Of a stretch of 64,000 nucleotides of DNA, positions 1 to 64,000 are shown piece after piece (position 1 is the first letter of the stretch; every line of letters starts with the position of its first letter). The stretch covers positions 514,805 through 578,804 of the forward strand of contig WELA01002297.1 of the NCBI GenBank assembly GCA_009602735.1. Direction: 5' to 3'. The notes under the pieces are model-generated. The model worked only from the letters and a program-made list of their open reading frames with translations. It was not told the origin of the DNA and made no database searches. A program made the translations under genes and the position numbers. This DNA is from Mesotaenium endlicherianum. Its lineage: Eukaryota.

Positions 1-1074
1 CTTAGGGTTTCTGTTTAGGTTTCAGGTGTGCAGCCTGCGAGGGCTTGTGCAAGCATAGTTCGACTTTTGTTGCGTTGTTTTTTTTCCTTATGTTACTGGT
101 GCTGTTTCCTCTTCTCGATGTTCATCATGCTGTCAACTCTGCATCTTGTATGGGAGGAAATAAAATGCGTTATGTCTGTATATTCTCATTTGTAAGCACC
201 TTTTTTTGCTGTAGGCTACTATCTCGACCCCGAGTTTCAAGACTATTGCTCCTGGACCGTCAACAAGTGTGTACTCACCGAGTGGCTTGACGTGCATTAA
301 GGACCTTGTCAGAGGAGGTGCGACATCATAGAGTTTGAATGTATATAATCGAATTAGCATGTACATAATAGAGAAAGTGGAAGTTGAGGAAGTGGATACA
401 TTTTGAATCAATTTTTGGTGACTTATTGTAATTTTGCATGATGTGTGATGTTGTAGAGTTTGTGACGATGAGACGAGGATAATTTGGTGTATCATGTGGT
501 TTTGTTGCTGTTGCCTAACACATAAATAATAAGAGCCATTGTGAACTTGATAGACATAGTTTCTCATTCAATTATTTCAAAGAAAGTTTCGTCACAAAAC
601 ATATGAGCGACATATTCTAGACATGTGCCATAAACAATTCAAGCAACACATATTGTCACATACCTGTTAGGGAACTCATAACTCACATGTGATTTTTACT
701 ACCACACAATAATGCCCACCTTCTGCTAGCGGATAAAAGGGTTGGTTGACAATAATTGTAGGTCAGCAATTAACAGCACCTCCGCACTTGAAAGAATACT
801 CATTTGGCACTGAGGTTAGGCTTCGCGTCTCACTCTAGGTGGCGGGGGTACATATCCGCCTGCCATCGGCCAGCTTGATAGAGAAAATGGAGAGACTTTT
901 ATGTGAATCCTTCAAGCATGCCGGGGCGACCGAAAAAATATAACAGTCCACCAAAAAAAAAGTTCAATTTGAACAAAAAAACGTGACAACCGCGACGTTG
1001 TACTTTTGCGCGTGCGACCACCAAGGGGCGTCGACGTCAAGCTTACGTTACATCAACGGCGTCGTGACTTGGCG

Positions 1075-1166
1075 CACTAAGCCAACTAACCTTCTTTTTT
1101 GAACACCGAACTAAGCGAACTAGCGAACTTGGCGAATTAAGCAAACAAGCGAACGGCGTAACCCTG
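1075..1166. mobile_element. Right end of a hAT-like DNA element (TIR plus subterminal repeats)
   Basis: Ends GGCGTAACCCTG (reverse complement CAGGGTTACGCC) after several (TA)AGCGAAC motifs. Similar ends occur at 62743 and 63831. It abuts Gypsy integrase sequence at 1167. Left end not identified. Confidence 0.5.
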
Positions 1167-4100
1167 GTTTGTAACCATTTTGACCGACCCGGAGTACCTC
1201 CAAATATGGACCAACCCAAACTGGACCCAGCTTTTTCTTGACCACACCAGACAGGTACAGGTGTTGAGAGTGCAGTTTGACCAAATTACCCTTAAAAATG
1301 ACAGCTTACGACGGTGCTGATTAGCATATTTTTGTCAATTTTCTTGGGCTTTGTGCAGAATCTTTTGGGCTTTTGACAGGGTGTCAGCGAACTCCTGAGT
1401 TAACTGGAGAAACACCGAGTTATCAATTCCATCTGGATGTGTAAAAGACTCTCCTAGCACATCTAGAGGAGACCTAGGAACTCTACCTAGACTGAGTTCA
1501 AAGGGAGTCTTGCCCGTTGACGCATGCACCGCAATATCGATCGCAAACTAAATTTGAGGCAACAGGTCATCGGTGAATATTTGCTCTCAGCACTTCTTGC
1601 AGAACTCGGTTAGTTCTCTCAGTCTGCCCATCAGTCTAAGGGTAATTTGCTATGCTGAGCAGCTGTTTGACTCCCATTAATTCCATCAAAGCTCTTTACA
1701 ACTTAGAGGTGAATTTTAAGTCTCTGTCTGAGATAATATTGGAGAGGAGCTTGTGTTGGCATACCACATGGTTGTAGAACTGTCTTGGAGTTTTGAGTGC
1801 AGTCACCTTGACAGTGGTGGGGAAAAATGACCATTTTTGTTAATTTATCCACTATTACCAGTAGAGAATCATGCCCATTGGCAGTTCTTGGCAGAGTTAC
1901 TACCCAGTCCATGGATATTGTTTTCCATCGTCCAGCTGGGATGGGTAGTGATTGTAGTAACCCTCCGAGTGGTGTGTGTCTAGACTCATTTTCTGACACT
2001 AATCACAGGACTTGACATATTCCAAAACAACGTAAGGCAACCCTTTCCAGTGATAATGTCTTGCGAGCTTGCCAACAATTTTGGCCTGCCCCAAATGTCC
2101 ACCCGGTAAACTGTCGTGTGCTTGACTCAGTAAGAGAGACCTCATTTCCAAGTTTTAAGGAATTACCAACTTCAGCCTGCCTGAAGTGGTTTTGGTTACC
2201 CAGACCCCTCTCTTGTGCTTATACCCGAGTGCCATAGCAAGACACACACCATCAGTGGGGCTGGGCTCAAATATTGGGTCAGAAAGGTAGGCTTTCCTAA
2301 GTTGTTCAAGGAATGACTCCTTGACTTTTAATGAAGTGAGTGCACAAAGAACTCTATCAACAAAATGTTGACTAAAGTTCCTTTCTTGCAAGTCAGGTCT
2401 CCTAGAGAGTGCATCGGCAGGATTCAACTTCCCTGGTTTGTAGTCAATCTGGACTTGGAATTGCTCCAGCAGCTGACTCCAGCGGTTCTTCCTCCTCGAC
2501 AGCTTGGACTTCTTCTGAAAATGAGTCAGAGCTAGATGATCTGTAATCACCTCAAAAGCTTTGCCATGTAAGTATGCTCTCCACTAATTGAGAACATAAA
2601 TGATAGCCAGCAGCTCCTTATCATGAACAAAATAATCAATCTCAGTTGGGTTCAATTTCATAGACTCATACAACACCGGATGCCACTCCTGCTTAACCTT
2701 ACCCTCCTTTGTGGTGTTGTCAGCAGGCTGCAACAAAATAGCACCCATGGCAAAGTCCGAAAGCATCAGTAACCACCTGCACAGGTTTGCTTGGGTCATA
2801 CACAGCTAAGACTGGGGCAGAACAGAGGGCATCTTTAAGGGCCTGGAAGGCAGCCTGCTGCTCTTTCCCCCATATGTACCCTATGTCCTTCTTAGTGAGA
2901 TCAGTCAATTTACTGGCCTTTGTATAATAATTCTTATGAATCTCCTATAGTAGTTAGCCAACCCGAGGAAGGATCTAATTTCCGAGACAGATTGTGCTTT
3001 TGGCCAGTCCCTTATGGTCTGAACCTTCTTAGGATCCACACCAATGCCCTGTTTGCTGACAACGTGTTCCAAGAATTCAATACTCTCCTTAAAGAAACCA
3101 CACTTGCTCATTTTAGCATATAACTGATTCTTCCTTAGAATGTCCATCACTGTCTTCAAGTGTTCAGCGTGCTCAGCTTCATTTTTAATGAAATCTAATA
3201 TATCATCCAAAAAGACTTGCACAAACTTATCCAAGTAAGGCTTGGAAATGTTGTTCATAGCACCCATGAAGATGGCAGGGGCATTAGACAATTCAAATGG
3301 CATCTCATTGAACTCATAGTGTCTATAACGTGAGCGGAAAGCAGTCTTGCGTTCAACCCCCTCAGCAATTCTCATTTGATGATAACCACCTTTTGAGATC
3401 TATCCTACTGAATACTTTAGCACCAGACACGGTATCAAGCAAGTCCTCAGTTATGGGTAAAGCATACTTGTTCTTTACTATAATTCTGTTCAGAGCTCTC
3501 TAATCCACACACATTCGCATAGTGCCATCCTTCTTCTTAAAAAAGAAGATGGGTACGCCGTAAGGTGGTTTACTGGGAGAAATATATCCATTTTCCTCCA
3601 GCTCTGCAATCTGTGTTTTTAACTCTTCACTCTCCACATAGAACAAGCCACAAGTGCGTTGCCAGGGTTGTTGACTCCCACGTAATTAATCAATCTTATG
3701 ATCTACTTCTCTTTTAGGGGGCAGTCCTGGAGGCATGTTAAAAACACTAGTATACGAAGCAACGAATTTTTTCAGCAATAGGGTGCTCCGAAGGGCTCAC
3801 CTTTGTTCTCAACCACTTCTTCAGGTTGAGGAGGCACCTCTTTTAGCAGCAGACAGAACATTCCGTCGTCCTTCTGGTTCCAACCTTCGATGAACTTCAT
3901 TGCCTTCAGTAATTTGCATCTTCCTGGAAGCGTCTTCTTTTCCTTCGTTTTCCATCCATACAGGAAAAGAGGAAGAGCACTGGTGGGTGCCAAGGTAGTC
4001 TGCCCATCCCTGGCTCCTCCCACTTCAACTGTACCTCTGCTCCAACACACTTCAACTTCATGTTTGTTAAGCCAGGACCTGCCTAGCACGAGATCATAAG

Positions 4101-4362
4101 AGCCAGCGTTGAGTACCTCAAACGTAAGCGTTCCAGTTAGAATTGCAATGCCAGAACCTAACTGGACCTCAATAGGCTTGGTTATAACTCCTCCCGGGAT
4201 ACTTCAAGCATCTCCAAAAAATATTTTTCTATTCTTTAAGGTGACTATAGGCAGCCTTAGCCGCTTAACTAAGTCCTTCTGGATAAAAATATGTGACGCC
4301 CCCTCGTCAACAAATGCCCTCACCTTCCTACCAACAATCATACAAAGAAAATTGTAATAACT

Positions 4363-4374
4363 GCTCCGATACCA
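4363..4374 (-). promoter_or_regulatory. Primer-binding site, tRNA-iMet type (TGGTATCGGAGC)
   Basis: 1 nt inside the LTR end. One base different from the plant iMet PBS TGGTATCAGAGC. Confidence 0.85.
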
Positions 4375-4375
4375 C

Positions 4376-5075
4376 TGAAATGAATTGACTTACCAACAGG
4401 CGATCAAAAATCAATGAAGATTTTCACATCAGCAAGTAATCTTTATGGTAATTTTTGTTGACTGGTTTATATTAGCAGCAAACAATGCTCTCCAGTTACA
4501 TGTAAGTAAACGAGCGTCAATCATGCAATCAGTAAATTCATACATAAGCAAGGTTAGAAGACAGTTTGTGGCAATGGCTTCTCGCCTTAGATTCAATTGT
4601 CTCTCAGTAAGCTTATAAGAGAGTTGGCCTCGTATCCGAATGCCGAACTCAAGAGCAATACCTCGCCTATGTACATGGAATGAGGTCACTGTTCAACGGC
4701 AAGTGGGATGGCACCGCCTATATGGGAGTTAACCACGTTGGTAGGGCCTTGGTTAACCAAATCCACCGCCATCTCCCATCATCCCGAATTGCCATCCATC
4801 CTAGGGATGTCATCTGGCAATTCATCTAGCATATTCCAATTATATGCATGACTAGGCAATTTGCTGCTACCGAGTACAAAAGTCAGCTGGCTGTCAACGA
4901 ACATGTCAGTAAGCTGACCTAAATTGACTTCAGCCTGTTGCTCTCGGCTGAGTCATTATATTGATTATTATTTAGAGTCCAGCAGACTGAAATTAATTAC
5001 AGTCCAGCAGGCTGAACATAATCAAGTATTATATATACATGAATATTATATCTACCAATATACTGATTCATTACA
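4376..5075 (-). repeat. 5' LTR of F1 copy 1 (700 bp)
   Basis: TGAAATGAAT...ATTCATTACA termini; homologous to 32408-33123 and about 60016-60592. Confidence 0.9.
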
Positions 5076-8000
5076 CGCGTGCCCCCAGAACGCTGTCTTG
5101 TGCTGGTCCTCCTGTGCAATGAGTATCTGGTTGAAGCCCTGCCTCAGGTCCAGCACCTAGAACCAAGTGCACGCGCCGATGTTATCGAAGATCTCATCAA
5201 GGGTAGGCATAGGACATCTGTCCTGCTCAGTGACCTCGTTCAGCTTACGATAGCCACCGCACATCCTCTTCTCAGATCCGTTGCCTGAGTCATGCTTCTT
5301 TGCCGGCATGACCGTGGGGGCCGCGTAGGTAGAGAAGGACTCCCAAATAAGTTGGTTATCCTCCAGCTTGCCTATCTGTGTGTTGACCTGGCAGTTCTAA
5401 AAGTGACTGTAGCGGTAGCGCTTCTGAAAGATGGGCATGTTAGACTTGAGGCGGAGCCTCATAGGGTTGCCAATGTAGCGTTGTAAGTCATGCATGCTGC
5501 TGGCTAACCTGGTGCTGCGGCGTGCGTCCAGCATCTCCGTCAGCTGGGATGCCTGCTCCATGGGAGCGTCCCCCCCAGCTTCCAAGCGGGGGCTGCTAAG
5601 GGCGATACCTGCTCTGCACCCGTCGCCTCCTGTGCGGCTGCAAAACTTTGTCCCCTTGTTGGCGTCTCCTGTCCGCTAGCGAAGAACGTCTACCTTGCTG
5701 CTGGCATCACTTGCCCACTGGCAGAGGACGTCTACCCTCCTGCTGGCATCACTTGTTTGCTAGCAGAGGACGTTTGCCTTGCTGCTGGCAGTTGTCCTGC
5801 AGCTGCCAGTTGACCTGTGCGAGCCGCTTGAGGGCGTACGGACGGAAAAAGAAAAGGGGAACAATGGAGCTCCCTGGGCTGCTGTGTTGCCTCCCACCTC
5901 CTGCTGCCCCCCCTCAGTGGACCAGCGTTGGAGTGGGGTGCGGGTGGCGCCTGCTGCGGCCGCCAAAGCGGCGCCTGGCGTGCAGGCCCCTCGCACTAGG
6001 ACCGCCAACGTGTGCCAGGTGGAGGCGGCGCATTGTTGTTGTTGGAGGAGCTGTCATGTGGCTCGTTGAGGCGGCGAGGAAGCTCGGAATGGCGGGCTTT
6101 GACATAGAGGGGCGCTCAGACCTGGGTTTGCAAGAGGAGCTGGGTCAAGACATTAGCGTCAATAGCCTGCCCCAACAAACAGATGCGGTTGACCTCCGTG
6201 AGACCGTCCACCTGGTTCAGATGCGGCGGGAACCCCATGATGCGCTCCATCTCCACAGCGCGTGGACGGTCGTACATGCCGGCTGAGAGATCGGTGACCT
6301 CGTCGCGGGCCGTGTCAACATAGGCTGCACTATCGTAGCGGCTGACGGACGTGGGAAGGGCGCGGGTGACGCCGCGGAGCACCTCACACTGGGCTTGCAA
6401 GGGATGGGGCAACGCTGTCACTCGCTTGGCCAGCCGCTAAATGTTGAAAATGGAGTCAACGTTGCGATTGTGGCGAGGATGCGCAGCTTATAGGGCCTCT
6501 AGGGTGCCTAGCATGGCCAGGTTGGTGAAGTACGCCTGCATGCGGTGGGCGAAGGAACCGATTTGCACGGCGTGGATGACAGCCTCGCGCCCGAACAAAG
6601 CTGCTGCATAGGTCAAAGTTGGCGCGGACTGCAGCCCGCTTGTCGTTGCGCACAACCACATTCTCGAGAACCCACGCAAGAGAGTGGGGCGACTGGCGCG
6701 TCTCAACCAGGGTGAGGACGCAAAGAAGGTGCTAGAAGATTGCGGTGCGAGGATCGCCGAGGGCGCCGCCGCGACCTGCGATAGATAACCCCTGGCACTC
6801 CTAGCCTGCAATGATGAGGTCGACAGGCCCCAGTTGCGTAACGTGCTTGTTGGTGATGTCCCAAATGTCCATGGGCCAGCCTGTTTGCGCGTGACACAAG
6901 GCTTGTGCGGGGAAGAGGCCGGGAAAGCCCTCGTGGCTGAGCGCCATCCGACGTCGGGCGACTTGCTGCGCTTCGACGTGGGTCAACGTAAACGTAGCGC
7001 CGTACGGGGATGCCGGCCTGCAAGGGTGGCCAGCAGGCCAGTGACGATGCCTATAAAGAGGTCCACCAAGACAATGCCGTCAAGTCGCTTAGCTAGCTGG
7101 TCCGTGTACATTGGCGTAGGAAGCAGACGGCAACCCACGGCGGGGTTGTTGGGCTCTGCGGTGAGCGGATATGTGCGCGGCTCGCTATGCTGGTGTGGAG
7201 CCATGCGAAGGGCCGCAATTGTGCGCTTTGCGTAGTTGCGCATGACATAGGGGATGGGCCCAGGCAGCGATTAAGGCTGTGCGGCGCGCGCGTGGGCCTG
7301 GTACTGTTGCCACCTGCCCTGAGCTCCCTGGAGGATGTGCGGAGGCACTGGCGTGGTGCGAGCCTGAGCCTGGCACACGCATAAGAGCTGCCACCTGCGC
7401 CGAGCTTTGCGGTCCTGCGTGTGGGACGCCGCGTACGCGAGCTAGTCCAACACTAGTCGCTGCCGCAGGTATAATTGCAGGTCAAAGTAAGCCTGCTAGC
7501 GTCGGTGGAAAGGCAAGTCCACCGGGTTGGCGTTGCCAGCAGGCTCGGTGCAATAGGCAAACTCACGAGCCCGCAACGGCTGGCGAGACAAAAGCTGGAC
7601 ATGAGCACGAAGCTGAGATTGGAGCGCCGGCTGCGAGCAAGTGCGCTGATGATGGCACGCCGGCTCGTCAATGGCTGCTAAACTCGGACGCATACTTGAA
7701 AGGACGGCGGCTAGTGCGTGAGGTTGCGCTCGTTGCACAGACTGCGTCAGAGTTGCGGCAGAGTGACAGCTCGCGGTCTGCCGTAGAGACCGCGTTTAGG
7801 CTCTATATGGATGACAGAGCGCACAACGGGCACGGCGATCATTGCAGTGTTAGCTGCGCTGGCCACTGCGCGGGTTGCTTTGGCGCCAAGGCCAAACGTA
7901 GCGGAAGTAACAGCGGGGGATGTGCGGGAGCTGACTCGGTGAGCTCTGACATCTCTACCGTGCAGCCGATGCGTGAGGTCCCGACAATTAGCGCTGGTTG

Positions 8001-8640
8001 AGCAGTCATGCACGGGCTGGCAACATGGGCCTGCTGCATAGCGGTAGGCTTTGCCAAACCGAGCGGACGCGGGTTGGATGAACCCTGGCAAGCCGACGGA
8101 TGCCGGACTCCCAAACTTCAAGGGACCAGCAAGCCTGTCAAAGCCTGGGGGTCTTGTCAGTGTGTTGAACCCTAGGGGACCTGTGGGCATGCGGCGGACG
8201 CGGGCAACGGGCGTGATGGGCATGGCGTGCAAGGGTTCCTCGGTTGGCTCCTCGTATGATTCCTCCGACGCCCTCTTGTACGACTCCTTGTCCGTCAGGG
8301 GGTTGTAGGCAGCCTGGCGCATGGCCTCCTCCTCCAAATCGGTCGTGCGGCGGTCGCTATCGTTTTTGTGTATTGACGGAAAAGGTGGCTAGGACGCCAT
8401 CTGAAATTGCATGGCCACTCCCACCAGCACCTCCTGTTGTAGGCGAATGTCAAACCGTGCGGCGGGCAAGCGAGACCTCTCGCGCGGAGGCGGCTTAGGA
8501 ACGAACGAGCGGATTGTGCTTGCAGCGGCTGCGAGGAGCTCATGGGCTCTAACAAACGTAGCCAATATTGCTATAGCGGCGTCGGCGGCGGCGGTTGTCA
8601 CTGTTGTCATCTGGCGCATAACGATAAAGCAGGAGGTTGC
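5076..8640 (-). mobile_element. D3: fragment of a DNMT-carrying Ty3/Gypsy-like element, related to D1
   Basis: Collinear with D1 19690-23360: RT N-terminus (MCGGYRKLNEVT...VLDLRQGFNQI...KTAFWG), spacer and DNMT domain. Cut at 5075 by the F1 LTR. Confidence 0.88.
6150..7085 (-). pseudogene. DNMT3-like C5 cytosine methyltransferase domain (disrupted) of D3
   Basis: Motif I VLVDLFIGIVTGL; IV DLIIAG*ECQGLSIAG; VI ENV; VIII HRMQAYFTN; IX/X EMERIMGFP...LLGQAID. Contains stops and frameshifts. Confidence 0.85.
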
Positions 8641-9015
8641 GTGGCCTTCAACTTGGTGATATCTATCCGACCTGCATTCTTTGCCCATTTGACAAAGGCA
8701 TGCTTCCCCTTAGAGAAGTAGTCTCTTCCTCTCCTCCTGTGCTCCTTGGTTTCCACATTCATGTTACTCAGGCATCCGTTAAGCTTGGGGTCCCAAGGAG
8801 CAATGTGAGGTGGCAGGATGAGATAGCCGTCCAGGCCATAGTGGAAGTCATTTGGGTGGGCGCGTTCACACTCCTGCTTCTTGTTTAGTGACGGTCATCC
8901 ACCTCCAGTCCGTGGGCTGCTGGTGATACCGTGAACCATGTTCAGTCTTTTTTAGCTTATAAGGGATCCAGTGGGGAGAGAACATCTGCTGCCCTGTTTC
9001 TCTAACCAAGTATTC

Positions 9016-9702
9016 CTAGCTCCTCCTCTCAACTTCATTATAGACTGGCAGCAGTGTCAGGTAAAATATTGCATCTTTGAAGCTATCGGGTTGCATGCTC
9101 ACCAACCTGATAAGCCTCTGATCCCCCACTATGCCAAGTTTTGGTACTGGCTTATCTTCTAAATCATCTGCAAGGAACTGCGCCTGCTCTGCTGTGTACC
9201 CCACCATCTTGGAATATTCCTCGTGAAGGACCACGCCAGTGGGTGTCTCAATATATCTATCCAGATCTTCCGCTCCCTGCCTTTAAAGTACTCTTTTTTG
9301 TTCCGCCTTGTTGATCTCCTGGGCTGCCAGTAATGCTTCCTTCAAGATATTAAAGGTTTGGCCACCCACTACAGTATCTCTGTAAGTGGCCAGGCTCTTT
9401 TGCTTCTCAGCTTCAGCCTTCTTTCTTTGTTCCTCTTCTGCTGCCGCCGCTTCCTCTTGTTGTTTCTTCTGTCTCTCCTTCTCAGCTTTCCTGAGGTTTG
9501 CAGCCTCCTGCTCCTTCTTCCTCTGCGCCTCATTTGCCGCCTCTTCTTGTCTGCGGACCCTATCTTGTTCTGTCTTGGTGAGGGACGTGGCCGCCAACTC
9601 TTTCAGGTAGTACTCCATTGTCCTCTTGGCTTTTTCCACCTTGCGCTTCTTGTCTTCCTTTTGTGTGGTGGGAGCCATCCTGCACATGTAGCCAAGATAC
9701 AA
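9016..9702 (-). pseudogene. Unassigned coding remnant, K/E/Q-rich coiled-coil-like, probably TE-derived
   Basis: ORFs 9283-9702 and 9016-9234 look protein-like, but no motif was recognised. Confidence 0.3.
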
Positions 9703-10484
9703 GTCAGTAGGATCTTGTTTGGGATGTTGAAAAAGAAGTAAGGTTGTATAGGTTCGTTCTCTTTACCTTATCGGGTGGTTACTGGGAGATAATGGAGCTG
9801 TAACGCGATGAGAATAGACGAGTGAATGTGTGTGCAGGCTAAGATAAGTGGGTTGTTTGTGTGCTGGTCCTTTTCTCCTTTGGAGTGGTGGACACCCTCC
9901 AACTTAGCTTAAGGTGGGCCTGGTTGTCACATCTGTCACCATGCTGATACTTCATCGTCACATTCCGATCGTCTACTGTCACTTGACCGTCACATTTTCC
10001 TCCAACTTAAATTGAGACAGGACCTCCTGTCACCGTCCCAAGTCTGCTGAAGTGACAGTTAAGGGGGTGTCCCAGCCACCCGAAGGTGAAATCATTGCAA
10101 CGCCCCCTTGGCATTAGTCAAGAGGTCCTTAAAGTAACAAGTGTCCCAGAGGCATCGTAACCCTTCCATATAACCAGATTTTTCATGACATATTTAGATG
10201 ATCGACGGACAGAGCGAGCGTCTAAAATCTCCTCGACCTCATATTCCTCAAGGTCACCATGTCAAACAGCGGGGACCGGTCCCGGCTAGACAGGTAACCG
10301 ACCTATAAACAGTGCGTCACCCTTGATGTACGATTCTAAAAAAGAGATATTGAAGACTGGGTGAATCTTGTATTCCGCTGACATGTTCAGTTTGTAAGCA
10401 TTTTGACCGACACAGCGCATCACCGAATATGAACCGACCCAATTTGGACCAAACTTCTTCTGGACCACACCAGGCAGGTACAGG

Positions 10485-10985
10485 TGTAGTGAAACATATA
10501 AATAAAGCACTTAGTGACATATAATACTTAATCCATTCAAGACAAGGATCTTTGAACACAAGTGGTAGCTTCTTGAAAGAGAGATGGCTTCTTGAAAGTT
10601 AATGTATTTCTGGAATTCGGTAAGTACAAAAGTGATTCTCCCCTTTTTCTAAGTTCTAGCTCTTGAATATATACTTGCCACATAAGTAATTCCTAGGAAG
10701 GTGTATGTTGATGTGTCGGCACCCAACACGTCCCAAAACTTTTCACCTCTTTCTAGAATAATGCACACGTGTCCTTTTGACCTAAAAATGGCACATTTGA
10801 CTTTTGCCACATGGAGTTCTTCTAGGTCCTTCCTCTAACTTCGAAAATACCTTAGAAGGTTCAAAGGACATGAACCAAGTCACTAGAGTACCTATTCACA
10901 CTTGACTCCACACAATACTACTCCAAATATATTTGAAAACATTGAAATGTAAGCAAACTAATATGTTATAACTCAAATCACTACA
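10485..10985 (-). repeat. 3' LTR of C1
   Basis: TGTAGTGA...TCACTACA; adjacent PPT GGGGGGGTGA on the minus strand. Confidence 0.93.
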
Positions 10986-13900
10986 TCACCCCCCCGATAG
11001 AAAAAGCGACGTCTCGGCGCGTCAAGTCAGGTCTTAGACATGTGGAGCAGACTAGTCAACAGCTGCCACATATGTGAAGAGGATTAGTCAAAGGCGCCAA
11101 GTCAGGTGCTACACATGTAAGGTAGACTAGGCAAGGTCGTGGGTGGTGTGACCTTATTGGCTAGCCTACTCCTTGATGATAAAGAAAATTGTACAAGTTG
11201 GCTAAGAATCTGCCACAAATTCAAGAACTAATAGCGTCCACAGCACTGCTTCATATCTAAAAATTCTAGTACCAAACGGACCGCGTCGGAGAACTCTATT
11301 GGGTCACCAATTTTGAGAGCATTCTAATTCCTGGAGTTTCGTTGAGAGATGAGAGGGTAGGCACTTCTCCAAATCTGTGCAGAAACTTTTGAAAATCATA
11401 AATTCTTCGACACTTCTCCAAATTTTGCAAAGTAAGTTTCAAAATGGGCGCTGTAAGATGTTCCACCAAAGTCTTGAGTTTCAAAGCATTCCAAGTTCAG
11501 GGGAGAGCACAATGTCAAAAAGCAAGTTCTGTCCAAATAATGCCAGTAGTCTGACCCCCTTCTACTTAGAGCATCATATTTCTCTTACCAGTGCTTCAAA
11601 TTGAGCGAACTTGGATTCTAAATGACCAACTACTCATCGACTAGAGGCACGTAAATTTTTAAATTTTATTATGAAGAGACCTTCCACCACTAGCAATTTT
11701 AGTTTTCTGTCCAGAATCTTCGAGAAGAGAAGAGTGTCTAATGTCAATATTTCCTCTTTCTTGTTCTTGTAGGCTGCCTCCAAGGGGTCTTTTGCTGCTT
11801 CTTGATGGTGGCAGGTTGCCTCCCTAAAGTCTTCATGCTTCTAGTAGAGAGACTTGAGGGTGGTTCCAGATGGGGGTCGGCGGCATGGAAGCATTTCAGC
11901 TTTTCCTGAACTTTGTCAAGGTAGTAGGCCGCCACCCAACTATTCTCTGAATCTAGATATCCTTTCTACTTGATCAAGTATTGCTGCTGTCTCCTAAAAT
12001 TTCTCATAGTCAATATGTCTTCTACTTCTTACTCCACATGATCATCCACTATTTTTGGGACTGGTGGGGTTGTCACTCGTCCTGGGAACTTGTTGTCGGG
12101 TTGCACATATGGCTTAAAGAGGTAAGCGTAGAATACGGGGTCGATGTGCATAGTTTGGGGAAGTTCTAGCTTGAAAGCAACGGGGTTGACTTGCTAGATT
12201 ATCTTGAAGGGTCCCAAATACTTGGGAGAGAACTTGCTGCCGGCAGGCCTATTGTTTAGAAAAATATTCTTGGATGATAGTAACACGTTGTCACCCACTC
12301 TGTACGTAATTTCTCTTCTGGACCTGTTTGCGACTCTTGCTTGATCATCTTGCGCCTGTTGTAGAGCTTTCTTCGCTGCTGTAAGGGCCGCTTCTAATGT
12401 CTCCATAAAATTTGTTGCTGCAGGTACTTCATCATGGCCAACCGTGAAGCTCAGCGGCGTGGTTGGATGGAAGCCATAGTTGAGGAAGAATGGGGACTCT
12501 TGGGTAGAGGCCTGCGTAGTGTTGTTGTATGCAAACTCCAAGGGGGTCAAGTACATGTCCCAGTCTTGCTCCAGAGTAGACACGTAGGCCTCTAGAGAGG
12601 TCTTTAGGGTACGATTCATACGCTCGATTTGCCCATCTGATCATGGGTGGTAGGCAGTAGACATACCCAGCGATGTACCCAAGTTCTTGAAGAGATTTTT
12701 CCAGAAATGGCTTGTGAATCTTGGATCTTTATTTGAAATATTTCTTGACGATAGTCCATGGAGTCGGAACATGTTTTCAAAGATGAGTCTTGCAAGTTGT
12801 GGTGCTGTAGCCTTAGTCGTCGTGGGAATAAAATGAGCCATCTTGGTAAGTCTGTCCACCACCGTGAGTATTGCATTATGGCCTCAAGGTGTCGCGGGCA
12901 GGTCCACAATAAGGTCCATTGAGATGTCCGTCCATTGTCTTTCGAGGATTGGTAGTGGTTGGAGGAGTCCTCCCGCCTTTTGCGATGATGGCTTGATTCT
13001 TTGGCATGTGTCACAGCTCCTGCAGTACTCCTTGACTTGCTTAGACATGCCTGGCCAACAATAAGTCCTCGCTAGCACGCCCGTGGTCTTTAGGATTCCA
13101 AAGTGTCCTCCCAGAGGGTTGTCGTGTGCTTCTCGTAGAAGCATGAGCTGGAGGTCTAAGTCATTAAAAACACATCTTTGGCCCGTTTTTTGCCTCACCC
13201 AATAGTTTCCTTCTTGCTTTTTGTGTGGGTCAAGGGCTGCCTCGCCATTCGCATATTAAGGGTCCGCATCATAGGCGGCAGAAAGTTGAGCTTCCAGATG
13301 TGTACTCAGGGATATCATCACTGCATTTAATTGCAGTCTTGAGAGGGGGTCAGCCGGGATTGCCTTGCCGGGCTGGTACTGAATCGTGATGTTGTACTGT
13401 TGCAAGTATTCACTCCATCTTGCTTATCTCCGTGGAAAATACGGGTGCGTCTGGAGGTGCTTCAACGCCTCGTGGTCCGTAGTGACTAGCACCTTGCGTC
13501 CTTCAACGTAGCAGCGCCAAGCCTTCAAGGCATGAATAATCGCCAATGCCTCTCGCTCCGTACTTGTATAATTTTGCTCGGCTGGATTTAGCTTCCTTGA
13601 CTCATAGGCAATGGACTGCAGTCCCTTGCCTTGGTCTTGAAGCAGGATTGCTCTTATTGCATAGGAAGATGCATCGGTGATGACATGGAAGGGCCAATCT
13701 GGGTTTGGACTTGGGAGTGTGAGCATCGGGGATGTCGTCAATCTTCGCTTTAACTCTTGGAATGCCTCTTCCTCTTTCTTGGTCCATGTATATAGCCTGT
13801 CCCTCTTGAGTAAATCTGTCAGGGGGGCTGCTATGTGCAAGAAGCTCTGGATGAATCTCCTGTACGAATTGGCAAATCCCAAGAATGATAGGAGTTCTTT

Positions 13901-16022
13901 CTTGATCGCGGGGGTTGGCCATTCCTCCACCACCGTGGTCTTCTTGGGGTCCATCTTGATGCCATCAGCAGTCACGTGAAGACCTAGGAACTCCACTTCT
14001 TGTTTGGCAAACTCGCACTTTGACTCCTTTGCAAATAGCTTATTTTGCTTCAGGATTTTGAGCACTTCTTTCACGTGTCTTCCATGCTCTCCAAGGGTCT
14101 TGCTGTACATGAGAATTTTGTCAATGAATACCACCACAGATCAGTTCAGCAGGGGCTGAAATATGGTGTTCATCATAGTCATGAAAGTTGCTGGTGTGTT
14201 GGTGAGTCCAAATGGTAAGACCATGAACTCAAAATGTCCATATCTTGTCCTGAATGCCGTCTTCTCTATGTCCGGTTCTGCGATGCGAATCTGGTGGTAG
14301 CCGCTCCGTAAGTCAATCTTCGTGAAGTACTTGGCTCCAACCAGCTGGTCCATTAGCTCATCCATACGCGGCAGCGGGTATCGATTCTTGATGATGATCT
14401 TGTTGAGAGCGCGATAGTCCACACTCATCCTCAAAGTACCGTCCTTCTTCTTAACAAATAGCACCGGGGCTCCAAATGGCGACTTGCTAGGTCAAGTGAA
14501 GCCGTGGTCCAGTAGCTCTCTGATTTGCTTCTTGACTTCGTCTAGCTCCATATATGACATCTTGACGTAGGCCGAGAGATGGGCTTGCTTCCGGGCTCCA
14601 ACTCTATCTTGTGGTCTACGACTCTCGTGGGGGGTAGGCCCTTGGGCAATTCCGGGGAGAACACTTCTTTGTAGTCCTCTAGGCCTTCTTGTATCTCCTT
14701 GAGAATGGGGCTGCCTTCTTGACTCTCGATGTCTTTCTTGATGTCTTTTGGCGTGATCAAGGCCAAAAGAAGCTCGTGTCCTTTACTCACAAGTCTCTTG
14801 AGTTGGAGGGCGGAAAATAGTATCTTGTGTGCCAGCTTTTTGATGTCTTGGATCTGGATGTTCTGGATTACGCGTAAAATACAGATTCTTGAAGTGATGT
14901 CATTCTTGATTTTGATAGTACCGGTCCTCCAATCAACTTGGGGGTTGTGCTTGGTCAACCAAGGCATCCCTAGGACGACGTCGTACTTGCCCAATTGCAT
15001 GGGGGAGAACACTACTCTATCCTTGAAGGACTTGATAGAGAGTGACAAGGGGTACGTCTTCTTGGAAGGGGTAGTATAAGAGAACCCATTGGGCATCATA
15101 ATCTCCTCGTCGTGGTCAAGGGTTTGCATAGTAATACCGTGCTTGGTGGCAAAATTTGCAGCAATGAAGTTGCCTTGTGCTCCGCTATCCACCAAGATGT
15201 GGACCTTCTCTCCTCCAAGGTAACCTCTCAAACTCATTGGGGCTGGAACGTCGTCTTCGACGGGGGTCTCCACCTCACTTGGTTTGTTGCCTTCTTGTAA
15301 AGTGGGTCTTGGGGTGGTAGGCTCCTGGCCTACCTGCGCTGTCCGTTTTTTGACAACTTTTTGGGGCATGAGAGTGCACGATGGCCCTTTTCCTTGTAAT
15401 AAAAGCATAGTCCAGCCGTCACGAGAGCTTCTTTTTCAACCGGGGAGAGTCTTGCTTTCACTCCTTGCTGGTTTCTTGCATCATAAGTGTCATTGGAAGG
15501 TCTTCCACTCTTTCGGGCAGCCGCGGGGTCCCTTTCAATAACTCCAATTTCCATGGGTGTGGGTCCAGATTTGGATGTGGAAGGGGCTGCGTACACCCGA
15601 GTCGCCGATACCCATGAAGATGAAGGCACGGAGTGCTTGAAATCCAAGGTATCCACCTTTTGGGCCACTTCAATGATCTTTGAGAAGTCCGTCAAGTCGC
15701 GTAATTCCACTTCCTTTGCCACCTTGGGCTTGAGGCCAAAGATGTGGCGGTCAATCTTCTCCTTGAGAGACATGTTGGGGATCTCGAGAGTGAGGACGTG
15801 AAATCTGGATGTATATTCTTGAACGGACGTCATTTGCTTGAGATGGTAGAGCTTTCCTCAGACAATCTTCTCCGCATTGATGGGCATGAATTGCCTCTTG
15901 AGGGCCTCACGAAAATCTGCCCATCTTGCATATGATGGTGGGGGCTCTTGGCCGAGCATGGGGTGCGCCATAGCTTGATATATAGCCACTTGATANACTT
16001 GATAGTTATGCCACCATGATGT
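10485..16022 (-). mobile_element. C1: degenerate copy of chromovirus family C, 5' part missing
   Basis: Highly similar and collinear with intact C2 42117-47660, with stops and frameshifts. Interrupted in gag by D1. Confidence 0.93.
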
Positions 16023-16159
16023 TGTCGTGCGTTACGAGGTCAAGTGCGCACCATAGGCATAAGCAACACATCATAGGCAAGCAGGCTTTGCTGCACTGGA
16101 GTCTATAATACATGTGGCGTTATAGATCGAAAAGGGAGTCAAGTCGAAAATGTTTTAAT
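16023..16159 (-). repeat. D1 repeat B2 (element 3' terminus)
   Basis: Direct repeat of 16953-17088 with a few substitutions. Confidence 0.92.
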
Positions 16160-16950
16160 TAAGGGAAGTGTACTCTCCAGAGTGAGCACCTCAAGACTGT
16201 AATCTGGTGGGAAAACAACTAATGAAGTATGACCCAGAGGATCACTGGAAGAACATCATGATCTTCAGAGAAGTCCTATGGCAAGGGCTTAAGCTGTGAC
16301 TTTGCTCACCACTTGTGAAGTTCTTCAAGTGACTGGAAGCCTGGAGGGCTTGCTCTTCACAAGAGAGTAACTAAGTGGTCCTGAAAACACAAGGGATAAA
16401 AGTGTAAGCTTTACTGATAATCTCTGTTACTTACACCTGGCATAATGGACTTCTAAAAGATGTCTCTTCTAGGGACATCTCTACTAGCGCCTCAAAAGTG
16501 GATATGGAAATTGAGGAAGCTTCCTCTAGGAGTAGGTGATGCAGTCACCAAGTTATAGCCTCAATGATGCACATATACTATGGAAATGCAAAGTTTATGT
16601 AGGCTAAGGGGCTCGCGGATTTGTGCGCACAAAGCTTGGGGTCACGAAGAGCCAACAATGTCACCTTTGGGGACATTGAGTCACAAATTGGGCCTTGGGA
16701 AAGTTTCGTTAGGGACCGGTAGGTGACGCGGACTAGATCGCACCTATCTCGCTCGATACTTGACCAGATGACGCGAAATTGGTGCCATTCGGAAGATGCT
16801 TCGACGCGCTACACGTTGGTGACTTGAAAATCTAGAAAAGGTCAACATACGGATGCGTAAAGTCAATGCAAAGTTGGCCTTCCTAGGTTGATGTTTCGCA
16901 CATGTGGAGCTTGGTTTTATACGACAAACTCGACTCAATAAATCATGACA
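16160..16950 (-). repeat. D1 repeat A2 (791 bp), begins TGTCATGA on the element strand
   Basis: 16160-16452 matches 27568-27860. Confidence 0.88.
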
Positions 16951-16952
16951 GT

Positions 16953-17088
16953 TGTCGTGCGTTATGAGGTCGAGTGCGCACCATAGGCATAAGCAACACA
17001 TCATAGGCAAGCAGGCTTTGCTGCACTGGAGTCTATAATACATGTGGCGTTATAGCCAAAATGGGAGTCAAGTCAAAAATGTTTAAAT
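16953..17088 (-). repeat. D1 repeat B1, immediately after a G9 polypurine tract (17089-17097)
   Basis: Matches B2. Ends GCACGACA, then a 2-nt spacer AC, then the TG of A2. Confidence 0.92.
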
Positions 17089-17102
17089 CCCCCCCCCAGC
17101 TC

Positions 17103-20100
17103 TCAGCCTCTAGCTGATGGGCTGTGTACGCTGCCTAAGGCTAGCTCAGTGCAGTCTCCGCAGAACCAGTCTCCAGCTGGCACGCGGGCCAGCGGCGGAT
17201 CGAGGCAGCCGATGTGGAAGCCGAGGTTGCAGCTGTCGCAGAGCAGCATCTTGGCCTCCTGGCCAGTGCTGTGACAGATCTGGCACGCCCAGTCCTTGGG
17301 CCGCCGCGCGTCGCTAGGACAGACCTGCAAGTCAAGGTTAGGAAGGTGGCACGGCCCACAGTTCTTCGTGTGGTCCTTGTGAAGAGGGCCATCTGCGCCT
17401 ACCAGCTCCAGGACTCCTGACGCCAAGGCACGCTTGACGCGAAGGATGACCGGCGAGCTGCTGGTGTCGAGGGTGTTCTTCGTCTGGCGTCGCAGGTACA
17501 CGAAGTCACCTGCGGAAAACTGCAACACCCGCGGATGATAGGCTCCTCCACAAGTCATGGCGTACCTCAGCGTGTCGCGATGCTGTGCGATGCTGAGGTT
17601 ATCCATGGCCATGGGCATCAGGCGCCGAAAGAGCTGAGCACGCTGCCTGATAAGAGCACTCCATGTCTCGGGACTGTCCAAGTCCAAGACGTTCTCGGCC
17701 ACAGTCTTGGCTGCTGCTGGCAAATGGGCTGTCGGCCGAAGAGAAGGAAGTAGGGAGAGTGCGAAGCCAAGGAGGCCTGCTTACTGAACCTGTACCCCAT
17801 TGCTAGCCAAGGGAGGGCGTCGTCCCAGTGGGTACGGTCGTGGGCAAGGCAGTACTTCCGCAACCCTAGCTTGACGGTCTGCACCATGCGCTCGGCGAGG
17901 CCGTCAGCCTGAGGATGATCGCCGGAGGTGGTGCGGTGGTCAATCATAGAGCGCTCCAGCAGCTTCTAAAAGCTGCCCTGGAACTCCTTGCCCTGGTCGG
18001 TCAGCACCTCAGCGCAGCCGCCAAAACGGCTAAGGACCTGATTGAGGAAGGCCTGAGCGATCCCCTCACTGGCCTTGCTGGGCAGGGGCACGAGTTCGAT
18101 CCACTTGGACATGTGCTCAATCATCACCAAGACGTAGAGGTTGCCCTGGCGAGACTTGGGCAGCTCTCCAGCCAAGTCAAGCGACCACCTGTAGAACAGC
18201 CCCTGAATAGGAAGGGGGCTGAGGGCAACGATGCGCGCTGGGAAGCTCGAGTGCACACTGTCGCAGAGAGTGCAGCTGCTGACGACAGCGGCGACAACCT
18301 TAGTCATGCCGTGCCACCAGTACTCGGCCTGAAGAAGACTGAGGGTGCGCTTGACACCGAAGTGCCCGAAGGACTCATGCACTCGACGCACCTGCTGCCT
18401 GCGTATGGCAGGCTCAGGGACCACCAGGACGGAGCCGTCTGCCATCACGCGCCGCACGCGCCCCTCCATGAAAATGAAGTCGGGGCTGCGCCTGAGGATG
18501 CGGTTGCGCTCGCGTGCGCTGACATCAGGTGCCAACTCCTTGGCCGTGACGTACTGCAGCACTGGGGCGTCGTCCCATACGTCCTCGGGACCGCGCTGCC
18601 AGCTGTCCTGATCCTCTGCCGCTGCCAGGGCCAATCGCCGTGTGGTGACGGTCACCATGTCCAGGCTAGTGAGCCTTGCGGGCCGCACATCGCCGTCCAC
18701 GGTAAAGGCTCGGAAGGCCGCCGCATGCCAGGCCACCGGCTCATCCTCATCGTGGCGGGCCACATTGAGATCCCTCGAGGAGGGCAGCGGGTTACGGCTG
18801 AGACCGTCAGCGTCCAGGTTGGTTGAGCCTGGGCGGTGGTGCACGTCAAAGGTGTACTCCTGCAAGATAAGCGCCCACCGTGCGTACTTGCCGGTCAAGC
18901 GCTCCGATGTCATGAGCCACTTAAGTGGCTGGTGGTCGGTGACTAGGCGGAAGTGCGTGCCGTAGAGATAGTGCCTGAAGTGCACGATCGCCCAGACTGC
19001 TGCCAGGCACTCCCCCTCGTAGGAGCCGTAGTTGCCTTCCGCGCGGTTGTTGCTGCAACTGGCGTAGGCCACCACATGCTCGAAGCCGTCATGCTCTTGC
19101 ACCAGCACAGCGCCCAGCCCTGCCTGCGACCAATTGGTGTGGAGGATGAAGGGCTTCGCATAGTCCGGACGCCAAAGCACAGGAGCGCTCACCAGCAGCT
19201 CCTTGAGCTTATCAAATGCCGCCTGCTGCTCTGGTCCCCACTCGTAGGCAACGCCCTTGCGGAGCAAGTCGTTGAGCGGCTTGGCTAGCTCGCTGAACCC
19301 TGGCACGAAGCGGCGGTAGTATTTGGCCATGCTGAGGAAGGCCCGCAGCTGCGAGAGATCTGTAGGAGGTGGGATGCCTGTGATGGCCGAGATCTTTGCC
19401 AGCTGGGGTGCCAAGCCGCTGGAGAAGAGCAGGTGGCCAAGGTACTCCACCTCGCGGGTCCCAAAAGTGCACTTGCCTGGATGGCACTTGAGCCCAGCGG
19501 CCTCCAAGCGGTCTAGGACAGTAGTGATGTGCGCCACGTGCTCCTCAAACGTTTGACTAAAGACGAGCACGTCATCGATGTAGCATCGGGCGAAGGATAG
19601 CCCAGCCAACTCCTTGTCCATCACCCTCTGAAAGGTAGCTGGCGCATTCTTCAACCCAAACGGCATCACCACCCACTCGTAGAGCCGCTGTGCTCCCCAG
19701 AACGCCGTCTTATGCTAGTCCTCCTCGGCGATGGGAATTTGGTTGAAGCCCTGACGCAGATCCAGCACTGAGAACCAAGTGCACGTGCCAATGTCGTCAA
19801 AGATCTCGTCAGGCGTCGGCATAGGATATCTGTCCTGCTCGGTGACCTCGTTCAGTCTACGATAGTCACCGCACATTCTTTTCTTGGACCAGTTGCCCGA
19901 GGCATCCTTCTTGGCTGGCATGACTGTGGGTGCGGCATAGCAAGAGGAGGACTCTCAAATGAGCCGGCTGTCCTCCAGCTTGCTTGTCTGCGCGTTGATC
20001 AAGTCATCCTCGAAGTGGCTGTAGCGATAACGCTTCAGAAAAATGGGCTCCTGCGACGTGAGAGTAATCCGCATGGGGTCATCCCTGTAGCGCCCTAGAT
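17103..20100 (-). pseudogene. D1 pol: RT-RNaseH-integrase-PHD finger (disrupted)
   Basis: MCGDYRRLN, VMPFGLKNAPATFQR, YIDD, HHCC (HESFGHFG...CTLC), WSLDLAG/LTDQG/GLAERMV, and C4HC3 PHD CQICHS...LLCDSCNLGFHIGCLDPPL...WFCGDC. Confidence 0.93.
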
Positions 20101-20689
20101 CGTGCATGCCGCTGGCAAAGCTGGTGCTGCGCCTCCCGTCCAGCAGTGCCGTCAACTGTGCAGCCTGCGCCTTGGTGAGTGTCCCCCCTAGCTTCCATGC
20201 CGGTGGAGCTGGTGGCGTCGCCTGACCTGCAGCTGGAGTCTCTTGTCTTGCCGTTGGGGTAGACTGTGGTGCTGCAGGTGTCACCTGCCCTGCAGCGGTT
20301 GGCGCTCGGCCTGCCGCGGGTACCTGCACTGTGGCAGCTGCGGCCAGCTGCCTGGCACTGTCTGCCTGCGAGCAACCATCTGCCTGCGAGCGAGGAAAAA
20401 GAAAAAGTGACCGGGACTCTCTGGCTCGCTGTGAGGACTCCTCTCACCGCCGTCCCCCCCCCAGCAAACCAGATTCCTCCCTGCGCGGCGGTGGGGAGGG
20501 GGGGCGGGTTCGCGCTGGCGGTGCAGGCCTTGCGCGCTGAGGATGCCACGTCGTACCGGGCGGGGCTTGATTGTCATTGTCGGTGGAGTCATTGTCCATA
20601 TCATCGGCAAGCCGAGGCAGCTCGGGATGCCGGGCTGCGGCGTAGAGAGGCGCCAAGGCCTGCGTCTGCAGCAGGAATCCACGGGAGGA

Positions 20690-21620
20690 CGTTGGCGTCG
20701 ATCGCCTGCCCCAAGAGGCGAATGCGGTTCACCTCAATGAGACCATCCACCTGTGTGAGATGCGGCGGGAAGCCCATGGCACGCTCCATCTCCGCAGGAC
20801 GCGGCCTGTCAAACATGCCAGTTTCCAGGTCGATGACCATCCCGCGCTGATCTCCAACGAAGGCGTCGCTGTCGTAACGGCTGACAAAAGTTGGCAGCGC
20901 GCGAGTGACGTCATGCAGGACCTCACACTGTGCCATGGGGGGATGTGGTAGTGCAGTCACGCGCTGGGCCAGACGAGGGGCATCGAGGATGGAGTCGACG
21001 GTGCGTGGGTGACGTGGATGAGAGGCGGCCAACGCCTCGAGAGTACCTGGCATTGCCAGGTTCGTGAAGTAGGCGCGGACGCGGTGCACGAAGGAACCAA
21101 TCTGGGCAGCGTCGATGACGGCCTCGCGGCCGACGTAGCAACTGCAAAGAGCGAAGTTGGCGCTAACATTGGGTCGACGATCGTGGCGCGCGGCCACGTT
21201 CTCCAGGACTCGAGTGTATGTGGCGGCTGTCGATCCTCAACAATGTTGAGGACGCGGAGCAAGTGCCAGAAGAGGGCCGTGCGGGGATTGCCGAGCGCCC
21301 TGCCACGCCCGGCTCTGGAGAAGCCCTGGCACTCCCAACCGGCGATGACGAGGTCTATGGACCCAAGTTGGGTGACATGCTCGACTGTGATGTCGCGGAT
21401 GTCCATGGGCCAGTCTGTCTGAGCGCGGTAGAATGCGTGCGCAAGAAGGAGGTCAGGGAATCGCTCGTGGCCCAACGCCATCTGCCGACGGGCCACTTGC
21501 TGGGCCTGAGGATCGAGATCGACGTAGACGTAGCGGCGTACCGGGATGCCGGCTTGTAAGGCCGCGAGCAACCCGGTGGCGATGTCGGCGAAGAGCTCGA
21601 CGAGGACGATGCCGCCGGGC
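20690..21620 (-). pseudogene. D1 DNMT3-like C5 cytosine methyltransferase domain (one frameshift near 21210)
   Basis: VLVELFADIATGLL (I), YVYVD (II), DIRDI (III), IDLVIAGWECQGFSRAG (IV), ENV (VI), HRVRAYFTNL (VIII), EMERAMGFPPHLT...RIRLLGQAID (IX/X), in canonical order. Confidence 0.92.
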
Positions 21621-23164
21621 CGCTCGTCTAGAGCGTCTGCGCAGATAGGAGTCGGAAGTGGGCGACACCCCATTGCAGGGGTGCCGGGCTGAGCGGGCGG
21701 CGGGAAGGTATGCTCGGCGCTGTGCTGATGTGGCGCCATGCGGAGGGCGGCCACAGCACGGTCTGCATAGTCACGCATAAGGCTGGGGATGCGGTCAGTG
21801 AGCGGCTGCGGACGCTCCTCCCGTGCGTGGTCCTGGTAGGTGCGCCACCGCAGGCGCGCATCCTGCAGGGCTGTCGGAGAGACAGCGCGGGCTTGACGTC
21901 GGGCCGAGGCCACGCACAGCTGCTGCCACCTGTCGCGCTGGGCGCGGTCAGTCTGGTGCGAGGCCACGTGGGCCAGCTGGTTGAGAACGGGACGTGGAGT
22001 CAAGTAGGGGTGCGGGCCGAAGTAGGCTCGCTGGCGTGCGCGCATGTCTGCAGAGGGGACTGTGCAGACGGAGCGCTCGGAGCTGTCGACCTCCTGCGGG
22101 GACCAAACTAACCAGCGAGGGGCCAGCTGGACTCGCGGCCGGGGCTGCCCTCGTGGGACGGGCGCGTCTCGGGGCTGCCGGAGACTAGACATGAGCCGTG
22201 TGCGTGCGGCGGCCGTGAATGGGTGACGACTGGGCGGCCTGCTGTCGGTGCGGGCCACCTTGGGAGGAGGTGACCCGGAGGGACCGTCGCCAGCGATGTG
22301 GCTGCTGGCGCGCGGAGCGGTAGGGGCCAGCATCACGAAATGCGCCTCGGAAGAAGACTAAGCGTCGGCGCCAGCTGAGAGGGACCGGAAGGGCGGAGTG
22401 CGGCGTCGGTCTCAAGTGTCGTTGTACGACGGCGTGTCCCCGCGGACCCGCGTGTCGTCGTAAGGAGGTGTGCGGTCCCTCTCGTCGTAGGGCGGCGTGA
22501 TGGAGCGGGCTCGCGTCTCGCGGAGGGGAGTCACCTTTTGCGTCTCGCAAAGGGGTGTGAGCTATTGGGAGCGGCTCGTCTCGCGGAGAGGAGTGGTCGC
22601 TCGAGCGGGTCCGATGGTCGGCCAAGTGCGATGTGCGTAGGTCAGATGGGCGCAGATAGACGGGGTCGTGCGGATTGGCTCGCGGACGCTGAGCCTGGGC
22701 GCTAGCTGCTGTATGGAGTGTGTGCCAGCGCTAGAGGAGGCCGCGGCAGCCCGGCTCGTCGCAAACAAATGCGCGATGCTGCGACACTCGTGGCTCGTCG
22801 AGCAGTCGAGTGACATTGGTCGGCTGGGTCCAGCGGCATCGGTACGAGCCCTGCTGGGCCAGTCGTGAGTCATGGGCTGGCTGGGTGCGCTGAAGCCGGG
22901 CGGACCAGTAGGTGCGCGTTGCCTGCGTGCTATAGGCGCAGCTGGCGGGGGCTCCTCTGGTGGCGCCGCGCTGAGCGCCTCGACGGATGTCTCTGGCAGT
23001 TGCTCCCACTGTGTCTCCTCCTCACTCTTGAGGGACTGGTCGTCGGATCTGCCAGGATAAGGTGCCTGCCGCATGGCCTCGTCCTCGGATGCCGTGGTGC
23101 GAGGCCAGGTCTCGCCGGACTGATGCAAGGCGTCATGAGGGGGCGGCTGAGATTCCATACTGTA

Positions 23165-24316
23165 CTAAATGGCCACACCAACAGGCACGTCGTGGCGAAC
23201 GCGGATTTTGGTCCTTGCGGACGGCTCGCCGCGAGAGGCCAAGACCCCTTGATGAGCCGTAGGCGCTGCGGCCGCATTTCGAGCAAGGGCGGCGGCAGCG
23301 ATGGCTGTGCTAGCCGTGGCGAGGGCCTCAGTGGCATCGTCCGCCATCTGCCGCATCATCGCGCTGTGGGCAGTGCAGATGCGGATCTGCTCCCTGGCCT
23401 GGGCTGCCAGGACATCCGCCTGCTGCTGCGGCGTGAGGTGGAGCTCGGCACTAGGTAGGTCCGGTTCCTCGTCTTGTGGCTCGAGCAAGTCCACCCCCAC
23501 AGAGATCTCCTCGTCCTTGGGCCCGTCCTTATTGGTCTTGACCACTAGCCGGCCATCGTTCAGCCCCATGAAGCCATAAAGAGCGGACACTGCTGGGCGG
23601 CGATCGACAATGTCAAGGGGCAAGGATGCGGTGCGCGTCCCCCCTATCCTCCAGTCGGGACAATGGAAGACGCGCTCTGCCCAGTTGTCGACCGCGGCGC
23701 CAATGGGAAAGAGTACGTCCTGCCCTAGGAGCACATCGAAGGACTTGGAAGGAGTGACGAGTGCGTGCCGGTGGATGGTTGTCTCGTCTGCCGTGCCTGG
23801 GCGCAGAGTGAACAGTAGCGCCAACCTTGTGCAGCCGGCGACGGTCTCGGACGTGTCGGCGGCGGTGTTAATGCGCGTCGGAGAGTCCTCCAAGTCGGCG
23901 GAAGAGAGTCCCAGCTGCCGGAAGTAGCGGAGGCTGATGAGAACCGGCTGCGCGCTTGTGTCGAACATGATGCGCTGCGGCGCCTGGGTGTTGACGAGCA
24001 CGATCCTCTGCGAATTATCCAGAAACGCGGCTTTAGGAGTGTTGATCATCCTGCGCTCCTGCGCAGGGCGCGCGGGCGCGGATCGCACCGCGGTGGCGGC
24101 ATCGATGGTCGGCCTCGTGGCTGCGGTGCGTAGCGTGGCTCTGCGCGACTGGAGCATCCGCTGAGCGGCCTGCCTCGTTGCCTCCATGGAGACGCCGAAC
24201 TCTGCGAAGGAGACCGTCGGCATGCGGTGCAGTGCGAGAGAGATGACCTCCGCGCTGAGCTGCACCGTCGTCATAGGTGAAGCGAGCGCATGTGGCGTCA
24301 GCTTTGTTGAGGTCAT
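23165..24316 (-). CDS. D1 aspartic protease region
   Basis: IMFDTSAQPVLI ... FDVLLGQDVL; homologous to D2 LLDTGAQLII ... YDVLLGTEAL. Confidence 0.8.
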   Translation of the reverse strand: MTSTKLTPHALASPMTTVQLSAEVISLALHRMPTVSFAEFGVSMEATRQAAQRMLQSRRATLRTAATRPTIDAATAVRSAPARPAQERRMINTPKAAFLDNSQRIVLVNTQAPQRIMFDTSAQPVLISLRYFRQLGLSSADLEDSPTRINTAADTSETVAGCTRLALLFTLRPGTADETTIHRHALVTPSKSFDVLLGQDVLFPIGAAVDNWAERVFHCPDWRIGGTRTASLPLDIVDRRPAVSALYGFMGLNDGRLVVKTNKDGPKDEEISVGVDLLEPQDEEPDLPSAELHLTPQQQADVLAAQAREQIRICTAHSAMMRQMADDATEALATASTAIAAAALARNAAAAPTAHQGVLASRGEPSARTKIRVRHDVPVGVAI

Positions 24317-24627
24317 GGAGGGCTCTAGGATGCGGAAGGAACGGGGCAGCCGCGGTGCCTCCTCCGTCCGGCGTCCCTGGTCTGGCCCGGCGCGCTTCTG
24401 CGGAACAACGGGCTAACCGGCCGGTGCTACGAGCGTGTTCTCACGGCTCGCGCGCCCGACTGCGGAGCGGCTGCCGAGTGGCTGTGCGTGTGCGCAGCAG
24501 GCCAAAAAGGCCGCTGCTGGCGCAGCCGGCAAACCTGCCGCGCATTCTGCCGCGGGGCCTGTTGCAGCGCCGTGCGCGCAGCTTGCCGCGAGGCCTGCCG
24601 CGGGGCCCGTTGCGAGATCTGCCGCCG

Positions 24628-25068
24628 NNNNNNNNNNNNNNNNNNNNNNNNNNNNNNNNNNNNNNNNNNNNNNNNNNNNNNNNNNNNNNNNNNNNNNNNN
24701 NNNNNNNNNNNNNNNNNNNNNNNNNNNNNNNNNNNNNNNNNNNNNNNNNNNNNNNNNNNNNNNNNNNNNNNNNNNNNNNNNNNNNNNNNNNNNNNNNNNN
24801 NNNNNNNNNNNNNNNNNNNNNNNNNNNNNNNNNNNNNNNNNNNNNNNNNNNNNNNNNNNNNNNNNNNNNNNNNNNNNNNNNNNNNNNNNNNNNNNNNNNN
24901 NNNNNNNNNNNNNNNNNNNNNNNNNNNNNNNNNNNNNNNNNNNNNNNNNNNNNNNNNNNNNNNNNNNNNNNNNNNNNNNNNNNNNNNNNNNNNNNNNNNN
25001 NNNNNNNNNNNNNNNNNNNNNNNNNNNNNNNNNNNNNNNNNNNNNNNNNNNNNNNNNNNNNNNNNNNN
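24628..25068. other. Assembly gap (N run) in the repetitive Gag-PR spacer of D1
   Basis: N run flanked by short GC-rich repeats. Confidence 0.99.
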
Positions 25069-26439
25069 GCTGCTGCCGGGGTTTTGTGCGCAGCCAGGGT
25101 TTAGGCCCTGGCTGTGCGCAGCCGTGCGCGGGCCGTCGGCACCGCGATCAGACATCCGACCGCGTGGCGCAGTCGAGGTAGCCCCCCCCTGACTGAGGGT
25201 GGCTGCTCCGACCGCCAGATCTGTGCCGGCTGAGCCGGGCCATGCGTGCGTGCCAAGTGGCGGCACGTGCGCGGCAGGGGCTGAGCCCTGGATGTGCGCA
25301 GCTACGGGTGCGCTGTCGGTGCTTTTGCCGGCGATCCGGCCGCACAGCGCAGTCAGGACACTCTCCTGCTGACCGAGGGTGGCGGCCGCTGCGGCCGTCG
25401 CTGAGCTGGCCGTGCGGGACTGCGCGCACGTGCCACTTGGCAACGCGTGGGTGCAGCTGCTGTGCGCAGCTGCAGCTGCTGCTGTGACGATGTCGTGGTG
25501 TTGCTGGGTGCGCCGTGGACATGGCAGCGCAGTGCGCGGGGCGCGCGTGTGAGCCAGCGTGCGTGCGTGCATGCTGCTGTCGGCAGGGGCGGCCCCGCTT
25601 ATCGTGCACGTGCAACGTGGCGGGTTCTGCTGGCGCCTGCTGTCTGCGGCAGCCAGCGGGGACCAGCTGTCCCCGCCTGTGCGCAGAGATGCGCACGGGC
25701 GTGTCGCACGGACGGGGAGGGAGGCTGCGGCCAGACCAGCTGTAGCCGTGCATGCCGCCAGGTGCCCCCGTCCCTGCCTGCCAGCTGTTGCTACGCGGGC
25801 TGACGGGAGGCCTGCTGGTGCCAGCAGGGAAACGTAAGCCAGGGGCTCTGTCGGGGCCTCGGCTGGCGTGCGGGCTGGCCCGCGTGAGCGCAAGCTTGCG
25901 CCGGGGGATGGCGCAACCACGCAGTCGTGCAGCCTGCCATCCGGCAGTCTGTCGGGTTTCCGGCTGTCGCTGTTGACAGCTGCTAGAGCGGTGCACACAG
26001 GGCTAGCAAAGCTGCCTGTGCGGGTGCGTGCAGCTCTGGCAGCGGGCGCTACGTCGTAACGCGGACGTGCACGGGGCTGCGGCGCTGCCGCTGAGCCTGA
26101 TGCGTGCGCTGAAGCTGTGAGTGCGCCAGCTGTCAGTGCCGTGGCGTAGGACGGTGGAGCGGACGCAAGAAGTGCTCCGCACGCGTCATAGTTATCGACG
26201 TCGATGAGGCCACGGAGCCTAGCGATCTCCGCGTTGGCCTCCACGAGGGCGTCGTTGACGTCGTCGAAGCTGCAGTAGTCGGCTCCAGGCATCAGTGCAG
26301 CGTCCGTCGTCGCCGTAGCTGCTGTCATTGCGGGGCAGCCACCCGTACGAGGGTTGCGTGCGTCTCGCTGTCCTGCTGACGGCGTAGGGCTGTCGCGAGC
26401 GCGTCCGTTCTCGACGTCGCGCTTCTTCTGCAGACAGAC

Positions 26440-27519
26440 GATCTGCAGGTGGCTGGCCTTGCCACAATAGGTGCAGTCGCCAGGCTTGCCATTCTGCGCA
26501 AGAGTGCACTTTTGGCGTGAGTGGCCCGTCTTCCCGCAGGACCAGCAGGGATCGCTCGTAGTGGCAGCCATGAAAACGCGGCCATGCATAGCTCCTCGCT
26601 GCTGTGTCTGCTGGGGCAGCTGAGAGCGCTGAGGCTGCTGCTGCTACGACTGGGGCTGGCGGGCAGGCGTCGTGCGCGTCGTAGAAGACGGCAGCACTGA
26701 GGCCTCCTGGCGCACGCCCGTAGATGCTAAGCCCACACGATCGCTAATGTTGCTCCGTGCGGCGGCCAAGCTCTGTTTCTCAACCGAGAGGTAGGCCTGC
26801 TTCAGAGAATACTCTGAATCGTGGCGGTCGATGAGGGGGACTACAGCCCTCTCCATCAGACGCGGCTCGACGGCGCGCAAGAAGATCTCCGCGGCCTCCC
26901 GGTCAGTGACAGTTTCGACATCGCGGCGGAGGTGCACCAAGCGGCGGTACATCATGCGAATAGTCTCGTTCTTGCGACGGAAGAAATGGTGCAGCTCGTA
27001 CACCTTCTCTTCAGTTGCAGCCTGGAACTCTGTCTTCAGGATGTTCCAGAAGGCTTGCACTGGATCAGCTAGCAGGGTCGCCAGTGGTGGGTCACCCACA
27101 AGCTCAGTGCGGGTCCGAAGCTCGGCCTCCTTCTCACGGAAGGTGTCGCGGGCCTCGTGCGAGAGGTAGCGCATAAGCGTGTCAAAGACGTTGCGCTTAG
27201 TCAGCGTGGGTGTCTTGAGCTTTGCAGCCGCGAAGTCAGCCTGAAACTCCGAGATTGTATCTTCCAGATCACAGGTGCCTGGCCTACCGCTGAAGCGGTA
27301 GGCAGACCTGTCAGTCTTGACCTCGTGGTCACCTGCCATGGGATACCAGAAATCGTAGTGAGCCCACTGGGGAGATGGCTCAGAAGCAACTGCCGTGTGC
27401 TGGAGAGCAGGTTGCTCTTCTTCGGCGGGTTTAGTGATAGTGCTGAGATCCGAGTCTAAGTCTTCTCCACCAACCCCTTTGTAGTATGGCTGATAAGAAA
27501 GCCCACTACGGGTAGGCAT
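26440..27519 (-). pseudogene. D1 gag (in-frame TAG at 26644-26646) with two zinc knuckles
   Basis: ORFs 26644-27519 and 24427-26589 are in the same frame. Knuckles CWSCGKTGHSRQKC and CTYCGKASHLQIVC. Confidence 0.85.
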
Positions 27520-27548
27520 ACGCTGAAGGTTCTAATTGCTTGAAGGCA

Positions 27549-27568
27549 AAGAGAGATCTTTTAGAAGT
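27549..27568 (-). promoter_or_regulatory. Putative self-priming PBS of D1
   Basis: ACTTCTAAAAGATCTCTCTT directly after A1 is complementary at 19/20 positions to repeat-A segment 16449-16468. No TGG-initiated tRNA PBS is present. Confidence 0.6.
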
Positions 27569-27860
27569 AAGGGAAGTGTACTCTCCAGAGTGAGCACCTC
27601 AAGACTGTAATCTGGTAGGAAAACAACTAATGAAGTATGGCCCAAAAGATCACAGGAAGCACATCACGATCTTCAGAGTAGTCCAATGGCAAGGGCTTAA
27701 GCTGTGACTTTGCTCACCACTTGTGAAGTTCTTCAAGAGACTGGAAGCCTGGAGGGCTTGCTCTTCACAAGAGAGTAACTAAGTGGTCCTGAAAACACAA
27801 GAGATAAAAGTGTAAGCTTTACTGATAATCTCTGTTACTTACACCTGGCATAATGGACTT
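27568..27860 (-). repeat. D1 repeat A1 (5'-truncated)
   Basis: Matches 16160-16452. Ends exactly where A2 meets B2, 48 nt before the gag ATG. Confidence 0.92.
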
Positions 27861-29354
27861 ACACCTGGCAAATCAAGAGGTCATCCCAATTGTCTTATTT
27901 TTCGTTAATGCATGCTCTCAGCACTTCTTGCAGAAGTCGATTAGGTCTCTCAGTCTGCCCATCAATGTGAGGGTGGTTTGCTATGCTGAGCAGCTGTTTG
28001 ACTCCCACTAACTCCATTAAAGCTCTCCTAAAATTGGAAGTAAATTTTGAGTCTCTGTCCGAGATGATGTTAGATGGCAATTCTAGGTAGTGTTACCACC
28101 CAGTCTATGGGTATTGTTTCCCATCGTCTAGCTGGGATTGGTAGTGGTTGTAATAGCCCCCCAGGTGGTGTGTGTCTTGACTTGTTTTTCTAACACTGAT
28201 CACAAGCGTCAACATATTTCAAGACCTCCTGAGGCAACCCTTCCCTGTGTTAATGTTTGGTCAAGTTTGCCAACAGTTTTGGCCTGCCCCAAGTGTCCAC
28301 CCAATAAACTGTCATGTGCTTGACTCAGTAAAAGTGAACTTATTTCCAAGTTATTAGGAACTACCTGCTTCAGCCTGCCTGAAGTGATTTCAAGTACCCA
28401 GACTCCTCCCTTTGGCTTATACCCGAGTGCATTAGCAGGACACGCACCACCAGTTTGGCTGGGCTTGAAATGATGGGTCAGAAAGGTAGGCTTTCCTAAG
28501 ATGTTCAAGGAAGGACTTTTTCAACTATAGAGAAGTGAGTGCACAAAGAACCTTCTTAACCGCGATCTGATCAAAGCTCCATTTTTGCAGATCACGTCTT
28601 CTAAAGAGAGCATCAGCAGGATTCAACTGCCCTGGTTCGTAGTCAATCTGGACTTGGAATTGCTCCAGCATCTGGCTCTAGCGGTTCTCCTTCCTCGACA
28701 GCTTGGACTTCTTCCGAAAATGGGTTAGAGCTAGATAATCTGTTATCACCTTAAAAGCATATTACCATGTAGCTATGCTCTCCACTGTTTGAGCTCATGA
28801 ATGATAGCCAACAGCTCTTTATCATGCACAAAGTAATTGATCTCAGCTAGATTCATCTTCATAGACTCAACCAGCACAGGGTGCCACTCCTGCTTTACCT
28901 TACCATCCTTTGTGGTTTTGTCAACAAGCTGCAACAAAATAGCACCTATGGCAAAGTGAGAAGCAAAAGTAACCACCTGCACAAGTTTGCTGGGGTCATA
29001 CACAGCTAGGACTGGGGCAAAACAATGAGCACATTTAACGGTCTGGAAGGCAGCGTGCTGCTCTTCCCCCCACATACCCTATTTCCTTAGTGAGATCAGT
29101 TAGTTCACTGGCCTTTATAGAATAATTCTCAACAAATCTCCTATAGTAGTTAGCCAATCCCAAGAAGGATCTAATTTTCGAGTCAGATTGTGGTACTGGC
29201 CACTCCCTTATGGTCTTGACTTTCTTAGGATCCACAATAATGCCTTTCTTACTGACAATGTGGCCTAAGAATTCAATATTCTCCTTAAAAAAATCACAAT
29301 TGCTCATTTTGGCATATAATTGATTCTTTCTTAGAGTGTATATTATTATCTTCA

Positions 29355-29357
<3 letters not shown>

Positions 29358-29393
<36 letters not shown>

Positions 29394-29488
29394 NNNNNNN
29401 NNNNNNNNNNNNNNNNNNNNNNNNNNNNNNNNNNNNNNNNNNNNNNNNNNNNNNNNNNNNNNNNNNNNNNNNNNNNNNNNNNNNNNNN

Positions 29489-29528
<40 letters not shown>

Positions 29529-29531
29529 TCT
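29358..29531. repeat. (CT)n microsatellite with assembly gap 29394-29488, inside F1 RT
   Basis: Seen directly. Confidence 0.97.
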
Positions 29532-32407
29532 GTGCTCGTCATGCTCACCTTCATTCTTATGGAGAATTGCAATATCATCCAAGAAGACTTGCCCAAACTT
29601 ACCCAAGTGAGCCTTGAAAATGTCATTCATAGCACCCATGAAGGTTGCAAGAGCATTAGTCAGCCCAAATGGAATCGCATAAAACTCACAGTGTCCATAA
29701 TGTATGCGGAAGGCAGTCTTGTGTTCATCTCCCTCAGCAATTCTAATTCCATGATAACCATTCTTGAGATTTATCTTATAAAATACGTTAGCATTAGATA
29801 AGGTATCAAGCAAATCCTCAATTCCGGGTAAAGCATACTTGTTCTTTTTGTAATATTGTTAAGATCTCTGTAATCTACACACATTCCCAAACCGCCATCC
29901 TTCTTCTTAACAAATAAGATGGGTGCGCCATAAGGTGATTTAGTGGAAGAAATATGATCATTTTTTGCCAAATCTGCAATCTGTGTTATTAACTCTTCAC
30001 TCTCCACATAAAGCCATAGGTGCGTTGCCAAGGTGGCTAACTCCCAAGTAACAGATCAATGTTGTGATCTACTTCCCTCTTAGGGGCCGATCCTGGAGGC
30101 ATGTTAAAAACATTGGCATACTAAGCAACAATTCTTGCAACAGTACGGTGCTCTAGAGGACTCACCTGTTTCTCAACCACTTTTCCAGGTTGAGGGGGTA
30201 ACTCATTTAGCAGCAAACAGAACATTATGTCTTCCTTCTGGTTCCAGTTTTTGTTGAACTTCATTCCATTCAACAATTTGCATTCTTGTAGAATCCTATT
30301 CCATCCCTTCACTTGCCATCCATAAAAGACAAGTGGAAGAGCACTGGTGGGTGCCAAGTTAGTCTGCCCATCATTGGCTCCTCTCACTTTAACTGTACCT
30401 CTGCTCCAATACACTTCAGCTTGATGTCTATTAAGCCACGACCTGCCCAGCACGAGATCATAAAAGCCAGTGTTGAGTACCTCAAATGAAAGCGTTTCAG
30501 TTAGAACTGCAATGCCAGAACCTAACTGGACCTCAATAGGCTTGGTTATAACTCCTCCCGGGATACTTGAGGCATCTCCAAGGATTATTTTTCTATTCCC
30601 TTGGGTGACAGTAGGCAGCCTTAGCCGCTTAACTAAGTCCTTATGGATAAAAGTATGTGACGCTCCTCCGAAAACAAATGTCCTCATCAACCTGCCTGCA
30701 ATCATACAATGCAATTGGATAGGGGGGACGGACTTTTCCTAATTTTGCATTGTTCTCCTGACTTAGCAAAGAAATGTCGGACATCAAGTGGAACAAGATC
30801 ATCCGAAGCGTGCACTCTCTGGGGGTCTATATTGCTAATGGTCTCCTTTATCTGTTTGTCAGGCATGCATAGTGAATGCAGTGTAGCGGGACCCATAATA
30901 CCTGCTACGAGAGCAGCTAGCAATGACTCACTACCTCTAGTATCCTCACAGTCAGTAGATTGGATTGCTGACTGTTGGTATCTTTTGAAGGCTGATCCTT
31001 TCTCTTGACCTTTAGAAGGTGCTTGCTAGGACACTGCTCTCTGTAGTGGCCCAACTGCTGGCAATGGTAGATTTTGCTGAGGTTGGTCTCGGCTTAGTCC
31101 TACCACCACCTAATCCATAACCACCTCGAGAGTGTCCAACTCTCCCTCTACACTGTATAGCACTATATTCATACGGATACTCATCACTCTGATCGTCCTC
31201 AGCCTGATCCCTCTTAATTACATTGTAGGAACAAGGAGGCTCTTTGACAATCTTAGACACCAAAGTATTACTCGGGCGCTTGTAATTGAATTGCTGCTTC
31301 TCCCAGGCATCGGCATCTTGGATGAAGTCAGCTAGTTTCTCATATTTCTTTTCAGCAAAATGACCTAAGACCCCGAATTTCAAGCCATACCTGAAGTATG
31401 CTACCTATACCGCTCCGGCACTTCCAACTGCTTCATTCTCTTGGAACTTCTGAGCAAACTCAGCAACTGAAGTGGTCTGCTTCAGTGTCAAGAAGATCAT
31501 CGCATAGATAGCTTTCTCCTCCTGATTGATAACATCAAACTTCTCATGCAGCTTCTTAACAAACTCTACCCAAGTTATTGACCCTCACGCTCTTCTTTCC
31601 AATACAGCCACCAGCTTGCTGCATTGCCTTTCAAAAAAGCGCGTTGCCTGGTTTTCTCGTAGTCCTGCAATTCTGGGTTGTTCTCCAGCCATTGCTCAAC
31701 ATCAGCGAGAAACTTGATCAAGTAGTACTTTCTCTTTCCCTCTGGGTCATAGTCCTGAGAGGGTTTTGGCTTAGGCTTACTAGGCGCTCTGCTACCACGA
31801 CTAGTGGTTTGAGAACCCAGTTGGTCTCCGTTACGCAGCAATGACATCATGCTCCTTATGTCCTTCTGTTGGGACTAATTCATGCTCGCCATTTGCGATT
31901 GCATTTGCACAAATAATGCTCCCAGATGTACATTCTGAGGTGGTAGAGTAGCAAACGCCGTAGCAGCAACAGTAGCTTAATTAGTCGTAGCTTCGACATT
32001 CCGAATTGCTGCTGCTTCGACTGTGCCTGTTGCACTCAGTTGTTTGTGAATTTGAGGGAGAGGTATAGCTGTAGGCAAAAGAGGAGATTGACCCTCTCTG
32101 CCATCTGATCTTCCACCCTCCTTTGGTCACGAGCCTCCTGTTTTCTACCTCTTCTACCTCTTTGGCTACTCGTTCATCCTTAGCTTGCAGGGATGCTACT
32201 GCAGCAAGAGCTGCTGCTTCCCCTGCATCTTCTATAGCTCCTGCATCACGTAGCGTTTCAAAGTAGGTACGGGTTCCAAAAACGCAATCATCATCTTGCC
32301 CTCCCTCAATGTGATCATTGTTCTCCATATCCATTTTGCGAGAGTTGCTAGCTTGAGATCGAGTCCTTATCATATAAGACTACTATGATAAGTAGGTCCA
32401 ATACCAC

Positions 32408-33123
32408 TGAAATGAATCGACTTACCAGTGGGTAATTAACAATTAATAAAATATCTTTATGTCTGCAAGTAATCTTCATGGTAATTTTTGTTAAGTGGTT
32501 AAACAAAAAAGACAACGAATTAGCGATACACAATACTCATATTCAAATGCAAGTATACGAGCATCAATCATGCAATCGATAAACTCATACATAAGCAAGG
32601 TTCGAAGACAGTTCACGTCAATGGCTTCTCGTCTTGGATTCAGATTTCTTTCAGTAAGCTGTACAAGAGAGTTGGCCTTGTTTCCAAATACCTAACTCAA
32701 GAGCAATACCTAGCATATGTACATGGAATGATTTTACTGTTCAACAGCAAGTGCGATGGCACCGCCTACCCGGGAGTTAACCACGTTGGTAGGACCTCGG
32801 CTTACCAAATCCACCACCATCTCCCATCATCCCGAAGAGCCATCCATCCTAGAAATGTTCTCTGGCCCTTCATCTAGCATATCACACTTAGATGCATGAC
32901 TAGGTGGTTCGCTGCTACCGAGTACGGAAGTCAGCTGGCTGACAATGGATGTGTCAGCAAGCCGACCAAAGTTGACTTCAGCCTGCTGCTCTCGGCTGAG
33001 TCATTAACTTGATCAATTATATAACTCCAAGAGAATTAGTATTAACTATAGTCCAGCAGGCTGAACTTAATTATCTACTGTATCTAAATGAATATTTATC
33101 TACCAAGATACTGATTTATTACA
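32408..33123 (-). repeat. 5' LTR of F1 copy 2
   Basis: TGAAATGAAT...TTATTACA; homologous to 4376-5075. Confidence 0.9.
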
Positions 33124-35260
33124 CATGTATGTAGCATTTCAATTGGAAGAAGCTATCTAAATATTTTGCTTCTTGCCGTTTTGCCTAGCCACAGTCCCTC
33201 ATGTCTTCGTTAGGATCTTGAAAGAAACTGGTGAGGATGTGGAGAGGGGATGAAATTACGATTCTTTCCTACTTAGATGACTTCCTGATTTGTTGTAGCT
33301 CTATTGCGCAGCACACTACCTCACAAGCTTCGATCCGCCAAGGTTTCCATGGAGCAAATTTGTATTGTCAACGCACAAAAAGTTGTTTTGGATCAGACCC
33401 AAGTCCTGAAATTTCTAGGTATCATAATTTACTCTAGAAACCTAACCGTTCACGTAGAAAACTCTAGCTTCTATAGAGTCTTAGTCACCTCAAAGATGCC
33501 CTGTCCACAAAAAGACTAGTCAATGTAAAAAAGATAACAAGACAGATGGTTTCCATGAGAATCACATTTAGGGATATCACTAGGTTATTTTCCAGAGTCT
33601 TGTTTACTTGCATGGCAGGAATAAAATATTGGTCAATTGAAGTGAAGCTCTTACCTCAAGTAGCAGAAGAACTGGGCTTCTAGGAATCCTCCTTCAATAA
33701 GTTTAATGGAGGACATCTCATGACTATGTTGTGTCCTGATTATCTTTTGCAAACAATCTTCTTCAAGGGCAGTTGGGCTGTAAGGTCACAAGAATGTAGA
33801 GTGCATTTTTGTGGTCATTCTGATATAGAATTTGTCAAATTTGGTTGAGTATTGAGAAAGTAATGAATTTCTGAAGTTTTAATAGTTTCAAGGTTGGTCG
33901 ACGACTATCTTTAATTCGCGGTAAGCACGATCTTCGGATTGACCGACAGCGTCGAGCGATCTGGGCCGTTAGAGTGAATTCAAACCTTCACGTAATTTTG
34001 GCTAACGCATAGTGCTGACCAGGTCGATTTACCTAGAAGTTTCGGATTAGCCTAGCGCGTCTAAGTTAGTATATTCTAGATATTTCGATGCATATATGTG
34101 GATGTCAAATCAACCTGACACGTTGGATGAGGCTGATCTGGCCTACTCACAAATATTCTAGAAGGGACAATTTGACAAACACTTAGGAAATTTCATTGGT
34201 AAGCGGCCCTCCCTCGTAGAGGCGAGCGGTCGTTGTAGAACACTAAAAATATAAATAGGCATAACTTCTTTGTTTCTCATCAATATTTATTTCTGTAAAG
34301 TTTTACGAGTTTGCAATGACGACGCCTTTCTTTCAATGTCATTTAAAAGCACTTTCTTGCTACTCAAAATGTTGAATATTTTTTCTAAGCTTTCTTAGTG
34401 ACATGCCGCTATACTCTTTAGTATGATTGCAACTAGTTTAGTTCCTCGCTACGCTTCCACTAAGGCACTCTGCCCCTTTCATGGGCAGCTTACCTCAAGG
34501 AGTTCTCCACTGCAAGACAGTGGGAGCTTACGAGTCCTCCTACCCCAGACCTCCAGCCCAGATCAGAAACACCATGGCAGCCCTCACTGCACCAGCTCAG
34601 ATTGTTAAAGGTTCTCAAGTCCTGATTAGGACTTATAGCTGGGCATTATACAAAATTTTAAAATTAGGAAGTTCTAGGAAGCCTCAGGTGCTTGATACTT
34701 GCAAAGAGGTCTTCTCTCTCACAATGGCTCATCAAATAGCACTACAGATTGAATGTATAGAGAGTTGCATGGACACAGCTATTAGGAGTCAGTCCCAAGC
34801 CTTGGATATGGATGAATCATGACTTCACTTTACACATAAACTCTTTTCAACTTGCTACAGATCACCTGGGGGCCTCACACTATTGATAAATTTGCCTCTC
34901 CCCATAATAGCCAACTGGATAGGTACAATGCAAGATGGCTGTGTCCTTCAACGGAAGCCCTAAATCCTTTACAAAAAACTGGAAAGGAGAAGTGAAATAT
35001 TGTTTCCCACCTCTCCAGCTTATATATGAAGTGGCCAAACACACCCTGAAGTGCCAGTCTGCCTGTACCCTTCTTCTCCCACTGTGGAAAGCTGCTACTT
35101 GATGGTCTAGGTTACTGAGCAGCCCACATCACTTGGCCCCTTTTGTCACTAGGTACCTGTACTTAGGCTACAATACACAGGTATTGAGACCAGGAGCTAA
35201 CAAGAGAGCTTTTGGAGGAAAAGGCATTCTCTTGTGCTCTATGCTAGCTCTGAGAGTCAA
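33124..35260 (+). pseudogene. Decayed DIRS-like retrotransposon pol (RT, RNase H, adenine-methyltransferase-like domain)
   Basis: Fragments LPFxLATVPHVF...ILSYLDDFLI...LKFLGII; RNase H-like KGSQVLIRT...GSSRK; then WGPHTIDKFAS...CFPP...LLPLWKAA. No tyrosine recombinase seen. Confidence 0.7.
33779..34481. mobile_element. Solo LTR (703 bp), TSD TGGGC
   Basis: TGTAAGG...CCTTTCA with TGGGC on both sides; homologous to 63006-63740. Confidence 0.88.
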
Positions 35261-35625
35261 TAGCATGGTGCCTAAGCAGAGGCTTAGATTGCCAATCATC
35301 TTGCCTCGAGGGAGATGGAGAGAGGAAGTCTGGAGATGGCATTTCAAATGATGGCTCCATCAACCTCGAAGACTTACAACACGTACTAGAGGCGTTTCCA
35401 AGAATGCTGCACACGGATGAAGGTATAAAACCTCCCTGCATCTGTTCCTACAGCTAGATTGTACTTGCTACACCTCTTGCAGGAAAGAGTCAGCATTTGA
35501 ACCTACTGCCTATTTATCTATCTGTGCCTAATTCTTATTATGTCTCTTTATGCTATATCTAATTCTGTATCTCTCATTAGTCTACTTTGTGACTTCCCTC
35601 AGTTCTAAATATTTTTTCGGCCATC

Positions 35626-36572
35626 TGTCGCGACTGCTATCCACTTGACAGTGCCGCACGCGCAACGCAAGTCACGGCCGTCCAGGTACGGAAAGTCAGC
35701 GTTGACGCACCAACCAAAAGACTGAGTTATCTCAGTCGGCGGTTATGTCAAAGTCGTTATCACTGTCAAAGTGGTCACGACACGTCAAACCCCATACCCA
35801 GGGATGTTGCAGAGGCGTTGCGTGCCACCTCGGTTAAGAGCCTCGAGTGACTAGCCACAGCTTGAGCGTTCATCTCAAACGCTGCCAGCCGCCAGCCACA
35901 TAGGCGTGATTGCCAGCTGAAACACTAAGCAGTCACGTGCGACAATCACAAGGCGTGCATGCATGCTGAGTGACAACTTCTAAAGTTGTTTGAGGGCTGT
36001 TAGGTAAGGACGGCATGCAAGCTAGGCGCTGTGACTAAGCACTGGCATTCTTGAGAGAGGATAATGTGTGGTGCCTGCAAAAGGCACTAATCTTGCCTGA
36101 AGCTGTCTCATTCTTGCTTGCATTATTGTCAAGGAAGCTGAAGGAGCAGGTACAGAAGAAAAGGAGAAGAAGGAGCGCAAAGAAGAAGGAGTTCCCAAGG
36201 CCACAGAAGAGCCGAGACGCCACGCTTCTGCCGATGCGGGAAGCTTTCTTCTCAATGTATCATAGAAAGGTCAGACCTCAGAAATTTCCAAGAGAGGATC
36301 TCGCTGGTAGAAAGTAGAGAGCTGCAAAATAGAATTTGTCAGGAGATTAGCACAGATTCGGGTCAAACGCCACAAGCGTGCGAAAGTCACTTAAAACAAT
36401 GAGTGCTGTGTTAGTTTCCAAGTTCTCAGAAGTCTCAATTGTCGAATTGCTGATAGCAAGAGTAGCATTAACAAGTAAAGCTCTTAGTGAAGAATTGAGT
36501 GAGCCTAGCCAAGCAATGAAGAATTGTTAAGGCGCGATGTTGAGCGAAGAGCTCAGACCAGGCCAGCATAGA
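35626..36572 (+). repeat. D2 repeat A1 (3' part and gag N-terminus apparently deleted)
   Basis: Matches 51329-~52398 except for a segment of about 125 bp that is missing. Confidence 0.92.
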
Positions 36573-36699
36573 GTTACATACATGTGACATGAGAGCATCT
36601 CGACATGTAACCCTCTTGCTAAGCACGCCAACACTGTTGAAACAGCTGAGGGCTGTTGAAATTGCAAGAAATCAGGACATTAGAAGAGAGATTGTCCGT

Positions 36700-37821
36700 A
36701 CCCGGATGCTAAGCAACTATCTGCGAGCAAGGCGCAGATATGCGCACATTGCAACAAGAAGGGGCACTCAGAAGATGAGTGCTGGTCTAAGAACCCAGAT
36801 TTAAAGCCGCCACGGGCAAATGCTGGCACGAAAGAGGCAGACAAGGAGAAAAAGAAAGAAAAGGGTGGCTCTGGTAACCGCAAGGGTAACCAGAAGTATG
36901 ACGCTATGAGTGCAAAAATCACTGAGTTGAAAGCTCAATCTGCGAAACTAAATGTGCCTAATGTCCACTATGATGCAGATGTTGCAGAAAAGACCGTCTG
37001 CAAAGGCGAGAAACTGATGCCTGAAAAGGCTGTGGGTGCAACGGCTGCCGAGCGAGCAGATCACGACTGTCTGGTGCCAAGGAATGCTGGGAAGTTTCCT
37101 CAGACTTTCCAGATTATTCTGGATGAAGATGAGATCTCGCAACTGCGACAAGCCAAGGCTGGGACGCGTAAGACATTTAGTTTTTCGCTGGAGAAGCTGA
37201 AGGCCCTGGTGGAACATCGGATCCAGCATGCTCCTTCGCTTTCTCTTGTTGATTTGCATATCACATACCTGTTCACGATTGAAAAAGTTGGACATATAGC
37301 TGAGGAGGGTGCGAACAGCGCTCATTGCCGACCAACTTCAGCACCGTGAGAGTGCAAAATAGGGATGGTGTACTAATATTCAACAATTGGGCAGCACCAA
37401 CATTCTGTTGGATACGGGCGCACAGCTAATCATCCTGGGAAAGCGAGCTGTGAAAGCTCTAGGATGGACAGCAAGGGACCTGAAAGAGAGTTCTTTCCAG
37501 TTAAGAACTGCCTCAAGGCAAGTCTCAAAGTCTTGTGGGATTACTCACAAGCCTGTGAAAATTACAGTAAATTCAGGAAAACCTAAAGAGGCGTCACTAC
37601 TCATGGAGTGCACAGTGACAGAGGCAGAGAACTATGATGTTCTCTTGGGAACAGAAGCGCTGATTCCCTTGGGTATGGTCATTGATTTGCAGAAGCCAGA
37701 ATCCTACGATAACATCATGAAGCGCGACGAGGAAAGCTATACGAGCATCAACATGCCAACACCCTTGGTATGGCAACCTCGGATTATGGAGCAACTCGAA
37801 ACTGTGAGTAACAGTGACTGA
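36700..37821 (+). pseudogene. D2 gag C-terminus and protease
   Basis: Knuckle CAHCNKKGHSEDEC at about 36741-36782; LLDTGAQ in ORF 37387-37821. Confidence 0.8.
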
Positions 37822-37939
37822 GGCTCACAAGAGCTGCTGCCAGTACCCTACCCAGTTACCTCTGCTGCAAACCTGATGCCTGGAGTCGAGCCGCTGCCGC
37901 AAGGCACATTGTCAGGATGGGAGATCCTTTTCGCAAAAA

Positions 37940-38915
37940 GGGACTAGCGGTGTTGGAATTGTTTGCCGAACTTGGGTCTGGGACCATAGCATTGATCCAA
38001 CGAGGGATACAGGTGGCCAAAGTCCTGTATGTGGACAATGATAACCACGCTTTTCTAGCATTCAGAGAAGTCATGAGTCAGATGCTGAAAGGGGCAGACC
38101 TTACAGATGCAGCAAATGCATCACTTTGAGGGGTTGGTGTCCGCATACACCAATGTTGAGCGCATCGCTGGAGGCAACATTATTAATGTGAAGCCTGAAG
38201 CCCTGTATAGCTATAGGATTGACTGGATCTTTGCTGGATTTCCTTGTCAACCGTTCTCTCAAGCTGGGAACAGGAGGGGATTCAGTGATCCACGAGCACA
38301 ACACTGGAGATGGATGGTGATAATCATCAGCATGCTGCGGGAACGTCAGCACTATCACCCACCAATGTTTGTGATTGAGAACGTGCATCCAGGAATGGAT
38401 TACCAGCAGATGAAGCCGAGAGAGCCATGACTGATTCTCGACTCCACCTTGGGTCATCATGTGCTAATCAACGACGCCAAGCACGGAGGATTATCCCATA
38501 GGGCTAGAATATTTTGGATAAACGGCATGTCTATTGAGGTCCTGAGAGAGATGGAGGACCTTACGCGGCGATCACCGACGGCATTGACAGTGGAAGAGGC
38601 GCTGGCGGTACGTACCACGCCAGTGACCAGGAGGGATTCCTACCACAGTGCGTCATCAATGAACCAGGTCAGCCAAGGGCAGTACTGCCTACCTTTACAG
38701 CGTATCCAGGATCCCAAGCCTTCATAGGAGGAAGACCAGGAATGGTCAAAGACATGCATGAAAGAGACGCCGTTTGGAGAGAGCCTACTGCGGTGGAGAA
38801 GGGAAACTGCCTTGGAATATCTGACACCATAGCTTGGCAGATAGTCGGTGTTGTAGGGTCAGATGAAGCTGCAAAGATTTTCGGCAACATGATTGGACAG
38901 TACTCTATGACTTGG
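37940..38915 (+). pseudogene. D2 C5 cytosine methyltransferase domain (frameshifted)
   Basis: VLELFAELGSG (I), LYVD (II), IDWIFAGFPCQPFSQAG (IV), FVIENV (VI), HRARIFW (VIII), REPTAVEK...IFGN (IX/X). Confidence 0.9.
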
Positions 38916-41299
38916 CTGGTGGAGACAATCATGACGTGGCAGCAGTTGACCTTCACCGACAAGCCTATGCCGAGGCCAAGACCAGTGACAATTGGGGTCA
39001 ATGTGGTGCCAACATCTGACCAGAGGGCTATCAGGAACGCACATCAGCAACAAGAAGAATACGGTGTGCGAAGAGACGCAGCGGCAGCTGCCAGAGACAG
39101 AGCATTCAGGGAAGCTGAAGTAGTTGAACTGATGAGATGCCAGGATCTGTTGGACCAGATTGATAATCGGACCGCTGAATTACAAGCACCTCTGGAAAGA
39201 GAGGATACACCTTATGAGAGACCAGGCGCTTGAGCAGACGACGCCGTTGCCAAGCGCAGCAGACGATATGCAGAACACCCCGTCATCCTTGAGAAACGCC
39301 ACTCGCAGTTTGATATTTGGGAGTCCCTCTCCCGAAGCCACGACATCAAGGCGTGAGAAGACTTCAAAATATGCCAGATCAGGGTATGATACCAACCTCA
39401 GCCCAAGAGCAACTGGACGCGGAAACTACTGGCAGGACAGCTCAAGTAGCTGGGAAGCTAACCAAAAGTGTCTATCGTCTTCACCAGAGCAAGTACCGTT
39501 ACAAGATATGTCAGAGGAGTCTGAGAAGAAGACCCCTGGGCCAACACCTGAAGATTTTGAATACTATCTAAAACCAAGCACCAGTGCAAGAACGCCGGTG
39601 CAATATTGGTGAAGGGCCAAGATGGGCGTCTGAAGAGTACCTGAGTAGGACCCCTGAAGAGTCCTATAATACCTGCAGAGCATCCGTCGGAGAACGCAAT
39701 ATTGGTGAATGGGCTGAAGAGAGTAGCCAGAATTCATGAGATTTTGGAGGGTCTGCAAAGACCATATGCCTCAAAGTGATATTCGAAGAACGCAAAGAGG
39801 AGTCGGGCAAGCAATTGTCCACAACACCTTCTTTGATGAGCCTAGAGCCGCAGGCTAAGGGGCAACAGCAGGGTTCAGCCAGTCAGACAGCTGAATCCAT
39901 TGCAAGGCAGATCTTGGAGCAGCTACTGGAAGCAGACGCTCGACGGCACAAGGAAGAGGAAGTAGCTAAGGCGGCAAGCACTCTGCAATAAGCCATCGTC
40001 AACCTGGCGAAGCTCAACACAGATAATGATGGAGAGCCACCACCACCTGCAGTGGAGAAGTCAGTTGAAGATGAAGCAAAGATGCCAGATCTTCCAAAGT
40101 TTGACCTGCCGTCAGTCACCAATGAAGAGGAGATTCGGGAAGAAATTCCACGATTTCCTACCCCAGAGCTGGACTTGTTGGAGCTACAAGAGCTCAGGAT
40201 GGATGACTGGGTGGCCGACCACTTGATAATGGAGGGGCCCAGCCTGGCAGATCTATACAACAATCTGAGGTCGCCTACATCCAGCACTCCTATTCCCAGT
40301 TTTCCACCAGAAGCTACTCCACATCAACTACAACAGCCGCAGGAAGTGGCTGGCTGCACCGCTAAGATGGAACCAACACAAGGTAATCCTCACGGTTGCG
40401 CAGGCAGACAAAGAAAGGTGGCCCGGGAAGGGAATGCACCTTTCAGGCGGATGCTAATGCGTTATCTCAGGTATAGGGGAGCAGCTCAGAGAGAAGGGGT
40501 TCCGAAAGGAACCATGGCTCCTCCTCCGCAACCTATCCTGGAGATTTTGCAAAGAGAGGGAGAGGATGGCTCGATTCGCGAAGCTATGGCATTGGGAATT
40601 TGCATTCCCATGGTGCGCCCTTCATCCACTGGAACGTGGGAGAAGGATAGCTCAGCTCCTAGGACACCCGCAACTTCTGAAAGGGAACTAGTAGAGCTGG
40701 GAAGTACCAAAAGCCGCTTGACAGCAGAGAATGCTGTATACGCACAACTAGCTGCGGCTCAAATACCGCAAACTTTGACACAAGCATGGGCGGTTACGCC
40801 ACCAGCCAGGGAGGAGTTTGGCACAACCGTTGCGCACATTGCTACCATTGAGCGCGAGTGGGGTTGGACAATCGACCCCAGAGCAGATCCAGCAGAGTGG
40901 CCTTTGCCGAACCCGCCCCCACCACGTGAAGAGGGAGGAACGGGGACCAGCTTGACTACAGCAGATGAAGAAAGGTTCTTCAGGCAGCCCGTCCGGAGGC
41001 GTCTGACATACTCCACTCAACGGGAGAGGCGACGATCCATAGGAAAAGGTAAAAGGCTTAAGAAGCAGGCCGCCGAGCTTAAGTCAGCGGAGGAGCAAGC
41101 TGCGAAGCCTACCACTCCACCGCCTAACAATCAGGCAGAAAAACCTGAAGGTCAGGATGAGGGCAAAAAGCCCCCACCTGAATCCAAAGAGTAGCAACTA
41201 CTGGAAGCCTGTGTTGGGGAAAAGCAGCCAGCAACTGAGATTTTCACTATTGGAAAAATGGTCTCAGCCCAACAGAGAGCACAAATAGAAAGGCTGCTG

Positions 41300-42116
41300 A
41301 AGAAGCACCGCAAGGTGTTTGCTTTCACCAAGGAGGAGATTGGTAGAACCAGTGCCAGTGTGTGTGAGATCACACTAAGTACTGATAACCCAGTTAGACT
41401 TGGGCCGCATAAGCTCAGTTAGACCGAATGGGACTGTGTGGAGAAAACTTGCCAGGAGCTGCACAAGCTCGGCATGATTGAGAAATCAACATCAGTACAT
41501 GGAGCTTCCAGAGTAGTAGTTGCCAAGAAGGACGAGGCTGGCAATTATACAGCCACTCGTATGTGTGGAGACTACGGGCGACTGAATCTCCACACGGAGC
41601 CAGACAGCTACGTGATGCCTACACCAGAGTGGATCTTTGCGATTGCCACCACCGGGAAGGTGTTCAGCATCATCGATCTATGCCAAGGCTTGAACCAGAT
41701 CCCTGTGAAAATAGAAGATTGTATTAAGACCGCTTTCTGGACTCAAAGGGAACTTTGGCAATGGACGATAGTGCCGTTTGGGCTGAAATGCCCCAGCCAT
41801 ATTTCAGAAGACTATGTATAAAGTGCTGGAGGGGCTGACTTTTGCAAATCCATACATTGATGACATAGTGGTGTTCAGCAAGTCCATAGAGGAGCACCTT
41901 GAGCACTTGGAACAAGTGTTCCAGCGCCTGGAGAAATTCCAGATAACGCTGCATCCTGGAAAATGCAGATTCTTTGAGGCACATGGGCCTTACTTAAGAT
42001 ATAGAATTGGGAACAATGCTATGTCCCCACAGCCAGTAAAGGCTGAGGCCATTTACAAGAAACCTGCACCTGCAAATGTGTCCAAGTTGAAAGCTCTATT
42101 AGGGCTGAGCGGATAC
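41300..42116 (+). pseudogene. D2 reverse transcriptase, 5' part
   Basis: RMCGDYGRLN, IIDLCQGLNQIPV, PFGLK, PYIDDIVVFS; cut at LSGY by C2. Confidence 0.9.
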
Positions 42117-42619
42117 TGTAGTGAAACAGATAGATAAAGTACTTAGTAAAACAGAATACTTTATCTATTCAAGACAAGGATCTTTGAACACAAGTGGTAG
42201 CTTCTTGAAAAAGAGATGGCTTCTTGAAAGTTAATATATTTCTGGATTTTGGCAAGTACAAGAGTGATTCTCCCATGTCTTTCTATGTTCTAGCTCTTGT
42301 TTATATACTTGCTACATAAGTAATTTCTAGGAAGGTGTATGTTGATGTGTTGGCACCCAACACATCCCAAAACTTGCCACCTCTTTCTAGAATAATGTAC
42401 ACATGTCCTTTTGACCTAAAAATGGCACATTTGACTTTTGCCACATGGAGTTCTTCTAGGTCTTTCCTCTAACTTCGAAAATGCCTTGGAAGGTTCAAAG
42501 GACATGAACCAAGTTACTAGAGTACCTATTCACACTTGACTCCACACAATACTACTCCAAATATATTTGAAAACATTAAAATATATGCAAACTAATATAT
42601 AATAACTCAAATCACTACA
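42117..42619 (-). repeat. C2 3' LTR
   Basis: About 6 mismatches to the 5' LTR by eye; PPT at 42620-42629. Confidence 0.97.
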
Positions 42620-43388
42620 TCACCCCCCCGATAGAAAAAGCGACGTCTCGGCGCGTCAAGTCAGGTCTTACACATGTGGAGCAAACTAGTCAACAGTTTC
42701 AAGTCAGATGCCACACATGTGAAGAGGACTAGTCAAAGGCGCCAAGTCAGGTGCTACACATGTAAGGTAGACTAGGCAAGGTCGTAGGTGGTGTGACCTT
42801 ATTGGCTAGCCTACTCCTTAATGATAAAGAAAATTGTACAAGTTGGCCCAGAATCTGCCACGAACTCAAAAATTCATAGCGGCCACAGAACTGCTCCAAA
42901 TCTGAAAATTCGAGTGCCAGACGGACCGCGTCGGAGAACTCTACCGGGTCACCAAATTTGAGAGCATTCTCATTTCTGGAGTGTCGTTGAGAGCTGAGAG
43001 AGTAGGCACTCCTCCAAATCTGTGCAGAAACTTCTGAAAATCATAAGTCCTTCTATACTTCTCCAAATTCTGCAAACTAAGTCTCAAACTGGGCGCTGTA
43101 AGATGTTCTACCAGAGTCTTGAGTTTCAGAGCATTCCAAGTTCAGGGGAGGGCACAATGTCAGAAGGCATATTCTGCCCTAACAATGCCAGCAGCCTGAC
43201 CCCCTTCTACTTAGAGCATCATATCTCTCTCACCAGTGCTCCAAATTGAGCAAACTTGGACTCTAAATGACCGGCTACTCATGGACTACAGCCAGGTAAA
43301 TTTTCAGAATTTATTATGCAGAGACCTATTACCAGTAGCAGTTTTAGTTTTCTGTCCAGAAACTGCGAGAAGAGAAGAGTGTCTAATG

Positions 43389-46300
43389 TCAATTTTTCCT
43401 CTTTCTTGTTCTTGCAGGCTGCCTCCAAGGGGTCTTCTGCTGCTTCTTGATGGTGGCAGGCTGCCTCCCTGAAGTCTTCGGGCTTCTAGTAGAGAGACTT
43501 GGGGCTGGTCCAAGATGGGGGTTGGCGGCATGGAAGCGCTTCAACTTTCTCTGAACTTTGTCAAGGTAGTGCGCCGCCACCCAACTATTCTCCGAATCTG
43601 GATATCCTTTCCACTTGATCAAGTATTGCTGCTGTCTCCTGAAATTTCTCATAGCCACTATGTCTTCCACTTCGTACTCCAAATGATCATCCACTATTGT
43701 TGGGGCTGGTGGGGTTGTCACACGTCCTGGGAACTTGTTGTCGGGTTGCACATATGGCTTGAAGAGGGAAGCGTGGAATACGGGGTCGATGTGCATAGTC
43801 TGGGGAAGTTCTAGCTTGAAAGCAACGGGGTTGACTTGCTGGATAATCTTGAAGGGTCCCAAATACTTGGGAGAGAACTTGCTGCCGGCAGGCCTGTTGT
43901 TCAGGGAAATGTTCTTGGATGATAGTAACACGTTGTCACCCACTCTGTACGTAATTTCTCTTCTGGATCTGTTCGCCACTCTTGCTTGAGCATCTTGCGC
44001 GTGTTGTAGAGCTTTCTTCGCTGCTGTAAGGGCTGCTTCTAATGTCTCCATAAAATCTGTGGCTGCAGGTACTTCATCATGGCCAGCCGTGAAGCTCAGT
44101 GGCGTGGTCGGATGGAAGCCATAGTTGAGGAAGAATGGGGACTCTTGGGTAGAGGCCTGCGTAGTGTTGTTGTAGGCAAACTCGAGGGGGGTCAAGTACA
44201 TGTCCCAGTCTTGCTCGAGGGTAGACACGTAGGCCTTTAGAGAGGTCTTTAGGGTACGATTCATACGCTCGGTTTGCCCATCTGATTGTGGGTGGTAGGC
44301 AGTAGACATATCCAGCGATGTACCCAAGTTCTTGAAGAGATTTTTCCAGAAATGGCTTGTGAATCTTGGATCTCTATCTGACACAATTCTTGATGGTAGT
44401 CCATGGAGTCGGAAGATGTTGTCAAAGATGAGTCTTGCAAGTTGTGGTGCTGTAGCCTTAGTCGTCGTGGGAATAAAATGAGCCATCTTGGTAAGTCTGT
44501 CCACCACCGTGAGTATTGCATTATGGCCTCGAGGTGTCACGGGCAAGTCCACGATAAGGTCCATTGAGATGTCCGTCCATTGTCTTTCGGGGATTGGTAG
44601 TGGTTGGAGGAGTCCTCCCGCCTTTTGCGATGATGGCTTGATTCTTTGGCATGTGTCACAGCTCCTGCAGTACTCCTTGACTTGCTTAGACATGCCTGGC
44701 CAACAATAAGTCCTAGCTAGAACGCCCGTGGTCCTTAGGATTCCAAAGTGTCCTCCAAGAGGGTTGTCGTGTGCTTCTCGTAGAAGCAAGAGCCGGAGGT
44801 CTATGTCATTAGGAACACATCTCTGGCCCGTATCTTGCCTCACCCAATAATTGCCTTCTTGCTTCTTGCATGGGTCCAAGGCTGCTTCTCCGTTCTTGTA
44901 GTAAGGGTCTCTTTCATAGGCGGCTGAAAATCGAGCTTCCAGATCTGTCTTCAGGGATACCATCACTGCATTTAATTGCAGTCTTGAGAGGGGGTCAGCC
45001 GGGTTTGTCTTGCCGGGCTGGTACTGAATCGTGATGTTGTATTGTTGCAAGTATCCGCTCCATCTTGCTTGTCTCCTTGAGAGATACGGCTGCGTTTGGA
45101 GGTGCTTTAACGCCTCGTGGTCCGTGGTGACCAGTACTTTGCGTCCTTCAACGTAGCAGCGCCAAACCTTCAAGGCATGTACAATCGCCAATGCCTCTCG
45201 CTCCGTGGTTGTATAATTTTGCTCGGCTGGATTTAGCTTCCTTGACTCGTAGGCGATGGGCTGCAGTCCCTTGCCTTGGTCTTGAAGCAGGATTGCTCCT
45301 ATTGCATAGGAAGATGCATCGGTGATGACGTGGAAGGGCCAATCTGGGTTTGGACTTGGGAGTGTGAGCACCGGGGATGTGGTCAATCTTCGCTTTAACT
45401 CTTGAAATGCCTCTTCCTCTTTCTCGGTCCATGTATATAGCCTGTCCTTCTTGAGTAGATCTGTCAGGGGGGCTGCTATGTGCGAGAAGCCTTGGATGAA
45501 TTTTCTGTACCAATTGGCAAATCCCAAGAATGACTGGAGTTCTTTCTTGGTCGTGGGGGTTGGCCATTCCTCCACCACCGTGGTCTTCTTGGGGTCCATC
45601 TTGATGCCATCAGCAGTCACGTGGAGACCTAGGAACTCCACTTCTTGTTTGGCAAACTCGCACTTTGACTCCTTCGCAAATAGCTTGTTTTGCTTCAATA
45701 CTTCAAGGACTTCTTTCAAGTGTCTCGCATGCTCTTCAAGGGTCTTGCTGTAGATAAGGATGTCATCGATGAATACCACCACAAATCTGTCCAACATGGG
45801 CTGAAATATGGTGTTCATCATAGTCATGAAAGTTGCTGGCGCGTTGGTGAGTCCAAATGGCAGGACCATGAACTCAAAATGTCCATATCTTGTCCTGAAT
45901 GCCGTCTTCTCTATGTCCGGTTCTGCGATGCGAATCTGGTGGTAGCCGCTCCGTAAGTCAATCTTCGTGAAGTACTTGGCTCCAACCAGCCGGTCCATGA
46001 GCTCATCCATGCGCGGCAGCGGGTATCGATTCTTGATGGTGATCTTGTTGAGGGCGCGATAGTCCACACACATCCTCAAGGTACCATCTTTCTTCTTGAC
46101 AAATAGCACCGGGGCTCCAAATGGCGACTTGCTAGGTCGAATGAAGCCATGCTCCAGTAGCTCCTTGATTTGCTTCTTGACTTCGTCTAGCTCCGTGTAT
46201 GACATTTTGAACGTAGGCCGAGAGATGGGCTTGCTTCCGGGCTCCAACTCTATCTTGTGGTCTACGAATCTTTTGGGGGGTAGGCCCTTGGGCAATTCCG

Positions 46301-47054
46301 GGGAGAACACTTCTTTGTAGTCCTCTAAGACTTCTTGTATCTCCTTGGGAACGGGGCTGCCTTCTTGACTCTCGATGTCTTTCTTGATGTCTTTTGGCGT
46401 GATCAAGGCCAAAAGAAGCTCGTGTCCCTTCCTCACAAGTCTCTTGAGTTGGAGGGCGGACAATAGTATCTCGTGTGCCGGCTTCTGGATGTCTTGGGTC
46501 TGGATATTCTGGATTGCGCGCAAAATACAGATTCTTGAAGTGATGTCATTCTTGATCTTGATAGTACCGGTCCTCCAATCAACTTGGGGGTTGTGCTTGG
46601 TCAACCAAGGCGTCCCTAGGATGACGTCGTACTTGCCCAATTGCATGGGGGAGAACACTACTCTATCCTTGAAGGACTTGATAGAGAGTGCCAAGGGGTA
46701 CGTCTTCTTGGAAGGGGTAGTATAGGAGAATCCATCGGGCATCATAATCTCCTCGTCGTGGTCAAGAGTTCGCATAGTAATACCGTGCTTGGTGGCAAAA
46801 TCTGCAGCAATGAAGTTGCCTTGAGCTCCGCTATCCACCAAGATGTGGACCTTCTCTCCTCCAAGGTAACCTCTCAAACTCATTGGGGCTGGAACGTCGT
46901 CTTCAACGGGGGTCTCCACCTCACTTGGCGTGTTGCCTTCTCGTGAAGTGGGTCTTGGGGTGGTAGGCTCCTGGCCTACCGGCGCTGTCCGTTTTTTGAC
47001 AACTTTTTGGGGCATGAAAGTGCACGATGGCCCTTTTCCTTGCAATAAAAGCAT
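43389..47054 (-). CDS. pol: C2 Pol: PR-RT-RNaseH-integrase-chromodomain
   Basis: [42 protein letters not shown] motif, EYEVEDIV...YLIKWKGY...NSW. Confidence 0.97.
46962..46997 (-). promoter_or_regulatory. Putative -1 ribosomal frameshift signal (A AAA AAC plus hairpin)
   Basis: Heptamer 46991-46997 in the gag frame; pol is in the -1 frame; GGTAGGC/GCCTACC stem 10 nt downstream. Conserved in C1 (heptamer 15345-15351). Confidence 0.8.
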
Positions 47055-48256
47055 AGTCCAGCCGTCATGAGAGCTTCTTTTTCAGCCGGGGAGAGTCTTG
47101 CTTTCACTCCTTGCTGGTTTCTTGCATCATAAGTGTCATTGGAGGGTCTTCCACTCTTCCGGGCAGCCGCGGGGTCCCTTTTAATAACTCCGATTTCCAT
47201 GGGTGTGGGTCCAGATTCGGATGTGGAAGGGGCTGCGTACACCCGCGTCGTCGGTACCCGTGAAGATGAAGGCACGGAGTGCTTGAAATCCAAGGTATCC
47301 ACCTTTTGGGCCACTTCAATGATCTTTGAGAAGTCCGTCAAGTCGCGTAACTCCACTTCCTTTGCCACCTTGGGTTTGAGGCCAAAGATGTAGCGGTCAA
47401 TCTTCTCCTCGAGAGACATGTTGGGGATCTCAAGAGTGAGGGCGTGAAATCTGGATGTATACTCTTGAACGGACGTCGTTTGCTTGAGATGGTGGAGCTT
47501 TCCTCGGGCAATCTTCTCCGCATTGATGGGCATGAATTGCTTCTTGAGGGCCTCACGAAAATCTGCCCATCTTGCATATGATGGTGGGGGCTCTTGGCCG
47601 AGCATGGGGTGCGCCATAGCTTGATATATAGCCGCTTGATAGTTACGCCACCATGATGTTGCTGCTCCTCTAAGTAAGGTAACGGCAAAGGGAACGTAGT
47701 CCTCCTCGGGTACTTCAAGGAATGCGAGGTACGTCTCCACTTGGTAGAGCCATAAATTCAGGTTGGCACCTTTCCCGGGGTTGAAAGTGTCGGGTTTGCC
47801 GGGCTTGATGAGTTTCCTTGCTCTCGTTGGCTCTTGTGGAGGCGCTTGAGCCGGGGCTGGATTTTGAGCATTGCTCGCAATAGGGGCAACCATGGCAGCC
47901 ATAGCTTCTCTTGACGCTTGCACGGTTGCTTCATAGGTGGCCAAGCCCACTTGGTTGTGGACGGTCATTAGGAAGGCTGCCCACTCATTTGCGGGAACTC
48001 CTTGTGGTGGGGTCAACTTTGCTATAGCGGCTGCCACGGGATTTGACGGTGCTCCTCCTTGTGGTGCTTCTTGTTGTTGGAGATTTCCTTGAGTAGGCTC
48101 TCCCATCGACGCTGGAGGAGGGTGTGCTCCTCCTTGTGGTGCTTCTTGTTGTTGCAGATTTTCTTGAGTGGGCTCTCCCATCGGCGCTGGAGGAGGGTGT
48201 CTTGGAGAGGAAGGGCTTCCTTCGAAAGCTTGCTGTTGGTCTTGAGGATCGGCCAT
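46976..48256 (-). CDS. gag: C2 Gag with CCHC knuckle
   Basis: 426-aa [36 protein letters not shown]; 25-aa N-terminal tandem duplication. Confidence 0.96.
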
Positions 48257-48280
48257 CTTCTTGTGCTACCAAAGTGCCTA

Positions 48281-48292
48281 GCTCCGATACCA
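48281..48292 (-). promoter_or_regulatory. C2 PBS (tRNA-iMet type, TGGTATCGGAGC)
   Basis: 1 nt from the 5' LTR end. Confidence 0.9.
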
Positions 48293-48293
48293 C

Positions 48294-48796
48294 TGTAGTG
48301 AAACAGATAGATAAAGTACTTAGTAAAACAGAATACTTTATCTATTCAAGACAAGGATCTTTGAACACAAGTGGTAGCTTCTTGAAAGAGAGATGGCTTC
48401 TTGAAAGTTAATATATTTCTGGATTTTGGCAAGTACAAGAGTGATTCTGGAATGTCTTTCTATGTTCTAGCTCTTGTTTATATACTTGCTACATAAGTAA
48501 TTTCTAGGAAGGTGTATGTTGATGTGTTGGCACCCAACACATCCCAAAACTTGCCACCTCTTTCTAGAATAATGTACACATGTCCTTTTGACCTAAAAAT
48601 GGCACATCTGACTTTTGCCACATGGAGTTCTTCTAGGTCTTTCCTCTAACTTCGAAAATGCCTTGGAAGGTTCAAAGGACATGAACCAAGTTACTAGAGT
48701 ACCTATTCACACTTGACTCCACACAATACTACTCCAAATATATTTGAAAACATTAAAATATATGCGAACTAATATATAATAACTCAAATCACTACA
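48294..48796 (-). repeat. C2 5' LTR
   Basis: Direct repeat of 42117-42619. Confidence 0.97.
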
Positions 48797-48801
48797 GATA
48801 C

Positions 48802-50938
48802 TATCGTAAACTTGTGAAGGACTATAGCAAAATTGCTAAATCCTTAACAGAACTTCTGAAAAAGGATTTACCTTTTGTGTGGACGGAAGTCCATGAGAAG
48901 GCCATGAACGAGCTCAAGGAGCGGCTGGTAACGACCTCAGTCTTGCGAACGCCTGACTATTCCAAGCCATTCAATCTACACACTGACTGGAGTTGTGTGG
49001 GAATCGGCGCAGTACTCACTCAGGCCACAAGTCCTAGAGAGGAGTACGTCATTGCTTATGCCTCGCGCTCTAAAAACCGAGCAGAGAGCAACTACTTGTC
49101 CTACGAAGGAAAGCTATTGGCAGTGGTTTGGGCTGTCGCACATTTCAGAGAGTATCTTTTGGGAAGACCCTTCACGCTGATCACAGATCACTCGCTGTTA
49201 CTCTAGCTGATGAAAAATGGAGACCTCACTCGTAAATTGGCTCGCTGGACTCTCAAGCTCCGAGAGTACCAGATGACGGTGATGCATCGAGCAGGTGTAC
49301 TCAACAACGACGCCGATGGACTTAGCACGAACCCAAACCCATCCTCAGACGACAGAACAGGAGCTCGAGAAGAGGAAGATCCGAGCAGCCTAGCAGAATT
49401 GGCAGCCTGCCTGGCCAAAATGGCTAGAATGGTAGCATCAGGTGAAGCTGAGCCTCTACCCCTGTTCATTCCAGAGATTTAGAAAGATCAAGCCACTATG
49501 CACTGGCTGAAGACGAGAGTCCACATGGAGGGATTACTCGTGAAAGAGAAGGACCAGGTGAGCCATCAAGCTAAAAGGTTTTCCTGGAAACGCAATAACC
49601 TCTTCAAGATTGAAGAAACTGGTCAGGAGAAGTTGGTGCCAGAACCCACCAAAAGGCAAGCTCTGGTGCAGGAAATGCACGAGAGTACTGGACACTATTG
49701 TGTCAAGAAGACGTACGATCTTCTGGAGCTGTCTTATTGGTGGAGGGGCATGAAGCAGCAGTGTGAGGAAGATGATCAAGGCCTGCCAAAGCTGTGATCG
49801 CGTCAAGGCTGGTTTTACACAGCAACATCTACACCTGCAATCTCTGCCAATCATGGGCCTAGGCTACCCGTGGAGCTGCGATCTCGCAGGTAAGCTACCG
49901 CTGTCCAAGCGAGGTAACAAGTACATTATGGTCATGATTGAGCATTTCTCTAAGTGGATAGAGGTTGCCCCTCTAACTGCTAAGGAGAGCTTGGGGACCG
50001 CGGAAGCGCTCCTCAACGGTGTGATTGTACGTCATGGAGCTCCAGCAGAAGTGCTGACAGACCAAGGGTGTGAGTTTCAAGGATCTTTTCAGAACCTCTT
50101 GGATAGATGCTTCATCGACCATCGCACTACGTCTAGAGACCACCCGCAAGCAGATGGTCTAGCAAAACGGATGGTGCAAACCATTGAGTCTTCTTTGTGC
50201 AAATTTTGCCTTGAGCATGATAAGCGTAATTGGGATCTCGGTCTGCCATGGCTGGTTATGGGTTACAAATTTAGCAAGCAAGCTGCTTTGGCGAATTACT
50301 CGCCTTATCAGATTCTGTTTGGCAGAAGTCCACTTGTGCCCAGCAGCATCAAGCAGGAGTTTGAGCATGTGAAAGTCCTAGACAACCCTGATGAACTGCT
50401 AAAGGTTATGATACGCCGCAAGGCGTTATTTGAGCGCATGATGCCTGCTGCCTTGGGCAATCTAAAAATGGTGCAGAAAAGAGACACACAGCGTTACGCC
50501 AGGACGCGAGATGGGAGCTACCACCTGCAAATGACGCAGATCCAGGATGGAGACTTTGTCTACCGCAAGCGCCAGACCAAGACCACCATCGACACCAGTT
50601 CAAGTGCAGTGATCTTACGCGTGAAACATGCGTTCGACAATGGTGTGTTGGAACTGGAAGGTTCTGATAGTAAGACCATGAGAGATCACTTGCAGAACTG
50701 CTCGCTGTGCCATATGCCAAATATCGATGCTACGGTTAAGACTGTGCCCAAGGAATTGGTGCCAGCCACGCCTTGTGCCAGCTGCAAAGTGCCGGATGAT
50801 CAAGAAGCAATGGTAACTTGCGATAAGTGTAATGCCCGTTGGCACACCTTCTGCATTGGTGAAGAATAGATTATGGCAGGACGGTGGGAATGTCTTGATT
50901 GCCTTCCTAAAACTCCCAGCCGCAGAGCTCGAAGATAG
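48802..50938 (+). pseudogene. D2 pol 3' part: RNase H-integrase-PHD finger
   Basis: LHTDWS, YEGKLLAVVWAV, HESTGHY...CQSC, WSCDLAG/LTDQG, PHD CASCK...CDKCNARWHTFC...WECLDC. Contains stops and frameshifts. Confidence 0.92.
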
Positions 50939-50985
50939 AAGTTTTCAGCGGCAAGGAAGGGACGCCTCAACTGAAAAGGAGGGGC

Positions 50986-51326
50986 GTAAGGGAAACTGAG
51001 GATAGGCTAACTTTCAAAAAATTTCTACTAAGTGTTGGTAGTGTGGAATAAGGAATTGGTTGAGCATGGGAAGCACTGAGTGTGGGATGCTTCACCGCAT
51101 GATGCAAGTGCAGGAAGACCAGGAATGGGTCAACCCCCAGCTAGTCTGCCGCCGACACACGTGCAAAGGTCGATCAACCCGGTCGATTTCCCACGTGCAG
51201 CAACGCACCGACCTGTCGACCAGGGAATCCCCGTACGCGAGAAGGACCGCCGACACGTTGACGTTGAAGGCACACGTGCTGAGAAGCCACGCACGTGCCA
51301 GGGGTCTGACGCTGTTATGCACAACA
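50986..51326 (+). repeat. D2 repeat B1, after PPT GAAAAGGAGGGG (50973-50984)
   Basis: Matches 52591-52934. Ends GCACAACA, then spacer GC, then TGTCG. Confidence 0.92.
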
Positions 51327-51328
51327 GC

Positions 51329-52590
51329 TGTCGCGACTGCTATCCACTTGACGGTGCCGCACGCGCCGCGCAAGTCACGGCCGCCCAGGTACGGAAAGTC
51401 AGGGTTGACGCACCGACCAAAGGACTGAATTATCTCAGTCAGCGATTATGTCAAAGTCGTTATCATTGTCAAAGTGGTCACGACACGTCGAACCCCACAC
51501 CCAAAGATGGATGGGGATTTGGACGGAGTAGTCAGCCGAAAGGCTAGGGGCCTGGGACCAGCAATGAGCCAGCCCAACAAGTGCCAAGGAAGGTACTGAT
51601 CAATCGGCTATCTAAGCCAAGTACAGCAGGGATGTTGCAGAGGCCTTGTGTGCCACTTCGGCCAAGACCCTCGAGTGATTAGCCACGGCTTGAGCGTTCA
51701 TCTCAAACGCTGCCAGCCGCCAGCCACATAGGCGTAATTGCCAACTGAAAGGCTACGCAGTCACGCGCGACAGTCACAAGGCGTGCATGCACTTTGAGTG
51801 ACAACTTCTAAAGCTGTTTAAGGGCTGCTAGGTAAGGACGGCATACAAGTTAGGGGCTGTGACTAAGCACTGGCATTCTCGAGAGAGGAAAATGTGAGGT
51901 GCCTGCGAAAGGTACGAGTCTTGGCTGAAGCTGCCTCATTCTTGCTCGCATCGTTGTCAAGGACGCCGAAGGAGCAGGTACAAAAGGAAAGGAGAAGAAG
52001 GAGCGCGAAGAAGAAGGAGTTCCCAAGGCCACAGGAGAGCCGAGACGCCACGCTTCTGCCGACGCTGGACGATTTCTTCTCAGTGTATCATAGAAAGGTT
52101 AGACCTTAGGAGTTTCCAAGAGGGGATCTTGCTGGTAGAAAGTAGAGAGCTAAAGAATAGAATCTGTCAAGAGATTAGCACAGATTCGGGTCAAACACCA
52201 CAAGCGTGTGAAAGTCACTTAAAACGGTGAGTGCTGTGTTAGTTTCTAAGTTCTCAGAAGTCTCAATTGTCGAATTGCTGATAGCAAGAGTAGTATTAAC
52301 AAGTAAAGCTCTCAGTAAAGAACTGAGTGAGCCCAGCCAAGCAGTGAAGAACTGTTGGCGCGATGTTGAGCGAAGAGCTTAGACCAGGCCAGCATAGATG
52401 TGCAGTTTCAGAGTTTTGTAAGCTGTGACTTTGTGAAAGTCAAGCAAAAGTCCTGAAGGGCAACTTTCTTTGAATCTGGGATTGCCTGTTAAACTGCTTA
52501 AACGTGATTTCTGCAAACTACAAACTTGTTCATTCTGTAAACCCTCAACTTGGGCAAAGGCCTGCGTGGAAGTAAGACGCTTATGTCCTT
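51329..52590 (+). repeat. D2 repeat A2
   Basis: Starts TGTCGCGACTGC, exactly as the element 5' end at 35626. Confidence 0.92.
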
Positions 52591-52934
52591 GTAAGGGAAA
52601 CTGAGGATAAGCTAACTTTCAAAAATTTCTACTAAGTGTTGGTTGTGTGGAATGAGGAACTGGTTGAGCATGGGAAGCAATGAGTGTGGGATGCTTCACC
52701 GCATGATGCAAGTGCAGGAAGACCAGGAAATGGGTCAACCCCCAGCTAGTCTGTCACCGACACACGTGCAAAGGTCAATCAACGCGGGTGATTCCCCAAG
52801 TGCAATAACGCACCGACCAAGCGACCAGGGAATCTTCGTACGCGAGAAGGACCGCCGACACGTCGACCAGATTGAAGGTTCACGTGCTGAGAAGCCACGC
52901 ACCTGCCAGGGGTCCGACGCTGTTAGGCACGACA
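52591..52934 (+). repeat. D2 repeat B2 (3' terminus)
   Basis: Ends GCACGACA, followed by TSD CATC. Confidence 0.92.
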
Positions 52935-53740
52935 CATCTCGCTATCGTAAATTGTAGAAATGCTTATTGATTTTGATTTGAAGTCTTCACAGCGAGCACA
53001 TGGCCTCCTGTTCCATGGTCTGTCCAAATGCTCTGACTACAAGCGTCGCGATTTTGATACCCTTTCTCGCTTTTGAAATGGACGTTCGTCGACGCCGCAT
53101 GGATGATGACTCCGCAATATGAGAAAGTGTATGTCAAGTCCAGAAAGTTCAGATGACCTCCTGATGGCATTTGCGTTTTGACGTATTCTGTGCACTTTAC
53201 GTCATATTTCGATTCTACACTCAAATGGATAGCAAGCAGCCCGCCAAAAGAAAACCACAAAACGGGTCGAACTACAGAACGACACGTTGTACCGCGAGGT
53301 ACACTTGTGTTAGAGACACTTCCTAGTCAGCACGCAGTACGCTAATAACACCTGCGATTACTTCGCTCCTCATACCGATTACCACTTATACGAGTATCGT
53401 TAGGAGCAATACATACATACCGAAATAGTTGGACCTCAGATGGACGATACACCGTCCGATTAGATTCCCCTTAGACCTGACGACTAGATTCAGATAGTGA
53501 GGAACGCCGCCGCAGACAACCATAGAGACTATCGAAGTTCCTGAGTTGCCTACATAAGACAACTCCCGACCATTGTACATCATTCTATGCTCGGAAATCT
53601 AAGCTCGATTTTGACCGTCATTGTCATTACTTTGCGTCCTTTGCACTTGGGTACAATCGAATAGAATCTGAAACCAGCCCTAAACGATTTTGACGATCTG
53701 GCAAAAGTGGCCATGAAAAGCAATGAAATGTAGCGAACCT

Positions 53741-53905
53741 TCGATGCACGGGTTGTCTAGAGAGAATTCGTCAAGAGAGTGAGGCGAAGCTGGAAGCACG
53801 GGTTGTTTTAGGATTGGCCAAGAGTGTGAGTAAAAATTGGAAGCACGGGTTGTCTTGGAAACATTGGCCACGAGAGTGAGTCGAAGCTGGAAGCACGGGT
53901 TGTAA
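53741..53905. repeat. Minisatellite, about 50-bp unit, 3-4 copies
   Basis: Core GCACGGGTTGT at 53746, 53796, 53843 and 53893. Confidence 0.85.
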
Positions 53906-54047
53906 AAGAGCACCAGGGGGTATGGTGTGCCCGCTAGTAATCGTATGGTTGTGACCCTTTGAGTTCACGCATGTGTGACAGTTTGGTAGGATGGGGAGCT
54001 GCGTGCTCAGCTTATTGAGCTCTTCATTCGACTGATTGATGTGAAGT

Positions 54048-57000
54048 ATGGGTGGTGTGAGAAGTGATCATCGGAGGCCACAATGGTGGAGTAAAAGGTG
54101 GCTTTCAAGGATATCGCTTGGTTTGCTGGTCTTCCTTATTAGTATCAATTTACTGTCGCTGTTTCTTGGAACCTCGTTACTTCGTCTCGGAACGGGCATA
54201 CAGCATAAGGGTACTAGCTCAAGTGAGAACACTCTGTCCTTAATGCAGCATAGATGGGGAAATGCAACTAGTATAAAGTTGGCAATCTTATCAGTTTACC
54301 CTCCGCAGCTTAACGGCATCGGAGAATGGACGTACGACTTGATCCACAGTGGGTTTAAGGTACATTTAATTCTCCCGTTTAGTCATTCGTCGCTCTTTTG
54401 GTACTTGAATGAAGGGGGTTGCGGGATAATGTTTCACGCTGTAGTTAGTGAGATTCATGTGTACGTGACCTTCAACTGATATTATTGCTTGCTGAAACTC
54501 CAGCATGTCTGCTCAGAGCGAGATTGGTGTCCTCTTGAGGTGGAAGTTATAGCTCTGGACATGGAACTGCGCTACCCCAAGTAAGAAACAGTAGGCTGAG
54601 GGTCAGTCTCTGGTTTTTGGATGAGCTATGTGTTAATGCTTCTAGCACACAGTCAAAGTCTGTGATCCAGTTACCGCTACCATGCTGTCCTGCTGGTCCG
54701 CTTTTGACTAGCCGTTTTGCGACAGCGTCATTCTAGTTCTCTCACTGGCACTTATGTACCTTGCAGATACCCGGTGGAGGTGCGTATGAGAGTGCGCAGG
54801 GGTTGTCTAACTGACTACTATGATGCTGCTGACTATATCAACACTCATTTTGATGTACTCAACATTCAGCATGAGTTTGGCTGGTTTGCTGGGCCGAAGA
54901 AGGATGACTACCTCTTCAAGTTCTGGGATAGGATAAAGTAAGTGCCCTGCAATGGCCTCCTTTGGTACCCTTTCGTTCTGGCACTCGGGAGGGCCAGCCG
55001 GGGTGACGAGACCATGGAATCGCTGGCTGCTGTCTGGGTAGATGCTGTGGCACAGAGGGGGAAGTTAGTTGGCAACTGTTGACGGGGTTCAGGGTCTTAG
55101 GTTTTTTGCTGAAAGAGATCCCAGGGTTGTCATGGAGGCGGGGCCCGGGGAGGAGGGATGATACACTCATACCACTCGTCATGCGTGGCGTCTCTGCCTG
55201 TGCACTTTAGGATCCCAGTGAGCGTAAACTTTCACACAGTCATGGGGTGGAAGGCGGACTATCTGGACGTGGAGGTCAGAACCCACAGCCTGGAGGTCCT
55301 CCGACGGGCGGACCACGTGACGCACTTCATGCCGCAGCTGTGCGACTTCCACCACACCTTGGACCCCGGCGTTCCTTGCAGGTCAGTCGGGGCTTTGGCT
55401 GCTGCCCTCTTACTTGCCAGCGGCCGCGCTTGTAGTCATCCTAGTCTAACAGAACCCCCCGGCACGCATCGCGATGCCAGCTGCGATGAGGCCGTGTGGG
55501 TTTGGGAATGGGGGTTTAAGCCGTGAGCGTGGGTGGGTGGCCGGGCGGGCGGGTGGGGAGCGTGCTGTCGCAGCCATGTGCCTCATGGCTATAAGCCGGG
55601 AGTCCCTCACGTGGCGACGTTCAGAAGGCAGCTGGGGAAGCGGTTCGAGAAGCGCAGGCTCATCGTGAGCCTGGGCTTCATCGGGCCCGACAAGGGCTTC
55701 CACTTCATGATTAAAGCCATGGGCGCCGTCGCCCGCCATCATCCATCGGCCCTCTACGTCATCGTGGGAGGCTACGCCCCGGGCTACGACGGCTCCTACT
55801 TCAAGTCCTTGCAGGAGGAGGTTCTGAGAACCAACCTGTCGGATCACGTTTACCTGGTCACAGGTCAGCCGCTCTCGCTTGGATATGCGTGGCCTGGGAT
55901 TGCCTGGGATTCATCTTCCTGTCCCTCCCTCTTCCCCTCTCGGAACGTCGTAAGTTTACGGTGTCGTGTGGGGGGAGGGGGGAGTATCAGGGACAAACCT
56001 TGCAAAGCAGGAGGTGTTCCAGTGGATTGCGCTGGCCACCGTCGTGGTAGCCCCTCACACGTGGCGCCACCAGGTCTCGTCGGGAACTCTGGCCATGGGC
56101 ATGGGCCTGGGCAAGGCAGTGGTCACCTCCGCCTTCCCTTTCGCCGAGGTGAGCACGTGCAAGAGCCCTCCCAGGCCAGCCTGGCTGCGGCTGCTTCTGC
56201 TGCTGCTGCTGCTGCTGTGTGATTTAAGGATCTGGTTGAGCTGTCCTCTCTTCTCTGCGGCAGGACTACATGTGCGCGCGAGATGTGCCTATAGTGGATG
56301 AGGCTATATTGACCACAGGACGTGGAGGGAGCACGTCGAGAGCCCCGAGGAAGACGAGGGCACAGCAGCATGAGAAGGAGGACGGCACCTCGGCAAGGTA
56401 ACAGATGCTCCAGACGGGCTGGGAGGACCCCGGGGCGTGTGGGGGCATCGTCCTGGGACGTTGATCTGATGATATCAAGCTGCGCCCGCTGCTGTGGGCG
56501 GGTGGGGGTTGGTTGGGTGTTGGGTTGGTTGGGGGGGATGGGTTGGGGGGGGAGGTGGCGGGCGACTCAGGCCGTGCTGGACGGTGCCCTTCATGGAGGA
56601 CGGTAGCGTCAGCGTGGAAGGCCTGGCCACCACCGTCTCGGTGCTCCTGTCGGACTCCCAGCTGCTGCGCCAGTCGGAGCGCCTGGCCCTGGCGCGGGTG
56701 CAGGGTGCCAGCTGGGAAGACATCGCAGTGCGTTACACTAAGATATACAGGTACGCCGCCAGCAGCCGGCAGTAGCAGCCTGTGCAACCGCGTCTGAAGC
56801 ACCTCCTATTCCTCGCCTGACTCTCTCTTCTGACTTGCGAACCTGATCTGGATTGGGTGCATGGCAGTCGGCTGTTGCAGCAGGAAGGGGGGGCCGCCAC
56901 GGAGGGGGAACGGGAGAGCCTCAGCATCTCGGGGTGGGACGCTGCAGACCTAAAGCAGGCAGCGCTGGCGAGTGCATGGACCGCGCTGAGCCCTGAACTG

Positions 57001-59206
57001 CGGTCGCGCAAGTGGCGCGGCCCGCCCTCGTGGCACCGCCGCTTCGTACCGCTCTCCGTGCACGCAGTTGCTGCCGCCGCCGTGGACGTGCACGGCCCTG
57101 TGGGTCCCCCTGCGGCCATTGCTCTCCTCACGGAAAGATTTTCGCATGGGCCGCTGCTGTTCTCGCGCTGGATCCCCGCGGCTGCTGCCCCCAAGGACAC
57201 CTCCCCAGGTGCTACTTCTTCCTTTTCCTAGAAGCTTCAGGTCTTGACAACTGCATGTCGTTCATTTACGGGCTATTTGTACCGCCAGGTGGCCCAGCGC
57301 GAGCTTCATTGCATGGTCAGCATTGGGTCGGGCACTGAGGAAGGTCTGTATGTACGCTGTGCTGTTGTCGAGTCTGGCATGGGGCAGAGAGCAAGTGGGT
57401 GGACCTGTACGAGTTTGGGCAGTTCTACGCCACCAACGGCCTCCTGACGCTGTACGGGAATTTGGCCAGAGGCAGGATTGTGCACGCCGTGCTCGAGGAG
57501 GGCTTGCTGTTTGGCTACGGCGTCGTGTGCCAGTTCGGAATCACGTACAGCTTCGAGGACTCGTTCTATCGCGCCTACATCGATAAGCCCGAGGTGAGGT
57601 CACTGGGGGCACCCAGCACCAGCAGCTGCACTCCCGGCCCTGCTGCTGGTGGTCCGTCATTTGAGGATTGTCATTGAGTGGCATGGTAAATGCAGGCACG
57701 GCCAATGTGTGCGCGCGAGCGAACCCACGGCATTGGATATGAATTGGCGGTTGGGTGGCAGGGGGGCACGTGGGGATCCAACGACCTCGCTGTGTGGATC
57801 TCCGTGCCGCTCAAGGGCTCTGGGGACAGCGTGATTGGGTTCTACTGCGTCACTCTCAGCTTCACCCCGCACAGCCTGGCTCTCACGGCGGAGCACCTGG
57901 TGACAGCTGCGCAGGGCGTCAAGGTGACTTGACGCCGCCGACACGTTGAACGTGCTTGCTGCCCTTACTTGCTGGGGGGGCGTAGGTCTGCAGTTGTTGG
58001 ATAGAGATGCTGGCGGGCGCACAGTCTGTCCTCCAGAAACGTGCAGGAGAGCACCTGCTGTCAGCTCTGGCACCCTCACATCTGCAGCACTAGTGCGTTG
58101 TTGTCATGGCAATGACAGCTGGAGCGAGTGGAAGTGACGTCCAAAGTTCACTACGACGACGAGCTGCCCAGGCACCGCCACTTTTACGCGTTCAGGGGCG
58201 GCACAAAAGTGTCCAGCCACGCACCGTTGCTGCTATCTACTGACCTTATCTATGATAGCTCTCGCGATGAAAGCTTCACGTGGGATGTAGTAACTAACAG
58301 GTATGAGCAAGCTTTGTCCCCTGCCTCAGAGTGTATCAATGCTTGCTCTCCTGGCACGTCCGCTGCTTTCAAGATTGCTCCTGATGTGGTGACGGGGGTT
58401 GGCATGGCCTTCGTTATGCATGCGCTTTGGGGACTCGGGAGCTAGTGTTGAGGGTTGTGATCCTAGTTCCATGCCGCCAGCAGGTATTGATGACACTCGT
58501 GTTGTTTGAGTGTGTACAGGCACGGTGATCATGGATTGTTCACGGTGCTGCCAAATGCGAGTGCCATTCTCCGGTACATCACGTACGAGGCGAGGCAGGA
58601 GTCTGCTGACTTTCTGCACATCGACCATAGATATGTCCTCCAGGTTCCTTTCCAGTCGTCGATCCGTTTTACGGTGAGGCATACGGGTAGCCCCCTCGGA
58701 ATGAAATGCACGATTTGTTCAGACGCTCAAGGGCTGTGCTCATTATGATGAGAAAGGTTGACAGGTAGTGTATTGTGGTACGAAGTTGAGGAAGCCATGA
58801 TGGCACTTAACCTGGGTTTCAGCTCTCAGGTGTTGAATACTTGACTATTTGGCAAGTACATGCAATGTCACTGTGTTGGGATCGACCATTGAGCTTTGCA
58901 TGAGCTCCTTCTCTTTTGCAGGAAACGAAGTACATGATGTCAAAGATTCAAGTGATGAGTCTGGAGGCGTACGGCCAGGTGTTTGCCAACGACACAGAGT
59001 ATGCCGGTTTCGATCTCTCAAGTCCCAAAGATGTGTATCCTATACTTGACATTGTGACCATGTATGCTAAGGGAACAGAAGACAAACATCATAGGAGGGT
59101 TCTTAACGACTGGCTTGCTGCACACGAATTTCTGCCAGATAGAGGCATAGACTTGGGCCACCACACTTGTATGACATCCCAAGTGAACGACCCAGCTTCT
59201 ATTTGA
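54048..59206 (+). CDS. Multi-exon host gene: N-terminal membrane anchor, GT4 (GT-B) glycosyltransferase, and an uncharacterised C-terminal region
   Basis: GT-AG exons that join in frame: 54048-54359, 54504-54580, 54767-54937, 55211-55381, 55574-55863, 55991-56148, 56264-56397, 56571-56750. Motifs LSVYPP...GIGEW, IQHEFG, FHTV, VPHG, LGFIGPDKG, QVSSGTL...GKAVVTS. Downstream exons to 59206 are less certain. Confidence 0.72.
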
Positions 59207-60015
59207 TAGGCAGTTTTTTCCAGTATTATCTTTTGATTGAGTGTACAACGCAGTCTTCTTAAGATGATCTGGTTTTGTTCTGTCGTTTTGTTGCGCTTTG
59301 AAGTGGACTCAGTTGATGGCAGTTATGCATGATATTGTACATTCTTTTTCCGAAGTAGCAAGGTATGTTAAGAGTACGTACACACAGCCACACATTCTAC
59401 GATATCTCCCTCTCGTGATTTCATTCTCATAAGATGGTTGCCACGAGCCGATCCTTCGTGCCAATATTTGGCAATGGAGATTCGAGAATGAAAAGTATGA
59501 AGTAAAGTGCTCCGTGAACTATTTGTTAGTACAATCGTTATCACCATGTATAGTACCACTTCATGAGTTATTGAACACACATCAAAACTATGACTATATG
59601 TGTAAGTTGTGAACCGAGAGGTTATGTCGATTGAGACTTGTCGAGTCTTGCTCACCACATGGGTTGTGGGGACAAAGAAGCATGCGACTTGCACAAAGCA
59701 ACCGGCGGTCTTTTAACTTCTCAACCAACTGAAGGTGGCGCCCACAATTGCTGCCAAGGAGCACGCAAAGACATCATAAGAGGAGTTCAAGTCCTCGGTG
59801 AAGAATCTTACTCTGGAGCTAGTGGTTGTAGGAAAGAAAGTTGTTGGATGCACATGTTGTCTTGCATAAAAGGTCAAGCTTGCTGAAATAATAAATGACT
59901 AAGTGATAAGAGTCTCTTTATAGGCTTTGCGGCAATGATGAAGGATGGTTTGAATGCGGTCGTTGCAATAATGCCATATCATGCGCGCTTCCGCAAATTA
60001 ACAATACCCACAAGT

Positions 60016-60592
60016 CAAATGAAAGTAACGAGCATCAATCATGGAACCAGTAAATTCATACATAAGCAAGGTTGGTAAGCAATCCATGTAATGGCTTGCT
60101 ACCTTGAATTTAAATGTCCTCTCAATAGTCTGGACAGAGAGTTGGCCTCGTTTCCGAATGCCGAACTCAATGGCGATACCTAGCATATGTACATGGAATG
60201 ATTTTACTTTTCAGCGGCACGTGTGATAGTACCGCTTACTCGGCAGTTAACTATGTTGGTAGGACCTCAGCTTACCAAATCTACAGCCATCTCCCATCAT
60301 CCCAAATCGCCATCCGCTTAAGGCGTCATCTGGCCATTCATCTAGCATTCACACTTAGATGCATTACTAGGCAGTTCGCTAGTGCCGCTTGAGGCGGTCA
60401 CCTGCTTGTCAAAGAATTGGTCAGCAAGCTGGCTTAAGTTGACTTCAGCCTGCAGCAGTCGGTTGAGGCATTATATTGAACTTATTTAAAAGTCTAATAA
60501 ACTCAACATTAATTGAAGTTCAATATAGTAAACAAATTTAAGTATTATATCTAAATCGAATATCACATCTACCAATATATTGATTCATTACA
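60016..60592 (-). repeat. Truncated F1-family LTR
   Basis: Homologous to about 4500-5075; ends GATTCATTACA. Confidence 0.85.
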
Positions 60593-61511
60593 CCAAGAAA
60601 GTTGAGACGTGACCTCCCGGATTAATTGTCAATCGTAGAATATTTGTATTAGTATTTTGGTGGTGGTCGTGGTTTGAAACATATTCGACAACTGGAAGCA
60701 CTGCTCTAAGGGGTTCTTGAAAGTCCATTGCATTTGGCGTAACCTGGGAATGCAATGTGAGTGGAAAATTGACGGAGTGAGATTATAGAGCAGGTTGTGC
60801 AAAGGGAGGCGACAGCTATGGGAGTTAGTCACCATTTGCAGGTGCACATAAGCAAGTGTCTCCCACTTCTTGAAGTGGTTTAGCGTAGATGGCACTCTGA
60901 GTTGACACAGAGGAGGTGGACAGTACGACCGCGCAAATTGAGAAACATTGAAGCATATTGTGAGCATTACTCGTTTTGAGCGGGTGCGTTGCCACGATGG
61001 GTGACTCCCATGCACAAGCTCAACCTTGTGATCTCTTAGGTGGATGTCTCGGGGGCAATTATTTTCCACATCAGCATATTGAGCAACAATTTTTGTTGCT
61101 AAGATGCTCCAAAGGGCCTACCTGCTTCTCACTGACCTCATCAAGCTGATCAGGCACCTCATTGAGCAAGAGCAAAAACCAGCACATTCTTGTTTGCCTT
61201 CTGGTTCCGTATGTTGACAAAATGCAACGTTTAGCACTTTGCATCCTCCTAGAAGTCTTGGTTTTCCTTTCATATGCCATTTATACAGCGCAAGAGGAGA
61301 AGCACTAGTGGGAGTTGACTTTAGTCTGCTATCACAAGCTTCTCTCATTTTAATTGTACCTCCGCTCCCATAAACTTCAGCTTGATGTTCATTAAGCCAG
61401 GGTCTGTCTACCTAGCACAAGATTGCAGAAGCAAATGTTGACTACCTCAAGGTCAACTTTTCAATGACTAGTGCATTTCGAGAACCTCACTGATTTTGAA
61501 TAGACTTGGTT

Positions 61512-62009
61512 TGTAACGATCCGCCACGTGGCCGGATGTGGCGCGTGCGACACGTCGCGGAATGCAACCGAAAGTGTCGGTTTGAATGTAATTAAGTACA
61601 ATTGCTGCGCAATCAAAGTACCTCGAGTTACCTTTTCGTTCATATCGTTACATTGGTATCGGAGCACAAACTTACGCAACCGTGTCCTAGAGACCAGGGT
61701 TCATATTTCAATGAGCACAAGGGTGCTCCAGGCGGTGCGAGGTTGGTCGATGGTACGACTGCATGGCCATCTTTCAATTGTACGAAGAAATGATACTATC
61801 CCGAAACAACGTCCCTCGCGCCGCCGCGGCCTAAGTGCACGAGACGTGCACACTTGTGGGTGGGAGGAGTGTGACGATCCGCCACGTGGCCGGATGCGGC
61901 GCGTGCAACACGTTGCCGAATGCAACCGAAAGTGTCCATCTGAATGTGTATATGTAAATTGGCGCGTGATCAAAGTATCCCAAGTTACCTTTCTAATTGT
62001 ATCGTTACA
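61512..62009 (+). mobile_element. TRIM (terminal-repeat retrotransposon in miniature), 498 bp
   Basis: LTRs 61512-61652 and 61870-62009 (TGTAACGAT...ATCGTTACA), PBS TGGTATCGGAGC at 61654-61665, PPT GGGTGGGAGGAG at 61858-61869, non-coding interior, degenerate TSD. Confidence 0.9.
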
Positions 62010-62742
62010 TGTTACAATTCCTATCGAGATACATGAGGCATCCCCAAGAGAAAAATATATTCCCTTGGTTGACTCTAGGCAGTCTTAGTCATTGAACTAG
62101 GTTTTTATGGATGAGGGTATGTGAGGCTCCTCCGTCTACAAATGGTTTTATCTTCCTACCACTCATACAACGCAGTTGAATTGGAGGAACGAACTCTTCC
62201 TTATTTTTTGCATTGTTCTCCTTACGTAGCAAAGAAATGTTGGACATTAGATCGAACAAGGCCATCTCGAGTGTGTTCTCTCTAAGAATCTATATTGCTG
62301 ATAATTTCCTATACCTAATCGTTAGATATGCATAATTATCCAGTTTAGGAATGCCAATAAAACATGCTAAGGGGGCAGCTATAACTTTACCTCTAGCATC
62401 CTCACAGTTACCGAATTGTTGATTAATGCTTCTATTAAAAGACTAATTCTTTTGAATGATCTTAGGCAGGTTATTCTTAGAAGATGCATCTCTATAAAAG
62501 TGTCTCTTTGTTGCCAGTGGTAGCAAATCAAGTATATACTAAGGCTAGTCTTGGCTTACATCTGCTACCACCTCTTTCATAAACTGCTCAAGAGTATAAT
62601 CGGTGAACTCTAGATTTCATAGCACAATACTCATACTCATAAAAAACCTAATCCTCTTCTTGGTCACCCTCAGCTTGGTCTTCTTTACTTCCATCTAAAA
62701 ATCCATGTGGCTTTTTGACAATCTTAGCCACAAACGTACTAC

Positions 62743-63831
62743 CAAGGTTATGCCATACGGCATATTAGCCCAATTTTTTGCTAATTAAGCGAACTAATTC
62801 CGCGTATAGCGTCCTAAGCGAACTTCAATCTATATTGAACACTAAATCAATTCATTTATGCAAAAGGAGGGGAGAGGTTCTTAAAATTTTGTTGTGGAAA
62901 TAATGTACCTTGTTCATTCTATAAGCCCATATATTTCTTAAAAATGTCATACCTATATGGATTATACACATTGCAAAATTTAAGGCAAAAAGTGCAGTGC
63001 GTACTTGTAAGGTCATAGGGTTACAAAGTGCATTTTTGAGTTTATTGATGATAGACTTTGAGTGCATGGAAGTGTAGAGTGCATGTTTTTGGTCATTTTG
63101 ATACAAAGTTCATTGAATTTGGCTAAGTATTGAGAAAGTTGAATTTTTGAAGTTTTTTAAGTTTTGAGGTCGGTTGACGACTGTTCTTAATTCGCGGTGA
63201 GCGCGACCGTCGGATTGACTGACAGCGTCGAGCGATCTGGCCCGTTAGAGTGAAAACTTCGACTGACGCGGAGTGCCGACTAGGTCAATTTACCTAGAAG
63301 TTTCAGATTACCCTAGCGAGTCTAAGTTAGTATATTCTAGACATTTTGATGCATGCATGTGGACGTCAAATCGGCTCGACACGTCAGATGAGACTGATCT
63401 GGCCTACTCACAAATATTTTGAAAGGGACGATTTGAAAAACACTAAGGAAAATCCGTTGCTAGGCGGCCCTCCCGCCTAGAGAGGACTTAGGTAAAAAAA
63501 CCATAAATAGGCATAACTTCCTCATTTCTTATTAGTTTTCACTTCTATAAATTTCTACGGGTTTGTAATGACGAGGCCTTATATCCTAGTTCATTTGTGA
63601 GCACTTTTTTACAACTCATAATGTTGAGTAATTTTTGTGAGCTTTCTAAGTGACAGGCCGTTGCACTCTTTAGTATGATTGCAACTAGTTCTTTTCCTCG
63701 TGAGTCACTACGCTTCCACTAGGGCACTCTGCCCCCTTCATTACTAAGCGTAGAAAGCCCTTCTTTTTGTACCAAATTAACAAAGTAGCGTATATATCGA
63801 ACTAAGCATATTAGCGTGCGGGGTAACCCTG
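62743..63831. mobile_element. Non-autonomous hAT-like element containing a solo LTR
   Basis: Ends CAAGGTTATGCC / GGGGTAACCCTG; flanks CGTACTAC / CAAACTAC (6/8); the host gag remnant resumes afterwards. Confidence 0.65.
63006..63740. mobile_element. Solo LTR, same family as 33779-34481
   Basis: TGTAAGG...CCCTTCA; flanks GTACT/TTACT. Confidence 0.85.
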
Positions 63832-64000
63832 CAAACTACTGCGGCACTTGTGGTCAAACTGCTTCTAATCCCAAGCATTTGTAAGTCAAATCATGTCAAT
63901 GAAAACCTCATCTCTATTCTAAAAAAATTGGACTTGAGAATGTAGACTTCAAATCACACCTTAAGTATGCTATGCATATAGCCTATTTTGCCTGCTTCAT

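Follow-up and report, generated by a model that had tools for sequence, protein, structure and literature searches.

The locus described here raises the question of how an element with the coding region of a Ty3/gypsy retrotransposon can carry terminal repeats that are split in the order A...B-A-B, and by what route such an element would be inserted. The element, D1, is located on the minus strand of the window, which is the whole stretch of 64,000 nucleotides analysed; a second one, D2, is located on the plus strand. Judging from the sequence, we consider it probable, with considerable reserve, that the integrase of this Ty3/gypsy element would open an end-joined, two-repeat circular cDNA at an internal site.

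Coding region and terminus of D1

D1 is a decayed element with in-frame stops and frame changes in which the domains for gag, protease, a cytosine methyltransferase, RT, RNase H, a DDE integrase (rve) and a PHD finger were found. On the minus strand, a gag-like region with zinc knuckles (26000..27531; CCHC-like motifs found by eye, no match in the Pfam scan and a weak match to the gag of a relative, L081, with E 2e-4) is followed by the aspartic protease region (23165..24412, Pfam scan) and by a C5 cytosine methyltransferase in two frames (20601..22357; Pfam DNA_methylase E 4.3e-08), which matches the intact domain of L081. The RT, the RNase H and the H2C2 and core parts of the integrase come next (17966..19714), with an in-frame stop in the core and a frame change later, and the C-terminal part of the integrase with the PHD finger completes the coding region (17103..17780; Pfam PHD E 8.6e-12). 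This is the Ty3/gypsy order (gag-protease-RT-RNase H-integrase), with the DDE core interrupted in D1. D2 has the same domains as D1, and the methyltransferase lies within the gypsy polyprotein in D1, in the D2 remnant and in L081. No tyrosine recombinase was matched by Pfam in the scanned open reading frames of D1, which contains a gap of 441 Ns, and D2, nor in 11 of the 16 listed open reading frames of L081, which carries an rve integrase. A chromodomain after the integrase was not found in D1 and L081, where a PHD finger stands instead. A further D1-like fragment with the methyltransferase and the start of the RT lies at 5079-7594 on the minus strand with 70-77% DNA identity to D1, and no repeats were found near it.

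The layout of D1 on the minus strand is A1...PPT-B1-ac-A2-B2, followed by a chromovirus gag. A polypurine tract (PPT) of nine G residues (17089..17097, by sequence reading) is directly followed by the first base of B1 (16953..17088, 136 bp), which ends in GCACGACA. The spacer AC (16952-16951) separates B1 from A2 (16160..16950, 791 bp), which starts with TGTCATGA, and B2 (16023..16159, 137 bp), again ending in GCACGACA, forms the right end of the element. Re-reading of the terminus bore out the order PPT-B1-ac-A2-B2 of a preliminary description to the single base, together with the lengths that it gave for B1 and A2, whereas B2 has 137 bp and not 136. The two B repeats match with E 5e-55 and differ by seven substitutions in 134 columns and one gap. 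The internal junction GCACGACA-ac-TGTCATGA (16943..16960, minus strand) is att-like, being an imperfect inverted repeat with a 2-nt spacer.

Only the 3' 293 bp of A1 remain upstream of gag (27568..27860, minus strand), recognised by their match to A2 (E 7e-136); the 5' part is deleted along with the upstream host DNA. A1 and A2 are alike up to ...TTCCCTTA, beyond which A1 continues into the leader and A2 into B2, so that A1 stops where A2 meets B2 and is followed by the leader and not by B, as previously described. The expectation that B is absent from either side of A1 also held in the integrated copies, where A1 of D2 follows host CATC and A1 of D1 runs into a PBS-like site.

The target of D1 is a second chromovirus copy in the window (10485-16022). 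In the intact chromovirus copy this site is uninterrupted, near 47661, and in run X5 the empty site appears as the loose end of a contig. The right junction of D1 is ambiguous over 4 nt, with CAAC also present in the host, and a 4-bp target duplication (TSD) ATGT in the host chromovirus gag (16019..16022, plus strand; partner copy deleted) is predicted on the assumption that D1 ends at CA. A crossover of the recombinase type at the CAAC that D1 has in common with its host was considered and rejected because the flanks of D2 and of another relative, L082, do not match their own spacers.

Relatives of D1 and conservation of the split terminus

D2 is the sole copy with both ends, which read CATC/TGTC...GACA/CATC. 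Its A1 (35626..36572, starting with TGTCGCGA) follows the left target duplication CATC (35622..35625) and lacks its 3' part through a deletion, in which about 190 bp of A were apparently lost together with the PBS and the greater part of gag. B1 (50985..51326) comes after a purine tract and ends in GCACAACA; it is followed by the spacer GC (51327-51328), A2 (51329..52590) and B2, which extends to 52934, ends in GCACGACA and is followed by the right target duplication CATC (52591..52938 for B2 with the duplication), all on the plus strand. A 4-bp duplication, which the preliminary description proposed to look for in intact D1-family copies, is found here, as CATC on both sides, in the one element of one that has both ends (chance about 1 in 256). 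D2 has the TG...CA ends and a duplication within the 4-6 bp of LTR retrotransposons. Its RT region holds a nearly intact chromovirus (42115-48796, minus strand) with 6 differences in 505 bp between the LTRs and a 5-bp TSD, GATAC.

A search of the genome collection gave two loci, L081 and L082, which are two contigs of the same clade in genome bin G001 and evidently eukaryotic contigs inside a cyanobacterial bin. The terminus of L082 reads PPT-B1(106 bp)-ACACGACA-gc-TGTCACG-A2(360 bp)-B2-ACACGACA-flank. L081 is an 87% identical sister of L082 with open reading frames and an open integrase core. In this circular contig B precedes the gag-leading A, and A1 and A2 are indistinguishable.

L081 (1-9285) is apparently intact and has a gag-protease-methyltransferase frame with one in-frame TAG (3489-3491), followed by RT-RH-INT-PHD; the position of the TAG suggests stop-codon readthrough. 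It is a likely eukaryotic contaminant of the bin, alongside other retroelement contigs. The contig closes on itself (1-127 and 9159-9285) and holds one B-gc-A unit, which may stem from the collapse of a repeat, from a tandem array or from a genuine circle with one repeat.

The A-coding-B-A-B layout is present in D1, D2 and L082. No BLAST match longer than 15 nt was found between the terminal repeats of D1 and D2, which agrees with the earlier statement that they are dissimilar apart from the att-like core, and no mutual match above 16 nt was found among the repeats of D1, D2 and L082. The pattern CACRACA-nn-TGTCRYG, which was derived from the very sites counted, occurs twice in the window (D1 and D2) against 0.01 expected, and none of 100 shuffles reaches two. 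A spacer of 2 nt was observed in all four relatives (three independent families); an invariant spacer had been proposed, and this holds for its length but not for its sequence (AC, GC). The two divergent families of the preliminary description stand as two observations but not as two origins, with D1 and D2 placed in one clade. Its argument for a conserved mechanism and against an accident holds and is supported by L082, which comes from an unrelated dataset and has the same PPT-B1-CA-nn-TG-A2-B2-CA, and by the layout reported for KnitGypsy-Dnmt3 (PMC5890265, legend of Fig. 4c). The split terminus is real and conserved.

The decayed, nested and truncated state of D1 and the assembly gaps in the window would suit an explanation by accident or artefact, namely an ordinary A+B LTR that lost its 5' B by deletion and captured a circle junction, or an assembly error. 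This is extremely improbable, as D1, D2 and L082 have the same terminus with unrelated repeats and the layout of the Klebsormidium nitens element is in print. In addition, D1 B1 differs from B2 and is therefore not a collapsed copy, and a contig of run X1 covers the PPT and most of B1.

In a FastTree phylogeny of RT, RNase H and integrase (70 sequences, 558 columns), D1, D2, L081, three K. nitens proteins and liverwort proteins form one clade with a support of 0.999. D1, L081, the integrase of D2 and the chromovirus of the window entered the tree along with 66 of 120 listed matches, chosen as the top 40, the named or PHD-bearing matches and every fourth of the remainder; the three K. nitens proteins of the tree are assumed to be the published KnitGypsy-Dnmt3. 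Among the 120 listed matches, the best named ones to D1 pol come from Calypogeia, K. nitens, Riccia and Marchantia, that of Marchantia with PF00145. D1 belongs to a known but barely described clade. The family and the A-coding-B-A-B layout are already in print, in that de Mendoza et al. (2018) describe KnitGypsy-Dnmt3 as having DIRS-like A-coding-B-A-B repeats and Gypsy domains (PMC5890265, legend of Fig. 4c), and a 2026 bioRxiv preprint mentions streptophyte Gypsy-DNMT3 in passing in its accessible part. The accessible text of PMC5890265 is silent on a PPT, a PBS, an att junction, a TSD and a model of replication, and the word 'PHD' is absent from its main text as available. D1 resembles KnitGypsy-Dnmt3 in its Gypsy domains, its polyprotein cytosine methyltransferase, its A-coding-B-A-B repeats and its position in the tree, whereas the clade found here also takes in liverwort proteins and a likely zygnematophyte host. 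One glycosyltransferase piece of the window has 91% identity, over 48% of its length, with a gene model that bears the label Mesen1, which stands for the zygnematophyte Mesotaenium, and such an alga is the likely host. The self-priming site, the position of B at the PPT, the att site inside the repeat, the ends and TSD of D2 and the terminus of L082 are apparently new. No replication mechanism for a split-repeat Gypsy was found in the literature searched, outside which lay Repbase Reports, theses, most subscription journals, figures and preprint supplements.

Among 80 loci of a metagenome scan, only L001 and L002 match the methyltransferase or PHD tail of the clade, and both end too early. The other metagenome loci with repeats (at least 3 kb) carry ordinary LTR pairs or unrelated repeats. 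Two protein scans of the viral collection gave no relative, and none of the 120 loci of its motif scan had a retroelement match. One of 401 genomes of the cyanobacterial phylum matched, and no further copies beyond L081 and L082 were found in G001.

Priming signals and the repeat copied by reverse transcription

Reverse transcription duplicates the stretch that is bounded by the PPT and the PBS. The ordinary LTR anatomy of identical LTRs with PPT/TG and CA/PBS was not found in D1, where the PPT leads into B1 and A, not CA, stands before the PBS-like site; the window chromovirus, which serves as an internal control, has the ordinary PPT/TG...CA/TGG. The homology between B1 and B2 starts 0 nt after the G run in D1, 1 nt after it in D2 and at most 2 nt after it in L082 (three of three). 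At the other side, the homology between A1 and A2 of D1 stops at the PBS-like site (27556..27568, minus strand), which is the reverse complement of 16461-16449, a 13-nt stretch inside A2 (16449..16461, minus strand) that is predicted to be the self-primer and the 5' end of the RNA. Since the PPT precedes B and the PBS follows A, the repeat copied by reverse transcription is likely to be B-nn-A and not A-B. The CA-nn-TG site lies within this B-nn-A repeat.

The self-priming site is present in both elements that retain this boundary (D1 and L081). The PBS-like site of L081 differs from that of D1 at three of 13 positions, and all three differences are compensated in the pairing partner. A 12-mer complement arises in only two of 3000 dinucleotide shuffles of A2, and no internal position reaches that complement in D1 (0 of 9881) or in L081 (0 of 8598). 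The fold of the L081 leader pairs the primer with the PBS, with a probability of at least 0.89 at nine of the 13 positions. In D2 no complement of 11 nt or more was found between the leader and A2, because of the deletion. Few reads came from the RNA runs X23 and X24; most of them are 90-95% alike and fit only in part, and none of those listed starts at 16461. In Tf1/Sushi and Tcn1 the PBS pairs with part of the 5' repeat and not with a tRNA, according to the accessible parts of PMC4600332, PMC5341516 and PMC6317226, and the 13-nt complement is, by its sequence, a signature of Tf1-type self-priming.

By eye, we noticed a short hairpin that overlaps the predicted start of the RNA in L081 (7228-7255, with the start predicted at 7239) and in the window (16485-16458), and, within A and downstream of the start predicted for D1, a GT...AG intron-like stretch (16434-16381, minus strand). 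In several runs, contigs and RNA reads follow A as far as 16485 and then continue into another sequence that they have in common. This suggests a sister subfamily that is alike upstream but has another R/U5 and primer.

Seams and the proposed route of insertion

At the A2/B2 seam of D1 (16159..16160, minus strand), A extends to the PBS boundary and B begins with the first base after the PPT, from which we infer that the seam is a join of two cDNA ends. The A and B pairs are equally diverged in both elements of the window (D1: A pair 12/295, B pair 7/134, p 0.62; D2: A pair 84/932, B pair 31/346, p 1.0). Taken together with the identity of B1 and B2 in L082 (106 of 106 positions), this fits the derivation of both B repeats from one template at insertion.

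In the scheme that we propose, the RNA would begin inside A, and its first 13 nt or so would pair after A1 and prime the minus strand, as in Tf1. The plus strand, primed at the PPT, would then yield a linear cDNA (B-nn-A)-internal-(B-nn-A) whose physical ends are without TG/CA, and joining of the A end to the B start would create the A/B seam. Integrase would nick after CA on both strands of the left CA-nn-TG, which amounts to one staggered cut; the products would be two CA-3' ends, each with a 5' overhang of 2 nt. Two such ends are the geometry of processed retroviral ends, and a single staggered cut that leaves them needs a 2-nt spacer. Strand transfer would finally give TSD-A1-internal-PPT-B1-nn-A2-B2-TSD, which is the layout seen.

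The three complete seams are nearly precise, with 0-2 nt lost, and in L081/L082 the A end with the PBS and the start of B have 5-7 nt in common (CACTTGA). These two features fit a template jump as well as a ligation. In a third template jump of the reverse transcriptase, the plus strand would run past A, jump to B of the left end and copy through CA-nn-TG, with no closed circle; the molecule in which integrase would cut the internal att sites would be linear or nicked. The near-precise seams in all three complete copies, the common nucleotides of L081/L082, which would help the jump, and the start of D1 B2 with ATTAAAACAT, one base nearer to the PBS than B1, speak for this reading, which would also account for only the productive layout being seen. 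The D1 seam, however, has no clear microhomology beyond 1-2 nt. Among the matches listed for run X1, three single-contig joints link A to B elsewhere, with A short by 26, 8 and 8 nt, B short by 0, 21 and 118 nt and 1, 17 and 13 other letters between them. Those with extra letters look like end-joining, but these joints may be subfamily differences or later deletions. We hold the template jump, the main rival of the circle, to be rather unlikely. The end-joined circle for its part has two att sites and would predict mirror (A-B-nn-A-internal-B) and one-repeat (A-internal-B) insertions, none of which was found among three complete 3' ends, which counts weakly against the circle (1 in 8 if unbiased). 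The self-primer of Tf1 stays on the cDNA; if it were kept likewise here, seams might contain PBS remnants, of which the D1 seam has none. That integrase acts at the internal att site is common to the circle and the template jump, and is highly probable.

The order A1...B1-A2-B2, the internal junction of element ends and, often, a methyltransferase are shared with PAT, Ngaro and VIPER, and one may ask whether the D1 clade replicates as these do, with an RNA that reads through A2 into B2, a B1/A2 junction that templates the ends and a seam inherited from the parent. The repeat order is the same in the parts of PMC4157794 and PMC6681497 that describe these elements, DIRS-1 requires its ICR (PMC7192593, accessible part), and precise seams would be consistent with inheritance. 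Nevertheless, the PPT before B1 and the covarying self-priming site point to an ordinary LTR cycle, which would not copy B2; the B pairs are no more diverged than the A pairs; and the 4-bp TSD of D2 is unrelated to its spacer, with no tyrosine recombinase matched. Such a cycle is accordingly very unlikely for D1. PAT, Ngaro and VIPER encode a tyrosine recombinase, whereas the integrase of the D1 clade is of the DDE type and goes with TG...CA ends, a PPT and a TSD of 4 bp.

D1 is set apart from the LTR elements of known mechanism because its PPT and PBS do not abut the TG/CA ends. Tf1/Sushi and Tcn1 resemble it in that the PBS pairs with the 5' repeat, but are chromoviruses that have ordinary LTRs with att ends, whereas D1 has a PHD finger and its att site inside the repeat. 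In circles of the IS3/IS30 type, a DDE enzyme also acts on two abutted ends with a 2-3 nt spacer, but these are DNA transposons in which the junction is made by the transposase and does not lie inside a reverse-transcribed repeat. The integrases of foamy virus and HIV-1, according to the accessible parts of PMC1180852 and PMC4372172, cleave the internal, palindromic CA...TG junction of 2-LTR circles to CA-3' ends. There the cut is a side route at the ligated junction; in D1 the RNA itself would carry the cut site, the join would lie elsewhere and the route would be obligatory. Troyka is another LTR lineage with unusual termini, and the assignment of D1 to it was rejected as Troyka has CG...CG ends, a 3-bp TSD and ordinary LTRs and occurs in animals only (PMC12440569, accessible part).

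We lean slightly towards the broader reading that D1 represents an old streptophyte Ty3/gypsy lineage in which the integrase site would have moved into the LTR, with integration only via a two-repeat circle and by one staggered cut. The 2-LTR circles have long been regarded as dead ends (PMC4372172, accessible part), whereas the anatomy of the D1 clade predicts them as the normal route. If true, this would be the first retroelement whose obligatory precursor is a 2-LTR circle, and it would suggest that the split repeats of PAT and Ngaro represent the same geometry with another recombinase. With an att site inside the repeat, integration would no longer depend on precisely formed cDNA ends. The question is directly testable with the intact L081 and its kin in Marchantia and Klebsormidium. 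A-B-A-B repeats are no longer diagnostic of a tyrosine recombinase, and LTR finders that require identical TG...CA repeats next to a PPT and a PBS are expected to miss or mis-cut such elements. In the window itself, pieces of a host glycosyltransferase (GT1 Pfam match) were observed among the nested elements at 55446-57227.

Follow-up and report, generated by a model that had tools for sequence, protein, structure and literature searches.

A predicted self-priming site in a split-repeat Ty3/gypsy element with an internal DNA methyltransferase

The window analyzed here, a stretch of DNA of 64,000 nucleotides, contains an element, designated D1, that raises the question of how its reverse transcription is primed. 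D1 is a Ty3/gypsy element on the minus strand with the order gag-PR-DNMT-RT-RH-IN-PHD in broken frames, and its repeats are arranged as A1-internal-G9-B1-A2-B2. The site that follows the A repeat starts with ACTT and not with TGG, and judged on this start D1 does not belong to the tRNA-primed Ty3/gypsy elements. Our data indicate that the D1 group very likely self-primes its reverse transcription, all versions of such a mechanism being taken together. Sequence comparisons and the analogy with Tf1 further suggest that the site is probably the primer-binding site (PBS) of a split-repeat Ty3/gypsy element that primes in cis with the first 12–13 bases of its own RNA and uses no tRNA. The features of D1 are the following.

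27568..27860, minus strand: A1, the left repeat in truncated form, of which only the predicted R-U5 part is left; it breaks off at 27860 with a 14-nt duplication and is fused there to another gypsy element
27556..27568, minus strand: putative core PBS, ACTTCTAAAAGAT; 27568 is the last base of A and the remaining 12 nt lie outside A, the A/B junction of other copies being at 27568
27549..27554, minus strand: six extra complementary bases past the mismatch at 27555, probably outside the primer duplex given the TATA spacing
26644..27519, minus strand: gag, with its ATG at 27519, 36 nt past the core PBS; tblastn matches in 13 related loci
17103..24412, minus strand: broken pol (protease, C5 DNA methyltransferase, RT, RNase H, DDE integrase, PHD finger)
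17089..17097, minus strand: G9 polypurine tract, the predicted plus-strand primer; G runs occupy the equivalent place in relatives
16953..17088, minus strand: B1, first part of the true LTR, directly 3′ of the purine tract
16951..16952, minus strand: the two bases that separate CA from TG in the internal CA-ac-TG junction, where B1 meets A2
16160..16950, minus strand: A2, the full-length A repeat with its TG start at 16950; it lacks, at 16483/16485, a TATA-bearing segment present in other copies
16462..16468, minus strand: the mismatch and the six bases that lengthen the complement, likely immediately upstream of +1
16449..16461, minus strand: predicted self-primer, ATCTTTTAGAAGT, read in A2; 16461 is the equivalent of the predicted +1, with the family TATA 31 nt upstream
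16023..16159, minus strand: B2, with GCACGACA as its natural right terminus, beyond which lies the gag region of the gypsy element that D1 was inserted into

Scans of eight D1 open reading frames (ORFs) gave rve and H2C2 matches for the integrase and no match to a tyrosine recombinase. The C5 methyltransferase is located between the protease and RT (PF00145, E 4e-8), the PHD finger is confined to the terminal ORF, and no chromodomain follows the integrase. When the gag protein alone was used as the query, no homologue was found among proteins of 160–510 aa.

The sequence at the B1/A2 junction is CACGACA-ac-TGTCATG, and the same GCACGACA terminates B2. In run X1, eighteen contigs depart from D1 at 16950 with diverse flanks (loose ends were also observed at 16483 and 16485), which indicates that the element naturally begins on the left with the TG at 16950 and that the full A repeat extends from 16950 to 16160; the A1 of D1 is therefore truncated. 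The A/B junction of other copies lies exactly at 27568/16160 (6 contigs of X1 and 5 reads of X23), and in a second family, designated M, the junction likewise places the LTR end at the end of A. The proposal of an earlier, sequence-only reading that the true LTR ends where A ends is thus confirmed. D1 itself is dead, as the promoter and the primer are gone from A1 and pol is broken. The A1 break (27857–27874), which carries the 14-nt duplication, coincides with the inner end of the predicted primer, the point at which the strong-stop DNA is expected to end. It can be explained by a 4-nt microhomology, and cDNA-templated repair is a possible alternative.

A repeat search returned the pair on which the self-priming proposal is based, a 20-nt inverted pair formed by 27568–27549 (ACTTCTAAAAGATCTCTCTT) and 16468–16449 (AAGAGACATCTTTTAGAAGT), both read on the minus strand, with 95% complementarity (19/20). 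The sole mismatch, 27555/16462, separates a perfect 13-nt part that adjoins the end of A (27556–27568 with 16449–16461) from six more pairs. The upstream arm stops 289 nt short of the end of A, and its orientation is fit for priming. Both the 19/20 complementarity and the suitable polarity had been claimed from the letters alone, and both were reproduced. No second match to the 20-mer with up to 4 mismatches occurs elsewhere in the 64-kb window on either strand. When the downstream arm was anchored 0–5 nt after A and the 930-nt LTR was subjected to 1500 dinucleotide shuffles, the anchored complementarity score of D1 was 16 while the best shuffle reached 12, so that D1 exceeded 1500 of 1500. 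Element E, a tRNA-type element of the same window with a TGGTATC that we take to be a Met-tRNA primer site, gave a self-complement of only 7 nt when tested alike. ARAGORN found no tRNA within the 64-kb window, and Rfam searches over 15900–17300 yielded three matches, all at chance level, with neither a ribozyme nor a tRNA among them.

The pairing in D1 was taken from A2 because its own A1, cut at 27860, retains just the final 4 nt of the upstream arm, which agrees with the earlier statement that the pairing is read from A2. Other genomic copies run on from the A block into the upstream arm, as seen from the loose ends that all 4 runs show at 27860. Some of the D1-family records span the PBS and A and others span A and the arm, with none of those listed spanning all three. 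Two length variants occur in the family, an extra A in the primer run (12 of 24 X24 reads and 2 X1 contigs) and an extra T in the PBS run (14 X1 contigs), and the two are unphased with each other.

A second related element in the window, D2 (35626–52934, plus strand), has a D1-like layout with TG..CA ends and a CATC duplication. The final ~190 nt of its A1 are gone, together with the PBS and the greater part of gag, so the deletion of the equivalent D2 region noted earlier is real, and no complement of at least 11 nt was found between A2 and the 240 nt after the A1 break. An ordinary gypsy element with LTRs that are 98.8% identical and a TGGTATC site is nested in D2 (42115–48796), and a truncated sister copy of it (10485–16024) is the insertion target of D1. 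A third, decayed D1 relative without repeats lies at ~4365–9760, with 70–77% DNA identity in part of pol; its upstream repeat is lost. A glycosyl transferase group 1 fragment lies amid repeats at 55527–56222.

Relatives were collected with an alignment of 54 integrase-bearing sequences as the query, which gave 80 metagenome loci, the best 80 of at least 270 confirmed. Most of these 80 do not cover the priming region, and those that could be used consisted of family M and 7 other contigs. Three scans of viral contigs returned no clade member (none; 21 loci, all of other kinds; none). In the 7 contigs outside family M (non-moss-type), the CA-nn-TG junction, A and the internal sequence are contiguous; the contigs are probably collapsed assemblies, and their LTR end is therefore not independently fixed. 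A perfect stem of 14–16 nt is present in five of the seven (L034, L080, L090, L097 and L098), and in each case only 0–1 of 300 shuffles reached it. L045, which has no TATA, is borderline with a 12-nt stem (15/300 shuffles). L042 failed the strict test (170/300), its best stem being 14 bp with 2 G-U pairs directly before the next ORF.

Family M contributed 11 matches in which A1 is followed by internal sequence, 10 of them distinct (L088 and L089 are the same). Its arm, AGTTTTTCTAGAATT, has a perfect match after A1 in L044 and L064, so that the 15-nt stem is present on single molecules (0/300 shuffles for each), and L088 reached 1/300 in the strict test. The strict shuffle test was not significant for L056 and L038, and L048 has no stem of 9. 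Eight of the 10 distinct copies show 1–4 mismatches in 15, as counted by eye, and A1 and A2 differ by 8–20% in those mismatch-bearing copies that have both.

Integrase identity divides the positive loci into five groups, D1, family M, L034, L080 with L090 (71%), and L097 with L098 (90%), and identity between the groups is 46–59%. The A repeat of D1 could be aligned to none of the 9 loci tried. The seven 13-mers taken from the upstream arms differ pairwise at 3–10 positions, with variation in 11 of 13 columns, and each pairs with its own site. Even between L097 and L098, at 90% integrase identity, 3 of 13 positions differ and both stems are still perfect. The helix has a mean pair probability of 0.58–1.00 in the predicted folds of eight natural leaders, and neither D1 nor family M has a TGG-type site after the LTR. 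Covarying complementarity in related families, which the sequence-only reading had proposed as a check, was therefore found, as four other families each carry their own perfect complement of 14–16 nt. By these comparisons the complementary feature is real and conserved across relatives. The presence of a self-complement at the position of a tRNA primer site, together with the different matches of distant relatives, each to its own site, suggests that this clade likely copies from the tip of its own RNA.

If the RNA primes itself, then the position of its 5′ end determines the length of the primer. A TATA-like box precedes the predicted +1 by 32, 32, 29, 29, 31 and 31 nt in six of eight loci and is absent from L080 and L045. 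In five of the six, including family M, L090, L097 and L098, the predicted +1 coincides with the start of the stem, and in L034 it lies 3 nt inside the stem. The TATA is missing from the A2 of D1 and is present in other copies (loose ends at 16483 in X23, X24 and X5); the distance from the first T of this D1-family TATA is 31 nt to 16461 and 24 nt to 16468. In D1 and family M, whose LTR ends are known from independent evidence, the number of paired bases beyond the LTR end is exactly 12 in each case when counting begins at the predicted +1. The primer is therefore likely to measure 12 nt, or 13 nt if the cDNA end retains one of its bases. A predicted primer of 12–13 nt that starts at 16461, rather than one of 20 nt from 16468, is thus likely; the Tf1 primer is 11 nt. 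The proposal that transcription starts near the arm and that the RNA self-primes has therefore gained support from the relatives and from a TATA at ~30 nt, while the start at 16468 with a 20-nt primer has not, since the TATA spacing favors 16461.

The RNA reads (X23 and X24) show no start at 16461, though the TATA spacing fits a 5′ end of the Tf1/sushi type. The only clustered RNA ends are those of 11 molecules at 16432 in X24, 29 nt downstream of the predicted +1. First-mate depth on the plus strand in X24 is 13–19 at 16467–16574 and 62–110 at 16170–16412, an approximately fivefold rise downstream of the arm, to be read with the facts that the D1 deletion at 16483/16485 clips reads and that poly(A) libraries are 3′-biased. 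X23 shows no depth step, and its reads leave the PBS-gag part uncovered. The RNA reads also include a variant in which a deletion (16383–16484) takes out the primer segment (2 in X23 and 8 in X24). A hairpin predicted at 16441–16490 (−11.7 kcal/mol, 50 nt) would involve some of the primer bases only if the RNA begins further upstream, and it could mask the 3′ copy of the primer.

By analogy with Tf1, transcription would start at the 16461-equivalent position in A1, and the RNA 5′ end, AUCUUUUAGAAG(U), would pair with the site over a loop of ~290 nt. RNase H would then cut behind base 12 or 13, and RT would extend the new 3′ end into A. The repeat layout suggests that the growing strand may transfer to the matching part of A2 and that the G tract would prime the plus strand, yielding linear B.A-internal-B.A DNA. 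The ends of this DNA would be joined, which would create the A/B junction, and integrase would act at the internal CA-nn-TG site, cutting there and inserting the element with a 4-bp duplication.

Several other readings of the same helix were weighed. A start at the 16468-equivalent position, with a 20-nt primer that contains one mismatch, would gain six further pairs (a duplex of −22.5 compared with −14.5 kcal/mol), and the stem of L034 likewise extends 3 nt upstream of its predicted +1. We consider this start unlikely, because it would leave the TATA only 24 nt upstream compared with 29–32 nt in relatives, because family M, L090, L097 and L098 have stems that start right at the +1 predicted from the TATA, and because one variant of the upstream arm, recovered apart from its PBS partner, differs in the distal bases. 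The helix might also be real and serve packaging, translation control or circle closure, in the manner of the internal complementary region of DIRS elements, with priming elsewhere. The DIRS-like layout of the repeats fits such a role, and pairing alone does not demonstrate priming. The three-duplex pretzel that Tf1 needs was not found either, as 18 coarse tests with 15-nt windows on 9 elements gave a best result of 21/300 shuffles for the side helices. A non-priming role is nevertheless quite improbable, since the helix stops at the LTR boundary with its 3′ end directed into A, a TGG-type site is absent there in D1 and family M, and the A/B junction holds at most 1 base of the site.

The same sequence could instead prime from the other end, through the A2 copy at the 3′ end of the RNA, or in trans from the 5′ end of a second packaged RNA. 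The arm is contained in both A copies, and cis and trans are the same at the level of sequence. RNA reads continue through A into B (5 reads in X23) and depth peaks downstream of the arm in X24, so that the RNA apparently does not end at the arm; in read-through RNA, the arm is also predicted to be partly hidden by the local hairpin. These observations make this version very unlikely. Priming by a host tRNA or tRNA fragment, with the complement in A arising by chance, has a precedent in the half-tRNA priming described for plant copia lineages in the relevant part of PMC6317226. It is hard to reconcile with the shuffle tests, with the match of each family's own LTR to its different site, and with the lack of a TGG start in any of the sites, and we regard it as extremely improbable. 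Self-priming in cis by the first 12–13 bases is therefore the reading that we retain.

The retained reading is connected to the way in which these elements integrate. Seven loci of family M show the split layout in full. Both ends are present in six: five begin with TG and one with TA, all six end with CA, and the 4-bp duplication is perfect in four and differs at one position in the other two; A/B junctions within the family differ by a few bases. A GACA-nn-TGTC junction between B and A is conserved in D1 (16951–16952), D2 (35626–52934), family M and 11 further loci (L023, L033, L034, L042, L045, L077, L080, L083, L090, L097 and L098). Together with the TG..CA ends and the 4-bp duplications, this junction points to DDE integration from a circle, and its novelty arguably exceeds that of the priming signal. 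We slightly favor the broader proposal that a widespread PHD-bearing, non-chromovirus gypsy clade has independently acquired a minimal form of self-priming (12–13 nt, no pretzel) within an undescribed cycle, in which the linear cDNA ends would not be integrase substrates, would be joined to give a two-LTR circle, and would be followed by DDE integration from the internal CA-nn-TG.

If self-priming is correct, then this would be an additional lineage that uses a known mechanism, and it would supply the absent priming step for split-repeat Gypsy elements, the layout of which appears without a mechanism in a 2018 figure legend (PMC5890265). Since the primer signal would set the cDNA end, the genomic ends (TG..CA) and the cDNA ends would be at different places. 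Such a separation is what a circle intermediate with a DDE integrase chiefly predicts, and the proposed circle cycle is thereby made testable. The signal also offers a simple annotation rule for elements whose bounds LTR finders would likely set incorrectly.

The split layout of D1 has counterparts among known systems. The repeat order matches that of DIRS-type elements (A-coding-B-A-B). DIRS-type elements use a tyrosine recombinase, whereas D1 has an rve integrase and its relatives have TG..CA ends with 4-bp duplications; identity of D1 as a DIRS element is ruled out by the DDE integrase and the duplications. KnitGypsy-Dnmt3 of Klebsormidium nitens combines a DIRS-type repeat layout with Gypsy domains and a DNMT according to the legend of Figure 4c in PMC5890265, and it shares with D1, as far as that description goes, a C5 methyltransferase inside the Gypsy pol and a DIRS-like repeat order. 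Section 9 of that paper, and a text search of three of its supplement files, give no primer site or priming mechanism. Passages of PMC8557442 and bioRxiv 2026.05.21.726589 contain nothing on priming in the clade of D1. Self-priming in a split-repeat gypsy clade is unreported in the literature that we found; subscription papers were mostly beyond the search, and an earlier mention is possible.

Self-priming itself has been demonstrated for Tf1 and proposed for Tj1 and other Tf1/sushi elements, as the priming passages of PMC4600332 and bioRxiv 2022.12.06.519325 describe, and according to the part of PMC6317226 concerned, predictions in plants extend it to 12% of LTR elements, in Tcn1 and TAR. 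The TAR lineage of Ty1/copia (Houba, Osr-1) is, like D1, a case outside Tf1/sushi in which self-priming is predicted in that part of PMC6317226. TAR differs from D1 in being of the copia superfamily with ordinary LTRs, and its predicted self-priming suggests that the mechanism arose more than once.

The closest functional likeness is to the Tf1/sushi group (Tf1, Tf2, Tj1, Tosmo and the plant Tcn1 clade). D1 shares with it a Ty3/gypsy pol, the absence of a tRNA site and, going by the relevant portions of PMC4600332, PMC6317226 and bioRxiv 2022.12.06.519325, complementarity of the site directly after the 5′ LTR to a short segment with which the RNA is predicted to begin. D1 also encodes an RNase H domain, which might release such a primer by cleavage. 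The predicted primer of D1 (12–13 nt) is close to but longer than that of Tf1 (11 nt). D1 differs in having a PHD finger instead of a chromodomain, in its split repeats, and in an LTR that ends with CCCTTA and not with CA before the site. A quick RT-RH tree of 68 rows, containing no Tf1 or Tcn1 reference row and leaving out L064, L052, L080 and L090 (short or missing matches), separated the 38-row clade to which D1 belongs (SH-aLRT 99) from a group of 8 rows that includes chromodomain-bearing elements (also 99). Three PHD-bearing gypsy proteins with a match to an adenine-methylase family (P0085, P0088 and P0093; PF05869) branch just outside the clade. REM1 of Chlamydomonas and Gypsy-7a_cRei, which carry a PHD finger and are active in laboratory strains, are possible kin. 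In summary, D1 is Tf1-like in its predicted working, yet the PHD finger, the lack of CA before the site and the separate clade in the quick tree indicate that it is not a member of Tf1/sushi.

Follow-up and report, generated by a model that had tools for sequence, protein, structure and literature searches.

Split direct repeats and a candidate internal integrase site in a Gypsy-type retrotransposon lineage of Mesotaenium endlicherianum and its relatives

LTR retrotransposons and retroviruses integrate the ends of linear cDNA, and LTR circles are regarded as dead ends. PAT/TOC1, Ngaro, and SymbioDIRS are tyrosine-recombinase retrotransposons, and their insertion is thought to pass through a circle. 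How could an element with a retroviral-type DDE integrase come to carry split direct repeats in the order A-ORFs-B-A-B? The question is raised by D2, which lies in a 64,000-nt stretch of M. endlicherianum DNA (the window), and it can be pursued through a second element in the same window, D1, and through 86 fetched relatives, most of them from one family in short-read metagenome assemblies and not independent lineages.

Two elements with one layout

As a preliminary description of the window had it, D2 starts with TGTCG at 35626, ends with CGACA at 52934, and is flanked on both sides by a duplicated CATC (35622 to 35625 and 52935 to 52938; sequence check). It is read on the forward strand. Its 5' repeat, A1 (35626 to 36572; repeat comparison), begins at the right half of an att palindrome (TGTCGCG). 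There follow two CCHC zinc knuckles visible in translation, which are a gag remnant (36654 to 36782); an aspartic protease (37363 to 37818; Pfam gag-asp_proteas, E 1e-6); a C5 cytosine methyltransferase domain at about 37950 to 38950, disrupted by stops and frameshifts, with one piece at 38089 to 38427 (Pfam DNA_methylase, E 1.4e-14); a frameshifted reverse transcriptase split by a nested element (41423 to 42116; Pfam RVT_1); an RNase H (48799 to 49203; Pfam RT_RNaseH_2, E 7e-34); and an integrase with an HHCC zinc finger, a DDE core, and a C-terminal PHD finger (49483 to 50869), the third acidic residue of its triad being mutated from E to K. The 3' region also reads as first described. A polypurine tract (PPT), GAAAAGGAGGGG (50973 to 50984), lies directly 5' of B1 (50985 to 51326), which ends in CACAACA, the left half of att; a GC spacer (51327-51328) leads into a full-length A2 starting with TGTCG (51329 to 52589; repeat comparison), and B2 (52590 to 52934) ends in CACGACA. 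The internal palindrome is CACAACA-GC-TGTCGCG (51320 to 51335; family core GACAGCTGTC), and variation among relatives suggests that the A|B seam (52585 to 52595) would be the junction of both cDNA ends.

The nested element, a chromovirus (E) on the reverse strand at 42117 to 48796, is younger than D2 and not part of it. It takes up 6.7 kb of the D2 span and serves as an internal control, with a chromodomain, ordinary TG...CA LTRs that are 98.8% identical, a 5-bp target-site duplication (TSD), GATAC, and a primer-binding site (PBS) that we take to be a tRNA-Met-type motif.

D2 is a dead, decayed copy of a KnitGypsy-Dnmt3-like retrotransposon. Because the identities of A1/A2 (91.0%) and B1/B2 (91.1%) match, its A and B repeats are equal in age, and at 9% divergence they are not collapsed reads. 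A1 lacks about 125 nt internally as well as its last 192 nt (equivalent to 52399-52589 in A2), and the element has also lost the PBS and roughly 0.9 kb from the 5' part of gag, so that only 82 nt separate A1 from the first zinc knuckle, compared with 1021 nt in D1. With these parts gone, D2 alone cannot place the end of the replicated LTR or exclude an ordinary 5' LTR; both matters are settled by D1 and the relatives.

D1, on the reverse strand, sits in the gag of a family E copy. Its A1 (27568 to 27860) has lost the 5' part, and the PBS (27549 to 27568) is complementary at 19 of 20 positions to a site in A, found inside A2 at 16468-16449, a score reached by 0 of 2000 shuffles. Coding sequence in the order gag-PR-DNMT-RT-RH-INT-PHD (17098 to 27519, including a 441-nt N gap) retains an intact DDE triad. 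A G-run directly 5' of B1 forms the PPT (17089 to 17097); B1 (16953 to 17088) ends in CACGACA, A2 (16160 to 16950) starts with TGTCATG after the 2-nt spacer AC, and B2 (16023 to 16159), again ending in CACGACA, meets A2 in a precise, blunt seam. Layout and palindrome are common to D1 and D2, whose repeats cannot be aligned and whose integrase pieces are 44-56% identical. The A-ORFs-B-A-B layout is a lineage trait and not an accident.

Pfam finds the order PR-RT-RH-INT in D2 and its relatives, and DNA_methylase in D2, D1, L013, L023, and L050; the DDE triad is intact in L081 as well as in D1. No tyrosine recombinase was matched at E 0.01 among 128 ORFs of at least 80 aa on both strands of D2 and the full-length copies L013, L023, and L050, nor among the seven main ORFs scanned in D1, which bears out the early claim of a DDE integrase without a recombinase. 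The nearest solved structures to the integrase are those of Ty3 (best, E 2e-21) and foamy virus, and the D2 integrase is 47-48% identical to proteins of Klebsormidium nitens. In a tree rooted on chromovirus E, the sole characterized reference, ORF pieces of D1 and D2 group with proteins of K. nitens, Closterium, and liverworts (support 0.92); within this clade their placement is weak (0.69-0.78). Named relatives come from Closterium, Marchantia, Calypogeia, Riccia, Tetrabaena, and Tetraselmis. Its proteins make the element Gypsy-type in ancestry; its structure does not.

Repeat boundaries, palindrome, and termini among relatives

In D1 and 21 relatives, A runs directly into the PBS and gag. 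The complementarity of PBS to A was equaled by no more than 5 of 500 shuffles in 14 of these 21 relatives, and the same position was matched in 19; two failed the self-priming test and five more were weak. The A1|PBS junction was uniform wherever scored (18/18), as was PPT|B1 (24/24). With the self-priming site lying just past A and the PPT just ahead of B, replication probably produces an LTR made of B+A, as had been proposed for D2. The A2|B2 seam was precise in 13 of 23 relatives and variant in the other 10, and the variants (microhomology loss, a retained G or T, one large deletion) are scattered over the tree. In this variability the seam appears to resemble an end-joined circle junction.

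The internal GACA-GC-TGTC is kept among the 86 relatives down to about 40% integrase identity. Two distant relatives (40-41%) carry GTGACA-GC-TGTCAC some 50-60 nt after a G-run, and the 1.03 Mb of loci contain the core just once elsewhere, by chance. Wherever A follows B1, in 35 relatives (33 found by pattern, with duplicates counted, and 2 by eye), a 2-nt spacer separates the CA and TG-type arms. Among the 33, this spacer is GC in 13, AC in 9, GT in 6, AT in 3, and AA and TA in 1 each; the non-GC spacers read as C-to-T decay products of GC. Judged by its letters, the palindrome would be a tail-to-tail fusion of two retroviral CA ends, with the dinucleotide usually trimmed off by integrase common to both.

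The same site marks the ends of the inserts. In two DNA runs from one sample of the host (X1 and X2), 67 and 74 contigs, respectively, start at the TGTCG of 51329 with unlike flanks (flank agreement, 0.37-0.39); the right terminus of the D2 family was absent among the loose contig ends listed. An exact 4-bp TSD was present in 11 of the 17 relatives with both ends versus 0 of 272 cross-pairs, and one within a single mismatch in 15 versus 10 of 272, 4 being the only working length. No TSD was found in the remaining two of the 17 (L001 and L009). Recorded TSDs are ATGT, ACCT, TTTA, TGCT, AAGG, ACAA, CCAA, TTTT, GTAT, TACA, AACT, and CATC. The complete layout is present in nine relatives, eight of them with a TSD within one mismatch. 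Of nine copies, only L025 had unequal A and B divergence (P = 0.04), and the A1/A2 and B1/B2 of the same copy were nearest to each other in only six of eight each. Separately, L017 and L081 read B-A-PBS without B2, most simply as collapsed assemblies, and a second B is missing from the contigs of L083 and L084.

A second form, A-ORFs-B, has an exact TSD in five of eight copies and a near one in two, and would fit the insertion of 1-LTR circles. It is also possible, if less so, that these are A-ORFs-B-A-B copies that later lost A-B through recombination between B1 and B2, which are repeats of about 180 nt lying 300 nt apart. B-only copies do trend slightly older over three age bins (BAB to B, youngest first, 11:11, 6:11, and 6:8). 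Yet the trend is insignificant (tip medians, 0.069 for A-ORFs-B versus 0.058 for BAB; P = 0.21), the youngest bin is already half B-only, and, as a weak point, the few further copies in the flanks included no solo A-B.

The mirror form, A-B-A-ORFs-B, was not seen (0 of 20). Against 11 copies of A-ORFs-B-A-B, equal odds would give 0.5^11, or about 0.0005. Because a plain 2-LTR circle offers two equivalent sites and predicts the mirror form just as often, the model needs a preference for the 5' site; the counts show the preference itself, and only the 5' (PBS-proximal) site appears to be used. The original proposal that a 2-LTR circle gives exactly A-ORFs-B-A-B accounts for the layout but not for the missing mirror form.

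A candidate route of insertion and its alternatives

The decayed copies suggest the following route, each step of which is read from their sequence. Transcription would start inside A1, and the 5' end of the RNA, complementary to the PBS after A, would prime reverse transcription there. Ordinary LTR reverse transcription, with ends set at the observed PPT and PBS boundaries, would then yield B-GC-A...B-GC-A, a cDNA whose ends have no TG...CA signal. Imprecise joining of these blunt ends, of the kind that the variable seam suggests, would produce a 2-LTR circle; alternatively, a 1-LTR circle would form. GACA-GC-TGTC would be nicked once after each CA, giving two processed ends that would be inserted with a 4-bp stagger, in line with the termini and TSDs. 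Opened at the PBS-proximal site, the 2-LTR circle would become A-ORFs-B-A-B, and the 1-LTR circle a dead-end A-ORFs-B; the former would be the only form able to replicate again because it alone has repeat R at both ends. As for the cause of the preference, our guess is that, once the second strand transfer is over, the PBS-proximal site is the first to be double-stranded. The DDE integrase probably cuts the internal palindrome in circularized cDNA and inserts both cut ends. This agrees with the preliminary reading, which gains support from the kept palindrome, the variable seam, the 4-bp TSD, and the 1-LTR-like form. The termini, the seam, and the two product forms suggest that a circle may be inserted through a junction of abutted ends.

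The same palindrome could be used without a free closed circle, if linear cDNA were inserted via its 5' site and the loose blunt ends were joined by host repair, or if reverse transcriptase, having completed U5, jumped from that end to the B end; A-ORFs-B copies would then come about on a linear molecule whose 5' A end pairs with its 3' B end. This would leave identical products and an identically variable seam, and a one-directional plus-strand jump would explain the absence of A-B-A-ORFs-B. We nevertheless think it unlikely. Nothing in the sequence favors it over a circle, insertion before end joining amounts to a chromosome break held by protein alone, and 13 of 23 seams are perfectly blunt, as expected of ligation. 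Replication in the manner of DIRS, PAT, and Ngaro is a far more doubtful proposition. Here RNA would run from A1 into B2, the B-A junction would template the circle junction so that the seam is inherited, and integrase would stand in for the tyrosine recombinase. Such replication is inherently one-directional and the layout is identical (as given in the Fig. 4 legend of PMC5890265), but a PBS exactly at the end of A and a PPT exactly at the start of B indicate LTR-type priming, and RNA-templated junctions do not vary, whereas the seam differs between copies, with variants scattered over the tree. We give almost no credence to a one-off rearrangement, tandem insertion, or assembly artifact, or to ordinary LTRs in which A+B is one LTR and the 5' B of D2 was deleted. 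The D2 deletion does span the place where such a B could have stood. This reading, part of which the preliminary description had named as a possible refutation, is contradicted by A leading directly into PBS and gag in D1 and 21 relatives, by the nine full layouts with their TSDs, and by the family-wide left terminus.

Known systems and what the lineage may mean

In the copy-out-paste-in transposition of IS3, IS30, IS21, and IS256, a DDE enzyme inserts a circle via abutted ends with a 2- to 3-nt spacer. IS3-type elements are DNA transposons in which the junction is the work of the enzyme itself and the spacer derives from the donor flank. The likeness to IS3 and IS30 drawn at the outset extends to the abutted ends and 2-nt spacer; it fails for the spacer itself, which in the D2/D1 lineage is a fixed, inherited GC instead of being variable. 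A precedent is set by the integrases of HIV-1 and foamy virus, which, in the portions of PMC1905944, PMC1180852, and PMC4372172 concerned, cut palindromic 2-LTR circle junctions: there too a DDE integrase acts on a CA...TG palindrome in circular cDNA to give processed ends. For those viruses the palindrome coincides with the LTR-LTR seam and an ordinary provirus results, by a route that is either minor or contested; integration of retroviral circles, proposed in 1984 (Panganiban and Temin), is described in PMC1180852 as not substantiated. In the D2/D1 lineage, by contrast, the palindrome is template encoded inside the LTR, apart from the seam, and is apparently the only route.

With canonical Ty3/Gypsy elements, including the self-priming Tf1/Tj1 and Tcn1 (as treated in the relevant parts of PMC6317226 and PMC4600332), the lineage has in common PR-RT-RH-INT, an HHCC/DDE integrase, a PPT, a self-complementary PBS, insert ends of TG...CA, and a short TSD, 4 bp being within the canonical 4-6 bp. 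It differs in that no pair of full LTRs borders the insert and the TG...CA lies inside the replicated repeat. The canonical structure was rejected since none of the 17 copies with both ends is bounded by two full identical LTRs, a chromovirus like Tcn1 since a PHD finger replaces the C-terminal chromodomain (which occurs in nested E only), and Phygy since the TSDs are variable and not NCGN, the preference noted in PMC6317226. PAT/TOC1, Ngaro, and SymbioDIRS share the A-ORFs-B-A-B split direct repeats (layout from the Fig. 4 legend of PMC5890265), whereas the D2/D1 lineage has a DDE integrase, a 4-bp TSD, a PBS, a PPT, and no recombinase match, and membership in the DIRS order (PAT, Ngaro) was rejected on the integrase and the missing recombinase match.

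The layout itself is already in print, an amendment to the preliminary description, which knew of no described Gypsy lineage behaving in this way. The gag-pol of KnitGypsy-Dnmt3 from K. nitens is of Gypsy type, and its pol includes a cytosine methyltransferase (de Mendoza et al. 2018, PMC5890265); the Fig. 4c legend gives the element DIRS repeat structure, defined as A-coding-B-A-B, with Gypsy domains. D2 and D1 are alike in both respects; from its domains, we assume that KFL_009030040 is this element. Section 9, the Fig. 4 legend, and the related passages of that paper report the element from K. nitens alone and say nothing of its termini, TSD, palindrome, PBS, seam, a second form, or how it integrates. 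For integration through an internal site, as the sequences suggest it, no description was found in the literature searched.

On balance, we are inclined to see here an old LTR lineage of green plants (streptophyte algae, liverworts, and probably chlorophytes) in which the integrase site has moved from the cDNA ends into the LTR, so that only circular cDNA is integrated, via a palindrome of 10-16 bp. This would be the first retroviral-type integrase with an obligate circle precursor, and one that picks, of two identical sites, the one giving a replication-competent copy. Search tools that look for paired LTRs would presumably miss such elements. The findings also suggest an integrase able to insert any circular donor with a 10-16 bp site. 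If our reading is true, a natural circle-integrating lineage would let the question of circle precursors be tested directly, a single enzyme and a single short site being enough. It would also show a way from ordinary LTR replication to split direct repeats with no recombinase involved, a point relevant to where the PAT/Ngaro layouts came from.

D2 and D1 within a nest of retrotransposons

The element under study, D2 (35622–52938, + strand), begins with a left target-site duplication (TSD), CATC, at 35622–35625, directly before the first A repeat, A1, which starts TGTCG at 35626. At the other end, the PPT (50973–50984) lies 5' of B1 (50985–51326), which ends CACAACA and is followed by GC, then by A2 (51329–52589, starting TGTCG) and B2 (52590–52934), which ends CACGACA before a second CATC. 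These coordinates confirm the termini, duplication and B1-GC-A2-B2 order of the preliminary description. The repeat pairs are 91.0% (A1/A2) and 91.1% (B1/B2) identical. The decayed coding segments that they enclose come in the order gag knuckles, protease, C5 cytosine methyltransferase, reverse transcriptase (RT), RNase H, HHCC/DDE integrase and PHD. Between methyltransferase and RT is a 400-aa frame (39992–41194), open and rich in proline and glutamate, that has no Pfam match; long low-complexity linkers occupy other positions in D1. A1 has lost its last 192 nt to a deletion that also took the PBS and ~0.9 kb of gag, so that D2 on its own could be an ordinary LTR element, with A+B as its LTR and a damaged 5' end.

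That gap is filled by D1, a second, distant element (27860–16023, minus strand) with the domain order of D2. It runs from A1-PBS-gag through PHD-PPT-B1 to CACGACA.AC.TGTCATG, A2, B2 and a final CACGACA. Its B starts at the first base past a G-run, and its A2|B2 seam joins A end and B start exactly. The integrase pieces of the two elements are 44–56% identical; their repeats do not align. Directly after A1 in D1 comes a 20-nt PBS, 19 positions of which are complementary to a stretch within A (0/2000 shuffles); such a PBS is a signature of Tf1-type self-priming, according to passages of PMC4600332 and PMC6317226. With its left end lost, D1 has no testable TSD. The two elements are complementary, each supplying a part that the other has lost.

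Several features of D1 deserve separate mention. The possibility that the 5' part of its A2 is an insertion was rejected; the stretch belongs to A2, and A1 is truncated. At the left end (27860, minus strand), the break is no more than a few bases away from where the predicted self-primer has its 3' end, and a 13-nt templated duplication (TGCCAGGTGTAAG) is present at the join; this may be a cDNA-derived end, or may be chance. A ~60-nt GTAAGT...TTTTCAG stretch resembling a 5' UTR intron is kept in both A copies (27845–27785, minus strand, and in A2).

The window as a whole is a nest of retrotransposons. An apparently intact copy of chromovirus family E (42117–48796) sits within the RT of D2 and is younger than its host element; it has ordinary LTRs (98.8% identical), a 5-bp TSD and a 1230-aa pol frame. 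The gag of an older E copy (10485–16024) received D1. A third D1-family remnant (5079 to about 8400, minus strand), comprising an RT start and methyltransferase region 70–77% identical to D1, stops at 5079, where a chromovirus LTR interrupts it. Three decayed copies of Gypsy family C (1167–5076, 27861–33124 and 60000–62742) contain further nested repeats. An intron-containing, GC-rich host gene lies at about 54770–59200, its exons glycosyltransferase-like by eye only, and no tRNA gene was found in the window.

Relatives, termini and the internal palindrome

Copies within the host were sought by placing contigs from two DNA runs (one sample) on 50700–53300. Past 51329 on the 5' side, 67 and 74 contigs extend into unlike flanks (agreement 0.37 and 0.39), and many host copies therefore begin at the TGTCG of A; no right terminus of the host family was found among the matches listed in this placement. 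None of the sequencing runs listed as containing the stretch is recorded as RNA; from two RNA runs that were compared came 16 and 54 reads, most of them matching in part and below 95% identity, which were unused as evidence. A scan of viral contigs found no relative. With an alignment of 33 integrases as query, we took the best 80 of 556 metagenome loci and six more. Among these, nine show the complete A-ORFs-B-A-B layout, and the largest family, after removal of six duplicates, has 24 B-A-B ends and 30 single-B ends (the A-ORFs-B form). The observation is real and lineage-wide, not an artefact. Six loci (L081–L086) are eukaryote-type retrotransposons within assemblies titled as prokaryote genomes, probably because algal or plant sequence contaminated the bins; in L081, the RT-RH-INT-PHD frame is intact and 1047 aa long.

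The preliminary description had proposed tabulating termini and TSDs, which we did on the relatives. The termini lie at the halves of a palindrome (att) found at the B1/A2 boundary. Setting aside L029, L060, L063 and L072, in which one end is decayed or missing, and with the ends of L025 and L009 reassigned by motif, 17 copies have both ends callable. A 4-bp TSD is exact in 11/17 and has at most one mismatch in 15/17, versus 0/272 and 10/272 cross-pairs; lengths of 3, 5 and 6 fail. Split by form, the B-A-B copies comprise six with an exact TSD, two with a near match and one lacking a TSD; for single-B copies the counts are five, two and one, respectively.

Wherever A follows B1 (35/35 loci), two bases separate the CA and TG arms of the palindrome. 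Among the 33 loci identified by pattern matching, the two bases are GC (13), AC (9), GT (6), AT (3), AA (1) or TA (1), which we read as a GC that was ancestral and has undergone methylation decay. L083 and L084, at 40–41% integrase identity, carry GTGACA-GC-TGTCAC just downstream of a G-run, with no second B in their contigs. The core common to the lineage is the 10-bp palindrome GACAGCTGTC. Its arms (51320–51335 in D2, and in relatives) contain CG and CHG sites, so the element's own methyltransferase could act on one att copy, marking or blocking it. In L029, a palindrome that lies upstream of A1 was rejected as a chance match, and a B+A unit with relic TGTAAG...CTTACA termini was dropped; B in the relatives starts ATAC, AGTT, CACT or TATT. 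In L051 (3785–4298), another family contributes a B-A-B end that has this same palindrome and lies ~190 nt past a single-B element; only a short 3'-region piece precedes that end. In L063 (2849–3385), a fold-back rearrangement has placed an inverted A against a truncated A at the 5' end, and B2 stops after its first 14 nt.

D1 and D2 cluster with proteins of Klebsormidium nitens, Closterium and liverworts (support 0.92), and named relatives include Marchantia, Calypogeia, Riccia, Tetrabaena and Tetraselmis. We file D2 with the group of KnitGypsy-Dnmt3 from K. nitens (de Mendoza et al. 2018; PMC5890265); D2 lacks the two full LTRs of canonical Ty3/Gypsy elements and the recombinase of DIRS elements. 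The preliminary description knew of no such Gypsy lineage. The layout is in fact already known from one legend (Fig. 4c of PMC5890265), which gives DIRS-arranged repeats with Gypsy-type domains; section 9, the passages on circle, integrase and cDNA, and the supplement text of that paper offer no mechanism. Our literature search, with Repbase, theses and most subscription journals outside its scope, found "KnitGypsy" only there and no published description of the proposed integration mechanism. As far as searched, the internal palindromic att, self-priming, seam variation, second form and asymmetry are undescribed. Chlamydomonas Gypsy-7a_cRei has a PHD finger yet near-equal left and right LTRs in the relevant part of 10.1101/2022.06.16.496473, and the passages of 10.64898/2026.05.21.726589 that name streptophyte Gypsy-DNMT3 leave its repeat structure unstated. 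A more distant pol relative (P0224) has a Dam-type adenine methyltransferase (PF05869) and PHD finger, replacing the cytosine methyltransferase.

Priming, the seam and integration

Self-complementarity extends to the relatives. Their PBS has its complement within A; this site falls at the expected position in 19/21 loci, and in 14/21 no more than 5 of 500 shuffles equal the match. In the main family, the A site lies ~25–30 nt downstream of a TATA-like box.

A seam carried by RNA would be expected to be as constant as the other junctions, which are uniform (A1|PBS 18/18, PPT|B1 24/24). The A2|B2 seam, counted without L034 (apparently orthologous to L022), is precise in 13/23; of the 10 imprecise seams, four have lost a shared AT, two lack one base, three carry an additional G or T that matches the PPT or PBS, and one has a large deletion. 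These variants are dispersed across the tree, and we infer that the seam is the trace expected from cDNA end-joining, once per insertion. Retroviral circle junctions vary likewise.

We consider it probable, from the sequence patterns, that integration proceeds from a circle through the internal palindrome. Self-primed LTR reverse transcription would yield B-GC-A repeats, the cDNA would circularise, and integrase would make staggered nicks after each CA, followed by concerted strand transfer of the cut ends into the target. The proposed chemistry would be ordinary 3' processing of two ends having their terminal dinucleotide in common. Cutting of palindromic circle junctions by HIV and foamy virus integrases is reported (PMC1905944, PMC1180852, PMC4372172). 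An integrase is present, and none of 128 ORFs from D2 plus three complete relatives matched a tyrosine recombinase, upholding the preliminary description. The main rival, an end-to-end jump of reverse transcriptase or insertion followed by repair of loose ends, would leave sequences identical to those from the circle route; we regard it as unlikely.

Two forms and a missing third

A 1-LTR circle opened at the palindrome would give the single-B form. Later B-by-B recombination is a possible source of this form, though a somewhat doubtful one. In a tree that left out 26/86 loci (those from other families, of insufficient length or truncated; the six near-identical duplicates were removed beforehand), median tip lengths are 0.069 for single-B versus 0.058 for B-A-B copies (p 0.21), and the youngest age bin holds 11 of each. 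With a divergence as great as that of B-A-B copies, the single-B copies are not young repeats that have collapsed, and assembly collapse was rejected as their source.

A 2-LTR circle has two identical sites, so A-B-A-ORFs-B is expected as often as A-ORFs-B-A-B. The plain 2-LTR circle of the preliminary description accounts for the latter form; the former is absent, with B preceding A1 in 0 of 21 loci (20 insertions) that have A1 in view, versus 11 with a B-A 3' end. This is the main correction to that model. A kinetic cause of the site bias is plausible, given that the PBS-proximal site would be duplex long before plus-strand synthesis gets to the other site. Selection would favour the same bias, since A-ORFs-B-A-B alone has R at both transcript ends.
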